DNA of 64,000 bases from Macrostomum lignano (taxonomy: Eukaryota). How positions within the stretch are numbered: position 1 is the first letter of the stretch; each line of letters begins with the position of its first letter. The notes below the pieces were generated by a model. It made no database searches, was not told the origin of the DNA, and saw only the letters and a program-made list of their open reading frames with translations. The stretch is taken from contig NIVC01003924.1 in the NCBI GenBank assembly GCA_002269645.1, forward strand, positions 1 through 64,000. Direction: 5' to 3'. Positions 1-64,000 of the stretch are shown piece after piece. Both the position numbers and the translations under genes were made by a program.

Positions 1-683
1 ATCTACACAGAATATTTTCTCACTAATTTAAGCTTTTCGGCCAAATTAGGGACAATAAAGTTTTTACAACGTAAAGCGGTATGATTTTACTATGTATGCC
101 GTGTTCAAGGCAAGCTTGAAAACGCATCATTTCGCTCGCAAAATTCCTAAATAATCGATTATGATTATGCTGGTACAATGTATATACTGCATTGGCTGGT
201 GTACGGTATTAGAAATTTACTAAACCACTGCAACGACTAGTCAGCAATCAGCGTATACGCGAGAAAATGAAGGAAATTTAAAAGAGCTAATGAACTACTG
301 AAAGTAGCTCAGTAAGCATTTTTCGCGAATAGATATTTCGGCAATTTTGGAAGGAAACCAGTACGAGCTATTATGCAGGACAAAAGAATAAAAACCGCAA
401 GAGACTTGAAGCTTATTGCCAGTTGCAAATCTAGTTTTGCGTGCAACAGCTATATTAAATTCAAGGTTTCACAAGCAATATGTGCTGAGATAGTTAAGAA
501 ACTATTGAATGTAATGGGGATTATTTGCCAAAAAATGTACAGACAACAAATGCAAGCAGTTCACAACATAATTACGAGGATAGTTTATTAAAATTGCTAT
601 ATTGTCTTGTTCCACCGCGTTTTACATCAACGTTTAGGAAGGAAAAGAAATTGACTTAAGGGTCCGGTATAAAAGCCGATGAC

Positions 684-1219
684 CTTCTGGGGTGGGTGAT
701 GGGCCGGCTAGCAAACTGATAACCCTTCTGGGGTGGGGTGATGGGCCAGCTAGCAAGCTGATAACCCTTCTGGGGTGGGGTGAGGGGCCGGCTAGCAAAC
801 TGATAACCCTTCTAGGGTGGGGTGAGGGGCCGGCTAGCAAGCTGATAACCCTTCTGGGGTGGGGTGAGGGGCCGGCTAGCAAACTGATAACCCTTCTAGG
901 GTGGGGTGGCCGGCTAGCAAACTGATAACCCTTCTGGGGTGGGGTGAGGGGCCGGCTAGCAAACTGATAACCCTTCTAGGGTGGGGTGAGGGGCCGGCTA
1001 GCAAACTGATAACCCTTCTAGGGTGGGGTGAGGGGCCGGCTAGCAAACTGATAACCCTTCTGGGGTGGGGTGAGGGGCGGCTAGCAAACTGATAACCCTT
1101 CTGGGGTGGGGTGAGGGGCCGGCTAGCAAACTGATAACCCTTCTGGGGTGGGGTGAGGGGCCGGCTAGCAAACTGATAACCCTTCTGGGGTGGGGTGAGG
1201 GGCCGGCTAGCAAACTGAT
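684..1219. repeat. 42-bp minisatellite (~13 copies)
   Basis: GGGGTGGGGTGAGGGGCCGGCTAGCAAACTGATAACCCTTCT units. Confidence 0.95.
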
Positions 1220-1508
1220 GACTAATTGGGGGTTGAGAAGGATAGAAGCATTCTTGAAGATCAGAAAAGGTTTCGCGTTTTTACTCCAGTCTTACCATTG
1301 GTGGCGTTTCCAGATAGTTATATCCTAAATTTAGGACTATTTTTCAACTTCAATCTCCTTTCTTCACCAGAATTTAACATTAAATGAAATTTAATATTTG
1401 CCATATTTGGCTGCATATTTGCCTGCTTAATGATATTATTTAGAGACAAACAATACTTCTAACGCGAATACATTTCTGCTAAATTTAAATATTATACTGC
1501 GGGACATC

Positions 1509-1667
1509 TCACACCGGCATGTCCCGGAAGAACAAGCTGTCAATCTGACGGCACACTTGGTCAGCCTGTCCGTTGCCGCTGCCGCCACCACCTGCTGATG
1601 CCGCCGACACGGTCTCCTGGCTGCCCGCAACCTCCTCGACAGTCTGCAACGGTGCCGGGACTGGCGG

Positions 1668-1698
<31 letters not shown>

Positions 1699-1870
1699 CT
1701 CCTGCTGGTGTCCTCGTCGAATGAAGACGGCAGAAAAATCGCAGGCAGAGCAGTCGGTCCGGAGACTGAGTGGTGGCCGCAGCGAGCCGGAGTCGACGCG
1801 GATACGGCCATGCTGGTCGAGTGCAGCACCGGGAGCGGAGCGAAACGGGCAGGACTGGGAGCTTCGGCGG
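1509..1870 (-). CDS. Protocadherin last coding exon
   Basis: TTTCACAG acceptor in matching phase 1; ends ADQVCRQIDSLFFRDMPV*, resembling invertebrate protocadherin C-termini. Confidence 0.75.
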
Positions 1871-1960
1871 CTGTGAAACGGGGTGACGCAAGGTTTGCAA
1901 TTTAGCTGCCTGCTTAGCCTAGCGAGAATCAGATGCGATAACCGGAGCAGTTGCACTCAC

Positions 1961-2252
1961 CCCGGTGGCTGACTGGAGGGCCTCGGTGCATCTGACAAGC
2001 GGCATTAGTCGATGGCTGGTAGTACACCGGGCCGGAGGACAAGTCCTCGTCCGAGCAGCCCCGGCCACTGTCCGACTGGGCTCCGTCAACAGCTTCAGCT
2101 GGCTGGTTGTGCTGCTGCTGGTGCTGCTGTACAATGTACGGCGAAGGGTGATGCGGTCCGCGAGCAATGGTGCAAAAGTTGCTGCTGGTGGCTGCACAGT
2201 GCGACTGCTGCTGCAGCAGCTGGTGCTGCGGCGTCGAAGCGTCCTCTTTGAT
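1961..2252 (-). CDS. Protocadherin coding exon 6 (cytoplasmic, DSGRGCSDED motif)
   Basis: CTACCAG acceptor and G|GTGAGT donor; DSGRGxS motif typical of protocadherin tails. Confidence 0.75.
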
Positions 2253-2860
2253 CTGGTAGAGCCAAAAGTTCACCTGGCGTGGGAGTTGGGAGTTATGATA
2301 ATCTATAAAAATATTCGCAGGAGGGCTGTGTGGGCACCGACCGACCCGCAACCAACGCTGAGGCAATTCTGCCAATTCCACTGACCCCTGAGCACACACA
2401 ATCGCGCCAATGCTGTACGCAGGCACGCACTCATACACACGCTCACACAGGGTGTACAGCGGTCCTGACTTTCCTATCGCCAGGCATGTACACTCTCTGT
2501 GCATTGGGGGTTGGCCCTCACTACTGTGAATCGCTCGGCAACCCCCTAGGTCAATGTTTTAATGCATAAGCCTCACGAATGAATGTGGCTGCGCACGGAA
2601 TCGAACAAGGGGGCATGGCGTGAGAGTCAGACAAGCACATTAACCTCAGCGCTGCTCTGCCGCCTTAAATTTGGGGTGCTTAGTACCAGATACAGCAGAC
2701 CGAAAAAAAAGCAGAGATGGAAATCATAGCTTTAAAAAGGAACGGTGCAGTATTCTCGGTTATAGCTTTGACAAAGTTCTAAAACTAATTACTGGACTTG
2801 AACTTGATTCCAGTATGATTGCAGTTAGATCTGGGAAGTCCCGTGTTCGGAACAACCCTA

Positions 2861-3050
2861 CCTGGTCACTTTTTCCTGTCTTGCCAGCGCCAGCGCCTGC
2901 GGCTGCTGTCGGCGATTTTACGACCGCGTGTTGAAGCTGCTGCTGATGCTGGAGGTGCCTGGGGTTCGGCAGAGTGCGTCCGCTGCCGATGTCGCCGCGG
3001 CAGTAGCCCTCGTGGATGGGCGAAGCGAATGATGTGGTCACGATTGGGCT
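2861..3050 (-). CDS. Protocadherin coding exon 5 (cytoplasmic)
   Basis: TTGACAG acceptor and CAG|GTAGG donor; the open frame SPIVTTSFASPIHEGYCRGD...GKSDQ is compatible with neighbouring phase-0 junctions. Confidence 0.6.
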
Positions 3051-3139
3051 CTGTCAAGGACGGGATGCAGTGATCAGCAGTCTCCAGTACAAGCTAAGGA
3101 GAACATTGCCTTGAGAATGCGTCTCGTTGCTAAGGGAAG

Positions 3140-3460
3140 CACTCCGATGGACTTGGTTGCTAAAGAAAGTACATCAATGTACCCGGTTGCTAAGGAAAGC
3201 ACTCCAGTGGACCCGGTTGCTAAGGAAAACACTCAAATGGCACGGTTGCTAAGGAAAACATTCAATGGACCCGGTTGCTAAGGAAAACACTCCAATGGAC
3301 CCGGTTGCTAAGGAAAACACTCAAATGGACCCGGTTGCTAAGGAAAACACTCCATTCACAGTTGCTATGGAAAACACTCCAATAGATCCGGTTGCTAAAA
3401 AAAGTACTCCAATGGACCCGGTTGCTAAGGAAAACACTCTAATGGACCCGGTTGCTAAGG
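3140..3460. repeat. 30-bp minisatellite
   Basis: ATGGACCCGGTTGCTAAGGAAAACACTCCA units. Confidence 0.9.
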
Positions 3461-3735
3461 CTTTAGTGGTTGTTAAGATGAACAATCCTACAGGTTCCAG
3501 TTGCTAAGAGAAAAATCCTACAGGTCTGGTTGCCAAGGTAATGACTCTCTCCGAATTTTTTGTTGATAAGATTAAACATTTATACTGCGATAAAAAGTAT
3601 GTCTATACTGTTGCTGCGATAAACAATCACAAAAGTTCCAGTTGCTAAGCAAAATACTCCATTGATCTCGTTGCTAATACAATCACTGTCACTGTTAGAG
3701 AGCAACCAAAATACATCACGTCACACTAGGCTTAC

Positions 3736-4103
3736 CTGAGATCCAGTCTGCCGGTGCAGATCAGTCGGGCCGCCAGCGCCCCAAGCACCGCCCATGATGT
3801 CACCGTCCGCCACAGTCAGGTGCAGCGCCTGCTCCATGTACTGCTGGTCCGCCTCCGTCTCCGGGGGCCGCTTGGAGCCTCGTCCGCCCAGGCCAGACGC
3901 GTACTGGGGCGGGCCGTACATGCCGCAGCAGGCCGATTGACGCACGTGATAGCGATGATGAGGATGATGGCCAGCACGGCTGACACGGCCGCCAGAATCA
4001 CGATGATGATCACGTTGCGCCTGGTGTGCGCGGCGGCCAGCTCGGCTTCGTCCAGCAGATTCGATGGCGGCGGCGCGGCGTCGTTCACGTCGACGTAGAT
4101 CAC
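3736..4103 (-). CDS. Protocadherin coding exon 4 (end of EC7, transmembrane helix, juxtamembrane region); apparent 1-bp frameshift near 3934
   Basis: VIIIVILAAVSAVLAIILIIAITCV TM helix; coding continues in another frame (ACCGMYGPPQY...TGSQ) up to a CAG|GTAAG donor. Confidence 0.8.
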
Positions 4104-4169
4104 CTGCGGGCGACATGCGACAAGTCAGAGACTCAGTTAAAAACGCATAACTCACTTATTGGATCTGTC

Positions 4170-4462
4170 TTCATAGCCAGTCTCTAGATTAGGCGCGCAA
4201 CTCCATAGCCAGTCTCTAGATTAGGCGCGCAACTCCATAGCCAGACCCTAGATTAAGCGCACAACTTCATAGCCAGTCCCTAGATTAAGCGCACAACTCC
4301 ATAGCCAGACCCTAGATTAAGCGCGCAACTCCATAGCCAGTCCCTAGATTAAGCGCGCAACTCCATAGCCAGTCTCTAGATTAAGCGTGCAACTCCATAG
4401 CCAGTCCCTAGATTAAGCGGGCAACTCCATTGCCAGTCTCTAGATTAAGCGCGCAACTCCAT
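4170..4462. repeat. 32-bp minisatellite (~9 copies)
   Basis: CTCCATAGCCAGTCTCTAGATTAAGCGCGCAA units. Confidence 0.92.
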
Positions 4463-7027
4463 TGAAACTTTTCTGGCTTAGGCCTGAAACCCCACTGTGG
4501 CGCCATGGATACAAAAAAGCGATTATTTTCAAGATTCACTGAGCTATTTTGTTGGCCTCAAAGCAAAAACAAACAAAAGAAGGTCACTGCCGTTTATAAT
4601 TGGGGTTGGGCGCTTGTGTCCCCGCGCACGAGACAATGAGACAAGACCAATGGATTTATTTGAGCATTATAACTAGAAAAATCAAAGAACTTTACTGACT
4701 GCGGGGTTGCCAGCTTCACTGCCTTTTAGATCAAATATCTATCGTCTTTCACAAGCAAGCCGGATTGGCCTGAGCAAAAGCATCTTATGTTCCGCCCTGG
4801 GGGGGCAAAGAGCAATTTTTTTTCAAACAAGCGGACGGGCCAGGCCCGCGACTTATAGAAATTGAGGGCAAGCAGGGCGAGGCGGGGTCGGTCGCCGCTT
4901 GAACAGACCAAGCCTGGCTAAGAGAAATCTGGGATTTTGCACCGATTAATTAATAATTTATGTATTCTAATATTCCTTAAGAGGAATTCTGCTGTAGCCA
5001 TTGTGACGCAAGCGTCCCATGAGTAACGACTTTAATGAAAGAGGAGGGAACAACTCTCGTTCTCAATCTTAATCTGCTTGGATATTCTCTCTCTCTGTGT
5101 GTCTGTCTGTCTTTCATTTTCGACTCAATTTGCCTAATTCGATTTTTGGCAATCAGACTGTGAACTGCCGATGGCACCTGTCACAGCGGCTCTCGGAGTT
5201 CTTCTGCAGCTCAAAAACTGGTCAACAAAGGCTTGGCGACCACTTTAGACAGAGGGCTGCATTCACGATTGAAGTCGAGGGGTCGAAAATGAAAAAGAAT
5301 GGGACAGGCGAGAGGATAGATGGTAGATGAAAGTGGGAGGTAAGAGATGAGGGCTGAGATGCGGGGCCAGTCCTTCAGGGTGGGATGGGCAGTTATTGTT
5401 GGGTTGCATAAGAGACTCGGCCACCCTCCCCTGCCGACACCGCTGCGTCCGACATGATTAAAGAGAGGCGTTTGCTGATACGGGAGTGCCGTCGTTTGGA
5501 CAAGGAGGAAAGCCGATTGAAAGGGGAGTGTCTGGTGGCAGCCCCCCCCCCATATATCCTTCCTTTTCCCCTTTCATTTCCCAGCTGCGGGACTCCACCT
5601 CTGCAGAGTTCTTCAAGGATAAGAGAGAGAGAGAGAGAGGTTTTGGGCATTTTCTCCCACCGCTCTCCACCATCTCATTTCCCATGGGAGCGACCCCGCT
5701 GTGCTGTTTAACCGAGAGAGAGAGGAGGGGAGATGGAGAGAAAAAAGAGAATGAAGAAGAGGTGAAAGCAGCAACAGGAATTGATCAGAGAGATGGCACC
5801 GCGACAAGGTGGCCGGCCAAAAGGGGAGATCTTGGCAAGCGATAAACTCGGCCGTTGGGAGTTGAAACACGAGGCCAGGGTGCGGATGAGCAGCTGAGCA
5901 GTGCCTGCAGCCGCTTCATCTTTCAGCTGTCCCGACCTCGCTTGCGTCCGCCGTGCAGCATGGAAGGGGTGCGGTGAATACAAGAGCGAGGTCGGGAAAC
6001 GATGAAGTCAGCTGACGGCATCGATGCATTTCCAAGAAACCCTGAGTCAGCATGCGTCACCTTCAAGCGCGGCGTGTTTTGTGTTTTTCTGTCACGAAAC
6101 CATCGGTCTCCTACGAGTCGGATTTTTTGAGCATCATTAATTTCTGGCCGTGCTGTCGAACGAGTTTCGACTGATACGAAAAAGTCAAACCTGTTCGACC
6201 TCAGCCAGGTCTTGGTCTTGATAGTTGAGCCCTGTCAGTAAGCCAGCTCAAGCGTTAAACTTGAAGTCATTATTGAATACAGGCTTGTATCGCTAGTATA
6301 AAGCTGCACAGTTCACCCTCAGCAAGTCATTTAGCAGCCCATTGTCGCGAGAGACAATGGCATAAGCTTTTTCCATTTCCGCTTAGCCAGGCCCCGGGCA
6401 GAAACTTCTCTGACCGTCGCCACGAGTCCGTAGTCAAAGCCTGGATTACGTAATCCACTCCCGAAGTTAATTTTGGATTAATGATTTTCTATCCGACACA
6501 CAGCTATACAGGCCCGAGAGAGACAACTAAAGGTGCGACTTCATCCATCGGTGTTTCCCATCTGCAATTTTATTATCTATGCCGATATATTTAATATCTA
6601 AGCCAGGGTGTCGCACAGATTCTGGGCGTTAAAGTTAGTGGCGCTAGAATGGCTTGGGCGCATGGCTCAGCAGAGTGCGAGTTAGAGAGCAAATATGCCA
6701 CTGTCAAACACCAGCGAAGCCGCTACCCCCGCCGCTTTTATATCCAGTATGGACTATGGCGCAAATAGAAGTTGAGACCTCTCAAAAAAGTCAATAAATC
6801 AGAGCTTGAGTGGCCCGCCCCCTCCCCCTACTGACTCTCCCTCTTTCTTCTCCCAGGGTTGAGTGCTGGCAGATAGACATATGATTCAGCTGGGTGGGAG
6901 TAGCTGAAGTCACGTGATTTGAACATTTTGCGCCGTCCAAATAAAATTCGCCATATTGAAAATGGCGAATCAACAAAGTAACTTTATAACAATTTTAACA
7001 TGAAAATAAGCAGTCTCATTAGATAAA

Positions 7028-7326
7028 AGCTTCAGAATGGGACAACAGCTTCAGAATGGGACAGCAGCTTCAGAATGGGACAGCAGCTTCAGAATGAGAC
7101 AACAGCTTCAGAATGGGACAACAGCTTCAGAATGGGACAGCAGCTTCAGAATGGGACAGCAGCTTCAGAATGGGACAGCAGCTTCAGAATGGGACAACAG
7201 CTTCAGAATGGGACAACAGCTTCAGAATGGGACAGCAGTTCAGAATGGGACAGCAGCTTCAGAATGGGACAGCAGCTTCAGAATGGGACAGCAGCTTCAG
7301 AATGGGACAGCAGCTTCAGAATGGGG
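7028..7326. repeat. 19-bp minisatellite
   Basis: CAGCTTCAGAATGGGACAG units, ending just beside protocadherin exon 3. Confidence 0.93.
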
Positions 7327-7340
7327 CAGTCGCAATTTAC

Positions 7341-7870
7341 CTTGGCGTCGGAGCGCGGGTGCACAGGGTCCCGGTCAGAGGCCTGCACCATCAGCTTGTG
7401 TCGAGTCATGTCAGACACGTCCAGCGCTCTGGCAACTTTGATCTCCCCGGTATTCGCGTCTATGCTAAACTTCGAGCCGCGGTCCTGTGTGAGGCTGTAC
7501 GAAATCTGCCCGTTGACACCTTCGTCTCCGTCGACCGCGTGAACCTTCTGCACCAAAGCGCCCGGATGGTGCGTGTAGATGCTGATGGTGACAACCGCGC
7601 CGTTTCCACCTGTCGAGTTGCCGCCGCTTGCTGGCTGTATGATTCGCGGTGTCTCGTCGTTGACGTCCAGCACGCGGACCAGGACGAGTTGGTCGGTGGA
7701 CTTGGAGTGCGGCGCCGCCGCTCTGTCGGACACGCGCACCGGGATGCTGTACTCGCTAATCTCCTCGCGGTCCAGCTTGGCTGTGACTACCAGACTGCCA
7801 TTCATGTCAACGCGGAATCGGTCCATGTGGGCGTGCGACAGCTGCGTGAAAAACACCTGGCCGTTCAAGC
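7341..7870 (-). CDS. Protocadherin coding exon 3 (EC6-EC7)
   Basis: LDREE, DVNDETP and AVDGDEGVNG motifs; TCCAG acceptor and AAG|GTAAAT donor. Confidence 0.92.
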
Positions 7871-8357
7871 CTGGACGTTTTTCGTTGGAGGGTAGACGTA
7901 AGTAACACAAGTAATACTCATACGAGTAAGCAGTGAAACTGCTATAAACTTCAGTAAACTGGGACAGAGAACTCGAGAATCAATCAAAAACCAAATATAA
8001 ACTGCAAGCAGAGCGGCTTCAGCCGTAAACACGTCTGAATCTCGGACCACAACGAGCCACCATCTCACGCTTTGATTCCATGCGCAGGCGCATTAATTCG
8101 GGGCTTGTGCACGATTGACCTTAATTGACCTAGGGGAGCTGTCGTGCGATTCACATCCAATAGGTCAATAGGGCCAACCAACCACCAAGGCACAGAGAGG
8201 GTACATGTCTGTCAATTAGAAAGTCAGGGTCTCCATTCACCCTGTGTGAGCGTGTGTATGAGTGCGTGCCTGCGTACAGTATTGGCGCGCTTGTATGTTC
8301 TATCTTACTTTACTTTAAATCAAGGCATCAAATAGAAGCACCGCCAGTCTCGCTTAC

Positions 8358-9342
8358 CAACATCAGCATCCGAAGCAGTCATAACTCCCAGCAGAACTGG
8401 CGGCGCGGTGTTCTCCGTCACCTGGAATGCGGTGACGCCCTTGAACTGCGGCGAATTGTCGTTCTCATCGGTGATGCTCACTCGAAGCTGCGCCGTGCCG
8501 GTGAGGGCCGGCTGGCCGGCGTCCGACACCTCAAGCTGAAGCCGGTAAGAGTCTTTCCTCTCCCGGTCGAAGCTTCGTCTAGCTGAGACTTCGCCGGTGA
8601 CGCTGTCGATGTCGAAGAATTCCTCATCTCCGTTGCCAACCAGGCGGTAGGCTAGCCGAGCATTCTCTCCCTCGTCGGCGTCTTCGGCTTTCAAGGTGGT
8701 GACGATGGCACCTGGCCGGTTGTTCTCCATCAGCTGGGCCTCGATGATTCCGGAAGCGTCCTTGCCCAGGAATCGTGGCGCGTTGTCATTCTTGTCCAAT
8801 ATAGCAACTCGAGCGGTGTAGGTGCTGGTGAGGCTGGGCTGCCCGCGGTCCCAACACACCAGCGTGCCTGTGACAACCGAGTCGCGCTCCCTATCGAACG
8901 TCTTGGTCGAGTGGATGGAGAACATGTTTGGCGAGTCGAGCTGGGCAAACTTGACGCTAAGGAGCCGGTTGTTGTGCTGCGATCGAGTCTCGCATTCTAC
9001 CTCGCCGCTCGTCCCGGAGTCCCGGTCGAAGACGCGTACGGAGCCGATCCTCTCTCCGGCTTCGCGTCCCTCCTGAATCTGCAGCTGACCGCTCTCCTCG
9101 TACTCTGGCGCGTTGTCGTTGGCGTCCTCAACGTTCACCTCTACGACGGTCTTGTCCTCGAAGCGGCCGTCGGACACTTTCACCTGCATAAAGAAAACGG
9201 CCTGGGTCTCGTAGTCTAGCGGCTCCTTGATTGACAGGCTGCCATCCGATAGAATGTCAAAGTGGCGACGCGACTCCTCGGGCGAGCTGGCGTCGATGGA
9301 GTACTCGAGCTCGTGGATCAGGTCTTTGTCCCTGGCTTTCAG
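8358..9342 (-). CDS. Protocadherin coding exon 2 (EC3 to start of EC6)
   Basis: LDYE, FDRE, DANDNAP, DKNDNAP and DENDNSP motifs; TTGCAG acceptor and G|GTAAG donor; phases match the flanking exons. Confidence 0.93.
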
Positions 9343-11294
9343 CTGCAATGGTGGCGGGGGATTGGAGTGATTTAAGTTGGCAAAAATCCACAAATGGTAA
9401 CAAAACTGGATCATATTGATGATGGATGTGCCTTTAAGATTGAATACGATCAGTAAAAAATCGCATTTAACTGCATAGCACAGCTCGAATTGATTACATT
9501 TAGTGATTAAAAGATTTATAGCTGAACATCGTTACTCATTTATCGAATTCTTTCCACTGGCTAGTTGAGCTCTGTGACCAAACTGATCAGAAATTGTCCA
9601 GTCTTGTCGAATTCCCTCGGGAGAACTGGGAAGAATGCACGATTTGTGGCTATCATGCGACTGGGACGCTACTCTGGAGAGACACGGATACTGCATCTCG
9701 ACGATGCGTCACGCAGACTGTCGCGCTCTCATTTGCATTCAGGATGCTGCCGTCCGTCTGTCTGTTCTATCGAGTTTGTTAGCACTCGACACCTCCCAGC
9801 GGAGGGTCGGCTCTCAAAAAAGCAGCCTCCGTTTTATTTACTACTACACGAGCCGTACTGGGGCTTCGCGCGCGACTCGCTAGCCAGCTGGCCCCATGTG
9901 GCGATTACGCAACGACCCGGCTCTCATGAGCGGAGTCGCCTCACATACGCTGCAACAGGCATTTCTCACTTCATTTTTTATTTCGTCTATTCCTTTCCCT
10001 ACGCTTGCCCCCGCGCCTCCCTGTCTCACTGCGTTTCAAATTGTCTTCCTCCATATGAGGAGTCGATTTGATTTGCGCCCAGTCCCAGTCTTGCACGCAC
10101 GCCAAGAGCTGGAATTCCGGGACCGCATCGGCCGGGAGTGAATCCGTACTCGGGCCGGCCAAGCCAAGCCGGGGGGAATTAAAATACACAAAAAATCTGC
10201 ATGCCGGTCGCGATGAAGCTGTCTCTGAAGAGAAAAAATAAAATTTCAACGGCTTCTACACCGAGGGGCGGAGAATTTAGCGGTCTTAATTATCTTCTCC
10301 GCACCCTGGCCACGGTCTCGGTTGCGCCTCCCAGGGGACCGCGGGGTAGCTGGCGTGCGCTGGCGAGGTGGCTGGCGAATGCAAAAAGACGGGACAAATT
10401 TGGGAAGTCTTCCCCCGCCTCATCCCCCTTTCCAGTCTCAATGGGGACCCGGGCTGTATCGGAGAGAGTCTAGACCCTGGTGAGCAGCCCCAAGAAGGCT
10501 GTGAGAGGTGGCAGATCAAATCCCCAATCAGACTCCATTTCCTCTGAACTCTGACGAGTGTGTGGGGGGATATATGGCCAGAGTCATTTTCTCTCCATCA
10601 TTTAGGCCTCAGGCAACTCTCAGGCAAATTAACAAACGTGATTAAACTTCCCAACCGGGAGCCGAAACCGAATGCCGAGGAGCTGGAGGGTCAGACTGGG
10701 CTTGCTATCAACAGATCCCTGAGCTGCACTGCCCTCATTTCCTCTTTGCTAGTTTGGGATCGCAAATTACCTCTGCTGGAGGGTGGGGAGAGACAGGTAG
10801 GTATCGTCTTTCCGTGACACTTCCTTAAATTGGATCTCCAGTTTGTCCGGCCCTCCAAATCTGTTGCGCAATAACTGTGTCAACAGGTTTTACAGTAAGC
10901 TGTCGACGGGCGTTCAATGACTGGCAGTCCAAATTATCTTTTTCCCCTGGGTTTTTGCCCGTGACTCTTATAAAATCAAGTCAATATGTAAAGGTGGGCG
11001 GGAGGTGCAATATTGGCCTCCAGATTGGGAGCAACTGAGCAAATGAAGTCAGGTAGACTAGACGTAGGGGCTGACAGACAGTCAATATCCCAGTACTGCA
11101 GTGGCAGCTCTGCCCCAACCTTTAACAGTAACTCCGCATTTTCCAATATTCAAGCATAATGCCCCCGGCTAGACTGCCACTTGTTTGACACTTTCTCGCA
11201 CGCCAGTATACGGTACCATCTGTTTTTTAGTTTGCAACTTGCATTTTCGTGAGCCAACCTTGCACTTTTTAATCCAAGTAGATTTTGGGTTTTG

Positions 11295-13300
11295 GACCTC
11301 AGGATCCGAGATTGCTAGAATCGGGATCTCAGGATCCAGGATTGCTACAATCGGGATCTCAGGATCCGGGATTGCTACAATCGGGATCTCAGGATCCGGG
11401 ATTGCTAGAATCGGGACCTCAGGATCCAGGATTGCTACAATCGAGACCTCAGGATCCAGGATTGCTACAATCGGGACCTCAGGATCCAGGACTGCTACAA
11501 TAGGGACCTCAGGATCCGGGATTGCTACAATCGGGACCTCAGGATCCAGGACTGCTACAATAGGGACCTCAGGATCCGGGATTGCTACAATCGAGACCTC
11601 AGGATCCAGGATTGCTACAATCGGGACCTCAGGATCCAGGATTGCTACAATCGGGACCTCAGGATCCGGGATTGCTAGAATCGGGACCTCAGGATCCAGG
11701 ACTGCTACAATAGGGACCTCAGGATCCGGGATTGCTAGAATCGGGATCTCAGGATCCGGGATTGCTACAATCGGGACCTCAGGATCCAGGACTGCTACAA
11801 TAGGGACCTCAGGATCCGAGATTGCTAGAATCGGGACCTCAGGATCCAGGATTGCTACAATCGGGACCTCAGGATCCAGGACTGCTACAATAGGGACCTC
11901 AGGATCCGGGATTGCTACAATCGGGATCTCAGGATCCGGGATTGCTAGAATCGGGACCTCAGGATCCAGGACTGCTACAATAGGGACCTCAGGATCCACG
12001 ATTGCTAGAATCGAGACCTCAGGATCCAGGATTGCTACAATCGAGACCTCAGGATCCAGGACTGCTACAATCGGGACCTCAGGATCCGGGATTGCTACAA
12101 TCGGGACCTCAGGATCCAGGACTGCTACAATAGGGACCTCAGGATCCAGGACTGCTACAATCGGGATCTCAGGATCCAGGATTGCTATAATCGGGACCTC
12201 AGGATCCACGATTGCTAGAATCGAGACCTCAGGATCCAGGATTGCTACAATCGAGACCTCAGGATCCAGGACTGCTACAATCGGGACCTCAGGATCCGGG
12301 ATTGCTAGAATCGGGACCTCAGGATCCGGGATTGCTACAATCGGGACCTCAGGATCCAGGATTGCTACAATCGAGACCTCAGGAGCCAGGATTGCTACAA
12401 TCGGGACCTCAGGATCCAGGATTGCTACAATAGGGACCTCAGGATCCGGGATTGCTACAATCGGGATCTCAGGATCCGGGATTGCTAGAATCGGGACCTC
12501 AGGATCCAGGACTGCTACAATAGGGACCTCAGGATCCGGGATTGCTACAATCGGGATCTCAGGATCCGGGATTGCTACAATCGGGACCTCAGGATTCAGG
12601 ACTGCTACAATAGGGACCTCAGGATCCGAGATTGCTAGAATCGGGACCTCAGGATCCAGGATTGCTACAATCGGGACCTCAGGATCCAGGACTGCTACAA
12701 TAGGGACCTCAGGATCCGGGATTGCTACAATCGGGATCTCAGGATCCGGGATTGCTAGAATCGGGACCTCAGGATCCAGGACTGCTACAATAGGGACCTC
12801 AGGATCTAGGACTGCTACAATCGGGATCTCAGGATCCAGGATTGCTATAATCGGGACCTCAGGATCCACGATTGCTAGAATCGAGACCTCAGGATCCAGG
12901 ATTGCTACAATCGGGACCTCAGGATCCGGGATTGCTAGAATCGGGACCTCAGGATCCGGGATTGCTAGAATCGGGACCTCAGGATCCAGGATTGCTACAA
13001 TCGAGACCTCAGGAGCCAGGATTGCTACAATCGGGACCTCAGGATCCAGGATTGCTACAATAGGGACCTCAGGATCCGGGATTGCTACAATCGGGATCTC
13101 AGGATCCGGGATTGCTAGAATCGGGACCTCAGGATCCAGGATTGCTACAATCGAGACCTCAGGATCCGGGATTGCTACAATCGGGACCTCAGGATCCGGG
13201 ATTGCTAGAATCGGGACCTCAGGATCCGGGATTGCTACAATCGGGACCTCAGGATCCGGGATTGCTACAATCGGGATCTCAGGATCCGGGACTGCTAGAA
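11295..13300. repeat. 30-bp intronic satellite (~67 copies)
   Basis: TCAGGATCCGGGATTGCTACAATCGGGACC units with higher-order variant patterns. Confidence 0.97.
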
Positions 13301-16300
13301 CGCAAGGAAGATGGTGATAAAAAATAATTTCAAGCCACTGCAAATCCCGTACAGTGCGACTATTAAATTTGAACCCGCTGTGCCCACCGCGCTCCTCACT
13401 GCCTGTCAGGGAGTCCCTCTGTTATTGACAGCCTGCGAAGCCACAGGTGAGCGGCTAAGCGGTGAAAACACGGGGGGGGGCAATGGTTGCCGGGGGCTGA
13501 AAATGATGATGTCGAACTTTGGGTAGTTTTTAAGCGAGAAAAAAGTACGAAGAAAGCAGGGTTTTTTTAAATGATCCTCATTTTTTCGATCTTTCAAGCG
13601 AAGCTTGGCCCGCCCCCCTCCCCCCTGTAGTGCCAGTCAGTCAGTCAGTCGGGTTGAAAACTGAAGTTAAAAAAGGCATTTCTTTGCTAGATATTTTGTC
13701 TTTTCTCCATCTTTCCTGGTCTGAAATAATCACAGAGAAGTGAGCGGGCGGGCGCCCCACCGGCCCTCCGCGCGGCTTTTATCCCCAACGGGACTCACAG
13801 TCGGGAATTCATCGGCTTTATGGGAAAAGACGGTCGCATTTCTGATGAACTCGAAAGGGGAAAGCCGGTAATAAAAGTGGCCGAACTTTGAGGGAAAAAA
13901 TCCTTAGGAATTCGAGGCCCCAGTCGATCACACTCATTGGCTTTAGTCGGTTTTATAGCGAACTGAAGAGCGTCTCCTTCTGGGTTTATCTTCATCGGGA
14001 GGGTGGCGCACCGGCTGTCACGGAGTTTTGCTTGTCCCCAGCTGCTCACAGAGAGCGCACAGAAATGAAACTGGAAAATATTCAGTACTTTAAAACTACT
14101 CCCCGCCGCTCTGCACTCGTTAGCAATGCGGCGATTCGATCGGTTTAATCACCATTGAGTCTTGTTCACAAACTGCTATGAGCGCCTCATCATTGGGAGG
14201 GGTCAACAGGCGTCCCCTCAGGGGGCGGGCGGAGGCTCTCTGATTAACCCTCCGGCCCGCCTCTAGTAGTAATCTCTTTGGGCTTGTTCTCCGCTTCTGC
14301 CCCCCTGGGCCGGGCCCATTATGCCCAAATCAGCTGTGCTGGTCGTGAATAGGGAGAGGGGGGGGCTTTTTTACGAGCTACTCGCGTCGGGCTTCGAACC
14401 TGCGAGCAGAGAGAGAGTGGAAATCTCTTTTCTCTTTCCATGTCGATTTTGCAAAGCCTTTTGGATCGGTAGCTGGTTGCTAAGTTAGGAGAGTCTTGGC
14501 GGTGCCAGACAGCCGTTCCCCAGCTGCCGCTTCCGCAATTTTCTGCTATTTTCTTTCTTAAAAAAGCAGTTAAGATCATCGTGGCTCCGTGCTCACTTTC
14601 AAGCGCTGCAATCACAGCATGACCCTCTCACGGATGCTGATGAGTTCATCTCAACAAAAGTAATCAGAGTATTGTGGAGTAGCGCTTCCGCTGGGTTCCA
14701 TTGTGCGGCCGCCCGCAGCGTCAGCTCCTGAATTGCATCTCAGGACTTGGCTAACAATAAATGACATTTGTAAAATTTTTAACATAGCCAGATTCATGGT
14801 AACTTTCATTGCATCTATTGTTGCCTAAAGATGCGTACCAAGTACTGCCTTTTAATTCCCTTATGGGCCATGGGAACTCGCATGCCTAGATGGGAGATTT
14901 CACACTTGCCGCACTTGAAGACGGGAAAGAGAGAGAGAGGGGAGGGGCACAGAAAGCTTTGCTCAAGGCTCTCCAATGCTCAGCCGTTTATCCCATTAGT
15001 AGCTGGGTGAGAGAGGGAGGGGGAGGCTGCACGGCCGAGGCGGCCACTTGGATGAAGTGGGCGGACAAGGGGAGGTGGCAAAAGTAGGGGATAACCGCAG
15101 CCACACTGGGAAATAGGATCAAATAGGATTGGAGGCGGGTGGGTCTGGCGGCACTGCGACAAGCACCTCACCAGCTGAGTGAAAGCGAGAGAGAGAGAGA
15201 AGTGGACCTTTGAGTGCGCAAAGCAAAATTTTGTGTGTCTGGGAGGAGTTGGGTGATCAGCTCGCCGCCTTGCCGCCACAAGTTGAAAGTGTGTGAATGT
15301 GTGAACACTTTGGGTGCGCAGTAGTGGGCACAACACTGCTCAAGAGGTGCGCTCTCTTGAGCTGTGAGGCTAACGAGAGTGAGGAAGAGAGCGGAGACTT
15401 GGGACTCGCAGCAGAGTGAGCTCGAGAAAAGGTTAAACAAAAAACCCGGTCCAGTAAGAGTGCTACTCTCTTAGCTAAGACTCTATTACGGAATTGCATG
15501 CATACACTGCTATATGACTAGAAATAATTAAGTGAAAAGCACGAGCCAAGCCACTGGCAGTTGTCGGGCAGCCAAGCGATAGATTTCAATGCAGTACGCG
15601 GGAATAGCAATTCATTATTTGGCATATTGTAACTTATAAGACGCCATCATCTTCTCAGCCTCTCCCTGTGCCCCATCAGACTAATGAGCAGTGTGGAGGC
15701 TGGGGGTGATTAGCGGCCAAGATAAGCCCCCCTGGCTTTGGGATATGCCTGTATGATTTGGGCTGACTGCAGCACCCGGCAGCCAACGCAGCCCCCCCCC
15801 CCCCCCCAGTCCGTTGGTGTTTTTTGGTCGGCGGGGTTGGCTTATTAATCATGCATTCGCTGGCTGCTGGCGCCGGCTCTGCAAGTGAGTCACAGCTGCT
15901 CCAACCCGGGGACCTCCTGAAGAAGCAGAGGACAGCACAGGACTCGCCTGGCCTGCTCTGCTCACATCCTTCCTTGACTTGCCGACAGAAGCTACCAGCA
16001 GCACCAGCCAGCCTCGCTGACCCTCCCGCTGATCCTTCCGACTCTGCCCTCTGAGACTTGAGAGATGGCGCCCTTCACTCTCTCGAGCCCATAAAGTTTT
16101 TTGCACAAATCTCTGAATGAATTACTTCGGCTCCCTCTCTCCGTTGCCTGACTTTTGCCTCTCTTCCACTCTCTGTGTTTCCTTTTTCACCGATTCATCT
16201 ACCCGAGTAAATAAAACTGAAGAAACATTCAAATGAAAATGACCGGAAGTTTCAACCAGTTGTCAAAACCAGCCGTCTTATCTGCTGTGCGACCCAAAAA

Positions 16301-16351
16301 ATGATGAAGGAGCAAAATGTTTCTCCAGAAGTTTTAGCACCTCTGACTCAC

Positions 16352-17218
16352 CTTTGCAATCACGTAACCTTTGGCCTTGTCCTCGGACACTCGAACCGAC
16401 GTGCGTTTAGACTCGAACTCCGGACTATTGTCGTTGACATCCTTGATGACCACGCGGACGGTGATGCGGCCCTTCCGACCGTGTCCGTCCTGGGCCACGA
16501 GGTCGAACTGGTAGCTCTGCTGCCTCTCAGCGTCCAGGCCCTTCTTCATCAGCAGGTAGGGGTTGCCGTACTCGTCCACATTCAACTCGAAGGTCTCCAA
16601 GGTCTCCGGGCTGGCGCTGGCCGGGTCGATAGTGTACGTCACCCGGCTGAGTTCCGGCGAGAAGTCGTCGTCCTTGGCGATCGGCAGGTCGACCCGCGGG
16701 TTCGGACAGGCGACCCCCGGCACCAGGCAGACGGACTCGTCCCGCTGGATCTCTTCGTAGGTTGACTGAAACCTCGGCGCGTGGTCGTTGATGTCGCGCA
16801 CGATCAAGGTGAACCTGCCGCGCGCCAACCGCCGGCCCTGCAGCTGCGGCTGCGTCGGCGGTGGCAGCTCGCGGACCACCACAGAGAAGGCGTGCCGGCC
16901 GCCATGCGGGCACTTCGCAGTGGACCGGCAGATCGTCTCCAGATCGATGGACGCCTTCAAGCGAATTTCGCCCGAGGACGAGTCGACGCTCACGTAAGCG
17001 TCGTGCATCTCGAGGGCGTAGGACAGCGGGCCGGCGGAGGTCAGGTGCCGGGACAGGTTGCCAAGGGCAGCGACATTGCCCAGCGCCTGCGGCTGACTTT
17101 CCTCTGATATTTCGATCGCCTTCTCGAAGGTATACAGAGCGGCCACGCCGGAATGCGATGCGACGGTCGTCAAGGCGACCGCGAAGGTCAGAAGCTCGCG
17201 CCAGCTGCTTAGAGGCAT
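16352..17218 (-). CDS. Protocadherin coding exon 1 (signal peptide, EC1-EC2, start of EC3)
   Basis: Signal peptide; DINDHAP and DVNDNSP linkers; LDAE motif; donor AAG|GTGAGT at 16352/16351. Confidence 0.92.
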
Positions 17219-19189
17219 TTGCTGGACAGCTGCAAAAACGAATAATGATGAGGGAGAGATTTTGGAGTTGGATTCAACAAACGGAGCTCAATTTTTTTAT
17301 TAACTGAGGCTGCTTTGAGCAGTTTCGCAAGCAAGCCAATGCACTGGAAGAGCAGGTGCCTGGCCGCTAACTGTGGCCTGCAATTTTCAATTTTATTAGC
17401 AATGGCTCCTGACTCGATTTCGAGCCACACAAGCTGCTCAATCTCTGTCTCGTCCTAATAAATGCTATTTTTTGAAGTGCTTCTTCCGTTGGAGAGTAAT
17501 CTGCATAATCTGCAGACAGCGCGGGAAATTTGGTCTGCAAAATTAAAATAATGACCATTTCCATGCTCCCTGCTATCTCTCTCTCTGCGTGTGCAAGCGA
17601 AGTCGTTAGCACCCTTTTTTATCCCAACAACTGGGGGATAATTGTTCCGGAAGCAGAGCGTGTTGCAGATTCCCCCCTCCCCACCCCCATCCAGCCGCAG
17701 AGCCTCCCAGCTTATTTTGCATTTTTCGCATTCAGAAAAAATCCTGGCAGTAAAATTTGGGAGGCTGATTTCTTGTCAAAAATTGGAACACCAAATCCGC
17801 TGGCTGATTCTCCCCCGAGCCTCATCAGGCAGTCCAGGCTCCCAACTAGCTGTTCGATTCGACCCAGAATTCAACCCGAAGTCACCTTTTCTTCGTTGTC
17901 CTTTGCAGCCAGCTCCTAGCGAGGGGTAAACTATTTAAGCTATTTATCGCATGGAGAGCACAAAGCGTCTTGTTATTCGCGACAAAAGAATTCGCGGCTG
18001 GCGAAAAGTCGAGAAGACGCATTCCAAAATGAAGCGAACTCGCACAGGAGTGGCCGCAGCTCCCCGAACAGCTGACTCCGACAGACACTGCCAGATTTTC
18101 AAAAAGTTGTTCTATGAAAATCTGGGCACACCCCCAACCCTGACCGGGCGCAGCTGACAGATGGGACCTCGGCGTGATGCAGACTCTCCGCCGCCTCATC
18201 ATGCCTCTCCTAAGCCTGTCCCACCCTCGGGCTGTCCTGTTCCGCATTGGAAAGATTTTACTGTTGCGCAATGCTTTCGTACAGCTGATTGCATGCAATG
18301 GCGGCATATACAGTTCTGCATAGACTGCTTGGTTAGAGGATTTTAACGATTTCGTTTAAACAAACAGACTACTGCTTCGTCCTGTAGGGTAGAGAATGCT
18401 AATTCTTATCGGGCAGTGGGGCCTAAGCTTTGTTTAAATTAATTACATACCTTTTATTAGGTTGGAACTCAGGGGCGGGGGACTCATCTGCATGGCTAGC
18501 CCCATCAGAAGTCACTCAGTTGTATTAGGCTAATCGAAATTTTTTTTCTCTTTTTTACCGATAGCTGCAGCTCTCAATGCGTTGGCTTATCAGCTCGTTC
18601 TCATCTGTCCGCTCCGCCTTGTGGCGCTTCTCATTCCAGTCCTTTGCTGGCAATATCTTCATCATCTCAAGCAGCCCTTGTCGTTTGAGAGCTCAGTTGC
18701 TATCATTATCTCTATATAGATTTTTGCCTTCTATATTGGCACAGAGACTACACAGATGTCCACGCAGAGCTGATCTGCGGCAGCACTTGTTAGGCCCGAG
18801 ACTCTCTGTGCCCGTGTTTTATCCGAATTCCACTTTTTCACTTTGGTACCCCATCAATCGTTAATGACATCCTCAGTGGGTTAGGAAAAACTGAAAAAAA
18901 ATCGATCAGAGATATTTGACTGGCTGATGAAGTCCGTTCGACAAACATATGCGGAATTTGTCAAAGGAAATGATTCTGCGTTGTCTTTGTCTTGGCATTG
19001 TTCTTTTTAGACTTGAAAGGAAATAGGATAGGGAGTGCAACTACAGACAGAGTCTGCTTGAGGAAAAGCAATTTCAGGTATTTCACATGGACAGCTGAAG
19101 CAGAAGGGACGCTACTCTCAATTTTCTTAGAAATGACTAGCAATCAGCGCCCCCGTTGGAGAGGCAACAAAGAATGGAATACAAATATT

Positions 19190-19660
19190 CTGATCTCTCA
19201 GCAATTTCCCCGTAAGCCTCGACATCTCAGCGATTCCCCCAGTAAGCCTTGAAATCTCAGCGATTCCCCCCTGTAAGCCTTGACATCTCAGCGATTCCCC
19301 CAGTAAGCCTTGACATCTCAGCGATTCCCCCCTGTAAGCCTTGTCATCTCAGCGATTCCCCCAGTAAGCCTTGACATCTCAGCAATCCCCCAGTAAGCCT
19401 TGACATCTCAGCGATTCCCCCAGTAAGCCTTGACATCTCAGCAATTCCCCCAGTAAGCCTTGACATCTCAGCGATTCCCCCAGTAAGCCTTGACATCTCA
19501 GCAATTCCCCCAGTAAGCCTTGACATCTCAGCAATCCCCCAGTAAGCCTTGACATCTCAGCAATCCCCCGTAAGCCTCAACATCTCAGCTATTCCCCCCG
19601 TAAGCCTCAACATCTCAGCAATTCCCCCAGTAAGCCTTGACATCTCAGCAATTCCCCCGA
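19190..19660. repeat. ~30-bp minisatellite
   Basis: GACATCTCAGCGATTCCCCCAGTAAGCCTT units. Confidence 0.93.
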
Positions 19661-20214
19661 AAGCTCTACTGAGAAATCAGATTTTTGTCGACCGATTTTG
19701 TCTATGACAAAACCTCATTCAGAGCTATGCATTCTCTAGAGCACACTAAATACACTAGCAATGCGAACAACATACGTTCTCTATCAGTCTCCAGCTTTCG
19801 AAGAAAACCGAGTGTAGCGTTTTTATAAGAGTATCTCAGCTGTCTGTAGTACTTCTATGATTGGGACGATGAGTTATCACAATGTGTCTGCATTCATTCA
19901 TTCCCTTTACGGCCATTGCAGCTCTGGCAGGGGTAGTGCAGTCAATCATTTATGAGCACTTGGTCAACCTACATGTTTCTCTTCCGATCTCTCACAGATC
20001 GCCGTAAGGACTGCCCAAGTTAAGGCTCTCAGAGCTGGGGGGGGGGTAAGACCACCTGGCTAAAACTTTTGATTTTCGCCGCCAAACTCCGGTGCGGAAG
20101 GGAAAGACAAACAGGAGCGGCAGGGAGGCTGAGCGATGAAGAGCGTGCGGGGGAAGGCGTTTGTGCTGGACAAACTCTCTCTCAGTCCGGCTGAGATTTT
20201 TAAACCTGTGGAGA

Positions 20215-20259
<45 letters not shown>
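20215..20259. repeat. (AACT)n microsatellite, left part of the insertion target
   Basis: Perfect AACT run abutting the left TIR. Confidence 0.95.
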
Positions 20260-20260
<1 letters not shown>

Positions 20261-20363
20261 GTAGTATACGTTTTTTTGACACAAAGCCGATTTCCTTATG
20301 GCGAAATACATAGTAAGTACAGGCCCAAAAAAATGGCAGAGTCCGAAATTTCATGTGCACGCA
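20260..20363 (+). repeat. Left terminal inverted repeat (104 bp)
   Basis: Reverse complement of 34885-34988; first 84 bp identical, 4 mismatches in the inner 20 bp. Confidence 0.97.
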
Positions 20364-20409
20364 GTCTGAAATTCCATGTGCACGCAGTCTGAAATTCCAA
20401 GTGCACGCT
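20341..20409 (+). repeat. Subterminal 23-bp tandem repeat x3 (GTCTGAAATTCCATGTGCACGCA)
   Basis: Three near-identical units, each with a GTGCAC palindrome; the first unit is the inner end of the TIR. Confidence 0.9.
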
Positions 20410-20884
20410 AAATATCTTTTACGCAACGTGATTATTCAGACGAATTGCATATCCACCTGTCCAAAATACAAGTAACCGATTCTAGCAATGGTGACACAAA
20501 CACACTTCAAAGGATTCCATTCAAGACAAATTTACTCCAAAGCTATTCACACATTTCAAGTGTTTTTGAAATATTGAAAACTTGTGAATATTATCACCCT
20601 TTTGAAGAAAGATAGTAAATGATCTATTCTTGAGTGCCTATAGAATTTTTGCACCAACTTGAGCAGATGGTTTACAGATACTATGTCAACAACTGCGTCA
20701 ACATGCTTCTTCTTTATACTATATATATATACGAACACACTGACACAGAAAATATTAAATAACTTAAACCAAGTTTACATTATACTACTTGTTCAACTAT
20801 ACTTACATCTTAAGTGAAATGAAGCGATCACGTCAGCAGGAATTGGCCGAGCGCTATGTTAAACAAGGTAAGATAATCACCTAC

Positions 20885-21115
20885 TCTAGTTCAGTTTTCT
20901 TTTTTAGATTGACTGTTCGCTATAGTTTAGTTTCTAGATTGATTGTTAGTTCGGTTTCTGTTTAGACCGATCCTCTGTTTGTTCAGTCTCTAGATTGATT
21001 TTCTGCTAGTTCGGTTTCTGTTTAGACTAATACTCTGCTAGTTCAGAATTTCTAGATTGATTGTCTGCTAGTTCGGTTTCTGTTTAGACTGATTCTCTGC
21101 TAGTTCAGTTTCTAT
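20885..21115 (+). repeat. Degenerate ~30/60-bp tandem repeat in the element's left arm
   Basis: Recurring CTAGTTCGGTTTCTGTTTAGAC and CTAGTTCAG-TTTCTAGATTGATT units. Confidence 0.75.
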
Positions 21116-21128
21116 ATACATTGTATAC

Positions 21129-21680
21129 ATGCACCTATACCAAATTTCCCTCATCTTATCCATTATTATAGCATTCAAGAATGGTTTCTTCACGCGGCCA
21201 CCTCCAGATCAGTGCAAACGCATTTGCCACGACACCACCACATCCAATTCTGCTGCAAGAGCATCATATTCTACATCTCTCGCCAGAGTAACCTCGATTC
21301 ATGTCGAGAGACAGACAACTGAGCTAGATCGCATTTACACAAGAACTGATGTTATTCAGTCAATTAGGCAGCAATCGAACCCACGACCAACTGACCAACT
21401 GCAGTATGCACCACCACCACCATCACCAACCAGCTACAATGACCCAACAAAGCAAACTTGCAGTAAGCCTACAAGTACCAAACCAACGACAGCAACTGAA
21501 ACACCATCATCATCAATTGCTATTTCTACCCAAGTTCAACCGCTGCTAAACTCGCCAATTATTGTACAGAAGGACATCAAGTCTGTAAAAGTCTCTCAAA
21601 TGAGCACAGGCTTCTACCAAGTAGAATTACCAAAGACCTGTAATACAACTCAAGTATTTGAATATTGGGACCTATCTTAA
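21129..21680 (+). CDS. Hypothetical 183-aa protein with hydrophobic N-terminus and Thr/Ser/Pro-rich middle
   Basis: ATG-TAA ORF; MHLYQISLILSIIIAF is signal-peptide-like; mucin-like central region; no family recognised. Confidence 0.5.
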   Translation: MHLYQISLILSIIIAFKNGFFTRPPPDQCKRICHDTTTSNSAARASYSTSLARVTSIHVERQTTELDRIYTRTDVIQSIRQQSNPRPTDQLQYAPPPPSPTSYNDPTKQTCSKPTSTKPTTATETPSSSIAISTQVQPLLNSPIIVQKDIKSVKVSQMSTGFYQVELPKTCNTTQVFEYWDLS

Positions 21681-21930
21681 AAAGACATTTTTTCTAACTC
21701 TTCATAAAATTTTGCCAGCAATGTGTCCAAGTAATTGCTCTTTTAGTATATATCAAACAAGTCTGTAATCAATAATATAATCTCTATAAATTCATTATTC
21801 TAAAAAATTCTTTCAATTTTATTCGCCATTTATTGAAATTATTTAATTCAATATAAAGTCAATATCTTGTACAGTCATCATTAAACAAAAATTATTAATC
21901 CATGCAAATAATTTTTTTTTCATACGTTTC

Positions 21931-22625
21931 TTTAGCCATGGTCTGGCTTTTGCCTCAACAGTATGATTTAGCTGTGGTCCAGCTTTTGCCTCAACAGTAT
22001 GATTTAGCTGTGGTCCAGCTTTTGCCTCAACAGTTTTTAGCCGTGGTCCGGCTTTTTTGCCTCAGCAGTATGATTTAGCTGTGGTCTAGCTTAAAACTGC
22101 ATCAACAGTGATTTAGCTATAGTCCAGGCTTAACTACCTCAACGATGATTTAGCTATAGTCAAGGCTTAACTGTCTCAACAGTAATTTTAGCTGTTGTCC
22201 AGACTTAACTGCCTCAACAGTGATTTTAGCTGTGGTCCAGGCAACTGTCTCAACAGGGATTTAGCTGTAGTCCGATTAGCTTAACTGTCCAGTTATTTAG
22301 CTGTGAGCCAAGCAGCAGCACCCGTCTCAACAGTGAGAATTAGCTATGGTCAGCTTTACCTCAACTGTGATTTGGCTGCTGTGGTCTAGCATAACTGACT
22401 CAACAGTAATTTTAGCTGTAGTCGTCCAGCTTAACCACCCGTCCAGTTTTATAACCATGGTCCAGCTTAACCACCGTCTCAACGTACAGCGATTTAGTCG
22501 TGGTCCAGCTTAACCGTCTCAACGTACAGTGATTTAGCCATGGGTCTAGTAGCAATTAACCGTATCAATAGTGATTTAGCCGTGGTCCAGCTTAACTGTC
22601 TCAACACAGTAATTTAGCTTAGTCC
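21931..22625 (+). repeat. Degenerate ~36-40-bp tandem array (~18 units) inside the element
   Basis: Consensus approximately GATTTAGCTGTGGTCCAGCTTAACTGTCTCAACAGT, with indels between units. Confidence 0.85.
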
Positions 22626-23329
22626 AAACAGCATTTGTGTGTCAACTGCACTGACTGCATGCGGTTATAGCAGCGGCAGTCATTATAGTCCCAACAAGCT
22701 GCGCGTCGCAGCATGATAGTGTAACTCTATATAGCTTCTGCTCAATATAGGACTGCAAAAGCTGAGTTACAACTATACCTTTTTCTGTTTGAAAAGTAAC
22801 ACTCTATATATAGGTTACTCAAGCAATCTCTTGTCACCGTGCGAGCTAAAAAATTCCAACATGCAAGCAAAACTTTCAATAAATTAATTTCATAGCACCG
22901 CGTGCAGCTTATTTTTACTCTAAAATCCAAGATTGCTAATTTTTCAAGTCGCAAAATATTTTAATTACATTCTACTTGAGAACAAAACCAATCTAATGAA
23001 GCAGCAACCAGCAGTCTTCTTATTAAACGCTTGCCATCGTGTTACTCTTGCAAATTTATAACTAGTGTGCCTAAGATTCATTAATTTTATTGTATAAAAT
23101 ATCAACCTACATTTGCGTAAAATTAGACCTAATCATGCAACCCACCCTAGAAACTTATGCCACCTTTGGCACGCAACAATGTCTTAATCAGCACGCAACA
23201 ATTAAATTTGTTTACTAGTTCACAAACAGCATGCAAAGCTTGCTATAAATACAAGACCCGAAATGGTCAATTTTTCATGAGCTCAATCATTACAGCAAAA
23301 GAAATACTATATTCAATTGCTTGTAAGAC

Positions 23330-24528
23330 ATGGCAGCTTGCATCAAGACGGAGTCAATTGTACGCTCCGACTCGAGTCCGATTTTTTACGTTGGAGAGCA
23401 GTCTACAACCACGACTGGTTCGTCCTGCCAGTTTCGATCTATTGCGTGGAAACCATCAATCGAGTGTACAAAATGGTACCCAATTATATTGCAAACCAAG
23501 GCTCCAATGGAGCTTTTTCGTGGAATCGCAGAAAGGCCAGAGCTCGATCATCCGTCTTGCAGACACGACTCTCGCGACGCAGTAAGTGTCCAATTTCATC
23601 CAGACAGCTGCGATAAGGAACTCTTCCACTCTCTCCGGTGAGCACCATATTAAATTTATACAATTAATTTTAGGAAACTATATTCATAATTTATATAATG
23701 TTTTGCAGTCAAGTCGAAAAAGGTCTATCGGTCAAGTTGAACGAGATTCAAGATGCTCGACCCTTGGCACGACTAACAAAACCAGCTCATCAGCATGCTA
23801 ACGACGTCCTCGAGTTTGTGCCTCAACAATGGCTGGCTATAAAGCCTGCTTACCCTTGTGCCACAATCAGGATCAGCAACGATCATCCACACGGGAAGGA
23901 GGTGTCCATTTCCGATTTCAAAGGTGTCAGCGGTACCTACCAAATGACAGTGCAAGCAACGAGCTTGTATTGTCCAAAAGGCTGCCTCGTCTGGCGCATT
24001 ACATTCGCTGTGCGCTCTCTGACACTCATAGAATCTTCCGACAACATGTTGCAGCGCCTCGACATGTTCAAGGGAGTGCTTGCACACCTACCCGCGACCA
24101 AGTCAGCAATTAGAAGCAGGAGTCCGTCCCCAACATCTACCTGTGAGCAAGAAGAAGCAAATGAACAAAGCCTGCAGAATTCAAGCCAGGTGACACCTGC
24201 CAAGTCACCTGCAAAGCGTCGGTCTACCACCACCGTATCGAAGAAGTCGACTACATCGAATGCAGCGCCAGCCTCTATTGAACCGCCGCCTAAAAAGCAA
24301 GTTCGAAAACGCAGCGGTGCAAAACAGCAAAACAATTCTGCCGAAGCTGGTGCAGATGGCACAGACTGGGTGGAGGCTCCACCAGCAAAGATCTTGGTGA
24401 GTACACCTGCCTCTGGAACCAGGGTAGCGTCCAAGGAGACAGCATTTTTAAAGCGTGCTGCTGCGGACGCTACTACAGCTAGCGTGTCTTCATCGGACGA
24501 CTCGTACAGCAGCTCTGATGATGAGTAA
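23330..24528 (+). CDS. Two-exon gene (23330-23637 + 23709-24528, ~375 aa); putative ssDNA-binding (OB-fold-like) protein
   Basis: A 71-bp AT-rich GTGAG...TTTTGCAG intron joins ORFs 23330-23641 and 23698-24528 in frame (HSLR|QVEKGL). Beta-rich core, then a low-complexity basic linker and acidic tail SSSDDSYSSSDDE. The function is inference. Confidence 0.6.
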
Positions 24529-24738
24529 CAAAATTTTTGACTAATTTTATCCAAGTTTTAACTAACTTATTCCACTATATTTATCAAATTTTTGGCTAGG
24601 GAAATATTATTTTTTAGGGAAAAGCTCAAAACATTTTTTGCTACTCCTTGTACGCTAACCAGGTTTTGTAATTTAATATTAGAATTTACGATAGTATAGT
24701 CATGTTTAACTTTTCTTATTATTTATTTTCCGTTTTAG

Positions 24739-25296
24739 CGACTTGTCCTATTAATAGTTACTGCGAGTCTGAAGCTGCACCCGTTTGAAAAATTTGATTT
24801 AAAGCAGACCAAACAGAAGCTACAGACCAGAAACCGGTTTTGCAAACTATTCCTAAGCCGACCAACAATGCTAAAGACAATTTATTCAAATGCTAAAATC
24901 CAACTTTATCCAGCAGGAAAACTAACTATATATGGCTGTAAATCAAATTCTCAGATAGTCTCAGTTTTACGATTTATCAACGACACTATTAATTGTGTAG
25001 ATTTTGATTCAGTAAAAATTCAGAGCAGTACCTATGTCGGCTTTATTGGTCATCTTTGGCCAAAATTCGGTTTCTCTAGTCTAAAAAGATATGCAGGCTA
25101 CTATTCGAATTATCTGGTTGGATACGATGCAGAAAATTTCCCACAAGCAGTTTCTGTTAGATCAGCATCAAAACCAAGGCTTTTTTGTAACATATTTTTT
25201 TCGAAAAAGTTTGTTATTATGGGCGTTCAAAACACTCATGAATTGAATAATATTCTTAACCATGTCAAGGATTTTTTAATCTCTGTTAATAACTAA
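24739..25296 (+). CDS. Divergent TATA-box-binding protein (TBP)-like protein
   Basis: Two TBP half-repeats: LLIVTASLKL..EKFDLK (cf. NIVSTVNLGCKLDLK), KIQLYPAGKLTIYGCKS (cf. TALIFSSGKMVCTGAKS), VKIQS (cf. FKIQN), YDAENFPQAVSVRSASKPRLFCNIFFSKKFVIMG (cf. [32 protein letters not shown]). The frame is open from 24739 after a TTTTAG acceptor; the first ATG is at 24868. Confidence 0.8.
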   Translation, partial: RLVLLIVTASLKLHPFEKFDLKQTKQKLQTRNRFCKLFLSRPTMLKTIYSNAKIQLYPAGKLTIYGCKSNSQIVSVLRFINDTINCVDFDSVKIQSSTYVGFIGHLWPKFGFSSLKRYAGYYSNYLVGYDAENFPQAVSVRSASKPRLFCNIFFSKKFVIMGVQNTHELNNILNHVKDFLISVNN

Positions 25297-25519
25297 ACTT
25301 AACAAGTAAACAATTGCTGTCAAATCGCAGTTGCGATGCATTCTTTTACAAACATTTTGTCTTTTTTTATTTATTTACCAATTGTTTTCTCTAATAGTAA
25401 ACGTGTCAGCTATACCTATAACTAACCAAATCATCATTTTTCTTACAGCCGCAAATGACAAACCGGATCATCTATTAATATTATGCTCGATACGCTCGTT
25501 GTCGAGCTAGGTGCACACA

Positions 25520-26233
25520 ATGCCGCGTGCACAATGCCAAATCTGCAGAAAAAAGTTCAGTAATCAAGCCGAGCTGCATGCTCACTCGCATGGTGCTTGT
25601 TTTTCACCGCAACGATTACTGACCGGATCGCTGCAAAACCTGATCGAAAACCCACCAGATGGGTGGTCCATCGCTTTGCGCGAGTCAGCTCATCGTGGTC
25701 GGGTAAATTTTGTCGAATTTACTCCCACTCTTGAACAACAAGGCAACAGCTCTGGCGAGTTACTTCCTGGCGAGTTGATTGCGTCTTTAAGAGAACCAAT
25801 ATTTAAAATATTGGAAAAAATTGGCTCACCCAGTTTATTAATAAGAGTCTGCTTTCACTTGAAAGTGACACTATTTCGACCGAAAACAGCAGCAGACGAC
25901 AACGATGGCTCGAGCAGCGAAGAGATCATTTCGGTCTATTTTAATACCAACATTGCGACAATATCATTTGATGAGACGATTGCAAACAGTGACATGCTGT
26001 TATCTCCCGAGGCCTACAATGACTGGTTCGCACGCGTTATTAATCAGTTGTTAATAAAAATTGACAATTTTCAATCTCGAGGTAGTAATTGGCAATATAG
26101 AGCAATCGAGCAGCTAGACTTGATGCTCTGCGTTTATCGCAAAAGCCATGCAAGCACACTGTCAACAAATACGTCCCACGGTGGTGTGGGGGCGGGCGGC
26201 GGCAGTGGTGGTGGTGGCGGCGGTGGTGGTGGT

Positions 26234-26265
<32 letters not shown>

Positions 26266-26596
26266 GCGCGGGGAGTCCGGTCCAGTCCGGTCCGGTCCAG
26301 TCCGGTCCGGTCTGGTTAAGCAGCAATCGTTTAAAGTTCCAGTCTCAATCGGTCGCAAAGCTGGAGCAGTACTGCTTCTAAAGCCGCACAGAGCAGTTTA
26401 AAGCATCAAGACTATTTAAGAGTCTTACACAAGCGACAACTTGTGTTTTCGCGCATACAGTCCATTCGTTCTCGAAAACAGAAAGTTTTTTTTGATGCAA
26501 CAAAGAAAACTTGCACTAAGCTTCTTCGATACGAAGCGATCCTGGACAAGTTCAATTAATTCGCTACCCTTTGGACACTGGCACTTGGCTAATTAA
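25520..26596 (+). pseudogene. polB: Protein-primed family B DNA polymerase, internally deleted (N-terminal region fused out of frame to the extreme C-terminus)
   Basis: N-terminal part: C2H2-like finger CQICRKKFSNQAELHAHSH, then IDNFQSRGSNWQYRAIEQLDL and SFKVPVSIGRKAGAV, typical of Polinton pPolB N-termini. From ~26375 in another frame: KAAQSSLKHQDYLRVL...QSIRSRKQKVF, then after a 1-bp slip in a T8 run LMQQRKLALSFFDTKRSWTSSINSLPFGHW*, the typical pPolB C-terminus. No exonuclease or palm motifs are present. Confidence 0.8.
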
Positions 26597-26888
26597 TTAA
26601 CAATATGCTCTGATCTCTTTTGTTGTACAAAGTAATAGCATGCTATAGAAGACTGTAACCCATCATTAATTTTTTCATTGATCATTATTTACAATAAATA
26701 AATGATACCGGCATTCGTTTAAATTATAATTTTAGCACTTTTTTGTGTTTAATTATTTGAAAAAGTATATTTTTTATAGTTAGATTCTCAAGACTAAGCT
26801 TGTGTTTGTAGTAGACGTAAATGTAGTGCTATCGTTCATGTTTCAAGAAAAAAAACTTTTTTTTAAACTTTCAGCTACAAGAATCGAC

Positions 26889-27371
26889 ATGAATCCCGAG
26901 CAGCAGCAGCAACAACAACTAACTGATCGTAAGCTTTTAGTTGAACGTCTATACGATTCGGCAACGATTCCGACCCGAAAAACTGTCGGGTCGATCGGGT
27001 ATGATCTTTGCGCTGGCGTCGATGGTACCATTCCGGCCTACGAGTCCCGGAGTGTGCGAACCGGACTCAAAATTCGCTTACCGCCTGGTACCTATGGCAG
27101 GATAGCGGGACGTTCCAGCATGGCTCTGCACAGCTTATTTGTTGGCGGTGGCGTAATCGACCCCGACTATACTGGTGAAATCTGTATAGTCTTGTTTAAT
27201 TACAGTCCGGAAGACTTTGAGTACTATGCCGGGCTCAGTATTGCACAACTGGTTCTGGAGCAGGCCGTGCTTGCTTCAGTCTATGTGACTGAAGCAGACA
27301 ATTCGATTCGGATGATTGAGCCGCCGACCAAGCGGCGCGGCTTTGGCGGCTTTGGCAGCACTGGCCAATAA
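26889..27371 (+). CDS. dut: dUTPase (trimeric type)
   Basis: All five motifs: GYDL, GRSSMA, GVIDPDYTGE, IAQL, RGFGGFGSTG. ATG at 26889 follows a TTTCAG acceptor-like site. Confidence 0.95.
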   Translation: MNPEQQQQQQLTDRKLLVERLYDSATIPTRKTVGSIGYDLCAGVDGTIPAYESRSVRTGLKIRLPPGTYGRIAGRSSMALHSLFVGGGVIDPDYTGEICIVLFNYSPEDFEYYAGLSIAQLVLEQAVLASVYVTEADNSIRMIEPPTKRRGFGGFGSTGQ

Positions 27372-27441
27372 GTATAATAATAATAATAAACTGATTTTTT
27401 TCTTTGGTGATTGGTGCACTATGCGAGAGCTTTGTAAATAC

Positions 27442-27450
27442 TATAAGCAA
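27442..27450 (+). promoter_or_regulatory. Putative late-promoter motif TATAAGCAA (one of a recurring set)
   Basis: TATAAGC at 27442, 28605, 29648, 30043, 30879 and 32616; TATAAGT at 32264; TATAAGG at 33953; each lies upstream of a gene start in the structural module. Confidence 0.45.
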
Positions 27451-27462
27451 TTTTAAAAATTT

Positions 27463-27906
27463 ATGCCTAAAATATATGTTGTAAAAATGTCTCCAGCGAA
27501 AGATCGAGGTTTTAAAAAGAAAAAGAAGAGCATTCGTAAAAAGAAGAAATCTATTAGAAAGATTAATAAAAAGCAACAAGGTTATGGTGTCGTAAATTGG
27601 TTAATTAATCATTTACCATTTGAAGCACATTTACCCGGCGGATATCAGTTTTGTGGTCCAGGTACGCAACTGCAAGCTAGGCTAGCAAAAGGACAACGAG
27701 GAATTAATCGGCTTGACAATTTGTGCATGCTTCACGACGTGGCCTATGATAAAAATTCTGACGTGCAAGAGAGGTTAAAAGCTGATAAGCTATTAGAATC
27801 TGGTGCACGAGAGATTGCCCACGATCCGTCTACTGGTTGGAAAGAAAAACTAGCTGCGAAGTTGGTTACCAAGGTTATGCAAGTTAAGCAACGCTTTGGT
27901 GCTTGA
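27463..27906 (+). CDS. Parvovirus VP1u-like phospholipase A2 domain protein (PLA2X-type) with basic N-terminus
   Basis: HLPGGYQFCGPGT Ca-loop, RLDNLCMLHDVAY catalytic HD, and downstream RLKADKLL; Lys/Arg-rich N-terminus. Confidence 0.85.
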   Translation: MPKIYVVKMSPAKDRGFKKKKKSIRKKKKSIRKINKKQQGYGVVNWLINHLPFEAHLPGGYQFCGPGTQLQARLAKGQRGINRLDNLCMLHDVAYDKNSDVQERLKADKLLESGAREIAHDPSTGWKEKLAAKLVTKVMQVKQRFGA

Positions 27907-27908
27907 AA

Positions 27909-28598
27909 ATGCAGCAGCCATACAATATGCAACTAGCTCACGATTCTACATTTATTATTGCTGGACCTTCAAACTCGGGTAAAACTGAATGGACGTTGCG
28001 TTTGTTGACTGAACGAAAAGAATTATTTGATAAAAAACCGTGCCGTCTTGTTTGGTGCCATGGATCAAGTTTGAAACCAGACGATCAACAACGAATTAGA
28101 ACATGCTGGCAAAAAAGCGGTCTTGACCCTATTGTTTTTGTACCCGAATTCACACCACAGATGATTAATCGTTTTTTACCACACGATTTGGTTGTTGTTG
28201 ACGACTTGCAAAGCGAGATTGCTAAGTTGCCAGAATTTACTAGTATGTTTACAAAGCATGCGCATCATATCCCTTTGACTTGTCTGTACCTTTGTCAAGG
28301 TCTTTTTAACAAGTCTGATCCAGAAGCACGCATGCGAAGTTTATCAGCTAGTTATATTTGTCTAACTCGTAGTGTGCGCGATCGAACCACAGTTGAACAT
28401 CTCGGTCGACAAATGTATCCGCGTAATAGTAGGTTTCTAGTGAATGTGTATGAAGACGCAACAAATAACAAACCTTTTTCATATTTATTCATTGACCTGC
28501 GGCAAGTGACACCAGATTTTTTACGATTGAGAACAGGAATATTTTCTGGTGATGAACAAGTTGTCTATACTCGTGAATGTGATGCAAAGTTTGTGTAA
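27909..28598 (+). CDS. DNA-packaging ATPase (A32/FtsK-like)
   Basis: Walker A GPSNSGKT, Walker B VVVDDLQ, plus FTKHAHH, YLFIDLRQ and RLRTGIF motifs typical of Polinton ATPases. Confidence 0.93.
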   Translation: MQQPYNMQLAHDSTFIIAGPSNSGKTEWTLRLLTERKELFDKKPCRLVWCHGSSLKPDDQQRIRTCWQKSGLDPIVFVPEFTPQMINRFLPHDLVVVDDLQSEIAKLPEFTSMFTKHAHHIPLTCLYLCQGLFNKSDPEARMRSLSASYICLTRSVRDRTTVEHLGRQMYPRNSRFLVNVYEDATNNKPFSYLFIDLRQVTPDFLRLRTGIFSGDEQVVYTRECDAKFV

Positions 28599-28655
28599 TA
28601 TTATTATAAGCAAATTATAAACTGTTGTCAATATTAGTTTGTGTTTTATTTCAAA

Positions 28656-29645
28656 ATGAGTTTTTACGTTTTTTTGCCGTCAAACGATATCAGTTACGAA
28701 ACCAACTCGCCTAATGAATTTCGAGTGCGACTAACTGAACCAATAAATTTATTGAACGGATTCTTCGAGGTTGCACTAGTTGAATTACTGTGCCATGGAG
28801 CAATTACGACGCCAAATGCTCATCGTGAGCGTCGATTTGAAGTTCCATATTTTGCGGACATTGACTCAATAATACGATTAAAGAAAAACTATTGGGGTCG
28901 TGTTTGGGCAGAGGCAGACTTGGATGCTTACGTTTCCTGGCAACCGTCTGGTACAGATGAAAAATTTGCCTGGCTTTTACGAAATTCAGGCGAAAAAACT
29001 ATTGGATTAGAACTACCAGTTACATTTATGGACGCTTTCAAATTTGACTCTTGGAAGAAACTTTCTGGACTTGTCTCGGAAAAATTATCAAAACCTGCCG
29101 CTGGTAGTGTACAACCACCGGATGGTTCATACTTGGATTTGATAAAAAGTCTCGACAATACTCTAGCGCTAGTACCTGAGAACTATTATGTTTTTTATTG
29201 TGTTCTATCGCCTGGTGAAGCTATACGACTTGTTTCGCATGGAGACTATCTTCGAAAAACGGAAGGAGAAGTGTACATCAAAGTACACCAATATTGGTTG
29301 AGAAATCGTGTTTGGCGCATTAACAAAACCTACTTGGATGCTGTGCTACCTTCTCCGATGCCTAGTAAAACGGTTTACATGTACTGTTACACAGATATAA
29401 TCGAGTATCAAGCAGTGGGAAGTACATCAGTACCGTTGCTTCGAGTTGTGGAACTCCAACAAAAGAAAAACGGAGAACTTATACGCGATAGCAGTGCATT
29501 GCAAACACCCTACTACTTGAAAACAAATCGACAACAAATTCACGAGATTTCGATTCGACTATCGGACCAGCGCGGAAAACCGTTTAATTTTGATCCGGGA
29601 GCACACGTTGTTGTCGTACTGCATTTTAAACATAGGTCGGACTAA
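28656..29645 (+). CDS. Minor capsid protein (penton/PX-like)
   Basis: N-terminal FYVFLPSN...EFRVRL...FEVALVEL and C-terminal YCYTDIIEYQAVG..VPLLRVV...ISIRLSDQRGKPFNF...VVVLHFK. Confidence 0.85.
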   Translation: MSFYVFLPSNDISYETNSPNEFRVRLTEPINLLNGFFEVALVELLCHGAITTPNAHRERRFEVPYFADIDSIIRLKKNYWGRVWAEADLDAYVSWQPSGTDEKFAWLLRNSGEKTIGLELPVTFMDAFKFDSWKKLSGLVSEKLSKPAAGSVQPPDGSYLDLIKSLDNTLALVPENYYVFYCVLSPGEAIRLVSHGDYLRKTEGEVYIKVHQYWLRNRVWRINKTYLDAVLPSPMPSKTVYMYCYTDIIEYQAVGSTSVPLLRVVELQQKKNGELIRDSSALQTPYYLKTNRQQIHEISIRLSDQRGKPFNFDPGAHVVVVLHFKHRSD

Positions 29646-29701
29646 TTTATAAGCAAAGATTAATTGTGTAATAGAAAATTTTGTGAATTTGTTTTGTAAG
29701 A

Positions 29702-30130
29702 ATGAGCGAACTAACAGAAAAAGGAAAACAAAATGCTCGCTCATTGTGTCAGTGTGCTTTTTTACTACAAATTGTTTATCGGCTAAAGCATCCAAAGCAG
29801 AGAAAAAGTTTTTTACAAACACTTTCAGAGTCGGAGATACGATGTCTAGTAGACTTTCTGTTTAATATTATTAGTGGACGTATTAAAATTAGTAACTGTA
29901 ACAAAAGACGACTTGAGAAGCATCGCAGATATATACGCCAGCTTTTGGAACAGAAGACTCCAATTACTGCAAAAAGGAAAATACTTGTCCAACACGGAGG
30001 ATTTTTACCTTTTTTGGCTCCAATTATTGCCGCTCTACCTGCTATAAGCACTGCGCTTGGGATAACGTCTGGAGTAGTTGGTACCGCCGCGGGAGCAGCG
30101 AATTTAATACGATCAATTCAACGAAAGTAG
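29702..30130 (+). CDS. Small basic virion protein with QHGG-FLP protease-site-like motif and hydrophobic C-terminus
   Basis: LVDFLFNIISGRI...RRLEKHRRYIRQL...QHGGFLPFLAPIIAAL resembles a conserved Polinton small ORF and the adenovirus pX C-terminal segment (GGILPLLIPLIAAA). Confidence 0.7.
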   Translation: MSELTEKGKQNARSLCQCAFLLQIVYRLKHPKQRKSFLQTLSESEIRCLVDFLFNIISGRIKISNCNKRRLEKHRRYIRQLLEQKTPITAKRKILVQHGGFLPFLAPIIAALPAISTALGITSGVVGTAAGAANLIRSIQRK

Positions 30131-30140
30131 TAGGAATATA

Positions 30141-30830
30141 ATGCGAACTAACGAGAGTAGTAGTTTTCAACGAATGTATCTAGTACCTGAATCTGTGTAT
30201 CAATCTGCATGTCAAGGTGCAGAGCAAGGATCGTCACCAACTGCTGAGACACCTCGAAAAACTGAAGTTTTAGACGCACCGCAAGATGCTCTGGCAAAAA
30301 ATATGGTGGAAATGAGAGACCAAATGGATAACTTGGACAAGGAAATGGAAAAGGAGCCAAATTACACAGCTCAATTGAAACGAAGCAGATTGGAAGACAA
30401 ACTTTTAAAATTGCGCAAAGTCTATCGCACTGGAGACGAGGACAATCTGTCACTTGTTCGCAAAGGGACTACTGTAAGAAGTTCATATGCCAGCGAATCA
30501 AGGGAAATTCCTAAAGTTTTTTTACCACGTTTCGAAGCTCTCGCTCAAAACCTATTTTCGGACATGGACAAGAATGCAGAACCAATGCTGGCTAATTTGA
30601 CTGATGCCGAGATACAAGATCTCATGGAATATGTTGTTCGAGACAGACCGCTTAAGCGACACGAGACTCAACCGCCTAGTGGACTAAAAACATTTTTAGA
30701 CTTTCTTCGAAAACGTGGAATCGCAGCAAACCAAATCGGGCGTCATGTACGAAACGAGCTAATGTCTGCTCCAAAAACTGTTGCAAAGGAGGATCTTAGT
30801 CTGTTTGAAAATTATCAAACACTGAATTAA
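30141..30830 (+). CDS. Hypothetical 229-aa Polinton protein
   Basis: Clean ORF in the tightly packed gene row; N-terminal RMYLVP motif, helical and charged. Confidence 0.7.
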   Translation: MRTNESSSFQRMYLVPESVYQSACQGAEQGSSPTAETPRKTEVLDAPQDALAKNMVEMRDQMDNLDKEMEKEPNYTAQLKRSRLEDKLLKLRKVYRTGDEDNLSLVRKGTTVRSSYASESREIPKVFLPRFEALAQNLFSDMDKNAEPMLANLTDAEIQDLMEYVVRDRPLKRHETQPPSGLKTFLDFLRKRGIAANQIGRHVRNELMSAPKTVAKEDLSLFENYQTLN

Positions 30831-30942
30831 GTTGTTTTAAAATTACAGATTACGTTTTAACAAAATTGATTCGAGCACTATAAGCTTTTTAAAAAGGTTA
30901 ATTTTTTGTTTATGAAAAATATATAGTTTAATAAGACAAACC

Positions 30943-31131
30943 ATGTCATCTATCTTCCAAAAACTTTTGATTCGTCTCTGTGAGTTTTTTTGCATAAAAT
31001 CTGAATGTGTGCCGTTTCTGGGAAAGGAGCACAACGAGGATACTGACGGAGATTCGATCGAGGCTTCGTTCTTTTGTTGCAACTGTCAAACGACTAGCAT
31101 CAATCTAACTGATGATGAAGCGAGTGCGTAA
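30943..31131 (+). CDS. Small Cys-rich hypothetical protein (62 aa)
   Basis: ATG ORF preceded by TATAAGC at 30879; its end overlaps the integrase start; CCNC motif. Confidence 0.45.
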   Translation: MSSIFQKLLIRLCEFFCIKSECVPFLGKEHNEDTDGDSIEASFFCCNCQTTSINLTDDEASA

Positions 31132-32272
31132 GGAAATTGAAGAATTTTTGACGGATGCTTTTTTTAACTTGAACAGGCCTACTTCATTTAGTGGTAACAA
31201 GACTATACTTGTTCGTGAAGTACGTAAAAAGTTTCCACAGATTACGAACAAAGTTGCAAAGCGCGAAGTTGATAATTGGGTGCGATCAACAAATGAGCAT
31301 CATTTATTTCGAAAAACACGACGAAACTTTCCAACTCCAAAAATTAGTGTGCCACCAGTTGCAAAGTTTCAGTTTCAAATCGATTTGGCAGATTTACCTC
31401 AATACAAGACGGAAAATCGAGGTTATCGTTACATACTTGTTCTTATCGACTGTTTTACTAGAGTTGTACGACTAAGACCATTGCGTACAAAGAAGCCTTC
31501 AGAAGTTAGTCAAGTATTACTAGAGATTTTTCGAAGTGGTTTTAAGCCTGTTTATTTACAAGGTGATGCTGGTATGGAGTTTCTCGGAAGAGCTACACGT
31601 CAAATGCTGAAACAGGAAGGAGTTCGATTTTTTGTTAGCCAAAGCAATTACAAGGCAAGCATGGCTGAACGATTTATCCGCTCGTTAAAGGAACGTCTAT
31701 TACGATACTTTCGAGCAAAAAATTTACCTCGATGGTTTGACATTTTACCGCAATTGGAAGATAATTTCAACTCTAGTCCTCATCGATCCTTGAGTGGAGA
31801 AACACCAAAACGGGTAGAGACAGACCCGCATTTACAAGGAATTTTGTGGGACAAAATGTTTGCGAAGTCGTACACTAAAAAGAATGAGAATAAATTTAAA
31901 GTTGGTGATTGGGTTAGAATTACACGACGTCGAGGAACATTTGAAAAAGGATACACTACGACTTGGAGTAATTCAAAATATCGCATTCATCGTGTACACT
32001 TGACAGACCCGCCAATGTACGAATTAGTGGACCCTGAAGATGGATTTGAAGTGCTGAAAGGAAGGTTTAACCAAGCGGAACTAATGTTGGTAAACGAGAC
32101 AGATGAAACACCTAATGAAATTGAAAAAGTTATTGAAACTGATCGAGCGAAAAATGGAAGTCGTCTGTATCTAGTAAAATGGAAAGGTATGCCAATCTCA
32201 AGAAGTCAGTGGTTAAACGAAAATGATCTTGACGCAAAGACTGCTAAACTATTTTCTAAAGTGTATAAGTAA
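31112..32272 (+). CDS. int: rve-family (c-int) integrase with C-terminal chromodomain
   Basis: QIDLADL / LIDCFTR / QGDAGMEF / MAERFIRSLK DDE core; C-terminal EIEKVIE...LYLVKWKGMP....WL chromodomain. Confidence 0.95.
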   Translation: MMKRVRKEIEEFLTDAFFNLNRPTSFSGNKTILVREVRKKFPQITNKVAKREVDNWVRSTNEHHLFRKTRRNFPTPKISVPPVAKFQFQIDLADLPQYKTENRGYRYILVLIDCFTRVVRLRPLRTKKPSEVSQVLLEIFRSGFKPVYLQGDAGMEFLGRATRQMLKQEGVRFFVSQSNYKASMAERFIRSLKERLLRYFRAKNLPRWFDILPQLEDNFNSSPHRSLSGETPKRVETDPHLQGILWDKMFAKSYTKKNENKFKVGDWVRITRRRGTFEKGYTTTWSNSKYRIHRVHLTDPPMYELVDPEDGFEVLKGRFNQAELMLVNETDETPNEIEKVIETDRAKNGSRLYLVKWKGMPISRSQWLNENDLDAKTAKLFSKVYK

Positions 32273-32313
32273 CACATGAATTGGGATTGCATGACGAAGA
32301 GAAGACTGTTGAA

Positions 32314-32772
32314 ATGGATCCTATTTTTGCTTTTTATTCTGGTCCGAATAGATCTGCTGAAGGTGGAGGTGGATATGGCATTCCTGTTTACGAAGGTTAC
32401 GGTTTTTTGTCAAATTTGGCGGACAGATTGGTGTATCCTGTACTACGCAACGCAAAGAAAGATTTCTTGGATCGTGGTCTGGAGTATTTGAAAAGTGCGA
32501 CAGCAAAAATTGGTATGGGTCGGAAGCGTCACTTGGACACAGAATCGAGCGAAGAGATGTTTAATACAACTGCAGTTTCGAGACCAAAGCGAAGGAAAAG
32601 AACCAGTGGAGTGGCTATAAGCTTAGGAAAGAAGAAACGGCAAAAGAAACGACGAACAAGACAGTGTGGAAAGGGACGCGTGAACAAAAGAAAACGCAAG
32701 AAGACCGGTGGTATAGGAAAACGTCGAACTGCTACTGCAAGCAAGAAACTTTTTAGTCTGTTTGAAAAGTAG
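32314..32772 (+). CDS. Arg/Lys-rich core-like protein with GxG processing motifs
   Basis: GGGGYG-IPVYEGYG-FLSNLADRLVYPVL followed by a highly basic C-terminal half; directly upstream of the MCP gene. Confidence 0.7.
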   Translation: MDPIFAFYSGPNRSAEGGGGYGIPVYEGYGFLSNLADRLVYPVLRNAKKDFLDRGLEYLKSATAKIGMGRKRHLDTESSEEMFNTTAVSRPKRRKRTSGVAISLGKKKRQKKRRTRQCGKGRVNKRKRKKTGGIGKRRTATASKKLFSLFEK

Positions 32773-32773
32773 C

Positions 32774-34096
32774 ATGAACCATTTGCTTGGACCTGATATT
32801 GCTGCTCTTAAAAGTGAATTGTCGCTATTTGATCAAAGTCCTGTTCAGTTTAGTGTTTTGGATAATCGATATACTAACATTCAACCGCAACATGGTATTA
32901 CAAAAGGATCACCTATCGAATTTGAAGTTGTGCCTGCAGGCGATTTGTATTTGGATCTACAAGAAACTGTGCTCACGGTATGCTTCAGCGTTAGTGATAG
33001 TGAAGGTGAACCTATAGATGCAACGAAAAATTTTGTTTGTTTGAATAATTTGGTTATTGGAACATTGTTTGAGGACGTTCAATTTACTATTGGCGATACT
33101 GTAGTTGAAGGTGGTAGTTTTATGTATCCATACAAGGCTATGCTTCTTACATTACTGGAATATGGACATACAGCTCAGAAGGCTGGTTTACTGCCGTGGG
33201 GGTTTTACAAGGATACAGCTGGTAAAATGAATGCAACAAGTGAAAACGATGGACGAACAAAGAGGCAGGCGCTCATTGCTAACAATAGGCGGTGCACTGT
33301 ATCGGGGCCGTTATTCTTGGATTTGTTTCGTCAGCCTCGGTATCTACTATCAAAGACACCACTACGGATCAAGCTCATACCGGCAAAAAGTAAATTTGTC
33401 CTGAGCGGGTCAACATTAGAAGCTGGTGCGGTTTTAAAAGACTATGAGATCAAGTTTTTGCGTGCAGAACTACGATTGCGGTTTGTTCAACCCTCGCCGA
33501 GTGTTATCAGTGCACATGCTCATGGACTTAAAAGTCACAATGCATTATATCCGCACCGAAGTCTAAGCCTTGGTACGTTTACTATACCCCGAGGATCGTC
33601 TAGCCATACGCATGAAAATTTGTTTCCTAGTGGGGTACCACGGCTTTTATTGATGGCAATCGTAAGCAACAAGGCATTCAATGGAAGCATGGACACAAAT
33701 CCGTTCAACTTTGAGCATGCAAATGTGAGCAGCATTGGTGTGTTTGTGAATGGAGACTCGGTACCATCGCGTCCGCTGCAGACAAACTTTGGAGATGATT
33801 GTGTGACAGAGTATAATTTTTTGCTACAACAGCTTGGAATCTATCTACAGGGACGAGATATTGGATTTAATATGCTGGATTACGCCAATGGTTACTCAAT
33901 TTTTGCATTCAGTCTTGGAAGTGAACCTGGTGTCGGACGGGGAGTGCAACTGTATAAGGAAGGAAATGTAAAACTAGAGTTACGCTTCAATGCTGCAACT
34001 AGTACCGTGTACAACGTCATATTTGGAGGTATATTTGACAAGCAACTGCAACTGACTGAACTTCGCGACATTGTTCCTGGCACAGTATGGAAGTAA
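32774..34096 (+). CDS. Major capsid protein (double jelly-roll, PY/hexon-like)
   Basis: KSELSLFDQSPVQFSV...PIEFEV...YLDLQETVL N-terminus; LDLFRQPRYLL, FNGSMDTNPFNFEH and YANGYSIFAFSL motifs; 440 aa intact. Confidence 0.93.
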   Translation: MNHLLGPDIAALKSELSLFDQSPVQFSVLDNRYTNIQPQHGITKGSPIEFEVVPAGDLYLDLQETVLTVCFSVSDSEGEPIDATKNFVCLNNLVIGTLFEDVQFTIGDTVVEGGSFMYPYKAMLLTLLEYGHTAQKAGLLPWGFYKDTAGKMNATSENDGRTKRQALIANNRRCTVSGPLFLDLFRQPRYLLSKTPLRIKLIPAKSKFVLSGSTLEAGAVLKDYEIKFLRAELRLRFVQPSPSVISAHAHGLKSHNALYPHRSLSLGTFTIPRGSSSHTHENLFPSGVPRLLLMAIVSNKAFNGSMDTNPFNFEHANVSSIGVFVNGDSVPSRPLQTNFGDDCVTEYNFLLQQLGIYLQGRDIGFNMLDYANGYSIFAFSLGSEPGVGRGVQLYKEGNVKLELRFNAATSTVYNVIFGGIFDKQLQLTELRDIVPGTVWK

Positions 34097-34650
34097 TTGA
34101 TTCTATCCTAGATCGTGGTGTAACAGATCGCTTCCTTCGCAATGTTGTATCGAAATTGTGCGCACATTTTTTAAATGTTGTATTTCTTGGTGTTTTTCCT
34201 CAAAACTTTGTTGGTGGACTTAGACGCTTACCTTTAGACGGTAAAGACTATTTTTTTATCGTTAATACTGACGTCTCCAACCTGCCCGGAAAACATTGGG
34301 TATGCGTTTGGGTTTATGGTCATCGAGCAGGTCGCGGTAGCAAACGACTTGGTGAATATTTTGATTCTCTTGGTCTAGTACCATTGCCAAGAATAGCAAA
34401 ATGGCTAGGAAAAGAATGTGGAAATTCGAAAAATTGGTGTTATAGTCGCTTTGCTATCCAAGACCCACAGAGTGGAAGTTGTGGATTTTGGGTAATTTTT
34501 TATATTTTTCATAAGTTGACTACCAGAGGAAACCTAGAGTGTTTTATTCGAAGCGTTTTTAAACGGAATATAATTCGCACTGGTTCGTTTCGATACTTGT
34601 ATGCTAAATTACGCAATTTTGTTTTACGAGTGCTGCCTCAATATTTGTAA
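34087..34650 (+). CDS. Adenain-like (Ulp1-fold) maturation cysteine protease
   Basis: VNTD...GKHWV (His), YFDSLG (Asp), IQDPQSGSCG (Gln, Cys) catalytic residues are intact. Confidence 0.93.
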   Translation: MEVIDSILDRGVTDRFLRNVVSKLCAHFLNVVFLGVFPQNFVGGLRRLPLDGKDYFFIVNTDVSNLPGKHWVCVWVYGHRAGRGSKRLGEYFDSLGLVPLPRIAKWLGKECGNSKNWCYSRFAIQDPQSGSCGFWVIFYIFHKLTTRGNLECFIRSVFKRNIIRTGSFRYLYAKLRNFVLRVLPQYL

Positions 34651-34884
34651 ACTCGCTAATTTGTGCGTCAAATTGTGTTTGTATCTAGTTGAAATATACA
34701 ATACTGCTTGAAAAGAAGAATTTAAATGCGTTAAGTTATACGCGAAATAAGCTTTGTGTCAAATTGAATTTTGGTTGGGCTTGTAATTAGCTGCATTCAT
34801 TGCGGATAGAATTTAGGTGGATAGACAGGTGTTTGCGTAAAAGTGATTCAGCTAATTGGTTAATTCATTGCGTAAAAGCTAGTT

Positions 34885-34988
34885 TGCGTGCACGGCAAAT
34901 TTCAGACTCTGCCATTTTTTTGGGCCTGTACTTACTATGTATTTCGCCATAAGGAAATCGGCTTTGTGTCAAAAAAACGTATACTACT
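34885..34988 (-). repeat. Right terminal inverted repeat (104 bp)
   Basis: TGCGTGCAC...CGTATACTACT, inverted copy of 20260-20363. Confidence 0.97.
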
Positions 34989-35054
<66 letters not shown>

Positions 35055-35059
35055 GACTG

Positions 35060-35154
<95 letters not shown>

Positions 35155-35181
35155 GACTAACTAACTAACTAACTAACTAAA

Positions 35182-35225
<44 letters not shown>

Positions 35226-35269
35226 AAACAAACAAACAAACAAACAAACAAACAAACAAACAAACAAAC

Positions 35270-35354
<85 letters not shown>

Positions 35355-35355
35355 G

Positions 35356-35414
<59 letters not shown>

Positions 35415-35415
35415 G

Positions 35416-35461
<46 letters not shown>

Positions 35462-35533
35462 CAACTAACTAGTTAACTAACTAAGTAACTGACTAACTAA
35501 CTAACAAACAAACAAACAAACTAACAAACTAAC

Positions 35534-35618
<85 letters not shown>

Positions 35619-35619
35619 G

Positions 35620-35653
<34 letters not shown>

Positions 35654-35700
35654 CAACTAACTAGTTAACTAACTAAGTAACTAACAAACTAACTCATTGA
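34989..35700. repeat. (AACT)n/(AAAC)n microsatellite, right part of the insertion target
   Basis: About 700 bp of AACT with AAAC and GACT variants abutting the right TIR. Confidence 0.97.
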
Positions 35701-36229
35701 AGGACTGACTGACTGAAAATAGTTAGTGCTTGCAGTCAGTCACACTTATTCTATAATATCTGCATCTATTTAGCGAGAAAAGAAGTGCACAGACATGAAC
35801 TCCCAGCCGGAGAGCCAAACCTGAACAGCTTGACTGAGGGGTCGGAAGGCAATAAAAGCTGCCAATATACAATAAATATCGCTCGCATCCGCACGGGGAT
35901 GGCTGCTCCCCATTTGTTGGTGAATGCAATCGCAAGGCGGGGGAGGCCGGCAGCTCAGCTCACTGTAACTAATACCTGCACAATGGGGAGTTCTGTAGGT
36001 GAGCAGTCTAGCGTGATCCCAGCCTCACTGACTTCCACTGCTGCTCCACTGCCTCACCTGGCTGTATAGGACAGGGACATGGAGAAAGGAGGGAGAAGAC
36101 AGATTGCTGTCAGGTTGATTTTAATTTTTAAGCAACGATCGGAACTAAATTGCGAATTTCAGTGCACTTTAACTTTGTTTACTCCATTGTGTCTAACAGA
36201 TATGAAAACTTGTAGAATTACAGCTGAGA

Positions 36230-37235
36230 GAAACCCAGCCAGGGGAATCCAGCCAGAAGGAATCCAACCAGGCGGAATCCAGCCAGGGGGAATCCAGCCA
36301 GGGGGAATCCAGCCAGGGGGAATCCAACCAGGGGGGAATCCAGCCAGAAGGAATCCAACCAGGGGGAATCCAGCCAGGGGAATCCAGCCAGGGGGAATCC
36401 AGCCAGGGGAAATCCAGCCAGGGGAATCCAGCCAGGGGGAATCCAGCCAGGGGGAATCCAGCCAGGGGGAATCCAGCCAGGGGGAATCCAGCCAGGGGGA
36501 ATCCAGCCAGGGGGAATCCAGCCAGGGGGAATCCAGCCAGGGGGAATCCAGCCAGGGGGAATCCAGCCAGGGGGAATCCAGCCAGGGGGAATCCAGCCTG
36601 AAGGAATCCAACCAGGGGAATCCAGCCAGAAGGAATCCAACCAGGGGGAATCCAGCCAGGGGGGAATCCAACCAGGGGAATCCAGCCAGAAGGAATCCAA
36701 CCAGGGGGGAATCCAGCCAGGGGGAATCCAGCCATGGGGAATCCAGTCACAAGAAACGCAGCCACAAGAAACGCAGCCACAAGAAACCCAGCCACAAGAA
36801 ACCCAGCCACAAGAAACCCAGCCACAAGAAACCCAGCCACAAGAAACCCAGCCACAAGAAACCCAGCCACAAGAAACCCAGCCACAAGAAACCCAGCCAC
36901 AAGAAACCCAGCCACAAGAAACCCAGCCACAAGAAACCCAGCCACAAGAAACCCAGCCACAAGAAACCCAGCCACAAGAAACCCAGCCACAAGAAACCCA
37001 GCCACAAGAAACCCAGCCACAAGAAACCCAGCCACAAGAAACCCAGCCACAAGAAACCCAGCCACAAGAAACCCAGCCACAAGAAACCCAGCCACAAGAA
37101 ACCCAGCCACAAGAAACCCAGCCACAAGAAACCCAGCCACAAGAAACCCAGCCACAAGAAACCCAGCCACAAGAAACCCAGCCACAAGAAACCCAGCCAC
37201 AAGAAACCCAGCCACAAGAAACTCAGTCACAAGAA
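36230..37235. repeat. Two adjacent 15-bp arrays (GGGGAATCCAGCCAG, then AAGAAACCCAGCCAC)
   Basis: Abrupt switch of unit type at ~36745; the units share a CCAGCCA core. Confidence 0.95.
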
Positions 37236-38821
37236 GCGCAGAGCAGTGCAGTTTCAAAGCTATGATTAACACACAGTAGAAGTGAGAACTGGACAAAGAT
37301 GGAATGCAGAAAGCCACAGATTTTTATCGAGGGTCTCTGGCAGCGATCGCTGACTCAATTGGGCGTTGCAGCTTCTTCAACTACTACGCTATAATACTTC
37401 ATCACCCGGGCAAGCTGCGAAATGATTACGTCACCACCGCTTGCTTCTGCTAGTAGATGGAGAAGAAATCTCGGCAGCAATTCATAGCTAGCTTGAGTTC
37501 TGCTCCGGGCTCGAACCCCAACCGCGATCAGACAAGCGATTTGATTGATCGCTGCGAGTTTTATTTGCTGTTCCTCACTTTCAACCCTAGTGGGAGTTTA
37601 TCCCAATAATTCCCAACAAGTGCCTGTAGTCGGCCCAGAACTGCAGAACTGCGGAAATTATAAAAATATAGAATTCTGCGAGGTCAACTAACCGACTGCT
37701 CGCTATAACCTTTGACCTGCCGCAATCTTTTGTCTTCCAGAAGCAAGACGGATGAAAGGATGAATTAAAATTTCCACCAAGATAATTATTGCTTGATTGA
37801 AAGGGTCTATTTTTAGTTTTGCCTTGCGTGAAAAGTCAAATCAATAATAATTGTTACCTGCCAGCGACCGCATGTCAAAGCGAGTCAGGGGGGAGGGGGG
37901 TCGCCTTTTTCCGCCGAAAGAATTCACTATTTTAATATAATAAGATTGCAGGGTGAACCTCCGGGCTTTTGCCTCGTAAAACTTGATGAAGGAGAAAATT
38001 TGAGCAGGCAATGAAGGGTTGAGCAGTTAGGCAGGGAGACTGTCTGAGGGCAACATGCTTGAGGGCTCACCGATCCGCTTTGACATGAGAGGCGGACAGG
38101 ACAGCGATCAGGAAGTCAATCAGGACTGCCTCCCAGGCTCTCCCCCATCCAGCAATACCTTTTTTGGCCCCCCACCCATGCCTTCTTCCTTCTTGTCCCC
38201 TTTGTGCAGACCAGTTTCAACGCCAGGGGATCTGATCAAATTCTCCATGGTGTTTAACATCGGAGGGGACGGCTTTGGCTCAGCAAAATGCAGCCGTTCA
38301 TTCATATCAAAAAGCATGTTAACAAATATGTACGCGAACCACAAGCCATTATCCTCGCGCTAGAGCATCAATCTGCTGAACCCTCGAGGCCTCTGATAAT
38401 CATCTGCCGATATCGCGAAGGAAATAAAAAAATGAAGCAAGAAAAAGCTGGTATTTGGAGGAAACTGCTGTTGTAGAATAATAGTGCAGCAATGCATCGT
38501 GTCTGGAGGGAATTGGGATTGGGAAAGCTGTTTCGTCGCGTCTCATTAACAGGAGAACTGCGTCTTTTTTTTAATTGGCTTTCTGCCGCTCGGCGCAGCT
38601 GGGAACTTCTTCTGCAGAGGCCAGATTAAATTCAGCTTAGCGATTTGGGGCAGCGAAATCCCAGCGTCACGCTCCGGGATGAGAAGGGAAGGGAAAAGGG
38701 AAATTGGACTGACTAGGAAAATCAGGTGTTGTTTTTGTGTTTTCGGAGTAATTAATTCCTGGGGAAAATGAGGCTGTTGGAACCTGCCGAATGTTTCCCA
38801 ATTTACAGAAGCAAAATCCAC

Positions 38822-40030
38822 TCGGGAACCAATCTATAGATGCGGGAACCAATCTATAGATGCGGGAACCAATCTATAGATGCGGGAACCAATCTATAGA
38901 TGCGGGAACCAATCTATAGATGCGGGAACCAATCTATAGATGCGGGAATCAATCTATAGATGCGGGAACCAATCTATAGATGCGGGAACCAATCTATAGA
39001 TGCGGGAACCAATCTATAGATGCGGGAACCAATCTATAGATGCGGGAATCAATCTATAGATGCGGGAACCAATCTATAGATGCGGGAACCAATCTATAGA
39101 TGCGGGAACCAATCTATAGATGCGGGAACCAATCTATAGATGCGGGAACCAATCTCTAGATGCGGGAACCAATCTATAGATGCGGGAACCAATCTCTAGA
39201 TGCGGGAACCAATCTATAGATGCGGGAACCAATCTATAGATGCGGGAACCAATCTATAGATGCGGGAACCAATCTATAGATGCGGGAACCAATCTATAGA
39301 TGCGGGAACCAATCTATAGATGCGGGAACCAATCTATAGATGCGGGAACCAATCTATAGATGCGGGAACCAATCTATAGATGCGGGAACCAATCTATAGA
39401 TGCGGGAACCAATCTCTAGATGCGGGAACCAATCTATAGATGCGGGAACCAATCTCTAGATGCGGGAACCAATCTATAGATGCGGGAACCAATCTATAGA
39501 TTCGGAAACCAATCTATATATGTGGGAACCAATCTATAGATGCTGGAACCAATATATAGATGCGGGAACCAATCTATAGAAGCGTGAACCAATCTATGAA
39601 TGTTACAACCAATCTATAGATGCGGGAACCAATCTATAGATGCGGGAACCAATCTATAGATGCGGGAACCAATCTATAGATGCGGGAACCAATCTATAGA
39701 TGCGGGAACCAATCTATAGATGCGGGAACCAATCTATAGATGCGGGAACCAATCTATAGATGCGGGAACCAATCTATAGATTCGGAAACCAATTTATAGA
39801 TGCGGGAACCAATCTATAGATGCTGGAACCAATCTATAGATGCGGGAACCAATCTATAGAAGCGTGAACCAATCTATGAATGTTACAACCAATCTATAGA
39901 CGCGGGAACCAATCTATAAATGTTAGAACCAATCTATAGATGCGGGAACCAATCTATAGATACGGGAACCAATCTATAGATGCGTGAAACAATCTATAGA
40001 TGCATCTATAGATGTTGGAACCAATCTATT
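38822..40030. repeat. 20-bp satellite (~60 copies)
   Basis: GATGCGGGAACCAATCTATA units. Confidence 0.97.
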
Positions 40031-41165
40031 AACGCGGGAACCAATCTGGAACTAATATATAGACGCTGTAGCCATCCCATATACCATTCAATACTAGAAT
40101 ATCCATTAAATTCTCTGCTTCGGTTAACTAATAGCCCCAAAAAAGCATTCTCCGCAACCACCATCCCTCACCACCACCCACTGCGAACCGCGAGCCGTTC
40201 TCTTTGAAATTCATTCTGATATAGAAATTATTTTCTCAACCGAAAAAAAGTTTTTTTTTCTCCCACGACTCACTTGAACCCGTGGCAAATAGAAATTGAG
40301 AAGTAAAGAGGAAAAACGTCCTCTCCAAAGCTCCCTGGCTTTGTACAGTTACGTCATAATTTGCTCTGCCCAGAAATAATTATATCCTACACGCCAGTTT
40401 TACCCCCCCCCCGTTTGCCCGACTGGCTCTTCTCATCTTGATTGCCACAGTGTTATCCTACGGATTTTGCTCAGGCTCTTGGTGGCCTGGCAAGGGATAA
40501 TTCTCCCACGAAGAGAGTTAATCGAAGCGGCTCAGGGTTCGAAGGTTTCTCCTCCACCCCCCCTGCTGCTTCATCATTCAAGCTTTCAAAATTCCCTCCC
40601 CCCTGCGTAAACATGCCGATTCCACAGCGCCGATATGTCTCAACTCAGCACTGACCGGGCCCCAACCTGAGCAGCCACATCTGAGCAAACTTATCCAGCT
40701 ATTGGCCGCTGACAAACAGAACCTGAGACATTGGCCAATTAACGCAGCTGCTCATTCACTGCAGTTGCTCAATCCCTGCTGAGAGGCTGTGGAGGCGGGG
40801 ACGCGGGTGATAGAGACACTTGCCCTAAGATAGACGAGAGTTGCCAGCTTAAAATTCGTGCCTCAGAAACTGCGGGAGATCGGCCTTAGCAACGCTGCAC
40901 AATCAGAATGGCGAATCAACTCTCTCCGACAAGTTGATGGACCTCTGGGTTCTCCAACGCAGGGCCCGCGGGCGAAAGCTAATGGACCGCATTTATGATA
41001 GATATTTTTTCAACAAGCCGACTGGGGATTTCCGCTTCAAAGTGCAGGAATAATGCAGCGAAGATTAAAGCGCCTAAAGGCCCTAGCAACTGGCAAAGTT
41101 GAGTAGCCCGCACTTCTCTTAAGCCGATGTCAGTTAGAGAGTACTCCGAAATGGGTAAGCGACGC

Positions 41166-41620
<455 letters not shown>

Positions 41621-43419
41621 GGGCAAGCGTAGACATGAGAAGTGCATGCTAGGCTAAAAGTGGCTGGTTAAAATCTACTGCGTTCAACTGTTAGCGAATA
41701 TTCGATGGCTTCGAAGTAGCAAAGGTGAGTATTTGATACACAGTTCTACTGTTTAGTATACTGACTCAGCTGAGCAGAAACAATTTTTTGACTAAAATAT
41801 ATTCAAAAGTGAGTCGGTGGGCCCGATCCACCTGCGTCATGAAAATGAGAGTTGAGAATCAAAATGAAAACCGAAAACAAGGCTTACACGATCCACGTGT
41901 TTCAAAGCCAATATTATAACCCAAAATCTGCTTCTAGGAGTTGACTGACAGTTGCTCGTAGGAAATTGCGCAACTGTTATTGTTGCGGTTATGGTGAGGA
42001 GGAAACGCATACGACCAGCAGAAGAATTTCCCCCCAGCTTCCCCTCCCCATCCCAGTCCAGCTCCATCCGCGAAAGTCATTCAATATTTATGCGTTTTTT
42101 CCTGGTTGAGAAGTGGAAGGTGGAGCTGGAGGACTCCAGGCCTTATAGCTCACATTAGAGCTGGCGCCCTGTGGCGGTAGTGCGATGAGAGGCCGATATG
42201 AGGCAGTTCAGGCAGCTCATTGCTACTCAATTCAGACTTTGTAGCCAGTAAAAACAATTCTTTACACTCACACACACACACACACACACCGCCCAAACAC
42301 CCACAGAGAACAGTTCCCCAAAGCGGGCGCAGGCTCCGGTTTATCTGGCTGCGGGATCGGAACCCCTGCAACGGCCCAGGCCGGTGACTTCCACCAGCAG
42401 CAGCCCCTCCCTCACCATACCAAACAGCAGCGGGGGGCACCTTGGCAACTATGGAAGCTGCAAAGCTCAGGCTGCATGTATTTGTTAAAACCAGTGCCTT
42501 TCCCTACCAGCTAGAATAAAATCATTCTATCATTGCTATTGAATTTTACTATTTTTTATTACAAGTTTCAGTATGAGCTTGCTGATTGAGACTCACCTCA
42601 CAGATGCTACTTTTTAATTTGACGGTCGTGTGGATCTTGCAGTCGAAAGTCGAACTCACTCTGTAAGCTGAGCTGTCGCAAATGGATTGCTAGACTAGTC
42701 GATCTAACTGGTTTTTGTTCAAACCAAGGTCCACCAGTGTCCCTAATAAGCCTCGCTTATTCCAGCGACACTTCTCCAATCTACAGCGTATATCTGCGTC
42801 GATGGAGGGAGCTTCTGATTGGTCAAGCCTGTCAACCAATGAGAAACGATCTAGGGGCATTTCGCTCCTTCCACTTCTCATCTCTTTACCTGACGATCGT
42901 TGATAGACCTATTAGTTTAAGCTGTTTACAAGCTGTATTCTCGCCTTCGTATTCTTTTCTTTGTCTTCGTGTACACCACTTCTGCATCGGAATCGAATGC
43001 ATGAATTCTGCTCATTATGCAAAGTCACCGCTGCGGCAATTTGCTTTCTATGAACTGAGTATAAAGAGAATATATTTAGGCATAGAAAAGCATTTAGAAG
43101 GATGTGCGTTTAAATAGGGCGCAAGCGGTGGCACGTGACCGAATGCCCACAGACATGCAATGCCGTCTCTGGGTGTCCCGTCTCGTGTTCCTCCAGTTCC
43201 AAGTTTGCATTGGAATTGAACCCCCGGTTCCTCAGGCAGTTTGGGCGGGCGGAGACGTCTGCAGAGGGTGTCCGATGTCTTTTCTCTTCTGCTCGCTCTT
43301 CCACTATCCCTCTCTGTTTCTAGGGTCCCTTTCTATGTCTGCGACCCCGCTACTCACTTATTATTCCAGTTGCGCAACTCCATTTTCTCCACTGGAGTCA
43401 CCTAGTCTATCCCCTCAGA

Positions 43420-44220
43420 AAACTCTCCACTCCCAATCTCTTCCCTCCCAATCTCTTCCCTCCCAATCTCTTCCCTCCCAATCTCTTCCCTCCCAATCTC
43501 TCCCCTCCCAATCTCTCCCCTCCCAATCTCTCCACTCCCAATCTCTCCCCTCCCAATCTCTTCCATCCCAATCTCTCCCCTCCCAATCTCTCCCCTCCCA
43601 ATCTCTCCCCTCCCAATCTCTCCACTCCCAATCTCTCCCCTCCCAATCTCTCCCCTCCCAATCTCTCCACTCCCAATCTCTTCCCTCCCAATCTCTCCCC
43701 TCCCAATATCTCCCCTCCCAATCTCTCCACTCCCAATCTCTTCCCTCCCAATCTCTCCCCTCCCAATCTCTCCACTCCCAATCTCTCCCCTCCCAATCTC
43801 TTCCCTCCCAATCTCTTCCCTCCCAATCTCTCCCCTCCCAATCTCTCCCCTCCCAATCTCTCCCCTCCCAATCTCTTCCCTCCCAATCTCTTCCCTCCCA
43901 ATCTCTCCCCTCCCAATCTCTCCATTCCCAATCTCTCCACTCCCAATCTCTCCCCTCCCAATCTCTTCCCTCCCAATCTCTTCCCTCCCAATCTCTCCCC
44001 TCCCAATCTCTCCCCTCCCAATCTCTCCCCTCCCAATCTCTTCCCTCCCAATCTCTTCCCTCCCAATCTCTCCCCTCCCAATCTCTCCCCTCCCAATCTC
44101 TTCCCTCCCAATCTCTTCCCTCCCAATCTCTCCCCTCTCAATCTCTTCCCTCCCAATCTCTCCCCTCCCAATCTCTTCCCTCCCAATCTCTTCCCTCCCA
44201 ATCTCTCCCCTACCAATCTT
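43420..44220. repeat. 15-bp minisatellite (CTCCCAATCTCTCCC)
   Basis: Directly visible in the sequence. Confidence 0.95.
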
Positions 44221-45149
44221 TACCCCTCCTTCTCTCTCTCCACTCCTCTCTCTCCTCCTCTCTCTCCCCTTCTTCTCTCTCCCCCTCCTTCTCTCATCTC
44301 TCCTTCTTTCTCCCTCCTCCTCATCTCTCCCCTCCTCATCTCTCACCTTCTTCTCTACCTCTCTCCCCTCTCCACTCCTCCGCCTTCAGTCAATTCACCC
44401 CATGGCTCCCTGCCTCCCCAGTACCGGAGCTACCGTCCTCTACACAGTTCCAATTCTCCAATGCTTTTGCCCACATTCAGTGAATTGAGAATATCAACCT
44501 CTAGAACGCGGAGACCCACAGCGCGTCCCCTGTCGCTCATCACAGTATGATAATAATTGCAGCTGATATTCAGAGCGATTGTACCGAAATAGATTTTCTC
44601 ATTTCATCGTTTTGTTTTGTTGTTTTTCATCGTCTCTCTCTCTCTCTCTCTCTCCGCAACAATTGCAGTTGAGCTCCGCCTCGGCGCTCCCGCAGGTGCT
44701 GTTTTTTGGCTTCTTCTTCTGCAGGGCGAATTGAATAATGATACGAGCTGCATGCCTAGGTTGATATGCAGTCAGATATACAGTAAGCTCACTACTCGCT
44801 TTCACTCGCGTTCTCGGTCCGCCAGTCACGCAAGAAACTTATTCACGGCGTAACTATGAAGGTGTGTAACTATTAAATTGCTGTCTCTGGAGAAAGTGCG
44901 CCAGGGCATATCAGATATCTTCGCATGAGTTAAACCGCGTGCAGCTATTGAATGCGAACTGTCTCACACCTGGAACACAAACCCTCATTGCTCATATATC
45001 TATATTGGCAAGTCAGTTTGCTTCAATGCAAGTTCCCTAGAACAGGGTACGGCAAACTCCGGCCCGCGAAGCGTCTCTATGCGGCCCTCGGTCCTTTGAA
45101 ACTTCACAATAGCAATCCGGCCCGCTCAAGGTTTGTCTGTTCTCAGCCC

Positions 45150-45917
45150 TCTTCTCTCTAATCTCCCCTATTTTTTCTCTCCTCTCTCCCCTCTCCTCTC
45201 TCCTCTCTCCTCTCTCCCCTCTCCTCTCCTCCCTTCTCCGCTCCTCCTCTCTCCTCTCTCCCCTCTCCTGTCTCCCCTCTCCTCTCCTCCCCTCTCCTCT
45301 CTCCCCTCTCCTCTCTCCCCTCTCCTCTCCTCCCCTCTCCGCTCCTCCCCTCCTCTCTCCTCTCCTCTCCTCTCCTCCCCTCTCCTCTCTCCCCTCTCCT
45401 CTCCTCCCCTCTCCGCTCCTCCCCTCCTCTCTCCTCTCCTCTCCTCCCCTCTCCGCTCCTCTCCTCTCCTCTCCTCTCCTCTCCTCTCCTCTCCTCTCCT
45501 CTCTCCTCTCTCCTCTCTCCCCTCTCCTCTCCTCCCTTCTCCGCTCCTCCTCTCTCCTCTCTCCCCTCTCCTGTCTCCCCTCTCCTCTCCTCCCCTCTCC
45601 TCTCCTCCCCTCTCCTCTCTCCCCTCTCCTCTCTCCCCTCTCCTCTCCTCCCCTCTCCGCTCCTCCCCTCCTCTCTCCTCTCCTCTCCTCCCCTCTCCGC
45701 TCCTCTCCTCTCCTCTCTCTCCTCTCCTCTCCTCTCCTCTCCTCTCCTCTCCTCTCCTCTCCTCTCCTCTCCTCTCCTCTCCTCTCCTCTCCTCTCCTCT
45801 CCTCTCCTCTCCTCTCCTCTCCTCTCCTCTCCTCTCCTCTCTCCTCTCCTCTCCTCTCCTCTCCTCTCCTCTCCTCTCCTCTCCTCTCCTCTCCTCTCCT
45901 CTCCTCTCCTCTCCTCT
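45150..45917. repeat. Polypyrimidine (CTCCT)n repeat
   Basis: Directly visible in the sequence. Confidence 0.95.
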
Positions 45918-46849
45918 GGTCACTCCTATTCTCTATCTGGGCCTTGAGGTAAAAAAGTTTGCCGACCCTGTCTTAGAAGAAGACGCTGTGTAGATACTGC
46001 AGCCAGGCCACTCCTATTTTGTCGCAATAAGGCTGACCTCTCACCATCCGCATCTCCACCCTCTGAATCTCTACTCCAACCCGCTCTTTTGTCTTATACA
46101 TCATCCATCCGTCTCCCCTCGAGTGGGTATGAATTATTGAGTAGATAGAAACATTTTTAGAGCCCCCCCCACCGAATGGCCGGCCGCAGAATGCGGCTTT
46201 CAATTTCACGCTAACTATTTTCCCAGAGACAGACAGTGAGAGAGTTGATGAAGAAGACAAAACGCTAAGGGAGGAAGCTGGATAGATAGTAAAATCCTGT
46301 CCACTGGGGACTGGTGGGGGGAGGCAGGCTGATTCCCTCCTGTGGATTTGCACCGCAGGTTCAGGCATTAAAACTGAGCACCGAAGCTCTGCATCGTAAA
46401 AAGACAGGCGGAGTCGGACGAAAGGCGAGTCTGCATTGGAGCTCAGGGGATGATCAGGAAGGAATGGGGAGCTGGGTGCAAAATTCAATGACGCTAATCT
46501 GACACTGGGCTGAAAGCTGCTTTCTAAGCCGGCCGCTCACGTGGCTGCTCTCTTCTTCCCGCCCTACATCTGGGATAATGGAGCAACTTGAGATGGGGAT
46601 CTGCGACGACATTAGCACCTGTACAGGCAAATTACTAAATGAGCAATATTTTATCCAATGCCGATAAAGGCTCAGCAGGATTAACGATAATTATTAAATT
46701 AACCACTGCCGTCTGTTTTGCGTTGGTTTTGCTATGTTTAGTTTTCACTTTTAACCCAACACGTGCTCAGCAACTTGCCTAAGGATTAGCCTCGCCGATG
46801 AGCCCCAGAATTAAGATAATCCGTTCGGGAAAAATCCCAAGTTTCTAAA

Positions 46850-47700
46850 GCTCGAAGCTTTACAATTCCAAAACTTCATAACTCTTCACAACTCTAAAGC
46901 TTCACAATTCCGAAACTTCACAATTCTTCACAACTCCGAATCTTCACAACTCCGAATCTTCACAACTCCGAAACTTCACAACTCCGAAGCTTCACAATTC
47001 CGAAAATACAAAAATCCGAAACTTTACAACCCAAAGCTTCCCAACTCCGAAGCTTCACAACTCCAAAGCTTCACAACTCCGAAGCTTCACAACTCCGAAG
47101 CTTCACAACTCCGAAGCTTCACAACTCCGAAGCTTCAAATAACTTTGAAGCTTCACAATCCGAAGCTTCACAACTCCGAAGCTTCACAACTCCGAAACTT
47201 CACAACTCCAAAGCTTCACAACTCCGAAACTTCACAACTCCGAAGCTTCACAAATCCGAAGCTTCACAACTCCAAAGCTTCACAACTCCGAAGCTTCACA
47301 AATCCGAAGCTTCACAAATCCGAAGCTTCAAACAACTTTGAAGCTTCACAATCCGAAGCTTCACAACTCCGAAGCTTCACAACTCCAAAGCTTCACAACT
47401 CCGAAGCTTCACAACTCAAAAGCTTCACAACTCCGAAGCTTCACAAATCCGAAGCTTCACAAATCCGAAGCTTCAAACAACTTTGAAGCTTCACAATCCG
47501 AAGCTTCACAACTCCGAAGCTTCACAACTCCGAAACTTCACAACTCCAAAGCTTCACAACTCCGAAACTTCACAACTCCGAAGCTTCACAACTCCGAAGC
47601 TTCACAACTCCAAAGCTTCACAACTCCGAAGCTTCACAACTCCAAAGCTTCACAACTCCGAAGCTTCACAACTCCAAAGCTTCACAACTCCGAAACTTCA
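46850..47700. repeat. ~16-bp minisatellite (GAAGCTTCACAACTCC)
   Basis: Directly visible in the sequence. Confidence 0.93.
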
Positions 47701-49594
47701 CGGCTTCTACCTGGTTCACAATCAGATGTTATAGCAAATTTGTTGTACGCTCGTATTACTGCGATAATATTGTTAAAATTGAATCTAACACTAAATTTTC
47801 TGGTAATAATTTAATTTTGTCTCCTTGGGTGCCAAAATCGATCGATCAGCCTGTGCGTTTGCCCGAGCAATTATCGAGCTGAGCATACTCAAGGTTTAAG
47901 TGTGAAATTGAGTGCTCACCGTGCTCTCGGACTTAACAATGGAATGGGAAAAGTTTCCCACCACTTTTCAGGCTAAGCGGGTGATGGTGTCATTAAAAAT
48001 TTAACTAAGGGAGGGTGGGTGGGTGGGTAGCGGTCCTTAGGCTTACCTGGCAATATCCGGAATCCTGATGCGGCCCTCTGTTTCTGAGCTCGGTGTAACT
48101 ATTGGCCTCTGTTACTGAAGCTCCTGTTTGGAGTTGGAATTGATGGTGCAGTTTCCCCATTTTCGAGTAAGTTTAGTACGCTTCACCTGCTCCAGAGCCA
48201 AAGGTTTCAGTGAGAGATTACTGGCCTTTTATGTCATCCCTTCAGCGAGTCCTGCAGTGGGGCATTGTTATCAGTTTATCTATTCCACATTTAGTACCTC
48301 AGATTGTTTATTTTAAGTTTGGCAACAATGCTTCAATGCTGCAGTCCTGAAATCTAAGTAACTCAGTGTGTCATAAATTTCGGATCCTCAGATCGAGAGG
48401 AAATTGGGCAAGATGGCAAAATCCGCAGATTTAATGTTTATCAGCCAGCAAGCACAAATTTTGTTGGAATTTGCCAAATTGGTAGAATTAATTACGGACT
48501 TAATGGAACTCGCAAGGCCTTCCAATGCGGCTTCTTTAACGACGGCACCTTGCCTAATATAATCAGTGTTTTACAACCTCCAATAATTTACGCATGCAAG
48601 AGGAAGGAAAAAGCGCATAAAAGGTGCGTGAGCATTTGGGAGCGGCAGAGAGAGGGGAGTTGGACTGAGTCGACAGGAAATGATTGCCGCATGCTAGCAG
48701 CCTCAGAAGCGGCAGAAATCGAGAAACGACTGACACGCGCACACGACGACTGAGAGAGTTTCTTTGTATCTATCTCAGAGTAATTTTCTCTCCTCATTTT
48801 TTGCTGAGTTCTTCCGGACGCACAGATTTGAGGAGGTGCTCAGAGTTTTTGTGTGTGTGTATGAGCGAGGTGTTGAGCACTATGAGCCACTTTTTTACAC
48901 TCCGATTTCGAGGCCTTTTGCCTATTGATGGCTACCTAAACGCTGGCCCCGCCCACCGCCACACCCCACACCCATGTCTCTCTCTCTCTGCTCAAGCTGC
49001 TCAAAAAGTCAGCCCCCCCCCCTGCAACCACCGGATATTAAAATGCGTGTCTGACGGAGGATGGGGCGGCTTCTTCGGGGCTTTGGCAAGGCCCGGCTCT
49101 GCTGCCCCTTTGCCAAAGATTGAAAAGGGTAGCGGCGTCTCTTACGGCCGACCCGCTCCTGTTCCCTCTCAACTACAGCAAGGTGGAACCGTCTTTGCCA
49201 AGCAAAATCCCTTCCTTTCCTTGCGAGCTCCCTCTCTTTCTCCAGCCTCACTTTGGCCTCTTCATCCTCGGAAAATAGAGAATAAAAGAATCCCAAAGCA
49301 AGTGAAATAGTGGGGCTTCCAATCCCATTTTTTGGCTATTGAGTTCTCTATGATTCTTACGGCTCATGTTTTTCAGAGCTTTTGTCGGCTGCTCGTGCTC
49401 TCCATAATTTACAACTTTCCGACTTCCTGCAAGCAGGACTCTGGCTTTCAGAGAGCACTGCAAGCTGTTCCCCATCACTCATCGAGATGCAGATCTGAAT
49501 TCGCAGACTTAAAAAAATTGAAATTTGCCTAACTGAGCAAAAAATTATCCATCAATTATAAAATAGCTTATTATAAATAACTCATAAATTTTTT

Positions 49595-50630
49595 TAGCAA
49601 TTCCCTTCTTCAGTCATTGGTCATCTGAATAATTCCCCTTTTGAGTCATTGGTCATCTGAGTAATTCCCCTTTTGAGTCATTGGCCATCTTAGCAATTTC
49701 CTTCTTCAGTCATTGGCCATCTTAGCAATTCCCTTCTTCAGTCATTGGCCATCTGAGCAATTCCCCTCTTGATTATATAAAGATAACTGAGATCCCCTCT
49801 TGAGTCATTTGGCATCTGAGCGATTCCCCTCTTGAGTCATTGGCCATCTGAGCAATTCCCCTCTTGATTCATTTGGCATCTGAGCAATTCCCCTCTTGAG
49901 TCATAGGTCATCTGAGCAGTTCCCCTCTTGAGTCATTGGCCATTTGAGCAATTCCCCTCTTGAGTCATTTGGCATCTGAGCAATTCCACGCTTGAGTCAT
50001 AGGTCATCTGAGCAATTCCCCTCTTGAGTCATAGGTCATCTGAGCAATTCCCCTCTTGAGCCATAGGTCATCTGAGCAATTCCCCTCTTGAGTCATAGGT
50101 CATCTGAGCAATTCCCTTCTTGAGTCATCAAGTTATCTGAGCAATTCCCCTCCTGAGTCATCGGCCATCTGAGCAATTCCCCTCCTGAGTCATCGGCCAT
50201 CTGAGCAATTCCCCTCTTGAGTCATTTGGCATCCGAGCAATTCCCTCTTGAGTCATAGGTCATCTGAGCAATTCCCCTCTTGAGTCATCAGCCATCTGAG
50301 CAATTCCCCTCTTGAGTCATAGGTCATCTGAGCAATTCCCTTCCTGAGTCATCGGCCATCTGAGCAATTCCCCTCCTGAGTCATCGGCCATCTGAGCAAT
50401 TCCTCTCTTGAGTCATCGGCCATCTGAGCAATTCCCCTCTTGAGTCATCGGCCATCTGAGCAATTCCCCTCCTGAGTCATAGGTCATCTGAGCCATTCCC
50501 CTCTTGAGTCATCGGCCATCTGAGCAATTCCCCTCCTGAGTCATCGGCCATCTGAGCAATTCCCCTCCTGAGTCATAGGTCATCTGAGCCATTCCCCTCT
50601 TGAGTCATCGGCCATCTGAGCAATTCCCAT
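49595..50630. repeat. ~32-bp minisatellite
   Basis: GAGTCATCGGCCATCTGAGCAATTCCCCTCTT units. Confidence 0.93.
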
Positions 50631-51699
50631 TGAGCTCATATTCATAATCAGCACAACATTAGCCAACTCACAAGAAAATCTTCCAGAATCGATTTTTTGG
50701 TCAACCCTGAAACAAACGCGCCGCCCACATGACCCGAGACTGTCGAACCAATTAGCGATCAGCAATTAACCTCTCCGAGTGTTGATTGACTTTCGCATGC
50801 GGAAGGGCGTGTCCCAAGAAAATTAGCCATCGAGATAATGACAAGAAAATATTCAGCATGGCTGGCAACCCCTTGCTGGACACATCACAGTACGCTCATA
50901 CGGAGGTCGCTTTAAAATTGAACGACAATGGGCCGTCCCAAAGGGACTCAGGATTCGAGCCCGCGACTGTCCTGCACAACTCTCTCTCTCCTCTCTCTCT
51001 AATTAGCCGACAGGACCAAGCCAGCTCGCAAGCATAATTAGGTTTTATCGAGGCTAAAATTCTCTCAACTGAAAAAGGCGATTGGACTTGGGACTTGGGG
51101 ATAATTTCATAAGCTCGGGTGGAGCGAGCTCTGGGGAAGGGGGGGGGGGTTGGCCATCCATACTGAGAACAGGATGCAGTTTCTGGGTCAGGACTTGAGT
51201 CAGAACAGAAGGAACCCCAGACAAGACTGCTCTTGCTGGTCAGCCAAAGTTGCTGACGTAAAACTACGCTCGTAGCTTGTAGGCAGAGAATAAAAGAAAG
51301 AGAATGCTCAGTTGTATTCTCGGAAATGCTTAGGAAGTACTTCATCAAGAAACAGCATTGAGTTGACAAAAGATGTGATAATGACAAAGTCAGAATGTCA
51401 GTTTCAGTGTCTGGAGCCTGTAAATTATTGATGATAGCAAAGTTGCCTGTGGACTCCATTAGTCTTTCTCAGTTTTTTACTAAAGATCATTTTGGGGACA
51501 AGAGGAACACGAAATTCACACGTTAAATTATGCACAATGAAACAGTAGCAAGTGGACCGCAGGGAAGCGGGCGACATCAACTGCTACTCACGATTGAGAA
51601 GTTTGTTTTATTGGTTAGAGTTTCAGTTAAACAGGCAGATACAGACGTAGCACTGAAAAGTAGTCAGTTAGCCATAAATATTTATCGGCTATTAGGCCA

Positions 51700-52260
51700 T
51701 TAGACAGATCATAGACAATTAGCCCATTAGACAGATCATAGACAATTAGCCCATTGGACAGATCATAGACAATTAGCCCATTAGACAGATCATAGACAAT
51801 TAGCCCATTAGACAGATCATAGACAATTAGCCCATTAGACAGATCATAGACAATTAGCCCATTGGACAGATCATAGACAATTAGCCCATTAGATAGATCA
51901 TAGACAATTAGCCCATTAGACAGATCATAGACAATTAGCCCATTAGACAGATCATAGACAATTAGCCCATTAGACAGATCATAGACAATTAGCCCATTAG
52001 ACAGATCATAGACAATTAGCCCATTAGACAGATCATAGACAATTAGCCCATTAGCTAATTACCCATTGGACGTATCATAATCAATTAGCTCATTAGAAAT
52101 CATAGGCAATTAGCCCATTAGACAAATCATAGGTAATTAGCCCATTAGACACATCATAGGCAATTAGTCCATTAGAAACTATAGGCAATTAGCTGATTAG
52201 ACATCATAGACAATTAGCTCATTAGACAAATCATAGGCAATTAGCCCATTAGACATCTAC
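51700..52260. repeat. 27-bp minisatellite
   Basis: TTAGACAGATCATAGACAATTAGCCCA units. Confidence 0.93.
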
Positions 52261-53122
52261 GCAATTAGCTAGCAGTTAGCCATAGATAAAGCAGTCAAAC
52301 CCAAACAACCTAAACCCAAATGCACCTCAATAACAAAACTGCAGTTCATCAAACGGACAGACTGAATGAATCACAAAAAGCGTGAAGTTTTCCATGACTC
52401 ATGTTCTATTGAAATTGTTTCCATATGCTCCATAGAAAATTCTAACAAGCTAGAAAATTACCAACTAGCACCGAACTGATGGATATACACTTAATCATTT
52501 GGCAACGCTCTTGATGATTATGTTTAAAAAAAGATGACTTCATGCTCGCATCTGTGCGATTGTGCGTGTTGAAAAACTGCAAGAACCAGCATCAGGTGCG
52601 CTGGTCAATCCGCGGCTGCAGTTCTGCTGTGGGCGCGCATCGCTCTGCAAGGATTACGCAATCCTTTGGTCCGGGTGGGTGTTCGCAAATAGGATTAGCA
52701 AGCCCCACTACTGCGGGTTGTGGGAGAGGAGCTGCGACGCAGACAGAATTATCCCAACATGTGGGAAGAGATGAGGTCATAGCTGGGGATACTTGAAGAG
52801 GCTTTGCAATGCTTAGAGGAACGATGTAGAATTCTATGCTAGGTCTATTATCACTCTGTCCCCAGCATCCTTGACAACTTCAGCTTGACAGACAATGATG
52901 CCAACCCGCATTTTCAATCTCATATTAATTGTCGATTTTGACGGTACTCGATTGACAACTTCAAGGTGTACAGCGGACCTTTGACTTTCTAATCGTAAGG
53001 CATGTATACTCTCTGTGATTGGAGGTCGGCTATCATGGGTTTGAATTGCACGACAACCCACGATTTTCAATTGAGATACAGAGATTTTATTGAGCTTTTA
53101 AAACGAAGTTTATAAAATCTGA

Positions 53123-53409
53123 TCAAGGACTACTCAAGTAGATCAGGACGAGAAACTACATTTCTAAGAAAATGTTTATGAGGCTGGTTTTCGACGAAAA
53201 ATACACCGCTGAGATAGGAAGCTTTCATCTTTTTCAGCACAAGAATTTTTATTGCTTTCGATAGGAGGCAGATCCAATGTTCATCTTTTGATATTTTGTG
53301 CCTTTCTTTTAGCTCTATCGATATTCATATCGATTTTATTTCATCATCGGCCTCAAAAACATTTTCTAAGAAACGTAGTTTCCCGTCCTTCTACTTGAGT
53401 AGTCCTTGA
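53123..53409. mobile_element. MITE-like element with ~60-bp inverted arms
   Basis: TCAAGGACTACTCAAGTAG...GAGGC is inverted at GCCTC...CTACTTGAGTAGTCCTTGA. Confidence 0.65.
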
Positions 53410-54924
53410 GTCTGGTTCAAATTAACAGAAATTGAAATGACTTTAGTGACTCCAGCTGCTGGTTCAAGGCCTCCCATGTGGCAGCTCGTAGATCGAGCTG
53501 ATTTTGGCAGCGGATGTTTAGCGATGCACGTCGGCTTGTTTAGTTCCAAACCATGCAGGGCCACCTGGGAACAAACTTGAGGCCAAGGGATAACGATCTT
53601 CACGCCAATGTGTTTTTTCTTGCGTCAGGTTTTTTCACAGGTTAGGGGGGGGGAGGCGAAACAAACAATTTCTCGGAATGCGGCTGGCAAGCGAGCTTGT
53701 CATGGACACCTCTGGTCAGACAACATCTGGACTGGAAACGGAGCAAAACTTGGGGAAAACAAATGGAGTTTGTAGAGAGTCATAAAAAACTCAATTTGAG
53801 AAAAGGATGCGGGCGCCATGACCCAACGCTTTCGGCAACATCATCCCACAACCGGAGTTGTGATCACAAACCCGAAATATCATAACTCCGAAAGTTCTAG
53901 CAATGTCCAACACTATTTTGGTTTTCGGAGTATTTCGGGTTTATGATAGGCGTTGCTATTAATTTCGGAGTTTTGATTTTTCTAGGGTTTATGATATTTC
54001 GGGTTTATGATGGGAAGTGCTTTCAGAGTTGTGAGTTTTCGGGTTTATGATATTTCGGGTTTGTGATATTTCGGGTTTATGATGGGAAGTGCTTTCGGAG
54101 TTGTGAGTTTTCGGGTTTATGATGGCGACCCGTGGAGACAGAGTCAGTAAACTCCGCTCCACAGAGTGAAAAGAGAGAGGAACGACAGAAAAGTTGCTAA
54201 AACTTGTTCGGTAGCATTTCCTGCGAATTAACCTTCGAGATTTGTTTCTTTTTAAAATTTCCATCTTTAGCCTCCCGTCCAGATATTTGACTAAGAGACG
54301 TCCATGGCGGTCCCTCCGGCCACCGGCTGCTTGGGCGGGGCAGATATCCCATGGGGGGGGGCTATGCCTTGCGGCAACTGCCGCCGGCTCTGGCGGGGGG
54401 CTGGGTGGCATAGTGATCGTAAATCACCTGAACTGGCCGAACTGACCAGTGGGAGCAGCACTGGACTGGGAGGGAATATTTTTGACGACTTTCGTTAGAG
54501 TAATTGAAAATAAGCTTCAGTCCGGCAGCACTGCCAGGGGACCGGGGGGTTGCAATAATTCATGACAGGTATTCATAATTAATGAAGCATATTTCATACG
54601 GCCTGGGGCCTGAGTGGGATAAGGTTGGCAAGAGTTACGGGGTCCCAGCTGGCCCTCCGGTGCCAAACCTGTGCTCCAACAGCAGGCTGCACCGATGCAT
54701 CCGTTTCAAGATGCTATCTCGACTTGCTCATGATTCAAATTACATTACCGTAGCAACGAGTAGAGTCCGTAGTTGCTAAATCAATTTTTTAATTTGAATT
54801 TTTTAATTGAGTTTTAAATTATTTAAAATATGGTTCCAATCGAGTCTAGGAATTCAAAACAGTCCCGTGACTTGCCCCTTAGTGCGGTCACCTCAGGGAG
54901 ACACTTTAATTTCAATGAGATTGG

Positions 54925-56520
54925 ACACCATAACACCATAACACCATAACACCATAACACCATAACACCATAGTACCATAACACCATAACACCATAATAC
55001 TACAGCACCATAACACTATAACACAATAACACCATAACACCTTAACACCATAACACCATAACATCATAACACCATAGTACCATAACACCATAACACCATA
55101 ACACCATAGTACCATAACACCATAACACCATAACACCATAATACTACAGCACCATAACACCATAACACCATAACACCATAACACCATAACACCATAACAC
55201 CATAACACCATAATACAATAGTACCATAACACCATAACACCATAACACCATAACACCATAACACCATAACACCATAACACCATAATACTACAGCACCATA
55301 ACACCATAGTACCATAACACCAAAACACCATAACACCAAAACACCATAACACCATAACACCATAGCACCATAACACCATAACACCATAACACCATAACAC
55401 CATAGTACCATAACACCAAAACACCATAACACCATAACACCATAACACCATAGCACCATAACACCATAACACCATAACACCATAACACTATATCACCATA
55501 ACACCATAGCACCATAACACCATAACACCATAACACCATAGCACCATAACACCATAACACCATAACACCATAACACCATAACACCATAACACCATAGCAC
55601 CATAACACCATAACACCATAACACCATAACACCATAACACCATAGTACCATAACACCAAAACACCATAACACCATAACACCATAACACCAAAACACCATA
55701 ACACCATAACACCATAACACCATAACACTATATCACCATAACACCATAGCACCATAACACCATAACACCATAACACCATAGCACCATAACACCATAACAC
55801 CATAACACCATAACACCATAACACCATAACACCATAACACCATAACACCATAACACCAAAACACCATAACACCATAACACCATAACACCATAGCACCATA
55901 ACACCATAACACCATAACACCATAACACTATATCACCATAACACCATAGCACCATAACACCATAACACCATAACACCATAGCACCATAACACCATAACAC
56001 CATAACACCATAACACCATAACACCATAACACCATAACACCATAACACCATAACACCATAACACCATAACACCATAGTACCATAACACCATAACACCATA
56101 ACACCATAGTACCATAACACCATAACACCATAACACCATAATACTACAGCACCATAACACCATAACACCATAACACCATAACACCATAACACCATAAAAC
56201 CATAACACCATAACACCATAACACCATAACACCATAACACCATAACACCATAGTACCATAACACCATAACACCATAACACCATAGTACCATAACACCATA
56301 ACACCATAACACCATAATACTACAGCACCATAACACCATAACACCATAACACCATAACACCATAACACCATAACACCATAACACCATAACACCATAACAC
56401 CATAACACCATAACACCATAACACCATAACACCATAACACCATAACACCATAACACCATAACACCATTATACCATAAAACCATAACACCATAACACCATA
56501 ACACCATAACACCATAACAA
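54925..56520. repeat. 8-bp satellite (ACACCATA)n
   Basis: About 200 units, directly visible. Confidence 0.97.
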
Positions 56521-58295
56521 TAGAAACAGAGTGAAAAATGAGATTGACATTATTGGTTTGATCTGTCAACAATGCTAGCTACGTACATGATTTAATCTGA
56601 GCGACTTCGAGTTCTTCAGTCAAAGATTGAATGCACATCGCAAGTCTGTTTCCCCTCTACGGAGTTACGCGGCTGACATTCTATCCTGAAATGTTTTTTG
56701 TCACCTTTGGTGGCGTCTCCGCATTGCTGCATCCAGTTTATCCCGGCTAGCAGCTATGCTTCTTTACAATTCTTCATCAATGAAGGAAGCTGGAGGGGGG
56801 CTGATTGTTTTTCTTTTCGCACGACTGTCCCTCCCTGTAGACAGCAGAAGCTGGAGCAGAAGCTGGCAGAAGCTGGCATATTTCTGTCGAAAGTTTTTTC
56901 TCTCTTACTGCTTTATCTTCTAGGAGAAGAAGATGGAAAGGAAGCAAGACTTGACGCCGCCAGAAGAGAGGCGCAAAAAGTCTATCTGTATATAAAGGAG
57001 GGCCTCTCTCGCTTTGTTGGCACAACAGGGGATCGTGTTTCGAATATATCGGACCCGTTAGTAACATCTGGGGGCGGCTGAAAAGGACCAGGGAGCCTGA
57101 CCTAGGGGGAGAACCCACCCAGATTCAACTCTCGTGTAGAATTTTTTGCACCCTCTCTTGTGAATGCGAATATTGCGGTCATTCCGATGCATGGGAAAGA
57201 GCATCTATAGACAGTTGCTTGCAGCTTGCTCAATGTAATTCTCTCAGCCTCCGCTGTCTCTTGTTTTCCCACACTACTGATTGCATTTCAAGCCCGACTT
57301 TCTTGTTGTCAGGAGAAACCACACGAACGATTAGAAAGTCAGGGCCACTGTACATGCACCCTGAGTGAGCCTGTGTACAGTATTGGTGCGCTTGCAGGTG
57401 CTCAGGAGTCAGGCGGAATGGGCAGAATCGCTGTCAGCGCTGCTTGTGGGCTGATGTCCCCGAAGACGTTGTGTCAGGGTGCCCGCAGCCGTGTTGCGAG
57501 TATTAATTGCATATAATTATTTTTAAAGTAGGACAAGCTTCCATGTTAAAGTCATTCGGGAGTCTGGATTGCTTTGTCCACGTCAACTTGCTTGGGGAAA
57601 TTTTCAGAAAAGGTCGCCGAAACGGGTACCGAGGTGCAGAAATATCGCCTGCGGCGCAAAAAACATTGGGCTTAATGGTTGTAAGAATTTTATTATTTTA
57701 TTTTCCTCTGTTCTCCCAGTGTAGGAAAGTCGGATCCTAAGCGACGCCCACCAAAACCGACTGGCTTTCTTATTGTCCGGCAGTGTACACTCAGTGTGAT
57801 TTGGGGCTTGACTGCCTTATAAGGGCGATACGCTTTGACATTCGCTAATGTCTACTATTAAGAGTGGCTCAGTAGTATTCTGGGAGTGAAACAACTATTT
57901 TATTAACGACACTAGACTACGTTTTCACAAGATTTTGAAGTATTACGTAGATTTCGCGAATCAGGCAGATTCATCCATATTTATTTATTTATAGCTCGTA
58001 GTTTTCATTTGAAGTAATTTTAATGTTAAATAATTCTGTGCACTAAAACTCACAAAAATGAAAACAGACGATATGCACGCTGCTTGCAAACAAGCGCATG
58101 CAAATAACTGGAAGTGCGAGGCGGCGGGCGAGATGAGGCAAATGGGGTGTCATGACTTCCTAGTACAATTGGAATTAAAGCCAGTGAAAAGCGATTATTA
58201 GCATAGATAATTGAAAGCAATGTGACTCTAATGAAGACATTGAATAACCATTAAGGTTGCAAGCGCATCTGCATGCATCTCTGCCTTCCGAAGTA

Positions 58296-58765
58296 AAATG
58301 CACTGGCGAGATGGGAAGTTTCCAGTTATTCAGCACTGAATCCCCAATATCTCACCTGCTGGACTTCCGAATTGCAGATGCAGCCAGCACGTGTTTTGTC
58401 CGAGCTGCGCTCACAAGTTTATCAAGCTGCTTTTTCATGAACTGCTGCCGGAGACCGGCAAGCAAGCAAGCAAAGTTGCGGCGAAATTGCAGCTGCTCCT
58501 GTCTCTGCAGTGTTTTGTCTGGACGGATTTGTCTATGGCCAAACCCCACTCAAAGCAAAACTGCAAAATCCCTTTAGAAAACACAAGTGTCTCTGATCTT
58601 TGCCGCTCTCTAAAAATACTTTTTCAAATTTTTCACGACGAACTTGTGAGCGCAGCTCGGACAAAACACCTGCTGGCTGCATCTGAAATTCGGAAATCCA
58701 GCAGGTGAGGCATTGGGAATTCAGTGCTGAGAAACTAAAAAACTTCCCATCTCACCAATGCATTT
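58296..58765. mobile_element. MITE/foldback-like element with ~125-bp imperfect inverted arms
   Basis: 58296-58419 is an inverted copy of 58641-58765; a partial extra arm lies at ~59170-59199. Confidence 0.7.
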
Positions 58766-59245
58766 CGCTGCGAAATCTGCGAGTGCAGCGTCCTTCTGCA
58801 TTTGTCCTCCATTGGATGAGGACAGGAAATGAGTAGCAAAAATGAAATCAAATTCAATCAATGCTTTACGTTTGCATTGGCGGGAGAGAAAATGCCAGTT
58901 TTGCCGGGCTAACTTTGCACGGAACTCTCCTGGTTCTTCTCTAATCGGATTTTTCAAAACGGATATTTGTTGGCTTTTGACCGAGAAAAAAATACCATTT
59001 TGAGAAATCCTTGAAAGGTACTTTTCTGTAAGTTTGCTAGAGACAGTTCTGGCACTATGGGGGCCTGATTATTTGAGTACTAACCATGGTCAACTCTGCT
59101 TAACTAGCAGCCCTAGAGGTGAATGCGCTAACCTCGGACAATAAAACAATAATTTACTGTTAAAAAATACTGGAACTTCCTATCTCGCCAATGCATTTTG
59201 CAACTGAGTCGATTTGTTACACTTGAGCTGTCTGATGGCTCAGCT

Positions 59246-59476
59246 TCACAGCTGCACCTCGGCCGTATTCTCGGACAGGAAGTAAATTCTCCTGCCCGTG
59301 CCGGGCTCCGTCATCAGCTCGTCGGGCGACTGGAAGCTGGTCTGGGTGACGCAGTCGTTCTGGTAGACGTTGTTAGTCTGCGTTGAACACTGAGACCTTA
59401 CTGGACTTTCGGCTGGGCCAGAGGCAGGTTGTACCAGCTCCTGCGATGGCGTCTGCAGCAGCCCGACCAGCTCAAC
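59246..59476 (-). CDS. GRM: Probable last coding exon of the mGluR gene
   Basis: Pyrimidine-rich CTCCAG acceptor in phase 1; open frame ending TAEVQL*. Confidence 0.55.
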   Translation of the reverse strand, partial: VELVGLLQTPSQELVQPASGPAESPVRSQCSTQTNNVYQNDCVTQTSFQSPDELMTEPGTGRRIYFLSENTAEVQL

Positions 59477-59669
59477 TGGAGTGAAATGGTTGTTGGAATG
59501 TCGAATAGCAGTCAGCAAGCCAAAGGGTAAGAGACTTACTGAATTCCTAAATAGTTGAGATTTTAAACAATTTTTTGCTGACCTGCAGACCCTTTAGCTA
59601 AGATCACAGTGTGTTGCTACCTGCCCTTCACACCTGTTTTCCAAAGGCGTATACAGTATATGCACTCAC

Positions 59670-60285
59670 CATCCGCCTGAGTGCTGATGTCTGCAGTGTG
59701 CTGCACCTGCCGTGCGCTGCCACTGCCGCCGGCTCCTTCGCCGCTCTCGTCCATTCGTCCGGAGCAGTGGTTCACGCTGCCGGCTACGCTACCGTCTCTG
59801 GTTGTGGATGCCAGAGGCTGCATGCTGAGCTGCTGCGGCTGTTGCGGCTGCCGCTTGTTGGCCGTCGTCATCATGGACTGGCGGACATTCTGCTCCGGCC
59901 TGAGCAGTATAATGTAGAGTTTCGGGCCGAACAGGCAGGCCAGAGAGACTGTAGCCGACAAAGATATGGAGAAGCACAGGGTTGCTATGCGGATGTGGAT
60001 AAACGCGGCTGTGGAGAAATAACAGGGCAGGAAGCCCAGCCAGATGACGCAGGTGCTGTACATTGTGAAGCCGATGTGCTTGCTCTCGTTGAACGATTCC
60101 GGTATGTTGCGAGTCAGACAGGCATAGAATGTGCAGACTACTATTAGTAGCATCGGGTGCGCCAGGCCAACCAAGTACAGAGAGCCGACCAGAGACGCGC
60201 ACACCAGCTGGTGCTTGTCACGCGACGGGTAGTGGCTGACGGCCTTCGGAGCTTCGATTTGCATCCAAACTATGAGGACGGCGGC
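59670..60285 (-). CDS. GRM: Metabotropic glutamate receptor exon (TM4-TM7, proximal C-tail)
   Basis: TRNIPESFNESKHIGFTMYSTCVIWLGFLPCYF and FGPKLYIILLRPEQN; CCACAG acceptor and G|GTGAGT donor. Confidence 0.92.
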
Positions 60286-61316
60286 CTGTGGATTGTGGGT
60301 GGGAGACTCTCGTGAGCAAAGGTTGCTTTGAAGGGCAGGGCAGCTCGGTGGTAAAAGCGCGTCTGGACTCTCGCGCCACGACCCCTGGTTCGAGTCCGTG
60401 CTAGGCCGCATTCATTTGGGGTTTGTGTGTGCACGAAAATTGGCCAGGGGGATGCTGTGCGATTCACACCCATGAGGGCCAAACCCCAAGGCACCGAGAG
60501 TGTACATGCCTGACGATTAGAACGTCAAAGGGCCGCTGTGCACCCTGTGTGAGCGTGTGCCCGCGTGCACTGTGACGAAACTCTTTCGACGACATCGTCC
60601 CACAACCAGCGCTGAGTCAATTCGATCTCTGAGCACATGCAAGTGCGCCAATACTGTACGCAGACACGCACTCAGTCACACGGTCACACAGGGCTTGGTG
60701 ACGTTTTTCTTTAAAGACCTTCCTAATCGTGTGTTTTTGTTGCTGTTCAGTCGAGGACATGATGTTTTTCCTGCAGAAAACTCCACCTTAACGAGTGAAC
60801 GAACGAAGGATGGAAATCCTGACTCGCCGCGCTCCGCACAAAAAATGAGTGGAAAATTGGATCAAAGTTCGTATTGTTAATTAGCAAGTTGATTTCCTGA
60901 TAGCAGCTGTCTGGTAAGTTGCGATGTAAGCACGTTGGTTAATTATTTTCCTTCTTGTGAAGATGCTAAAAGTACAAATCCTTATTTAGACCTCGCAGTC
61001 CAAGGCAAAGCAGGCTGCTCTACCGGGCTTTTGAATCGATCTCATAGATTTTTCGATTCACACCTGTCTAATAGACTCACTTGGACAACTCAAGCAGAAG
61101 GACGCTGCACTCTCATAAAGTCTGTAAAGACCTGAAGAATTGGTTGCATTAATAACAGAGCTCGCTGAGCACTGAGGTAGGTGTAAATAATATATTGAGT
61201 GCAAAAGCATTGGTGATAAGTTGAATTGAGCTTCGAACAGATGATCGGCACTGGTCTGTCGAGAAAATTTGTAAATTCTGACTCAAGCTCGCACATAGAA
61301 TGAGCTGCTTCTTACC

Positions 61317-62085
61317 TGAACGGCCATCACCAGGCAGAACATGACCACCTGCGACAGCGGCGAGATGAACATCGGCCGTTTAATAGTCTTCCTGCCCGCG
61401 CGGAAGATTCTCTCGATCCGGTTGGTCTTGATCAGCAGGGCGGAGTAGCAGACTGAGAAGGCAAAGCCGACTCCGAACTGCTGCATGCCGCACAGCCAGC
61501 CAGTGGGCTTAGCGCACAGCACGAAGGTCATGGCGTAGCAGAGCAGGATGCCCAGCAGCAGCAGGAACGACAGCTCCTTGCCGGACGCCTTAACCACGGC
61601 GGTCTCCCTGAAGCGGACGAACACGGCCAAGGCGAAGCACGTGACCAGCACGCCGATGGAGGCGAACGCCAGGGCCGCGGCCGCGATCGGGTGGTCGTAG
61701 GTCAGGTACTCCAAGGCGATGTCCTCGCAGCGTGATCGATCCAATGACGGGCGTTGGCCTTCTTTACAGTCGACGCACTGCTCGCGGTCGGCGCTGACGA
61801 TGGCGTACTCGCCGCACTCGACGCAGACCCAGCAGCGGCACTCGCCCGGGTTGATCTGCCGCTTGGCGCCGACCTGGCAGGCCGGCTGGCAGGCTGACAA
61901 TGGTGGAGCGGCGGCGCCGCCGCGAAACCTCAGCAGGTCGGGCTCCAGACGCAGCCGCTCGTTGTCGTACAGGCCGACCTGGACCCACTCGTAGCCGGAG
62001 GGGCTCTTCTGAAAATTGAGCACCCTGTAGCGAGGCGGGCCGTCCGAGTTGAACTGAGTGAACTCGAAGTTCATGCCAGTCAGGC
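61317..62085 (-). CDS. GRM: Metabotropic glutamate receptor exon (end of Venus flytrap, cysteine-rich domain, TM1-TM4)
   Basis: CQPACQ...CRCWVCVEC...CVDC...C; VVKASGKELS; LIKTNRIERIF; CAG|GTAAG donor. The acceptor position (GACAG) is inferred. Confidence 0.9.
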
Positions 62086-62417
62086 CTGTCAATGGGGCAT
62101 TGTAGAGTTTTTCTAGTAGTATATTATCTAGACTAGAAGGACGCAGCACTTTCAAATCGTGGAAAAAAATCCAAGGCCGATTATTAGAATGTCTGTATCT
62201 CCGAATCGATTCCTTGCAGGTTACTTTTCTCGTCAGATTGTTCAGATATTTGTCCCCTACCAAGCAAGTCATTAATTTATTTTCAAACTAGATGTAGGTG
62301 CAAGAAAAATCCTGAACAATGGAGACACTCTATATTTAGGTGCGTTTGGTAGTCAAGTCTTTAATTTTAAGGAAGCAATAAAGTAGCCGAAAACATAGAC
62401 TCAATTTTTTGTTAATA

Positions 62418-63411
62418 TACCTTTTCAACTTCGGAGTCGTCAAAAGTGAGTTCAAATTCGTCAGCGTATGCAAAACTGTATAGCGCTCAAGGGGAAGAGA
62501 ATGAGTGTCTATGGTAAATTTTTAGAGAAAGTGACTTCGAATTTGTCTAAGTAAGTGAAATTCGTCAGTGCAAATACAGCCTGATCAGAAAAAGTGTTTG
62601 CTTTGTCCATGGTAAGAAAAGAAGATTTCTATGGTAAATTTAAGTAAGAAAAAGAGTGAAGTTCGTCTGTGGAAAAGTATCCGAATTTCTTGAAATCTTC
62701 ATGTCATGCTTTGATTGGTGTCAGAGATGCTCTACATGAGAATTTCGTCTGTGGATCGCTCTAGATTCGTGCGATGTTTTCAACAAGGACGAGACTGGAG
62801 ACAACTCGCAATTGAACTGGATATGAAGAGGACAACTGCCAGTGACATCATCAGGAGATATGTATATGAGGGTAGGATTGATCTTAACGCGTGTGGCGGT
62901 GCAGTGAGACCAAAGTTTTCTGAGGAGATGCTCGGGGCGTTGACGAGGTATGTGGAAGAGAAGCCGACTGTGACCCTCAAGAAATGCAGCAAAAAGCTTG
63001 TTGGAGATTTTCCTGCTGCTCCTGCTGTGACAACACAGGCAATCAGTCGTCGGCTTGACGGGACTTTGTGCGTTACATTGGCTGTTTGTTGTCATGTAGG
63101 GCATCTCTGACAACAATCAAAGCATGAAATGAAGATTTCAGGAAATTGGGCTACTTTTCCACAGACGAACTTCAACTCACTTTCTTACTTAAATTTACCA
63201 TAAACACCTTTTCTTACCATGGACAAAGCAAACACTTTTTCTGATCAGGCTGTATTTGCACTGACGAATTTCACTTACTTAGACGAATTCGAAGTCACTT
63301 TCTCTAAAAACTTACCATAGACACTCCTTCTCTTCCCCTTGAGCGCTATATAGTTTTGCATACGCTGACGAATTTGAACTCACTTTTGACGACTCCGAAG
63401 TTGAAAAGGTA
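62418..63411 (+). mobile_element. Non-autonomous Tc1/IS630-like DNA transposon (~1 kb) with ~260-bp TIRs and TA duplication, in an mGluR intron
   Basis: TIRs at 62418-62679 and 63152-63411 (TACCTTTTCAAC...GTTGAAAAGGTA), flanked by TA; internal ORF ~62736-63110 encodes only the paired-like HTH DNA-binding region, with no DDE domain. Confidence 0.88.
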
Positions 63412-64000
63412 TATAATAGTACGCTCGTAGTCTCATTACCAGAGACGTGTTTCTGAAAATATTTGAAGCCTAGAGACCATATACAGGAGCCGAACACATT
63501 GGTCCATTTCCTTGAAAATCTGTCTCACAAGATGCCCAGTCATTCTAAAAAATGAGTGAGCAAAAAAAGTCAATAAACACTTTTAAAACAATAAAGACTT
63601 CTCTTCTGATTCTGACACGAATCCAGAGTGTAACGTCCTTCTGTAACCAAGTGTTCCTAGTGGTCTTTGTACCTACTATGGCAGCTCAAGATGTACTTGA
63701 ATAGTTCCTCAGTTGAGTGCTAGCAGTGCAAGGCCATAACTCTCGTACTCGTATCTCGCAGCTCTTCAGATAGCACTCGTATTTCTTCGATCGGGGGGGG
63801 GGCGGCTATTCATTCTTTTATCAGCTGCTCTGCATCAATTTTCAGCAATCTGGACTTGCAGGCCTCTATTCAGCTATTGTAGAGATAATCTGCATCAAGC
63901 AGCAACTATGGGGATTACTAAGGGAATTGCGATCGAGTCCCTCTGCTAGCCGTTGCTATTTGTTTCGTTAGGCGCGCGCTCTGGAGAAACAGAATTAGAT

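Follow-up and report, generated by a model that had tools for sequence, protein, structure and literature searches.

Can a Polinton that has lost its polymerase still spread through a genome and, if so, by what means? The question is raised by an element of 14,729 bp (20260-34988), with 104-bp terminal inverted repeats (TIRs) and a 6-bp target site duplication (TSD), in the window, by which we mean the whole 64,000-nucleotide stretch of Macrostomum lignano DNA that we analysed (contig NIVC01003924.1; Table 1). Polinton replication and movement have never been shown directly, and a 2026 preprint treats the mobilisation of copies lacking polB as an open question (10.1101/2025.02.07.637071).

Table 1. 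The element and its flanks: positions of features in the window.
Feature	Position	Strand	Remarks
Left 6-bp TSD	20254..20259		inside (CTAA)n microsatellite
Left TIR	20260..20363		(AGT)2 end motif
Three 23-bp repeats	20340-20408		overlapping left TIR end
ORF-A exon 1	20819..20867	+	16 codons, basic
Intron 1	20868..21171	+	304 nt; contains 28-32-bp repeats and supposed 'signal peptide'
ORF-A exon 2	21172..21680	+	Ser/Thr/Pro-rich; no Pfam match
Second common deletion junction	21918..21931		~1.64 kb of left arm, present in longer copies
36-40-bp tandem repeat array	21931..22630		copy number differs among copies
SSB-like gene exon 1	23330..23637	+	joint in runs X17, X19
Intron 2	23638..23708	+	71 nt, phase 2
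SSB-like gene exon 2	23709..24528	+	putative OB-fold half, disordered acidic/basic tail
TBP-like ORF	24868..25296	+	PF00352 E 2.3e-7
Retained pPolB N-terminal part	25520..26401	+	C2H2 finger, terminal-protein (TP) domain, poly-Gly linker
pPolB deletion junction	26395..26396		3,163 bp gone, common to subfamily
pPolB 3' remnant	26396..26596	+	out of frame
dUTPase	26838..27371	+	E 1.5e-29
PLA2-like virion protein	27463..27906	+	PF08398 E 3.4e-9; basic N-terminus
Putative packaging ATPase	27909..28598	+	Walker A/B motifs; no significant Pfam match
Putative minor capsid protein (penton)	28656..29645	+	position; conserved in sister families
pX/mu-like core protein	29702..30130	+	PF05829 E 2.3e-6
Conserved 229-aa ORF	30141..30830	+	
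Small 62-aa Cys-rich ORF	30943..31131	+	
rve integrase with chromodomain	31112..32272	+	D-D-E motifs present
Basic 152-aa putative core protein	32314..32772	+	
Putative major capsid protein	32774..34096	+	440 aa
Adenain-like cysteine protease	34087..34650	+	His/Asp/Cys motifs
Right TIR	34885..34988		
Right 6-bp TSD	34989..34994		then ~700 bp of (CTAA)n

The ends of the element are those of a Polinton. As an earlier note on this DNA had claimed, the TIRs are nearly perfect (104 nt, 96% complementary) and the TSD is intact, with CTAACT on either side. The termini read AGTAGT...ACTACT, so that TIRs with a short repeated end motif and a 6-bp TSD, the Polinton/Maverick hallmark, are both present. 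Taken alone, the TSD of the window is weak evidence because the insertion lies inside a (CTAA)n microsatellite; the repeat phase at the site fits a 6-bp TSD, and 19 of 20 distinct TSDs of the family were found at left as well as at right ends. Targeting of microsatellites was considered and rejected, since (CTAA)n surrounds only one of 17 sites and no motif is common to the TSDs. The insertion is young, again as previously proposed: the site is empty in all three contigs homologous to the window locus, and copies are 0-0.28% apart. Its reported position about 3 kb upstream of a protocadherin start holds for the distance (3,040 bp); we describe the gene, on the - strand, as one with cadherin domains.

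The element had been called replication-defective, and it does lack the catalytic polymerase. What had been annotated as PolB is an N-terminal zinc finger and TP part, the remainder being deleted except for an out-of-frame 3' remnant. The deletion takes out the vOTU protease, the exonuclease, an endonuclease-VII-like insert and most of the palm; the TP domain ends just ahead of the vOTU position, and the retained ORF stops two codons past the junction. Close relatives hold the missing part (PF03175, E 2.3e-19), whereas the window copy has no catalytically complete protein-primed PolB. On this evidence the family qualifies as an autonomous Polinton/Maverick and the window copy is a non-autonomous derivative. 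A count of copies and a search for fuller relatives, both proposed in the earlier note, gave a clear asymmetry. The exact 35-mer across the junction occurs in 30 contigs (control 0), representing 17 distinct TSDs with different flanks (16 of the TSDs matched on both sides), while the missing pPolB part was found at 100% in only three contigs (two TSDs) of close relatives. Far from being all old and degenerate, 15 of the 22 deleted-form copies compared lie within 0.05% of the window. The window element is not a one-off broken copy, and its defect is fixed in a dominant, recently spreading subfamily.

The retained ORF has the features expected of a terminal protein. The strand and helix order of its AlphaFold model agrees with the D1 fold as described in 10.1101/2024.03.18.585575. 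The model places a candidate linking residue between helix 2 and the last strand; this residue, Ser189, lies within an invariant G-S-x-W and is the predicted priming site. The best 10 rows of a comparison with the PDB were all Y-family polymerases (little-finger), with Z-scores of 5.1-7.0 (under 8, weak alone) and rmsd of 3.0-6.4 over 96-116 residues. Searches for homologs returned one chimeric gene model, apparently of the same family, and a further 10 matches, about six of them plausible; the best viral match, a Drosophila-associated adintovirus 2 protein (E 6.5e-9), agrees with the Polinton/adintovirus affinity suggested earlier. ESM gave no usable match for this ORF, and PDB sequences gave zinc-finger-level matches only. 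Rows L135 and L137 were omitted from the TP alignment as they contain stop codons. When the window copy is set against a longer one, dN/dS is 0.27 for TP and 0.04 for the putative major capsid protein (MCP). This purifying selection is probably older than the deletion, because conservation is also apparent in the dead 3' remnant (its counts are distorted by a homopolymer frameshift), and it is therefore uninformative on selection afterwards, for which the deleted copies are too young. Retention of TP may be due to chance, as any deletion sparing the upstream genes might leave it.

The integrase, putative ATPase, minor capsid (mCP) and MCP candidate, protease, PLA2 and core ORFs are all open and on the + strand, as had been noted. 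The description of a single PLA2X gene holds only for its PLA2 domain: the C-terminal pX that accompanies PLA2 in Alpha adintoviruses is here a match in a separate ORF (at 29702). The integrase matches rve with E 4.5e-8 (PF00665, 33.7 bits for a cut-off of 32.6), and the protease matches Peptidase_C5 (PF00770) weakly (E 0.038). The mCP candidate is a conserved 329-aa ORF within the expected gene block, with no match in Pfam or PHROG. The MCP candidate has 113 homologs, including fish 'F54H12.2-like' proteins; it had no match in Pfam, PHROGs or PDB sequences and no relatives among viral and metagenome contigs or phages, blanks that are no proof of absence. Both are putative capsid proteins, identified by position, size and name.

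The left arm had been presented as atypical and richer than usual. It is unusual for an animal Polinton, although its TBP-like and dUTPase genes have a precedent in MELD viruses. It is shared by the family and is no one-off capture, and the set (SSB-like, TBP-like, dUTPase, often a deoxynucleoside kinase) is common to other Polinton families of this genome; absence of these genes from other copies, which the earlier note had said would count against it, was not observed. Two of its genes, ORF-A and the SSB-like gene, have spliceosomal introns that were previously missed and that we saw as spliced contigs. The first (joint 20865/21170, GT..AG) is spliced in runs X9, X17 and X19, not in X2. A secreted protein had been proposed from an ORF at 21129 and was rejected: the hydrophobic start of this ORF lies in the intron, and the three longer copies have it out of frame while all keeping ORF-A exon 2 open (168 aa). 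The second intron (GT..AG) is at the identical position in the six other loci examined, and the ORF first called SSB-like is only exon 2 of a two-exon gene beginning at 23330. This exon has ESM feature matches to DUF2738, DUF5871 and Pox_I3 clusters (score 0.89-0.93), families that we take to be linked to SSBs; the identification is a lead only. An acceptor-like site precedes the TBP-like frame, which is open from 24739, and the gene may have an additional upstream exon. It has homologs in other Polinton families of the genome, and a homolog search with the ORF gave none at E<=0.001. Synonymous divergence of the dUTPase from the longer copy is 0.40 (about 0.05 elsewhere), which marks the gene as a recombinant patch.

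We examined four sequencing runs (X2, X9, X17, X19) as assembled Logan contigs; none is recorded as RNA, a label that was guessed by the tool, and expression is suggested by the spliced joints in them. Polymerase-interior sequence appears as loose ends at 26395 in three of the four, and on both sides in X17 and X19, the two runs with both spliced joints. Hence, other samples contain polymerase-carrying relatives, and transcription of these is probable. X17 and X19 show the listed variants at full depth, 23 of 40 matching long-type alleles, which assigns the spliced transcripts in these two runs to relatives. Run X2, in turn, has long window-type contigs without differences (e.g. 3,577 bp). With window-type alleles in two runs and other, polymerase-containing alleles in two, the subfamily seems to vary among samples of the species.

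We favour, with a probability of about 0.6, a non-autonomous Polinton subfamily with complete virion genes that is replicated in trans. It would have a single origin, in two internal deletions that removed 3.16 kb from pPolB and 1.64 kb from the left arm, and would then have spread to at least 17 sites, the window being one recent insertion. Its linear, TIR-ended genome would be copied by protein-primed synthesis, with pPolB supplied by close polymerase-carrying copies, and its own integrase would insert the product with a 6-bp TSD. The two subfamilies have the same terminal sequence (99% over 171 bp). Being 4.8 kb shorter than the polymerase-carrying form, the deleted genome would outcompete this helper, much as defective-interfering and satellite genomes do. 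More speculatively, the truncated ORF could be a ready-made primer protein, a split TP as in adenoviruses, and the deleted genome may be packaged. One deleted insertion (C3727/C4450) carries long-type allele patches (15/34 and 10/29 substitutions), the pattern that an encounter of both genomes in a single nucleus should leave. In several contigs the left and right TSDs are interchanged, which makes the assembly a chimera of different copies; these patches and the high identity could partly be consensus artefacts.

It is unlikely, though it deserves consideration, that the deleted form moves by its integrase alone. The integrase frame is open in 13 of 16 readable copies, every site has a 6-bp TSD, and butterfly Polintons without polB stay mobile by a mechanism that their authors left open (10.1101/2025.02.07.637071). 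However, no footprint-bearing empty site was found in the three homologous contigs (one locus), the protein-primed end motifs and TP are retained, and the allele patches are in common with polymerase-carrying lineages. We regard as improbable a division of labour in which the deleted element contributes TP, integrase and capsid and a distant polymerase acts as helper. Such a polymerase could come from sister Polinton families, which have frames of 1,272-1,482 aa, similar AGTAGT ends and a TP region 40-56% identical to that of the window family. It could also come from an abundant ~8.5-9-kb family that makes 6-bp TSDs and has one copy inside a deleted element. Yet the latter's polymerase has no BLASTP similarity to that of the window family (best E 0.18), its ends are ACTACT rather than AGTAGT, TP-polymerase pairs are usually specific, and this genome itself has a 94%-identical polymerase, in copies with identical termini. 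Host duplication, haplotigs or misassembled repeats might have inflated one or a few dead insertions to the observed copy number, but this reading is very improbable and already largely refuted: the collapse of 30 contigs to 17 TSDs, several duplicated flanks and the swapped TSDs would fit it, but not the 17 different TSDs with different flanks (16 of the TSDs matched on both sides), the insertion's absence from three homologous contigs or the uniform X2 contigs.

The ~8.5-9-kb family is separate, with TIRs, a different pPolB and about 50 matches at >=90% identity. One copy (L139), read whole, had no integrase or capsid match; another (L140) was compared by BLAST.

Beyond replication in trans, we envisage, as a less likely reading, an endogenous animal DNA virus in the course of dividing into a cheater genome and a helper. 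The dominant one would have a stand-alone TP, integrase and full virion, would borrow its polymerase in trans, and would be packaged and reinserted in the germline. Its lineage would carry an intron-bearing, NCLDV-like arm (SSB, TBP, dNK, dUTPase), beside a mirror-image, polymerase-only family that borrows integrase. If true, this would offer a tractable natural system in which to study the replication cycle of Polintons, and a living model of how TP and polymerase became separate in adenoviruses. One sharply defined deletion marks a very recently spread subfamily. The junction 35-mer provides a direct assay by which deleted genomes can be told from complete ones, whether as free DNA, in particles or newly inserted, and so distinguishes protein priming complemented in trans from transposition by integrase alone. 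From the conserved intron and the TBP/SSB/dNK arm, expression would seem to be nuclear and dependent on splicing, under a programme richer than that of the vertebrate Maverick core, which is reported to be intronless.

Our literature search (few subscription papers; without Repbase, bioRxiv supplements or figure maps) found no TP-retaining, polymerase-deleted Polinton subfamily and nothing on the window's own family. Kapitonov and Jurka reportedly described a non-autonomous zebrafish Polinton in 2006. Defective-interfering genomes and non-autonomous transposon derivatives are internally deleted, keep their cis ends and outnumber the complete form. The window subfamily is likewise deleted internally, retains its cis ends and outnumbers the complete form (site ratio 17:2), but unlike them it has lost none of the structural genes and still has 75% of the genome. 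The element resembles Polintons/Mavericks and Alpha-type adintoviruses in its TIRs, 6-bp TSD, rve integrase, putative ATPase and adenain, capsid candidates and PLA2-like gene (PMC8502044), has the (AGT)2 ends of vertebrate Mavericks (PMC8097293), and its relatives' pPolB matches PF03175. In contrast to these groups, the dominant subfamily lacks the catalytic polymerase, and the family adds SSB-like, TBP-like and dUTPase genes (sister families a deoxynucleoside kinase). TBP-like and dUTPase genes are among the annotations of MELD viruses, from non-animal eukaryotes, in figure legends of PMC8502044. Intact vertebrate Mavericks are reported to be intronless (PMC8097293), and in nematodes core genes are intronless and cargo bears introns (10.1101/2022.07.12.499685), whereas here left-arm genes have spliceosomal introns. 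Adenovirus pTP and the polinton of the coral Stylophora likewise have a stand-alone TP ORF ending before vOTU, but their polymerase gene is still present (10.1101/2024.03.18.585575). The mobile, polB-lacking Polintons of Pieris are also TIR-flanked and near-identical, and have close relatives that keep polB; their authors leave the mobilisation open, and the loss coincides with LINE or LTR cargo, the LINE case having two copies (10.1101/2025.02.07.637071). Mobile Polintons without polB are thus already known from that preprint, and the window subfamily, with a clean deletion, no cargo, 17 sites against two of its polymerase-carrying relatives and TP kept, is an unusually clean case.

The element ends in inverted repeats (TIRs) of 104 nt that are 96% complementary, starting with AGTAGT and ending with ACTACT, so the near-perfect termini described in the earlier note stand, as does its placement of the ORFs on one strand. 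The target site duplication (TSD) proposed there is seen as CTAACT on both sides, but the site itself lies inside a (CTAA)n microsatellite. All three homologous contigs, whose flanks are 100%, 97% and 97% identical, lack the element and have an uninterrupted microsatellite; hence, this insertion is haplotype-specific. The supposed protocadherin start about 3 kb away is that of a cadherin-domain gene on the minus strand, 3,040 bp from the element. Given the 17 unrelated insertion sites, this proximity is probably incidental.

Coordinates of the element, its neighbours and related features.
Feature	Location	Strand	Remark
Polinton element	20260-34988	+ (all long ORFs)	
Cadherin-domain gene, multi-exon	window 7278-17287, start 17220	-	host gene
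Family-3 (metabotropic-type) GPCR	window 59617-62287	-	host gene
Minisatellite/microsatellite arrays	window 11169-13421, 19196-19658, 36235-37235, 43400-47800, 54900-56550		yield long spurious ORFs
TBP-like frame, open	window 24739-24867		behind acceptor-like site; no first exon in runs compared
TP linker, poly-Gly, (GGC)n + (GTCCG)n	window 26180-26320		length differs between copies
AT-rich 1.64-kb segment of longer copies	L075:1998-3638		missing at window 21918-21931
Deoxynucleoside kinase (dNK), sister families	L119:4609-5803, L127:4270-5580, L123:5381-6549		behind TBP-like gene; in L127 a single 436-aa frame holds both, either a TBP-dNK fusion or a spliced read-through
8,456-bp element	L139:241-8696 = G000:C4072:14540-22995, also C2932		ACTACT...AGTAGT ends, 1.3-kb TIRs, 6-bp TSD

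The polymerase is deleted across a whole subfamily, not merely in the window copy. We aligned copies of the element to the window stretch by stretch and found relatives about 96% identical to it in three contigs (C84, C1136 and C2373), with an extra 3,162-3,163 bp at window 26395 and a further 1.64 kb at 21918-21931. Their pPolB frames span 289, 1,414 and 1,415 aa, and one of them matches PF03175. The missing parts occur at 100% identity only in these contigs, with older fragments (95-97%) elsewhere. The 35-mer across the deletion junction is found exactly in 30 contigs, and the control gave 0 matches. The loci compared have at least 20 distinct TSDs, 19 of them found at both left and right ends: at least 17 for the deleted form, at least two for the longer form and one for an older rearranged form, counts that are lower bounds, as about 70 candidates came up in the terminal searches and 40 of them were scored. 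Contigs have often exchanged left and right TSDs; the assembly therefore mixes copies, and contig counts overstate the number of sites.

Divergence from the window is 0-0.28% in 22 deleted copies compared over 2.6-12.1 kb, and at most 0.05% in 15 of them; together with the empty site, this bears out a recent insertion. The copy is replication-defective in that the polymerase is gone, but the ORF called PolB is only the N-terminal part and ends two codons beyond the junction. Among copies readable within one stretch, frames are open for integrase in 13 of 16, MCP in 10 of 12, protease in 9 of 12, ATPase in 19 of 21 and mCP in 20 of 20; some breaks may be assembly indels. Two deleted-form copies have internal duplications, one spanning about 1.8 kb of the MCP region (L091, from C877), the other about 4.3 kb of the left arm (L097, from C593). 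An older 8.5-kb derivative of the family, internally deleted and inverted, with TSD TATGAT, is found in several duplicated contigs (L089 and L090, from G000:C4827 and C300).

The junction follows codon 291 of the longer pPolB frame. The vOTU-like Cys 296 and His 399 lie beyond it, and the exonuclease and palm motifs further on. When 10 N-terminal regions from the same genome are aligned, a C2H2 finger and residues G188, S189 and W191 prove invariant. The AlphaFold model of the terminal protein (TP; mean pLDDT 73.9, pTM 0.69) runs strand, strand, helix, strand, strand, helix, a loop with Ser189, the predicted priming residue, and strand. This modelled topology corresponds to that of D1/TP as described by Krupovic and co-workers, in whose scheme the linking Ser or Tyr sits in the loop before the last strand and the fold derives from the little finger of Y-family polymerases (10.1101/2024.03.18.585575). 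The ten best PDB structure matches are all Y-family polymerases, a coherent set with modest scores (Z 5.1-7.0), and the best viral matches of the TP are to a C2H2 protein from an adintovirus (E 6.5e-9) and to the PolB of a MELD virus. Because of these invariant residues, topology and matches, the subfamily apparently retains a whole TP, severed about where vOTU cleavage is proposed. Relative to the longer copy, dN/dS is below 1 in every gene (TP 0.27, MCP 0.04, integrase 0.15, TBP 0.12). As the dead 3' remnant of pPolB is likewise conserved, most divergence predates the deletion, and the purifying selection reflected in these low ratios probably does too. Length differences in the linker behind the TP give frames of 295-304 aa and delineate two sublineages.

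The other gene identities were upheld in part. Pfam matched the integrase with a chromodomain, dUTPase, TBP, PLA2-like and pX-like domains; the protease match was weak, and the ATPase, mCP and MCP ORFs had no significant Pfam match. Sequence motifs of ATPase, protease and integrase were all found in window ORFs. The 440-aa putative MCP has 113 homologs, among them fish F54H12.2-like proteins, a name that we take to denote Polinton capsid proteins.

The left arm is a trait of the lineage, and its genes are not one-off captures. Among 12 further Polinton loci, retrieved via their TP region, the TBP-like gene lies upstream in 11 and SSB-like exon 2 is present in eight, while dUTPase is found in seven of eight downstream stretches. 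In sister families, three ORFs that follow the TBP-like gene or are fused to it were tested, and all three are deoxynucleoside kinases, a gene that the window's family lacks. TBP-like and dUTPase genes are named for MELD viruses in figure legends of PMC8502044 and its preprint. The dUTPase region (window 26600-27400) differs from the longer copy by 13% per 500 bp (pS 0.40), against about 2-3% elsewhere, and by its sequence appears to be a recombinant patch. The 1.64-kb segment of longer copies holds short minus-strand frames, in one of which basic residues come after a hydrophobic helix; the segment may be a small, spliced gene for a membrane protein that the deleted subfamily has lost.

From sequence, the ORFs at 23330 and 23698 were predicted to be separated by an intron, which run contigs then showed. 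In the four runs compared, a 71-nt GT..AG joint in the SSB-like gene is seen in X17 and X19, and a 304-nt joint in X9, X17 and X19; X2 shows neither. Donor and acceptor positions of the 71-nt intron are conserved in 6/6 other loci examined. The 304-nt intron takes out the hydrophobic start of the ORF described as secreted-like, and this start is out of frame in 3/3 longer copies, where exon 2 is open; that description thus falls. The SSB-like ORF is exon 2 behind the 71-nt intron, and its label, drawn from ESM feature matches to NCLDV clusters in which 10-31% of members carry DUF2738, DUF5871 and Pox_I3, is a lead only.

The 20 runs with at least half of the words all come from one organism (7 studies). 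Long window-type contigs occur in X2 and X9. In X17 and X19, other alleles stand at full depth; of the 40 variants listed, 23 match long-type alleles, and polymerase-interior loose ends are seen at both sides of 26395. This comparison, weak evidence since contigs lose rare variants and the RNA label of the runs is a guess, points to samples that lack the deleted subfamily, and to polymerase-carrying relatives as the source of the spliced transcripts in X17 and X19. Non-canonical joints at 30652/33953 (X17 and X19, 3.3-kb skip) and 23979/24164 (X9, 184-nt skip) could stem from additional deleted forms or be artefacts.

We consider it probable, at roughly 60%, that the deleted genome is copied in trans by the pPolB of close relatives and inserted by its own integrase. 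The relatives' pPolB would replicate the deleted genome, the integrase of the deleted form would insert the product, and the shorter genome would allow it to outnumber its helper. Patches of long-type alleles in one deleted insertion, like the divergent dUTPase patch, would fit recombination between co-replicating genomes; misassembly could mimic the allele patches. Replication by close relatives is favoured because termini and TP are near-identical. The main rival, transposition by the integrase alone with host DNA synthesis, is a tentative alternative; supply of the polymerase by a distant helper is unlikely, and it is more improbable still that its copy number is an artefact of assembly.

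One deleted-form copy (C4072/C2932) has its MCP gene broken by an 8,456-bp element at window-equivalent 33858. This element encodes a pPolB (PF03175) in five pieces with intron-like gaps between, without BLASTP similarity to the pPolB of the window's family, and one weakly PC4-like ORF; six window core proteins, integrase and capsid included, had no match in its L139 copy. TIR pairs of this family lie 7.2-9.1 kb apart in 12 contigs, nine with a pPolB match between them, and its pPolB has about 50 matches at ≥90% besides another group near 69%. The family is a mirror image of the window's deleted subfamily and merits separate study.

Within incomplete coverage of the literature, no publication turned up that describes a dominant deletion subfamily with its TP retained, or a Polinton whose SSB-like gene has a conserved intron. 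No such subfamily appears in the available parts of PMC3014272, PMC6431247, PMC4028283, 10.1101/2023.08.22.554363, 10.1101/2024.01.15.575659 and 10.1101/2022.07.12.499685. Other studies do offer parallels. The AGTAGT ends are the commonest end motif among vertebrate Mavericks (PMC8097293), and stand-alone TP genes are described in a coral polinton and adenoviruses (10.1101/2024.03.18.585575). A complete pPolB is lacking in the window copy but present in its family, and in its working the element compares with non-autonomous Polintons or with satellite genomes. In butterflies, polB-less Polintons are mobile, as is the deleted form, but they are tied to TE cargo, and their mobility is left unexplained there (10.1101/2025.02.07.637071).

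Follow-up and report, generated by a model that had tools for sequence, protein, structure and literature searches.

A conserved TBP-like gene in Mavericks of the flatworm Macrostomum lignano: a viral variant of TBP, probably functional, and the candidate late promoter word that goes with it

The window, by which we mean the whole stretch of DNA analysed here (64,000 nucleotides of Macrostomum lignano, contig NIVC01003924.1, forward strand), contains a Maverick/Polinton element at 20260-34988 which, as its flanking repeats indicate, is inserted in a CTAA microsatellite. Between a two-exon gene and a fragment of the polymerase gene pPolB, this element carries an exon for a protein with the TBP fold. 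The features of the element are the following:

20260..34988 (+): Maverick/Polinton of the PLA2-bearing 'clade A', 14.7 kb, non-autonomous pPolB-deletion form, recognised by terminal inverted repeats (TIRs) and gene set
20260..20363 (no strand): left terminal inverted repeat, 104 nt, 96% complementary to the right one, begins AGTAGT
20819..21680 (+): early two-exon gene, intron 20868-21171, GT..AG joint in 4/4 runs
23244..23251 (+): canonical TATA box (TATAAATA), 86 nt before the ATG of the upstream gene, candidate early promoter of the upstream-gene/TBP/pPolB unit
23330..24528 (+): upstream two-exon gene, intron 23638-23708, joint in 3/4 runs, 375 codons, acidic tail
24397..24402 (+): candidate 5' splice donor GTGAGT in phase 0 within the upstream gene, conserved in families
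24716..24738 (+): pyrimidine tract and 3' splice acceptor of the TBP exon, strongest in the interval, 16/20 pyrimidines, phase 0
24739..25296 (+): TBP-like exon covering the whole two-lobed TBP core, assigned by Pfam, PDB matches, AlphaFold2, Foldseek and dN/dS
25440..25478 (+): spliced leader (SL) acceptor (joint 25448/25449, from an RNA contig) and 7-codon remnant at the position of the relatives' deoxynucleoside kinase (dNK)
25520..26401 (+): zinc-finger N-terminal piece of pPolB; about 3.16 kb of the gene missing after 26395
26838..27371 (+): dUTPase, PF00692 E 1.5e-29
27463..27906 (+): phospholipase A2-like (PLA2) virion protein, PF08398 E 3.4e-9; TATAAGCA at 27442
27909..28598 (+): packaging ATPase (Walker A visible), named from sequence and gene order, with weak P-loop matches only
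28656..29645 (+): putative minor capsid protein, which we take it to be from order and size, no Pfam match; TATAAGCA at 28605
29702..30130 (+): adenovirus pX-like core protein, PF05829 E 2.3e-6; TATAAGCA at 29648
30141..30830 (+): conserved ORF, presumably PZ-like, from gene order; TATAAGCA at 30043
31112..32272 (+): retroviral-type integrase with chromodomain, PF00665 and PF00385; TATAAGCT at 30879
32314..32772 (+): basic core-like protein, from sequence; TATAAGTA at 32264
32774..34096 (+): putative major capsid protein, 440 aa, assumed to be such from order and size, no Pfam match; TATAAGCT at 32616
34087..34650 (+): adenovirus-type cysteine protease, PF00770 E 0.038, below cut-off; TATAAGGA at 33953
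34885..34988 (no strand): right terminal inverted repeat, 104 nt, 96% complementary to the left one

The 5' part of the element is ordered spliced early gene, spliced upstream gene, TBP exon, pPolB fragment and dUTPase, and the 3' part PLA2, ATPase, minor capsid, pX-like, PZ-like, integrase, core protein, major capsid and protease. Of the Maverick genes, integrase, ATPase, protease and capsids are present, the integrase by Pfam, the protease below the cut-off, and the ATPase and capsids by motif, order and size. The hallmark AGT ends are accompanied by a 6-bp target duplication (CTAACT on both sides), which is weak evidence inside a CTAA microsatellite. Cadherin exons of the host, together with a class C GPCR, flank the insertion (8320-9414, 16334-17218, 59617-62272 (-)). 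A TATATATA run lies about 100 nt upstream of the early gene, exon 2 of which has no Pfam match, and degenerate tandem repeats of 36-40 nt lie between the early genes (21931-22618 in the window), where contigs from 4/4 runs cover them. The upstream gene is syntenic across all clade-A families; its product has no Pfam or PDB match, and an ESM Atlas assignment to DUF2738/Pox_I3 at 0.86-0.89 serves only as a lead that it might be like a single-stranded DNA-binding (SSB) protein. In a relative, a deoxynucleoside kinase (PF01712) was found at the position of the remnant.

Only the first ~290 codons of pPolB are left in the copy in the window, so that an intact protein-primed polymerase is absent. 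The same 3.16-kb deletion was found in 27/27 near-identical short copies examined, whereas the region is kept in 3 longer siblings that are ~96% identical, the long form matching PF03175. The element in the window is therefore a recently spread non-autonomous form that has retained the TBP exon. The first-pass annotation, made from the sequence alone, had called it a Polinton; TIRs, integrase and the capsid, ATPase and protease genes uphold this name, but the full core set that it listed is not there, pPolB being mostly deleted here. The family qualifies as Maverick/Polinton even though its copy in the window is non-autonomous. Clade-A pPolB (L066:2509-6747, L027:85-3900) has a zinc finger at its N-terminus and contains, as an insertion, a domain of endonuclease VII (HNH-type).

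The frame at 24739-25296 (+) is open from stop to stop and comprises 185 codons and a TAA. The first-pass annotation had described a 186-codon frame; the open frame stands, but it has one codon less before its stop and no start codon. The same annotation had aligned the frame by eye with both halves of the TBP saddle and had proposed profile and structure searches, which now bear the alignment out. The exon matches PF00352 in two stretches with 31 bits, above the curated cut-off of 22.9 (E 2.2e-7), and in a PDB sequence search at E<=10 the matches were TBP chains or TBP-containing constructs in 7/7 cases. AlphaFold2, given an alignment with host TBP/TRF2 rows, modelled a two-lobed saddle with a pLDDT of 94.5, and a control with six Maverick rows only and no cellular rows gave the same elements at 92.0. 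Both models match solved TBPs in Foldseek (E 7e-10 and 4e-9, TM 0.73-0.76). The two-repeat saddle fold of the TBP family is hence present in the Maverick exon at an identity to cellular TBP of ~20%. Among viral models the best structural matches are TBP-like proteins of Nucleocytoviricota (E 6e-10), and the best ESM Atlas clusters (0.95-0.96) have 50-75% viral members, which we take as a lead.

Residues were called in an alignment with host TBP that included 10 Maverick rows, 6 of them clade-A proteins. The exon contains the motifs LYPAGK (Y57), ENFP (F134-P135) and NIFFS (F153). Of the four intercalating phenylalanines of canonical TBP, F3 and F4 are kept (F134, followed by P135, and F153), F2 is a tyrosine (Y57) and F1 is lost (Ser40 in the alignment), just as had been read by eye at the outset, when both Phe equivalents were noted in the C-terminal half, a Tyr in place of one in the N-terminal half, and no match for the other. 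Within clade A, F3, the following Pro and F4 are kept in 6/6 proteins, and F134, P135 and F153 together with Y57-P58-G60 are invariant in 6/6; Tyr-Pro at F2 is found in 9/10 Maverick rows. Both base-contacting Asn residues of TBP are lost, being Leu4 and Ser96 in the protein of the window and Leu/Gln and Ser/Thr in clade A, and the Val of the second NMV motif is replaced by Thr in 10/10 Maverick rows. Judged by its residues, with two of four Phe kept, the protein is TBP-like rather than a canonical TBP.

The basic helix-2 patch, which in TBP has a role with TFIIA and other factors, is absent from the clade-A proteins. The acidic C-terminal stirrup of TFIIB type is present (D130 and E132); both positions are acidic in 10/10 Maverick rows, and E132 is kept in 10/10. 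In TBP, the C-terminal Phe pair sits at the 5' end of the TATA box, an orientation that follows because the Pro after F3 favours T at TATA position 1. This preference of the Pro is given in the available part of PMC12529657, as is the finding that acidic residues of yeast TBP ('E184 and E188' as printed) are critical for TFIIB, and the accessible text of PMC10005294 places the TBP-induced DNA kinks at steps 1-2 and 7-8. With the C-terminal F3-Pro and F4 kept and the N-terminal residues altered, the lobe that would read the start of the TATA box is intact and the lobe that would read its last bases is changed. A complex prediction of the TBP exon with partial host TFIIB scored 0.00, the alignment being unused and the TFIIB piece lacking its first helices, and it speaks neither for nor against this contact.

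The opening TAG of the TBP-like frame is a 3' splice acceptor. In 6/6 clade-A families it is conserved, in phase 0 and followed by an Arg codon, and by its signals the frame reads as an exon without an ATG. Within the upstream gene, GTRAGY is found at the homologous K-x-L|V-S position in 6/6 families, and 0/8 other Val-Ser pairs are so coded (p about 0.016 from the Val third position alone). Joined to the TBP exon, this donor would yield a fusion of 517 codons (computed length). The 7 residues before the donor resemble the clade-B/C N-terminus (rank 1-22 of 230-277 windows per family), and neither a conserved Met nor an internal acceptor was found in the upstream gene before the donor. We give a 517-aa fusion of the upstream gene with the TBP exon at this predicted junction roughly an even chance. 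A stand-alone TBP of 186 aa, without fusion, whose first Met is provided by the AUG of the host spliced leader, seems to us slightly less probable than that; it is at odds with the conserved phase-0 donor, with the resemblance of the residues before it to the clade-B/C N-terminus and with the lack of a conserved Met or internal acceptor there. It is favoured by the spliced leader that joins element RNA at 25449 in 1/8 runs (X7), where a 23-nt loose end at 25448 matches the 35-nt Macrostomum leader (PMC8629364), and by the fact that the flatworm leader ends in AUG and can start translation (available text of PMC9851317 and PMC12582326). The start of pPolB in 10 clade-A elements fits as well: 7 have an acceptor without ATG, exactly at the Met position in 5 and four codons further up in 2, while 2 have an ATG and 1 has neither. 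Clades B and C, moreover, make the TBP-like protein stand-alone. Both the fused and the leader-started forms may be made.

RNA was compared for 8 of 24 runs, all of them as assembled contigs. The element is transcribed and spliced, with two cis introns in the neighbouring genes shown by RNA-like contigs (4/4 and 3/4 runs). A joint from 24396 to 24739 or a leader at 24739 is absent from the contigs of the 8 runs, which cannot prove absence, and in two runs from a single study the contigs start at 24749/24750 with nothing covered further upstream, from which no conclusion on the 5' end follows. The cover of the TBP exon in 8/8 runs is not counted, since this region itself guided the choice of the runs, which may also contain DNA. 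A longer fused form was not among 7,998 scored candidates, a weak negative in a collection from which 6/6 proteins of the window are absent, and the literature searched held no report of spliced-leader use on Maverick transcripts. An internal start at Met44 (142 aa) is unlikely, as it would leave out codons 1-43, which are under constraint and make up the central strand (pLDDT 90-95). As observations on neighbouring genes, the pPolB acceptor that stands in place of an ATG in several relatives might let the leader AUG start the polymerase; in one clade-A family (L033:7440-8846 (-)) the TBP exon and the deoxynucleoside kinase form one continuous frame of 460 codons, counted from the acceptor, and in two others it overlaps this gene out of frame.

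A genome search with the TBP-like protein returned 84 matches; 25 of them, the copy in the window included, agree completely over residues 44-185, and 23 of these contain the whole 185-codon frame; another 3 reach 99% identity. The counts may be inflated by haplotypes because host TBP was found three times. Stops interrupt the frame in some old Maverick copies. The order upstream gene, TBP, dNK, pPolB is common to six clade-A families (the dNK being a remnant in the family of the window), whose TBP-like proteins are 39-46% identical to that of the window. Clade B has another gene order and a TBP-like ORF with its own ATG in many copies. Clades C and D were chosen by ATPase alone and each have a TBP-like gene, that of clade C with a Pfam E of 6e-19 and that of clade D weak (own-profile E 2.5e-7, no Pfam match). 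The gene is thus present in 4/4 Maverick clades sampled in the Macrostomum genome, and it is under purifying selection. By the Nei-Gojobori method, dN/dS was 0.14 between the frame in the window and a longer sibling (6 synonymous and 3 non-synonymous changes). Of the pairs that the six clade-A families allow, only one was unsaturated; it gave 0.15, and 0.24 over codons 1-43. The clade-B genes gave 0.15-0.33.

Several further observations concern the other clades. In clades B and C (L050:7005-8082, L085:6631-7720) the TBP-like ORF overlaps a preceding ORF of 280-290 aa by ~330-390 nt in another frame; this ORF has no Pfam match and is exonuclease-like by eye. A second transcription cofactor of host type is encoded in clade B/C elements (e.g. 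L050:130-855) by a PC4/Sub1-like gene (PF02229, with an E of 8e-5 below the cut-off), which is preceded by TATATAAG in two clade-B copies. The clade D element (L081-L082, G000:C175) measures ~10.4 kb, has TIRs of 814 nt and no pPolB match, and shows an identical GGGTATATAAGCACC word before its first two genes.

In a 30-row tree, with a single canonical TBP and long branches, a branch with 95/92 support splits the Maverick rows from host TBP and 13 TRF2-type rows. The trees of the TBP-like protein and of the ATPase have the splits A, B+C and C272+C2529 in common. A single origin of the Maverick TBP-like genes is neither supported nor rejected (p-AU 0.35, with two prokaryotic paralogues as outgroup); the common Thr at the NMV Val (10/10) and Tyr-Pro at F2 (9/10) hint at one old acquisition. 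Outside Macrostomum the searches gave little. Word-based protein searches found only Macrostomum-named or Logan clade-B relatives (5 matches) and cellular TRF2-type proteins, and IMG/VR scans for Maverick TBP relatives had 0/19 and 0/18 confirmed. Three loci among 599 stretches of a metagenome scan were rejected, their gene context being that of prokaryotic TBP paralogues and not of Mavericks. These contigs (L105-L107) bear prokaryotic genes next to N-terminally odd TBP paralogues, two of which are preceded by repeat-like text in several frames.

The sense strand of the element in the window has 8 TATAAG sites, none of them in 20260-27400, and they lie 21-233 nt before 8/9 genes from PLA2 to protease, the ATPase being the exception. 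The enrichment is local, since over the whole 64-kb window TATAAG is not enriched (18 vs 24.7 expected). The word was chosen after inspecting the window and was then surveyed in 9 elements of 5 clade-A families, among which, related as they are, the motif is shared by descent. In the late module TATAAGC occurs 3-6 times in sense and 0 times in antisense, vs 0.10-0.47 expected, and in each of the 9 elements 0/100 shuffles reach the count. TATAAGC(AA) precedes structural genes on the sense strand in 9/9 clade-A elements examined. It stands before the minor capsid gene in 9/9 elements (at -43 to -54), the major capsid gene in 8/8, pX in 8/9, integrase in 8/9, PLA2 in 7/9, core in 6/8, protease in 5/8, dUTPase in 4/9, PZ in 2/9 and ATPase in 1/9, and in 0/34 upstream windows of early genes. 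At 39 distinct sites, the bases after TATAAG are C (30), A (29) and A (31). The site TATAAGGA before the protease may reflect a coding constraint (Tyr-Lys). Before the first exon of the upstream gene, by comparison, a canonical TATAWAW lies at about -69 to -108 in 8/8 clade-A elements examined, a count without shuffle control; in two families the early-gene box reads TATATAAGG, which contains TATAAG. The late word TATAAGCA differs from TATAAAAG in the half that the altered lobe would read. A non-canonical TATA word confined to structural genes was found in clade A only. In clades B and C, where genes are tightly packed, no per-gene TATAAGC was seen despite the TBP-like gene (three hexamers listed).

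Fold, conservation, selection and motif placement are observed, as are the splice signals and the splicing of neighbouring genes; the Maverick gene is a conserved and probably functional viral variant of TBP, matched by a candidate late promoter. We favour, with moderate confidence, the interpretation that the protein is the element's own late-gene factor, which reads TATAAGCA at structural genes and recruits host Pol II. Host TBP would start the early unit from the canonical TATA box, and the TBP exon would be spliced either to the upstream-gene donor (517-aa fusion) or to the host spliced leader, with the terminal AUG as start. As the viral protein accumulates, it would bind TATAAGCA, the intact C-terminal lobe (F134, P135, F153) reading the TATA start and the altered N-terminal lobe (F1 lost, F2 Tyr, Asn lost) accepting GC in place of the AA preferred by host TBP. 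Contact with TFIIB would then be made by the acidic stirrup (D130, E132), and Pol II would transcribe the structural genes. DNA binding, contact with TFIIB, timing and the 5' junction are what we infer in this scheme. A late-transcription factor had been suggested by the first-pass annotation, and the suggestion is strengthened because a clade-wide non-canonical TATA word precedes structural genes in clade A; since clades B and C have the gene without a per-gene word, it keeps its conditional form.

Host TBP might itself read TATAAGC, and the viral protein, by binding TFIIB or canonical promoters, would then dampen host or early viral transcription in the manner of a decoy or repressor. This would suit a protein that keeps the acidic stirrup and has lost much of the DNA face and the basic helix-2 patch, and also the presence of the gene in clades B and C without a per-gene motif. 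We take TATA variants numbered G(-26) and C(-25) to be changes of the kind in TATAAG. According to PDB titles, wild-type TBP was crystallised on single G(-26) and C(-25) variants, and host TBP may therefore read TATAAG. A pure decoy, however, would have no need of F134, P135, F153 and Y57-P58-G60, all invariant in 6/6 clade-A proteins, and the clean early/late split of TATA words in clade A is simplest with two different reading factors; we regard this explanation as unlikely. Even less probable, in our judgement, is a role of the TBP-fold domain in genome replication or packaging, in which it would bind single-stranded or terminal DNA, perhaps fused to the upstream protein. The position of the clade-A exon within the replication block, between an SSB-like gene and dNK/pPolB, is compatible with such a role, as are the conserved in-frame donor, which could fuse the two, and the Giardia TBP, which is similarly altered and prefers single-stranded DNA (PMC12209930). 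Yet the TFIIB-type glutamate is kept in 10/10 Maverick rows, in clades B and C the ORF stands alone, opens with an ATG and lies at a distance from the polymerase start, in elements that bear a PC4-like gene as well, and the late motif would be left unexplained.

That the gene is a mere passenger, taken recently from host TBP or already dead, could be imagined for a non-autonomous element, all the more as the frame is broken by stops in some old copies. It is excluded by dN/dS, by frames that stay open under purifying selection even between families whose synonymous sites are saturated, and by a position outside host TBP and TRF2, and with an identity to cellular TBP of only ~20% and the gene in 4/4 clades it is scarcely credible. 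The first-pass annotation had asked for a tree with host TBP and TRF2 and for syntenic homologues in other Mavericks, and had named as counter-evidence a missing TBP fold, a frame that is not conserved or a dead capture. The Maverick genes fall outside both cellular groups (95/92 branch), six clade-A families keep the order and 4/4 clades have the gene; the fold was found, and the gene is conserved, syntenic and not a dead capture.

Returning to the late-gene factor, we would also offer a wider and rather speculative picture, which we consider improbable as a whole: animal Mavericks would run an early/late programme with a private basal factor, alternative splicing would fuse a viral ssDNA-binding protein to a re-specified TBP, TATAAGCA promoters would fire only on replicating genomes, and the host leader AUG would act as start codon. 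If true, a virus of 15-19 kb would possess a counterpart of the herpesvirus late complex reduced to one protein. The Macrostomum host allows RNAi and transgenesis, and the TBP-like protein and its word offer a concrete protein-DNA pair to test in this flatworm. The control of Maverick capsid genes is described as open, and particles as unobserved, in the accessible part of PMC8097293. A conserved viral TBP and a late promoter word would, if true, mean that Mavericks have a regulated virus-like cycle and are not inert transposons with capsid relics; they would also give a natural example of TBP specificity rewired lobe by lobe, and the smallest known counterpart of the TBP-mimic strategy of herpesviruses.

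Among known systems, cellular and archaeal TBP (PF00352; PDB 7egb_P, 2z8u, 1ytb) share with the Maverick protein the saddle, the C-terminal Phe-Pro and Phe and the acidic stirrup. Unlike them, the Maverick protein is encoded by a mobile element at ~20% identity, has lost F1 and both Asn, has Tyr at F2, and in clade A is without the basic helix-2 patch. TRF2/TBPL1 (host copy on C350) is likewise a divergent TBP paralogue with altered intercalating residues, but in host TRF2 the only one of these positions still occupied by Phe is F4, against F3-Pro and F4 in the Maverick protein, and the two do not group in the tree. The TBP-like proteins of Nucleocytoviricota (ASFV B263R type, Heterosigma virus TBP), the best viral structural matches, have an identity of 8-17%. 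Nucleocytoviricota encode their own RNA polymerase, and Mavericks do not. Adintoviruses, Mavericks and Polintons (Starrett et al. 2021, PMC8502044) share TIRs, pPolB, integrase, ATPase, protease, capsids and PLA2 with the element. The first-pass annotation was not aware of TBP as standard Polinton cargo. This holds but for one label that predates it: the available text of PMC8502044 and its preprint has 'TBP' in the Fig. 5 legend on a related virus, in a section on non-animal datasets and without analysis, and one supplement of that paper had no TBP or Macrostomum entry. The main texts of the other Polinton papers examined had no mention of TBP or TATA, and their supplements could list such a gene. 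A promoter word or clade-wide TBP conservation in Mavericks was not found in the searchable literature.

UL87 and BcRF1 are TBP mimics of beta/gammaherpesviruses. By analogy, the TATT system of these viruses is the one that the Maverick system would most work like. In the KSHV ORF24 type, a viral TBP-like domain is paired with the non-canonical TATA word TATTWAA at late structural genes and with host Pol II (PMC12529657, available part). The Maverick protein lies outside the ORF24 family: ORF24, in the same text, is a large protein with four Phe, no TFIIB acidic residues and direct Pol II binding through its N-terminus, and it needs five more viral factors in a six-factor complex, whereas the Maverick protein is a 185-aa exon with the acids kept and two Phe and a Tyr, with no ORF24-like partners evident.
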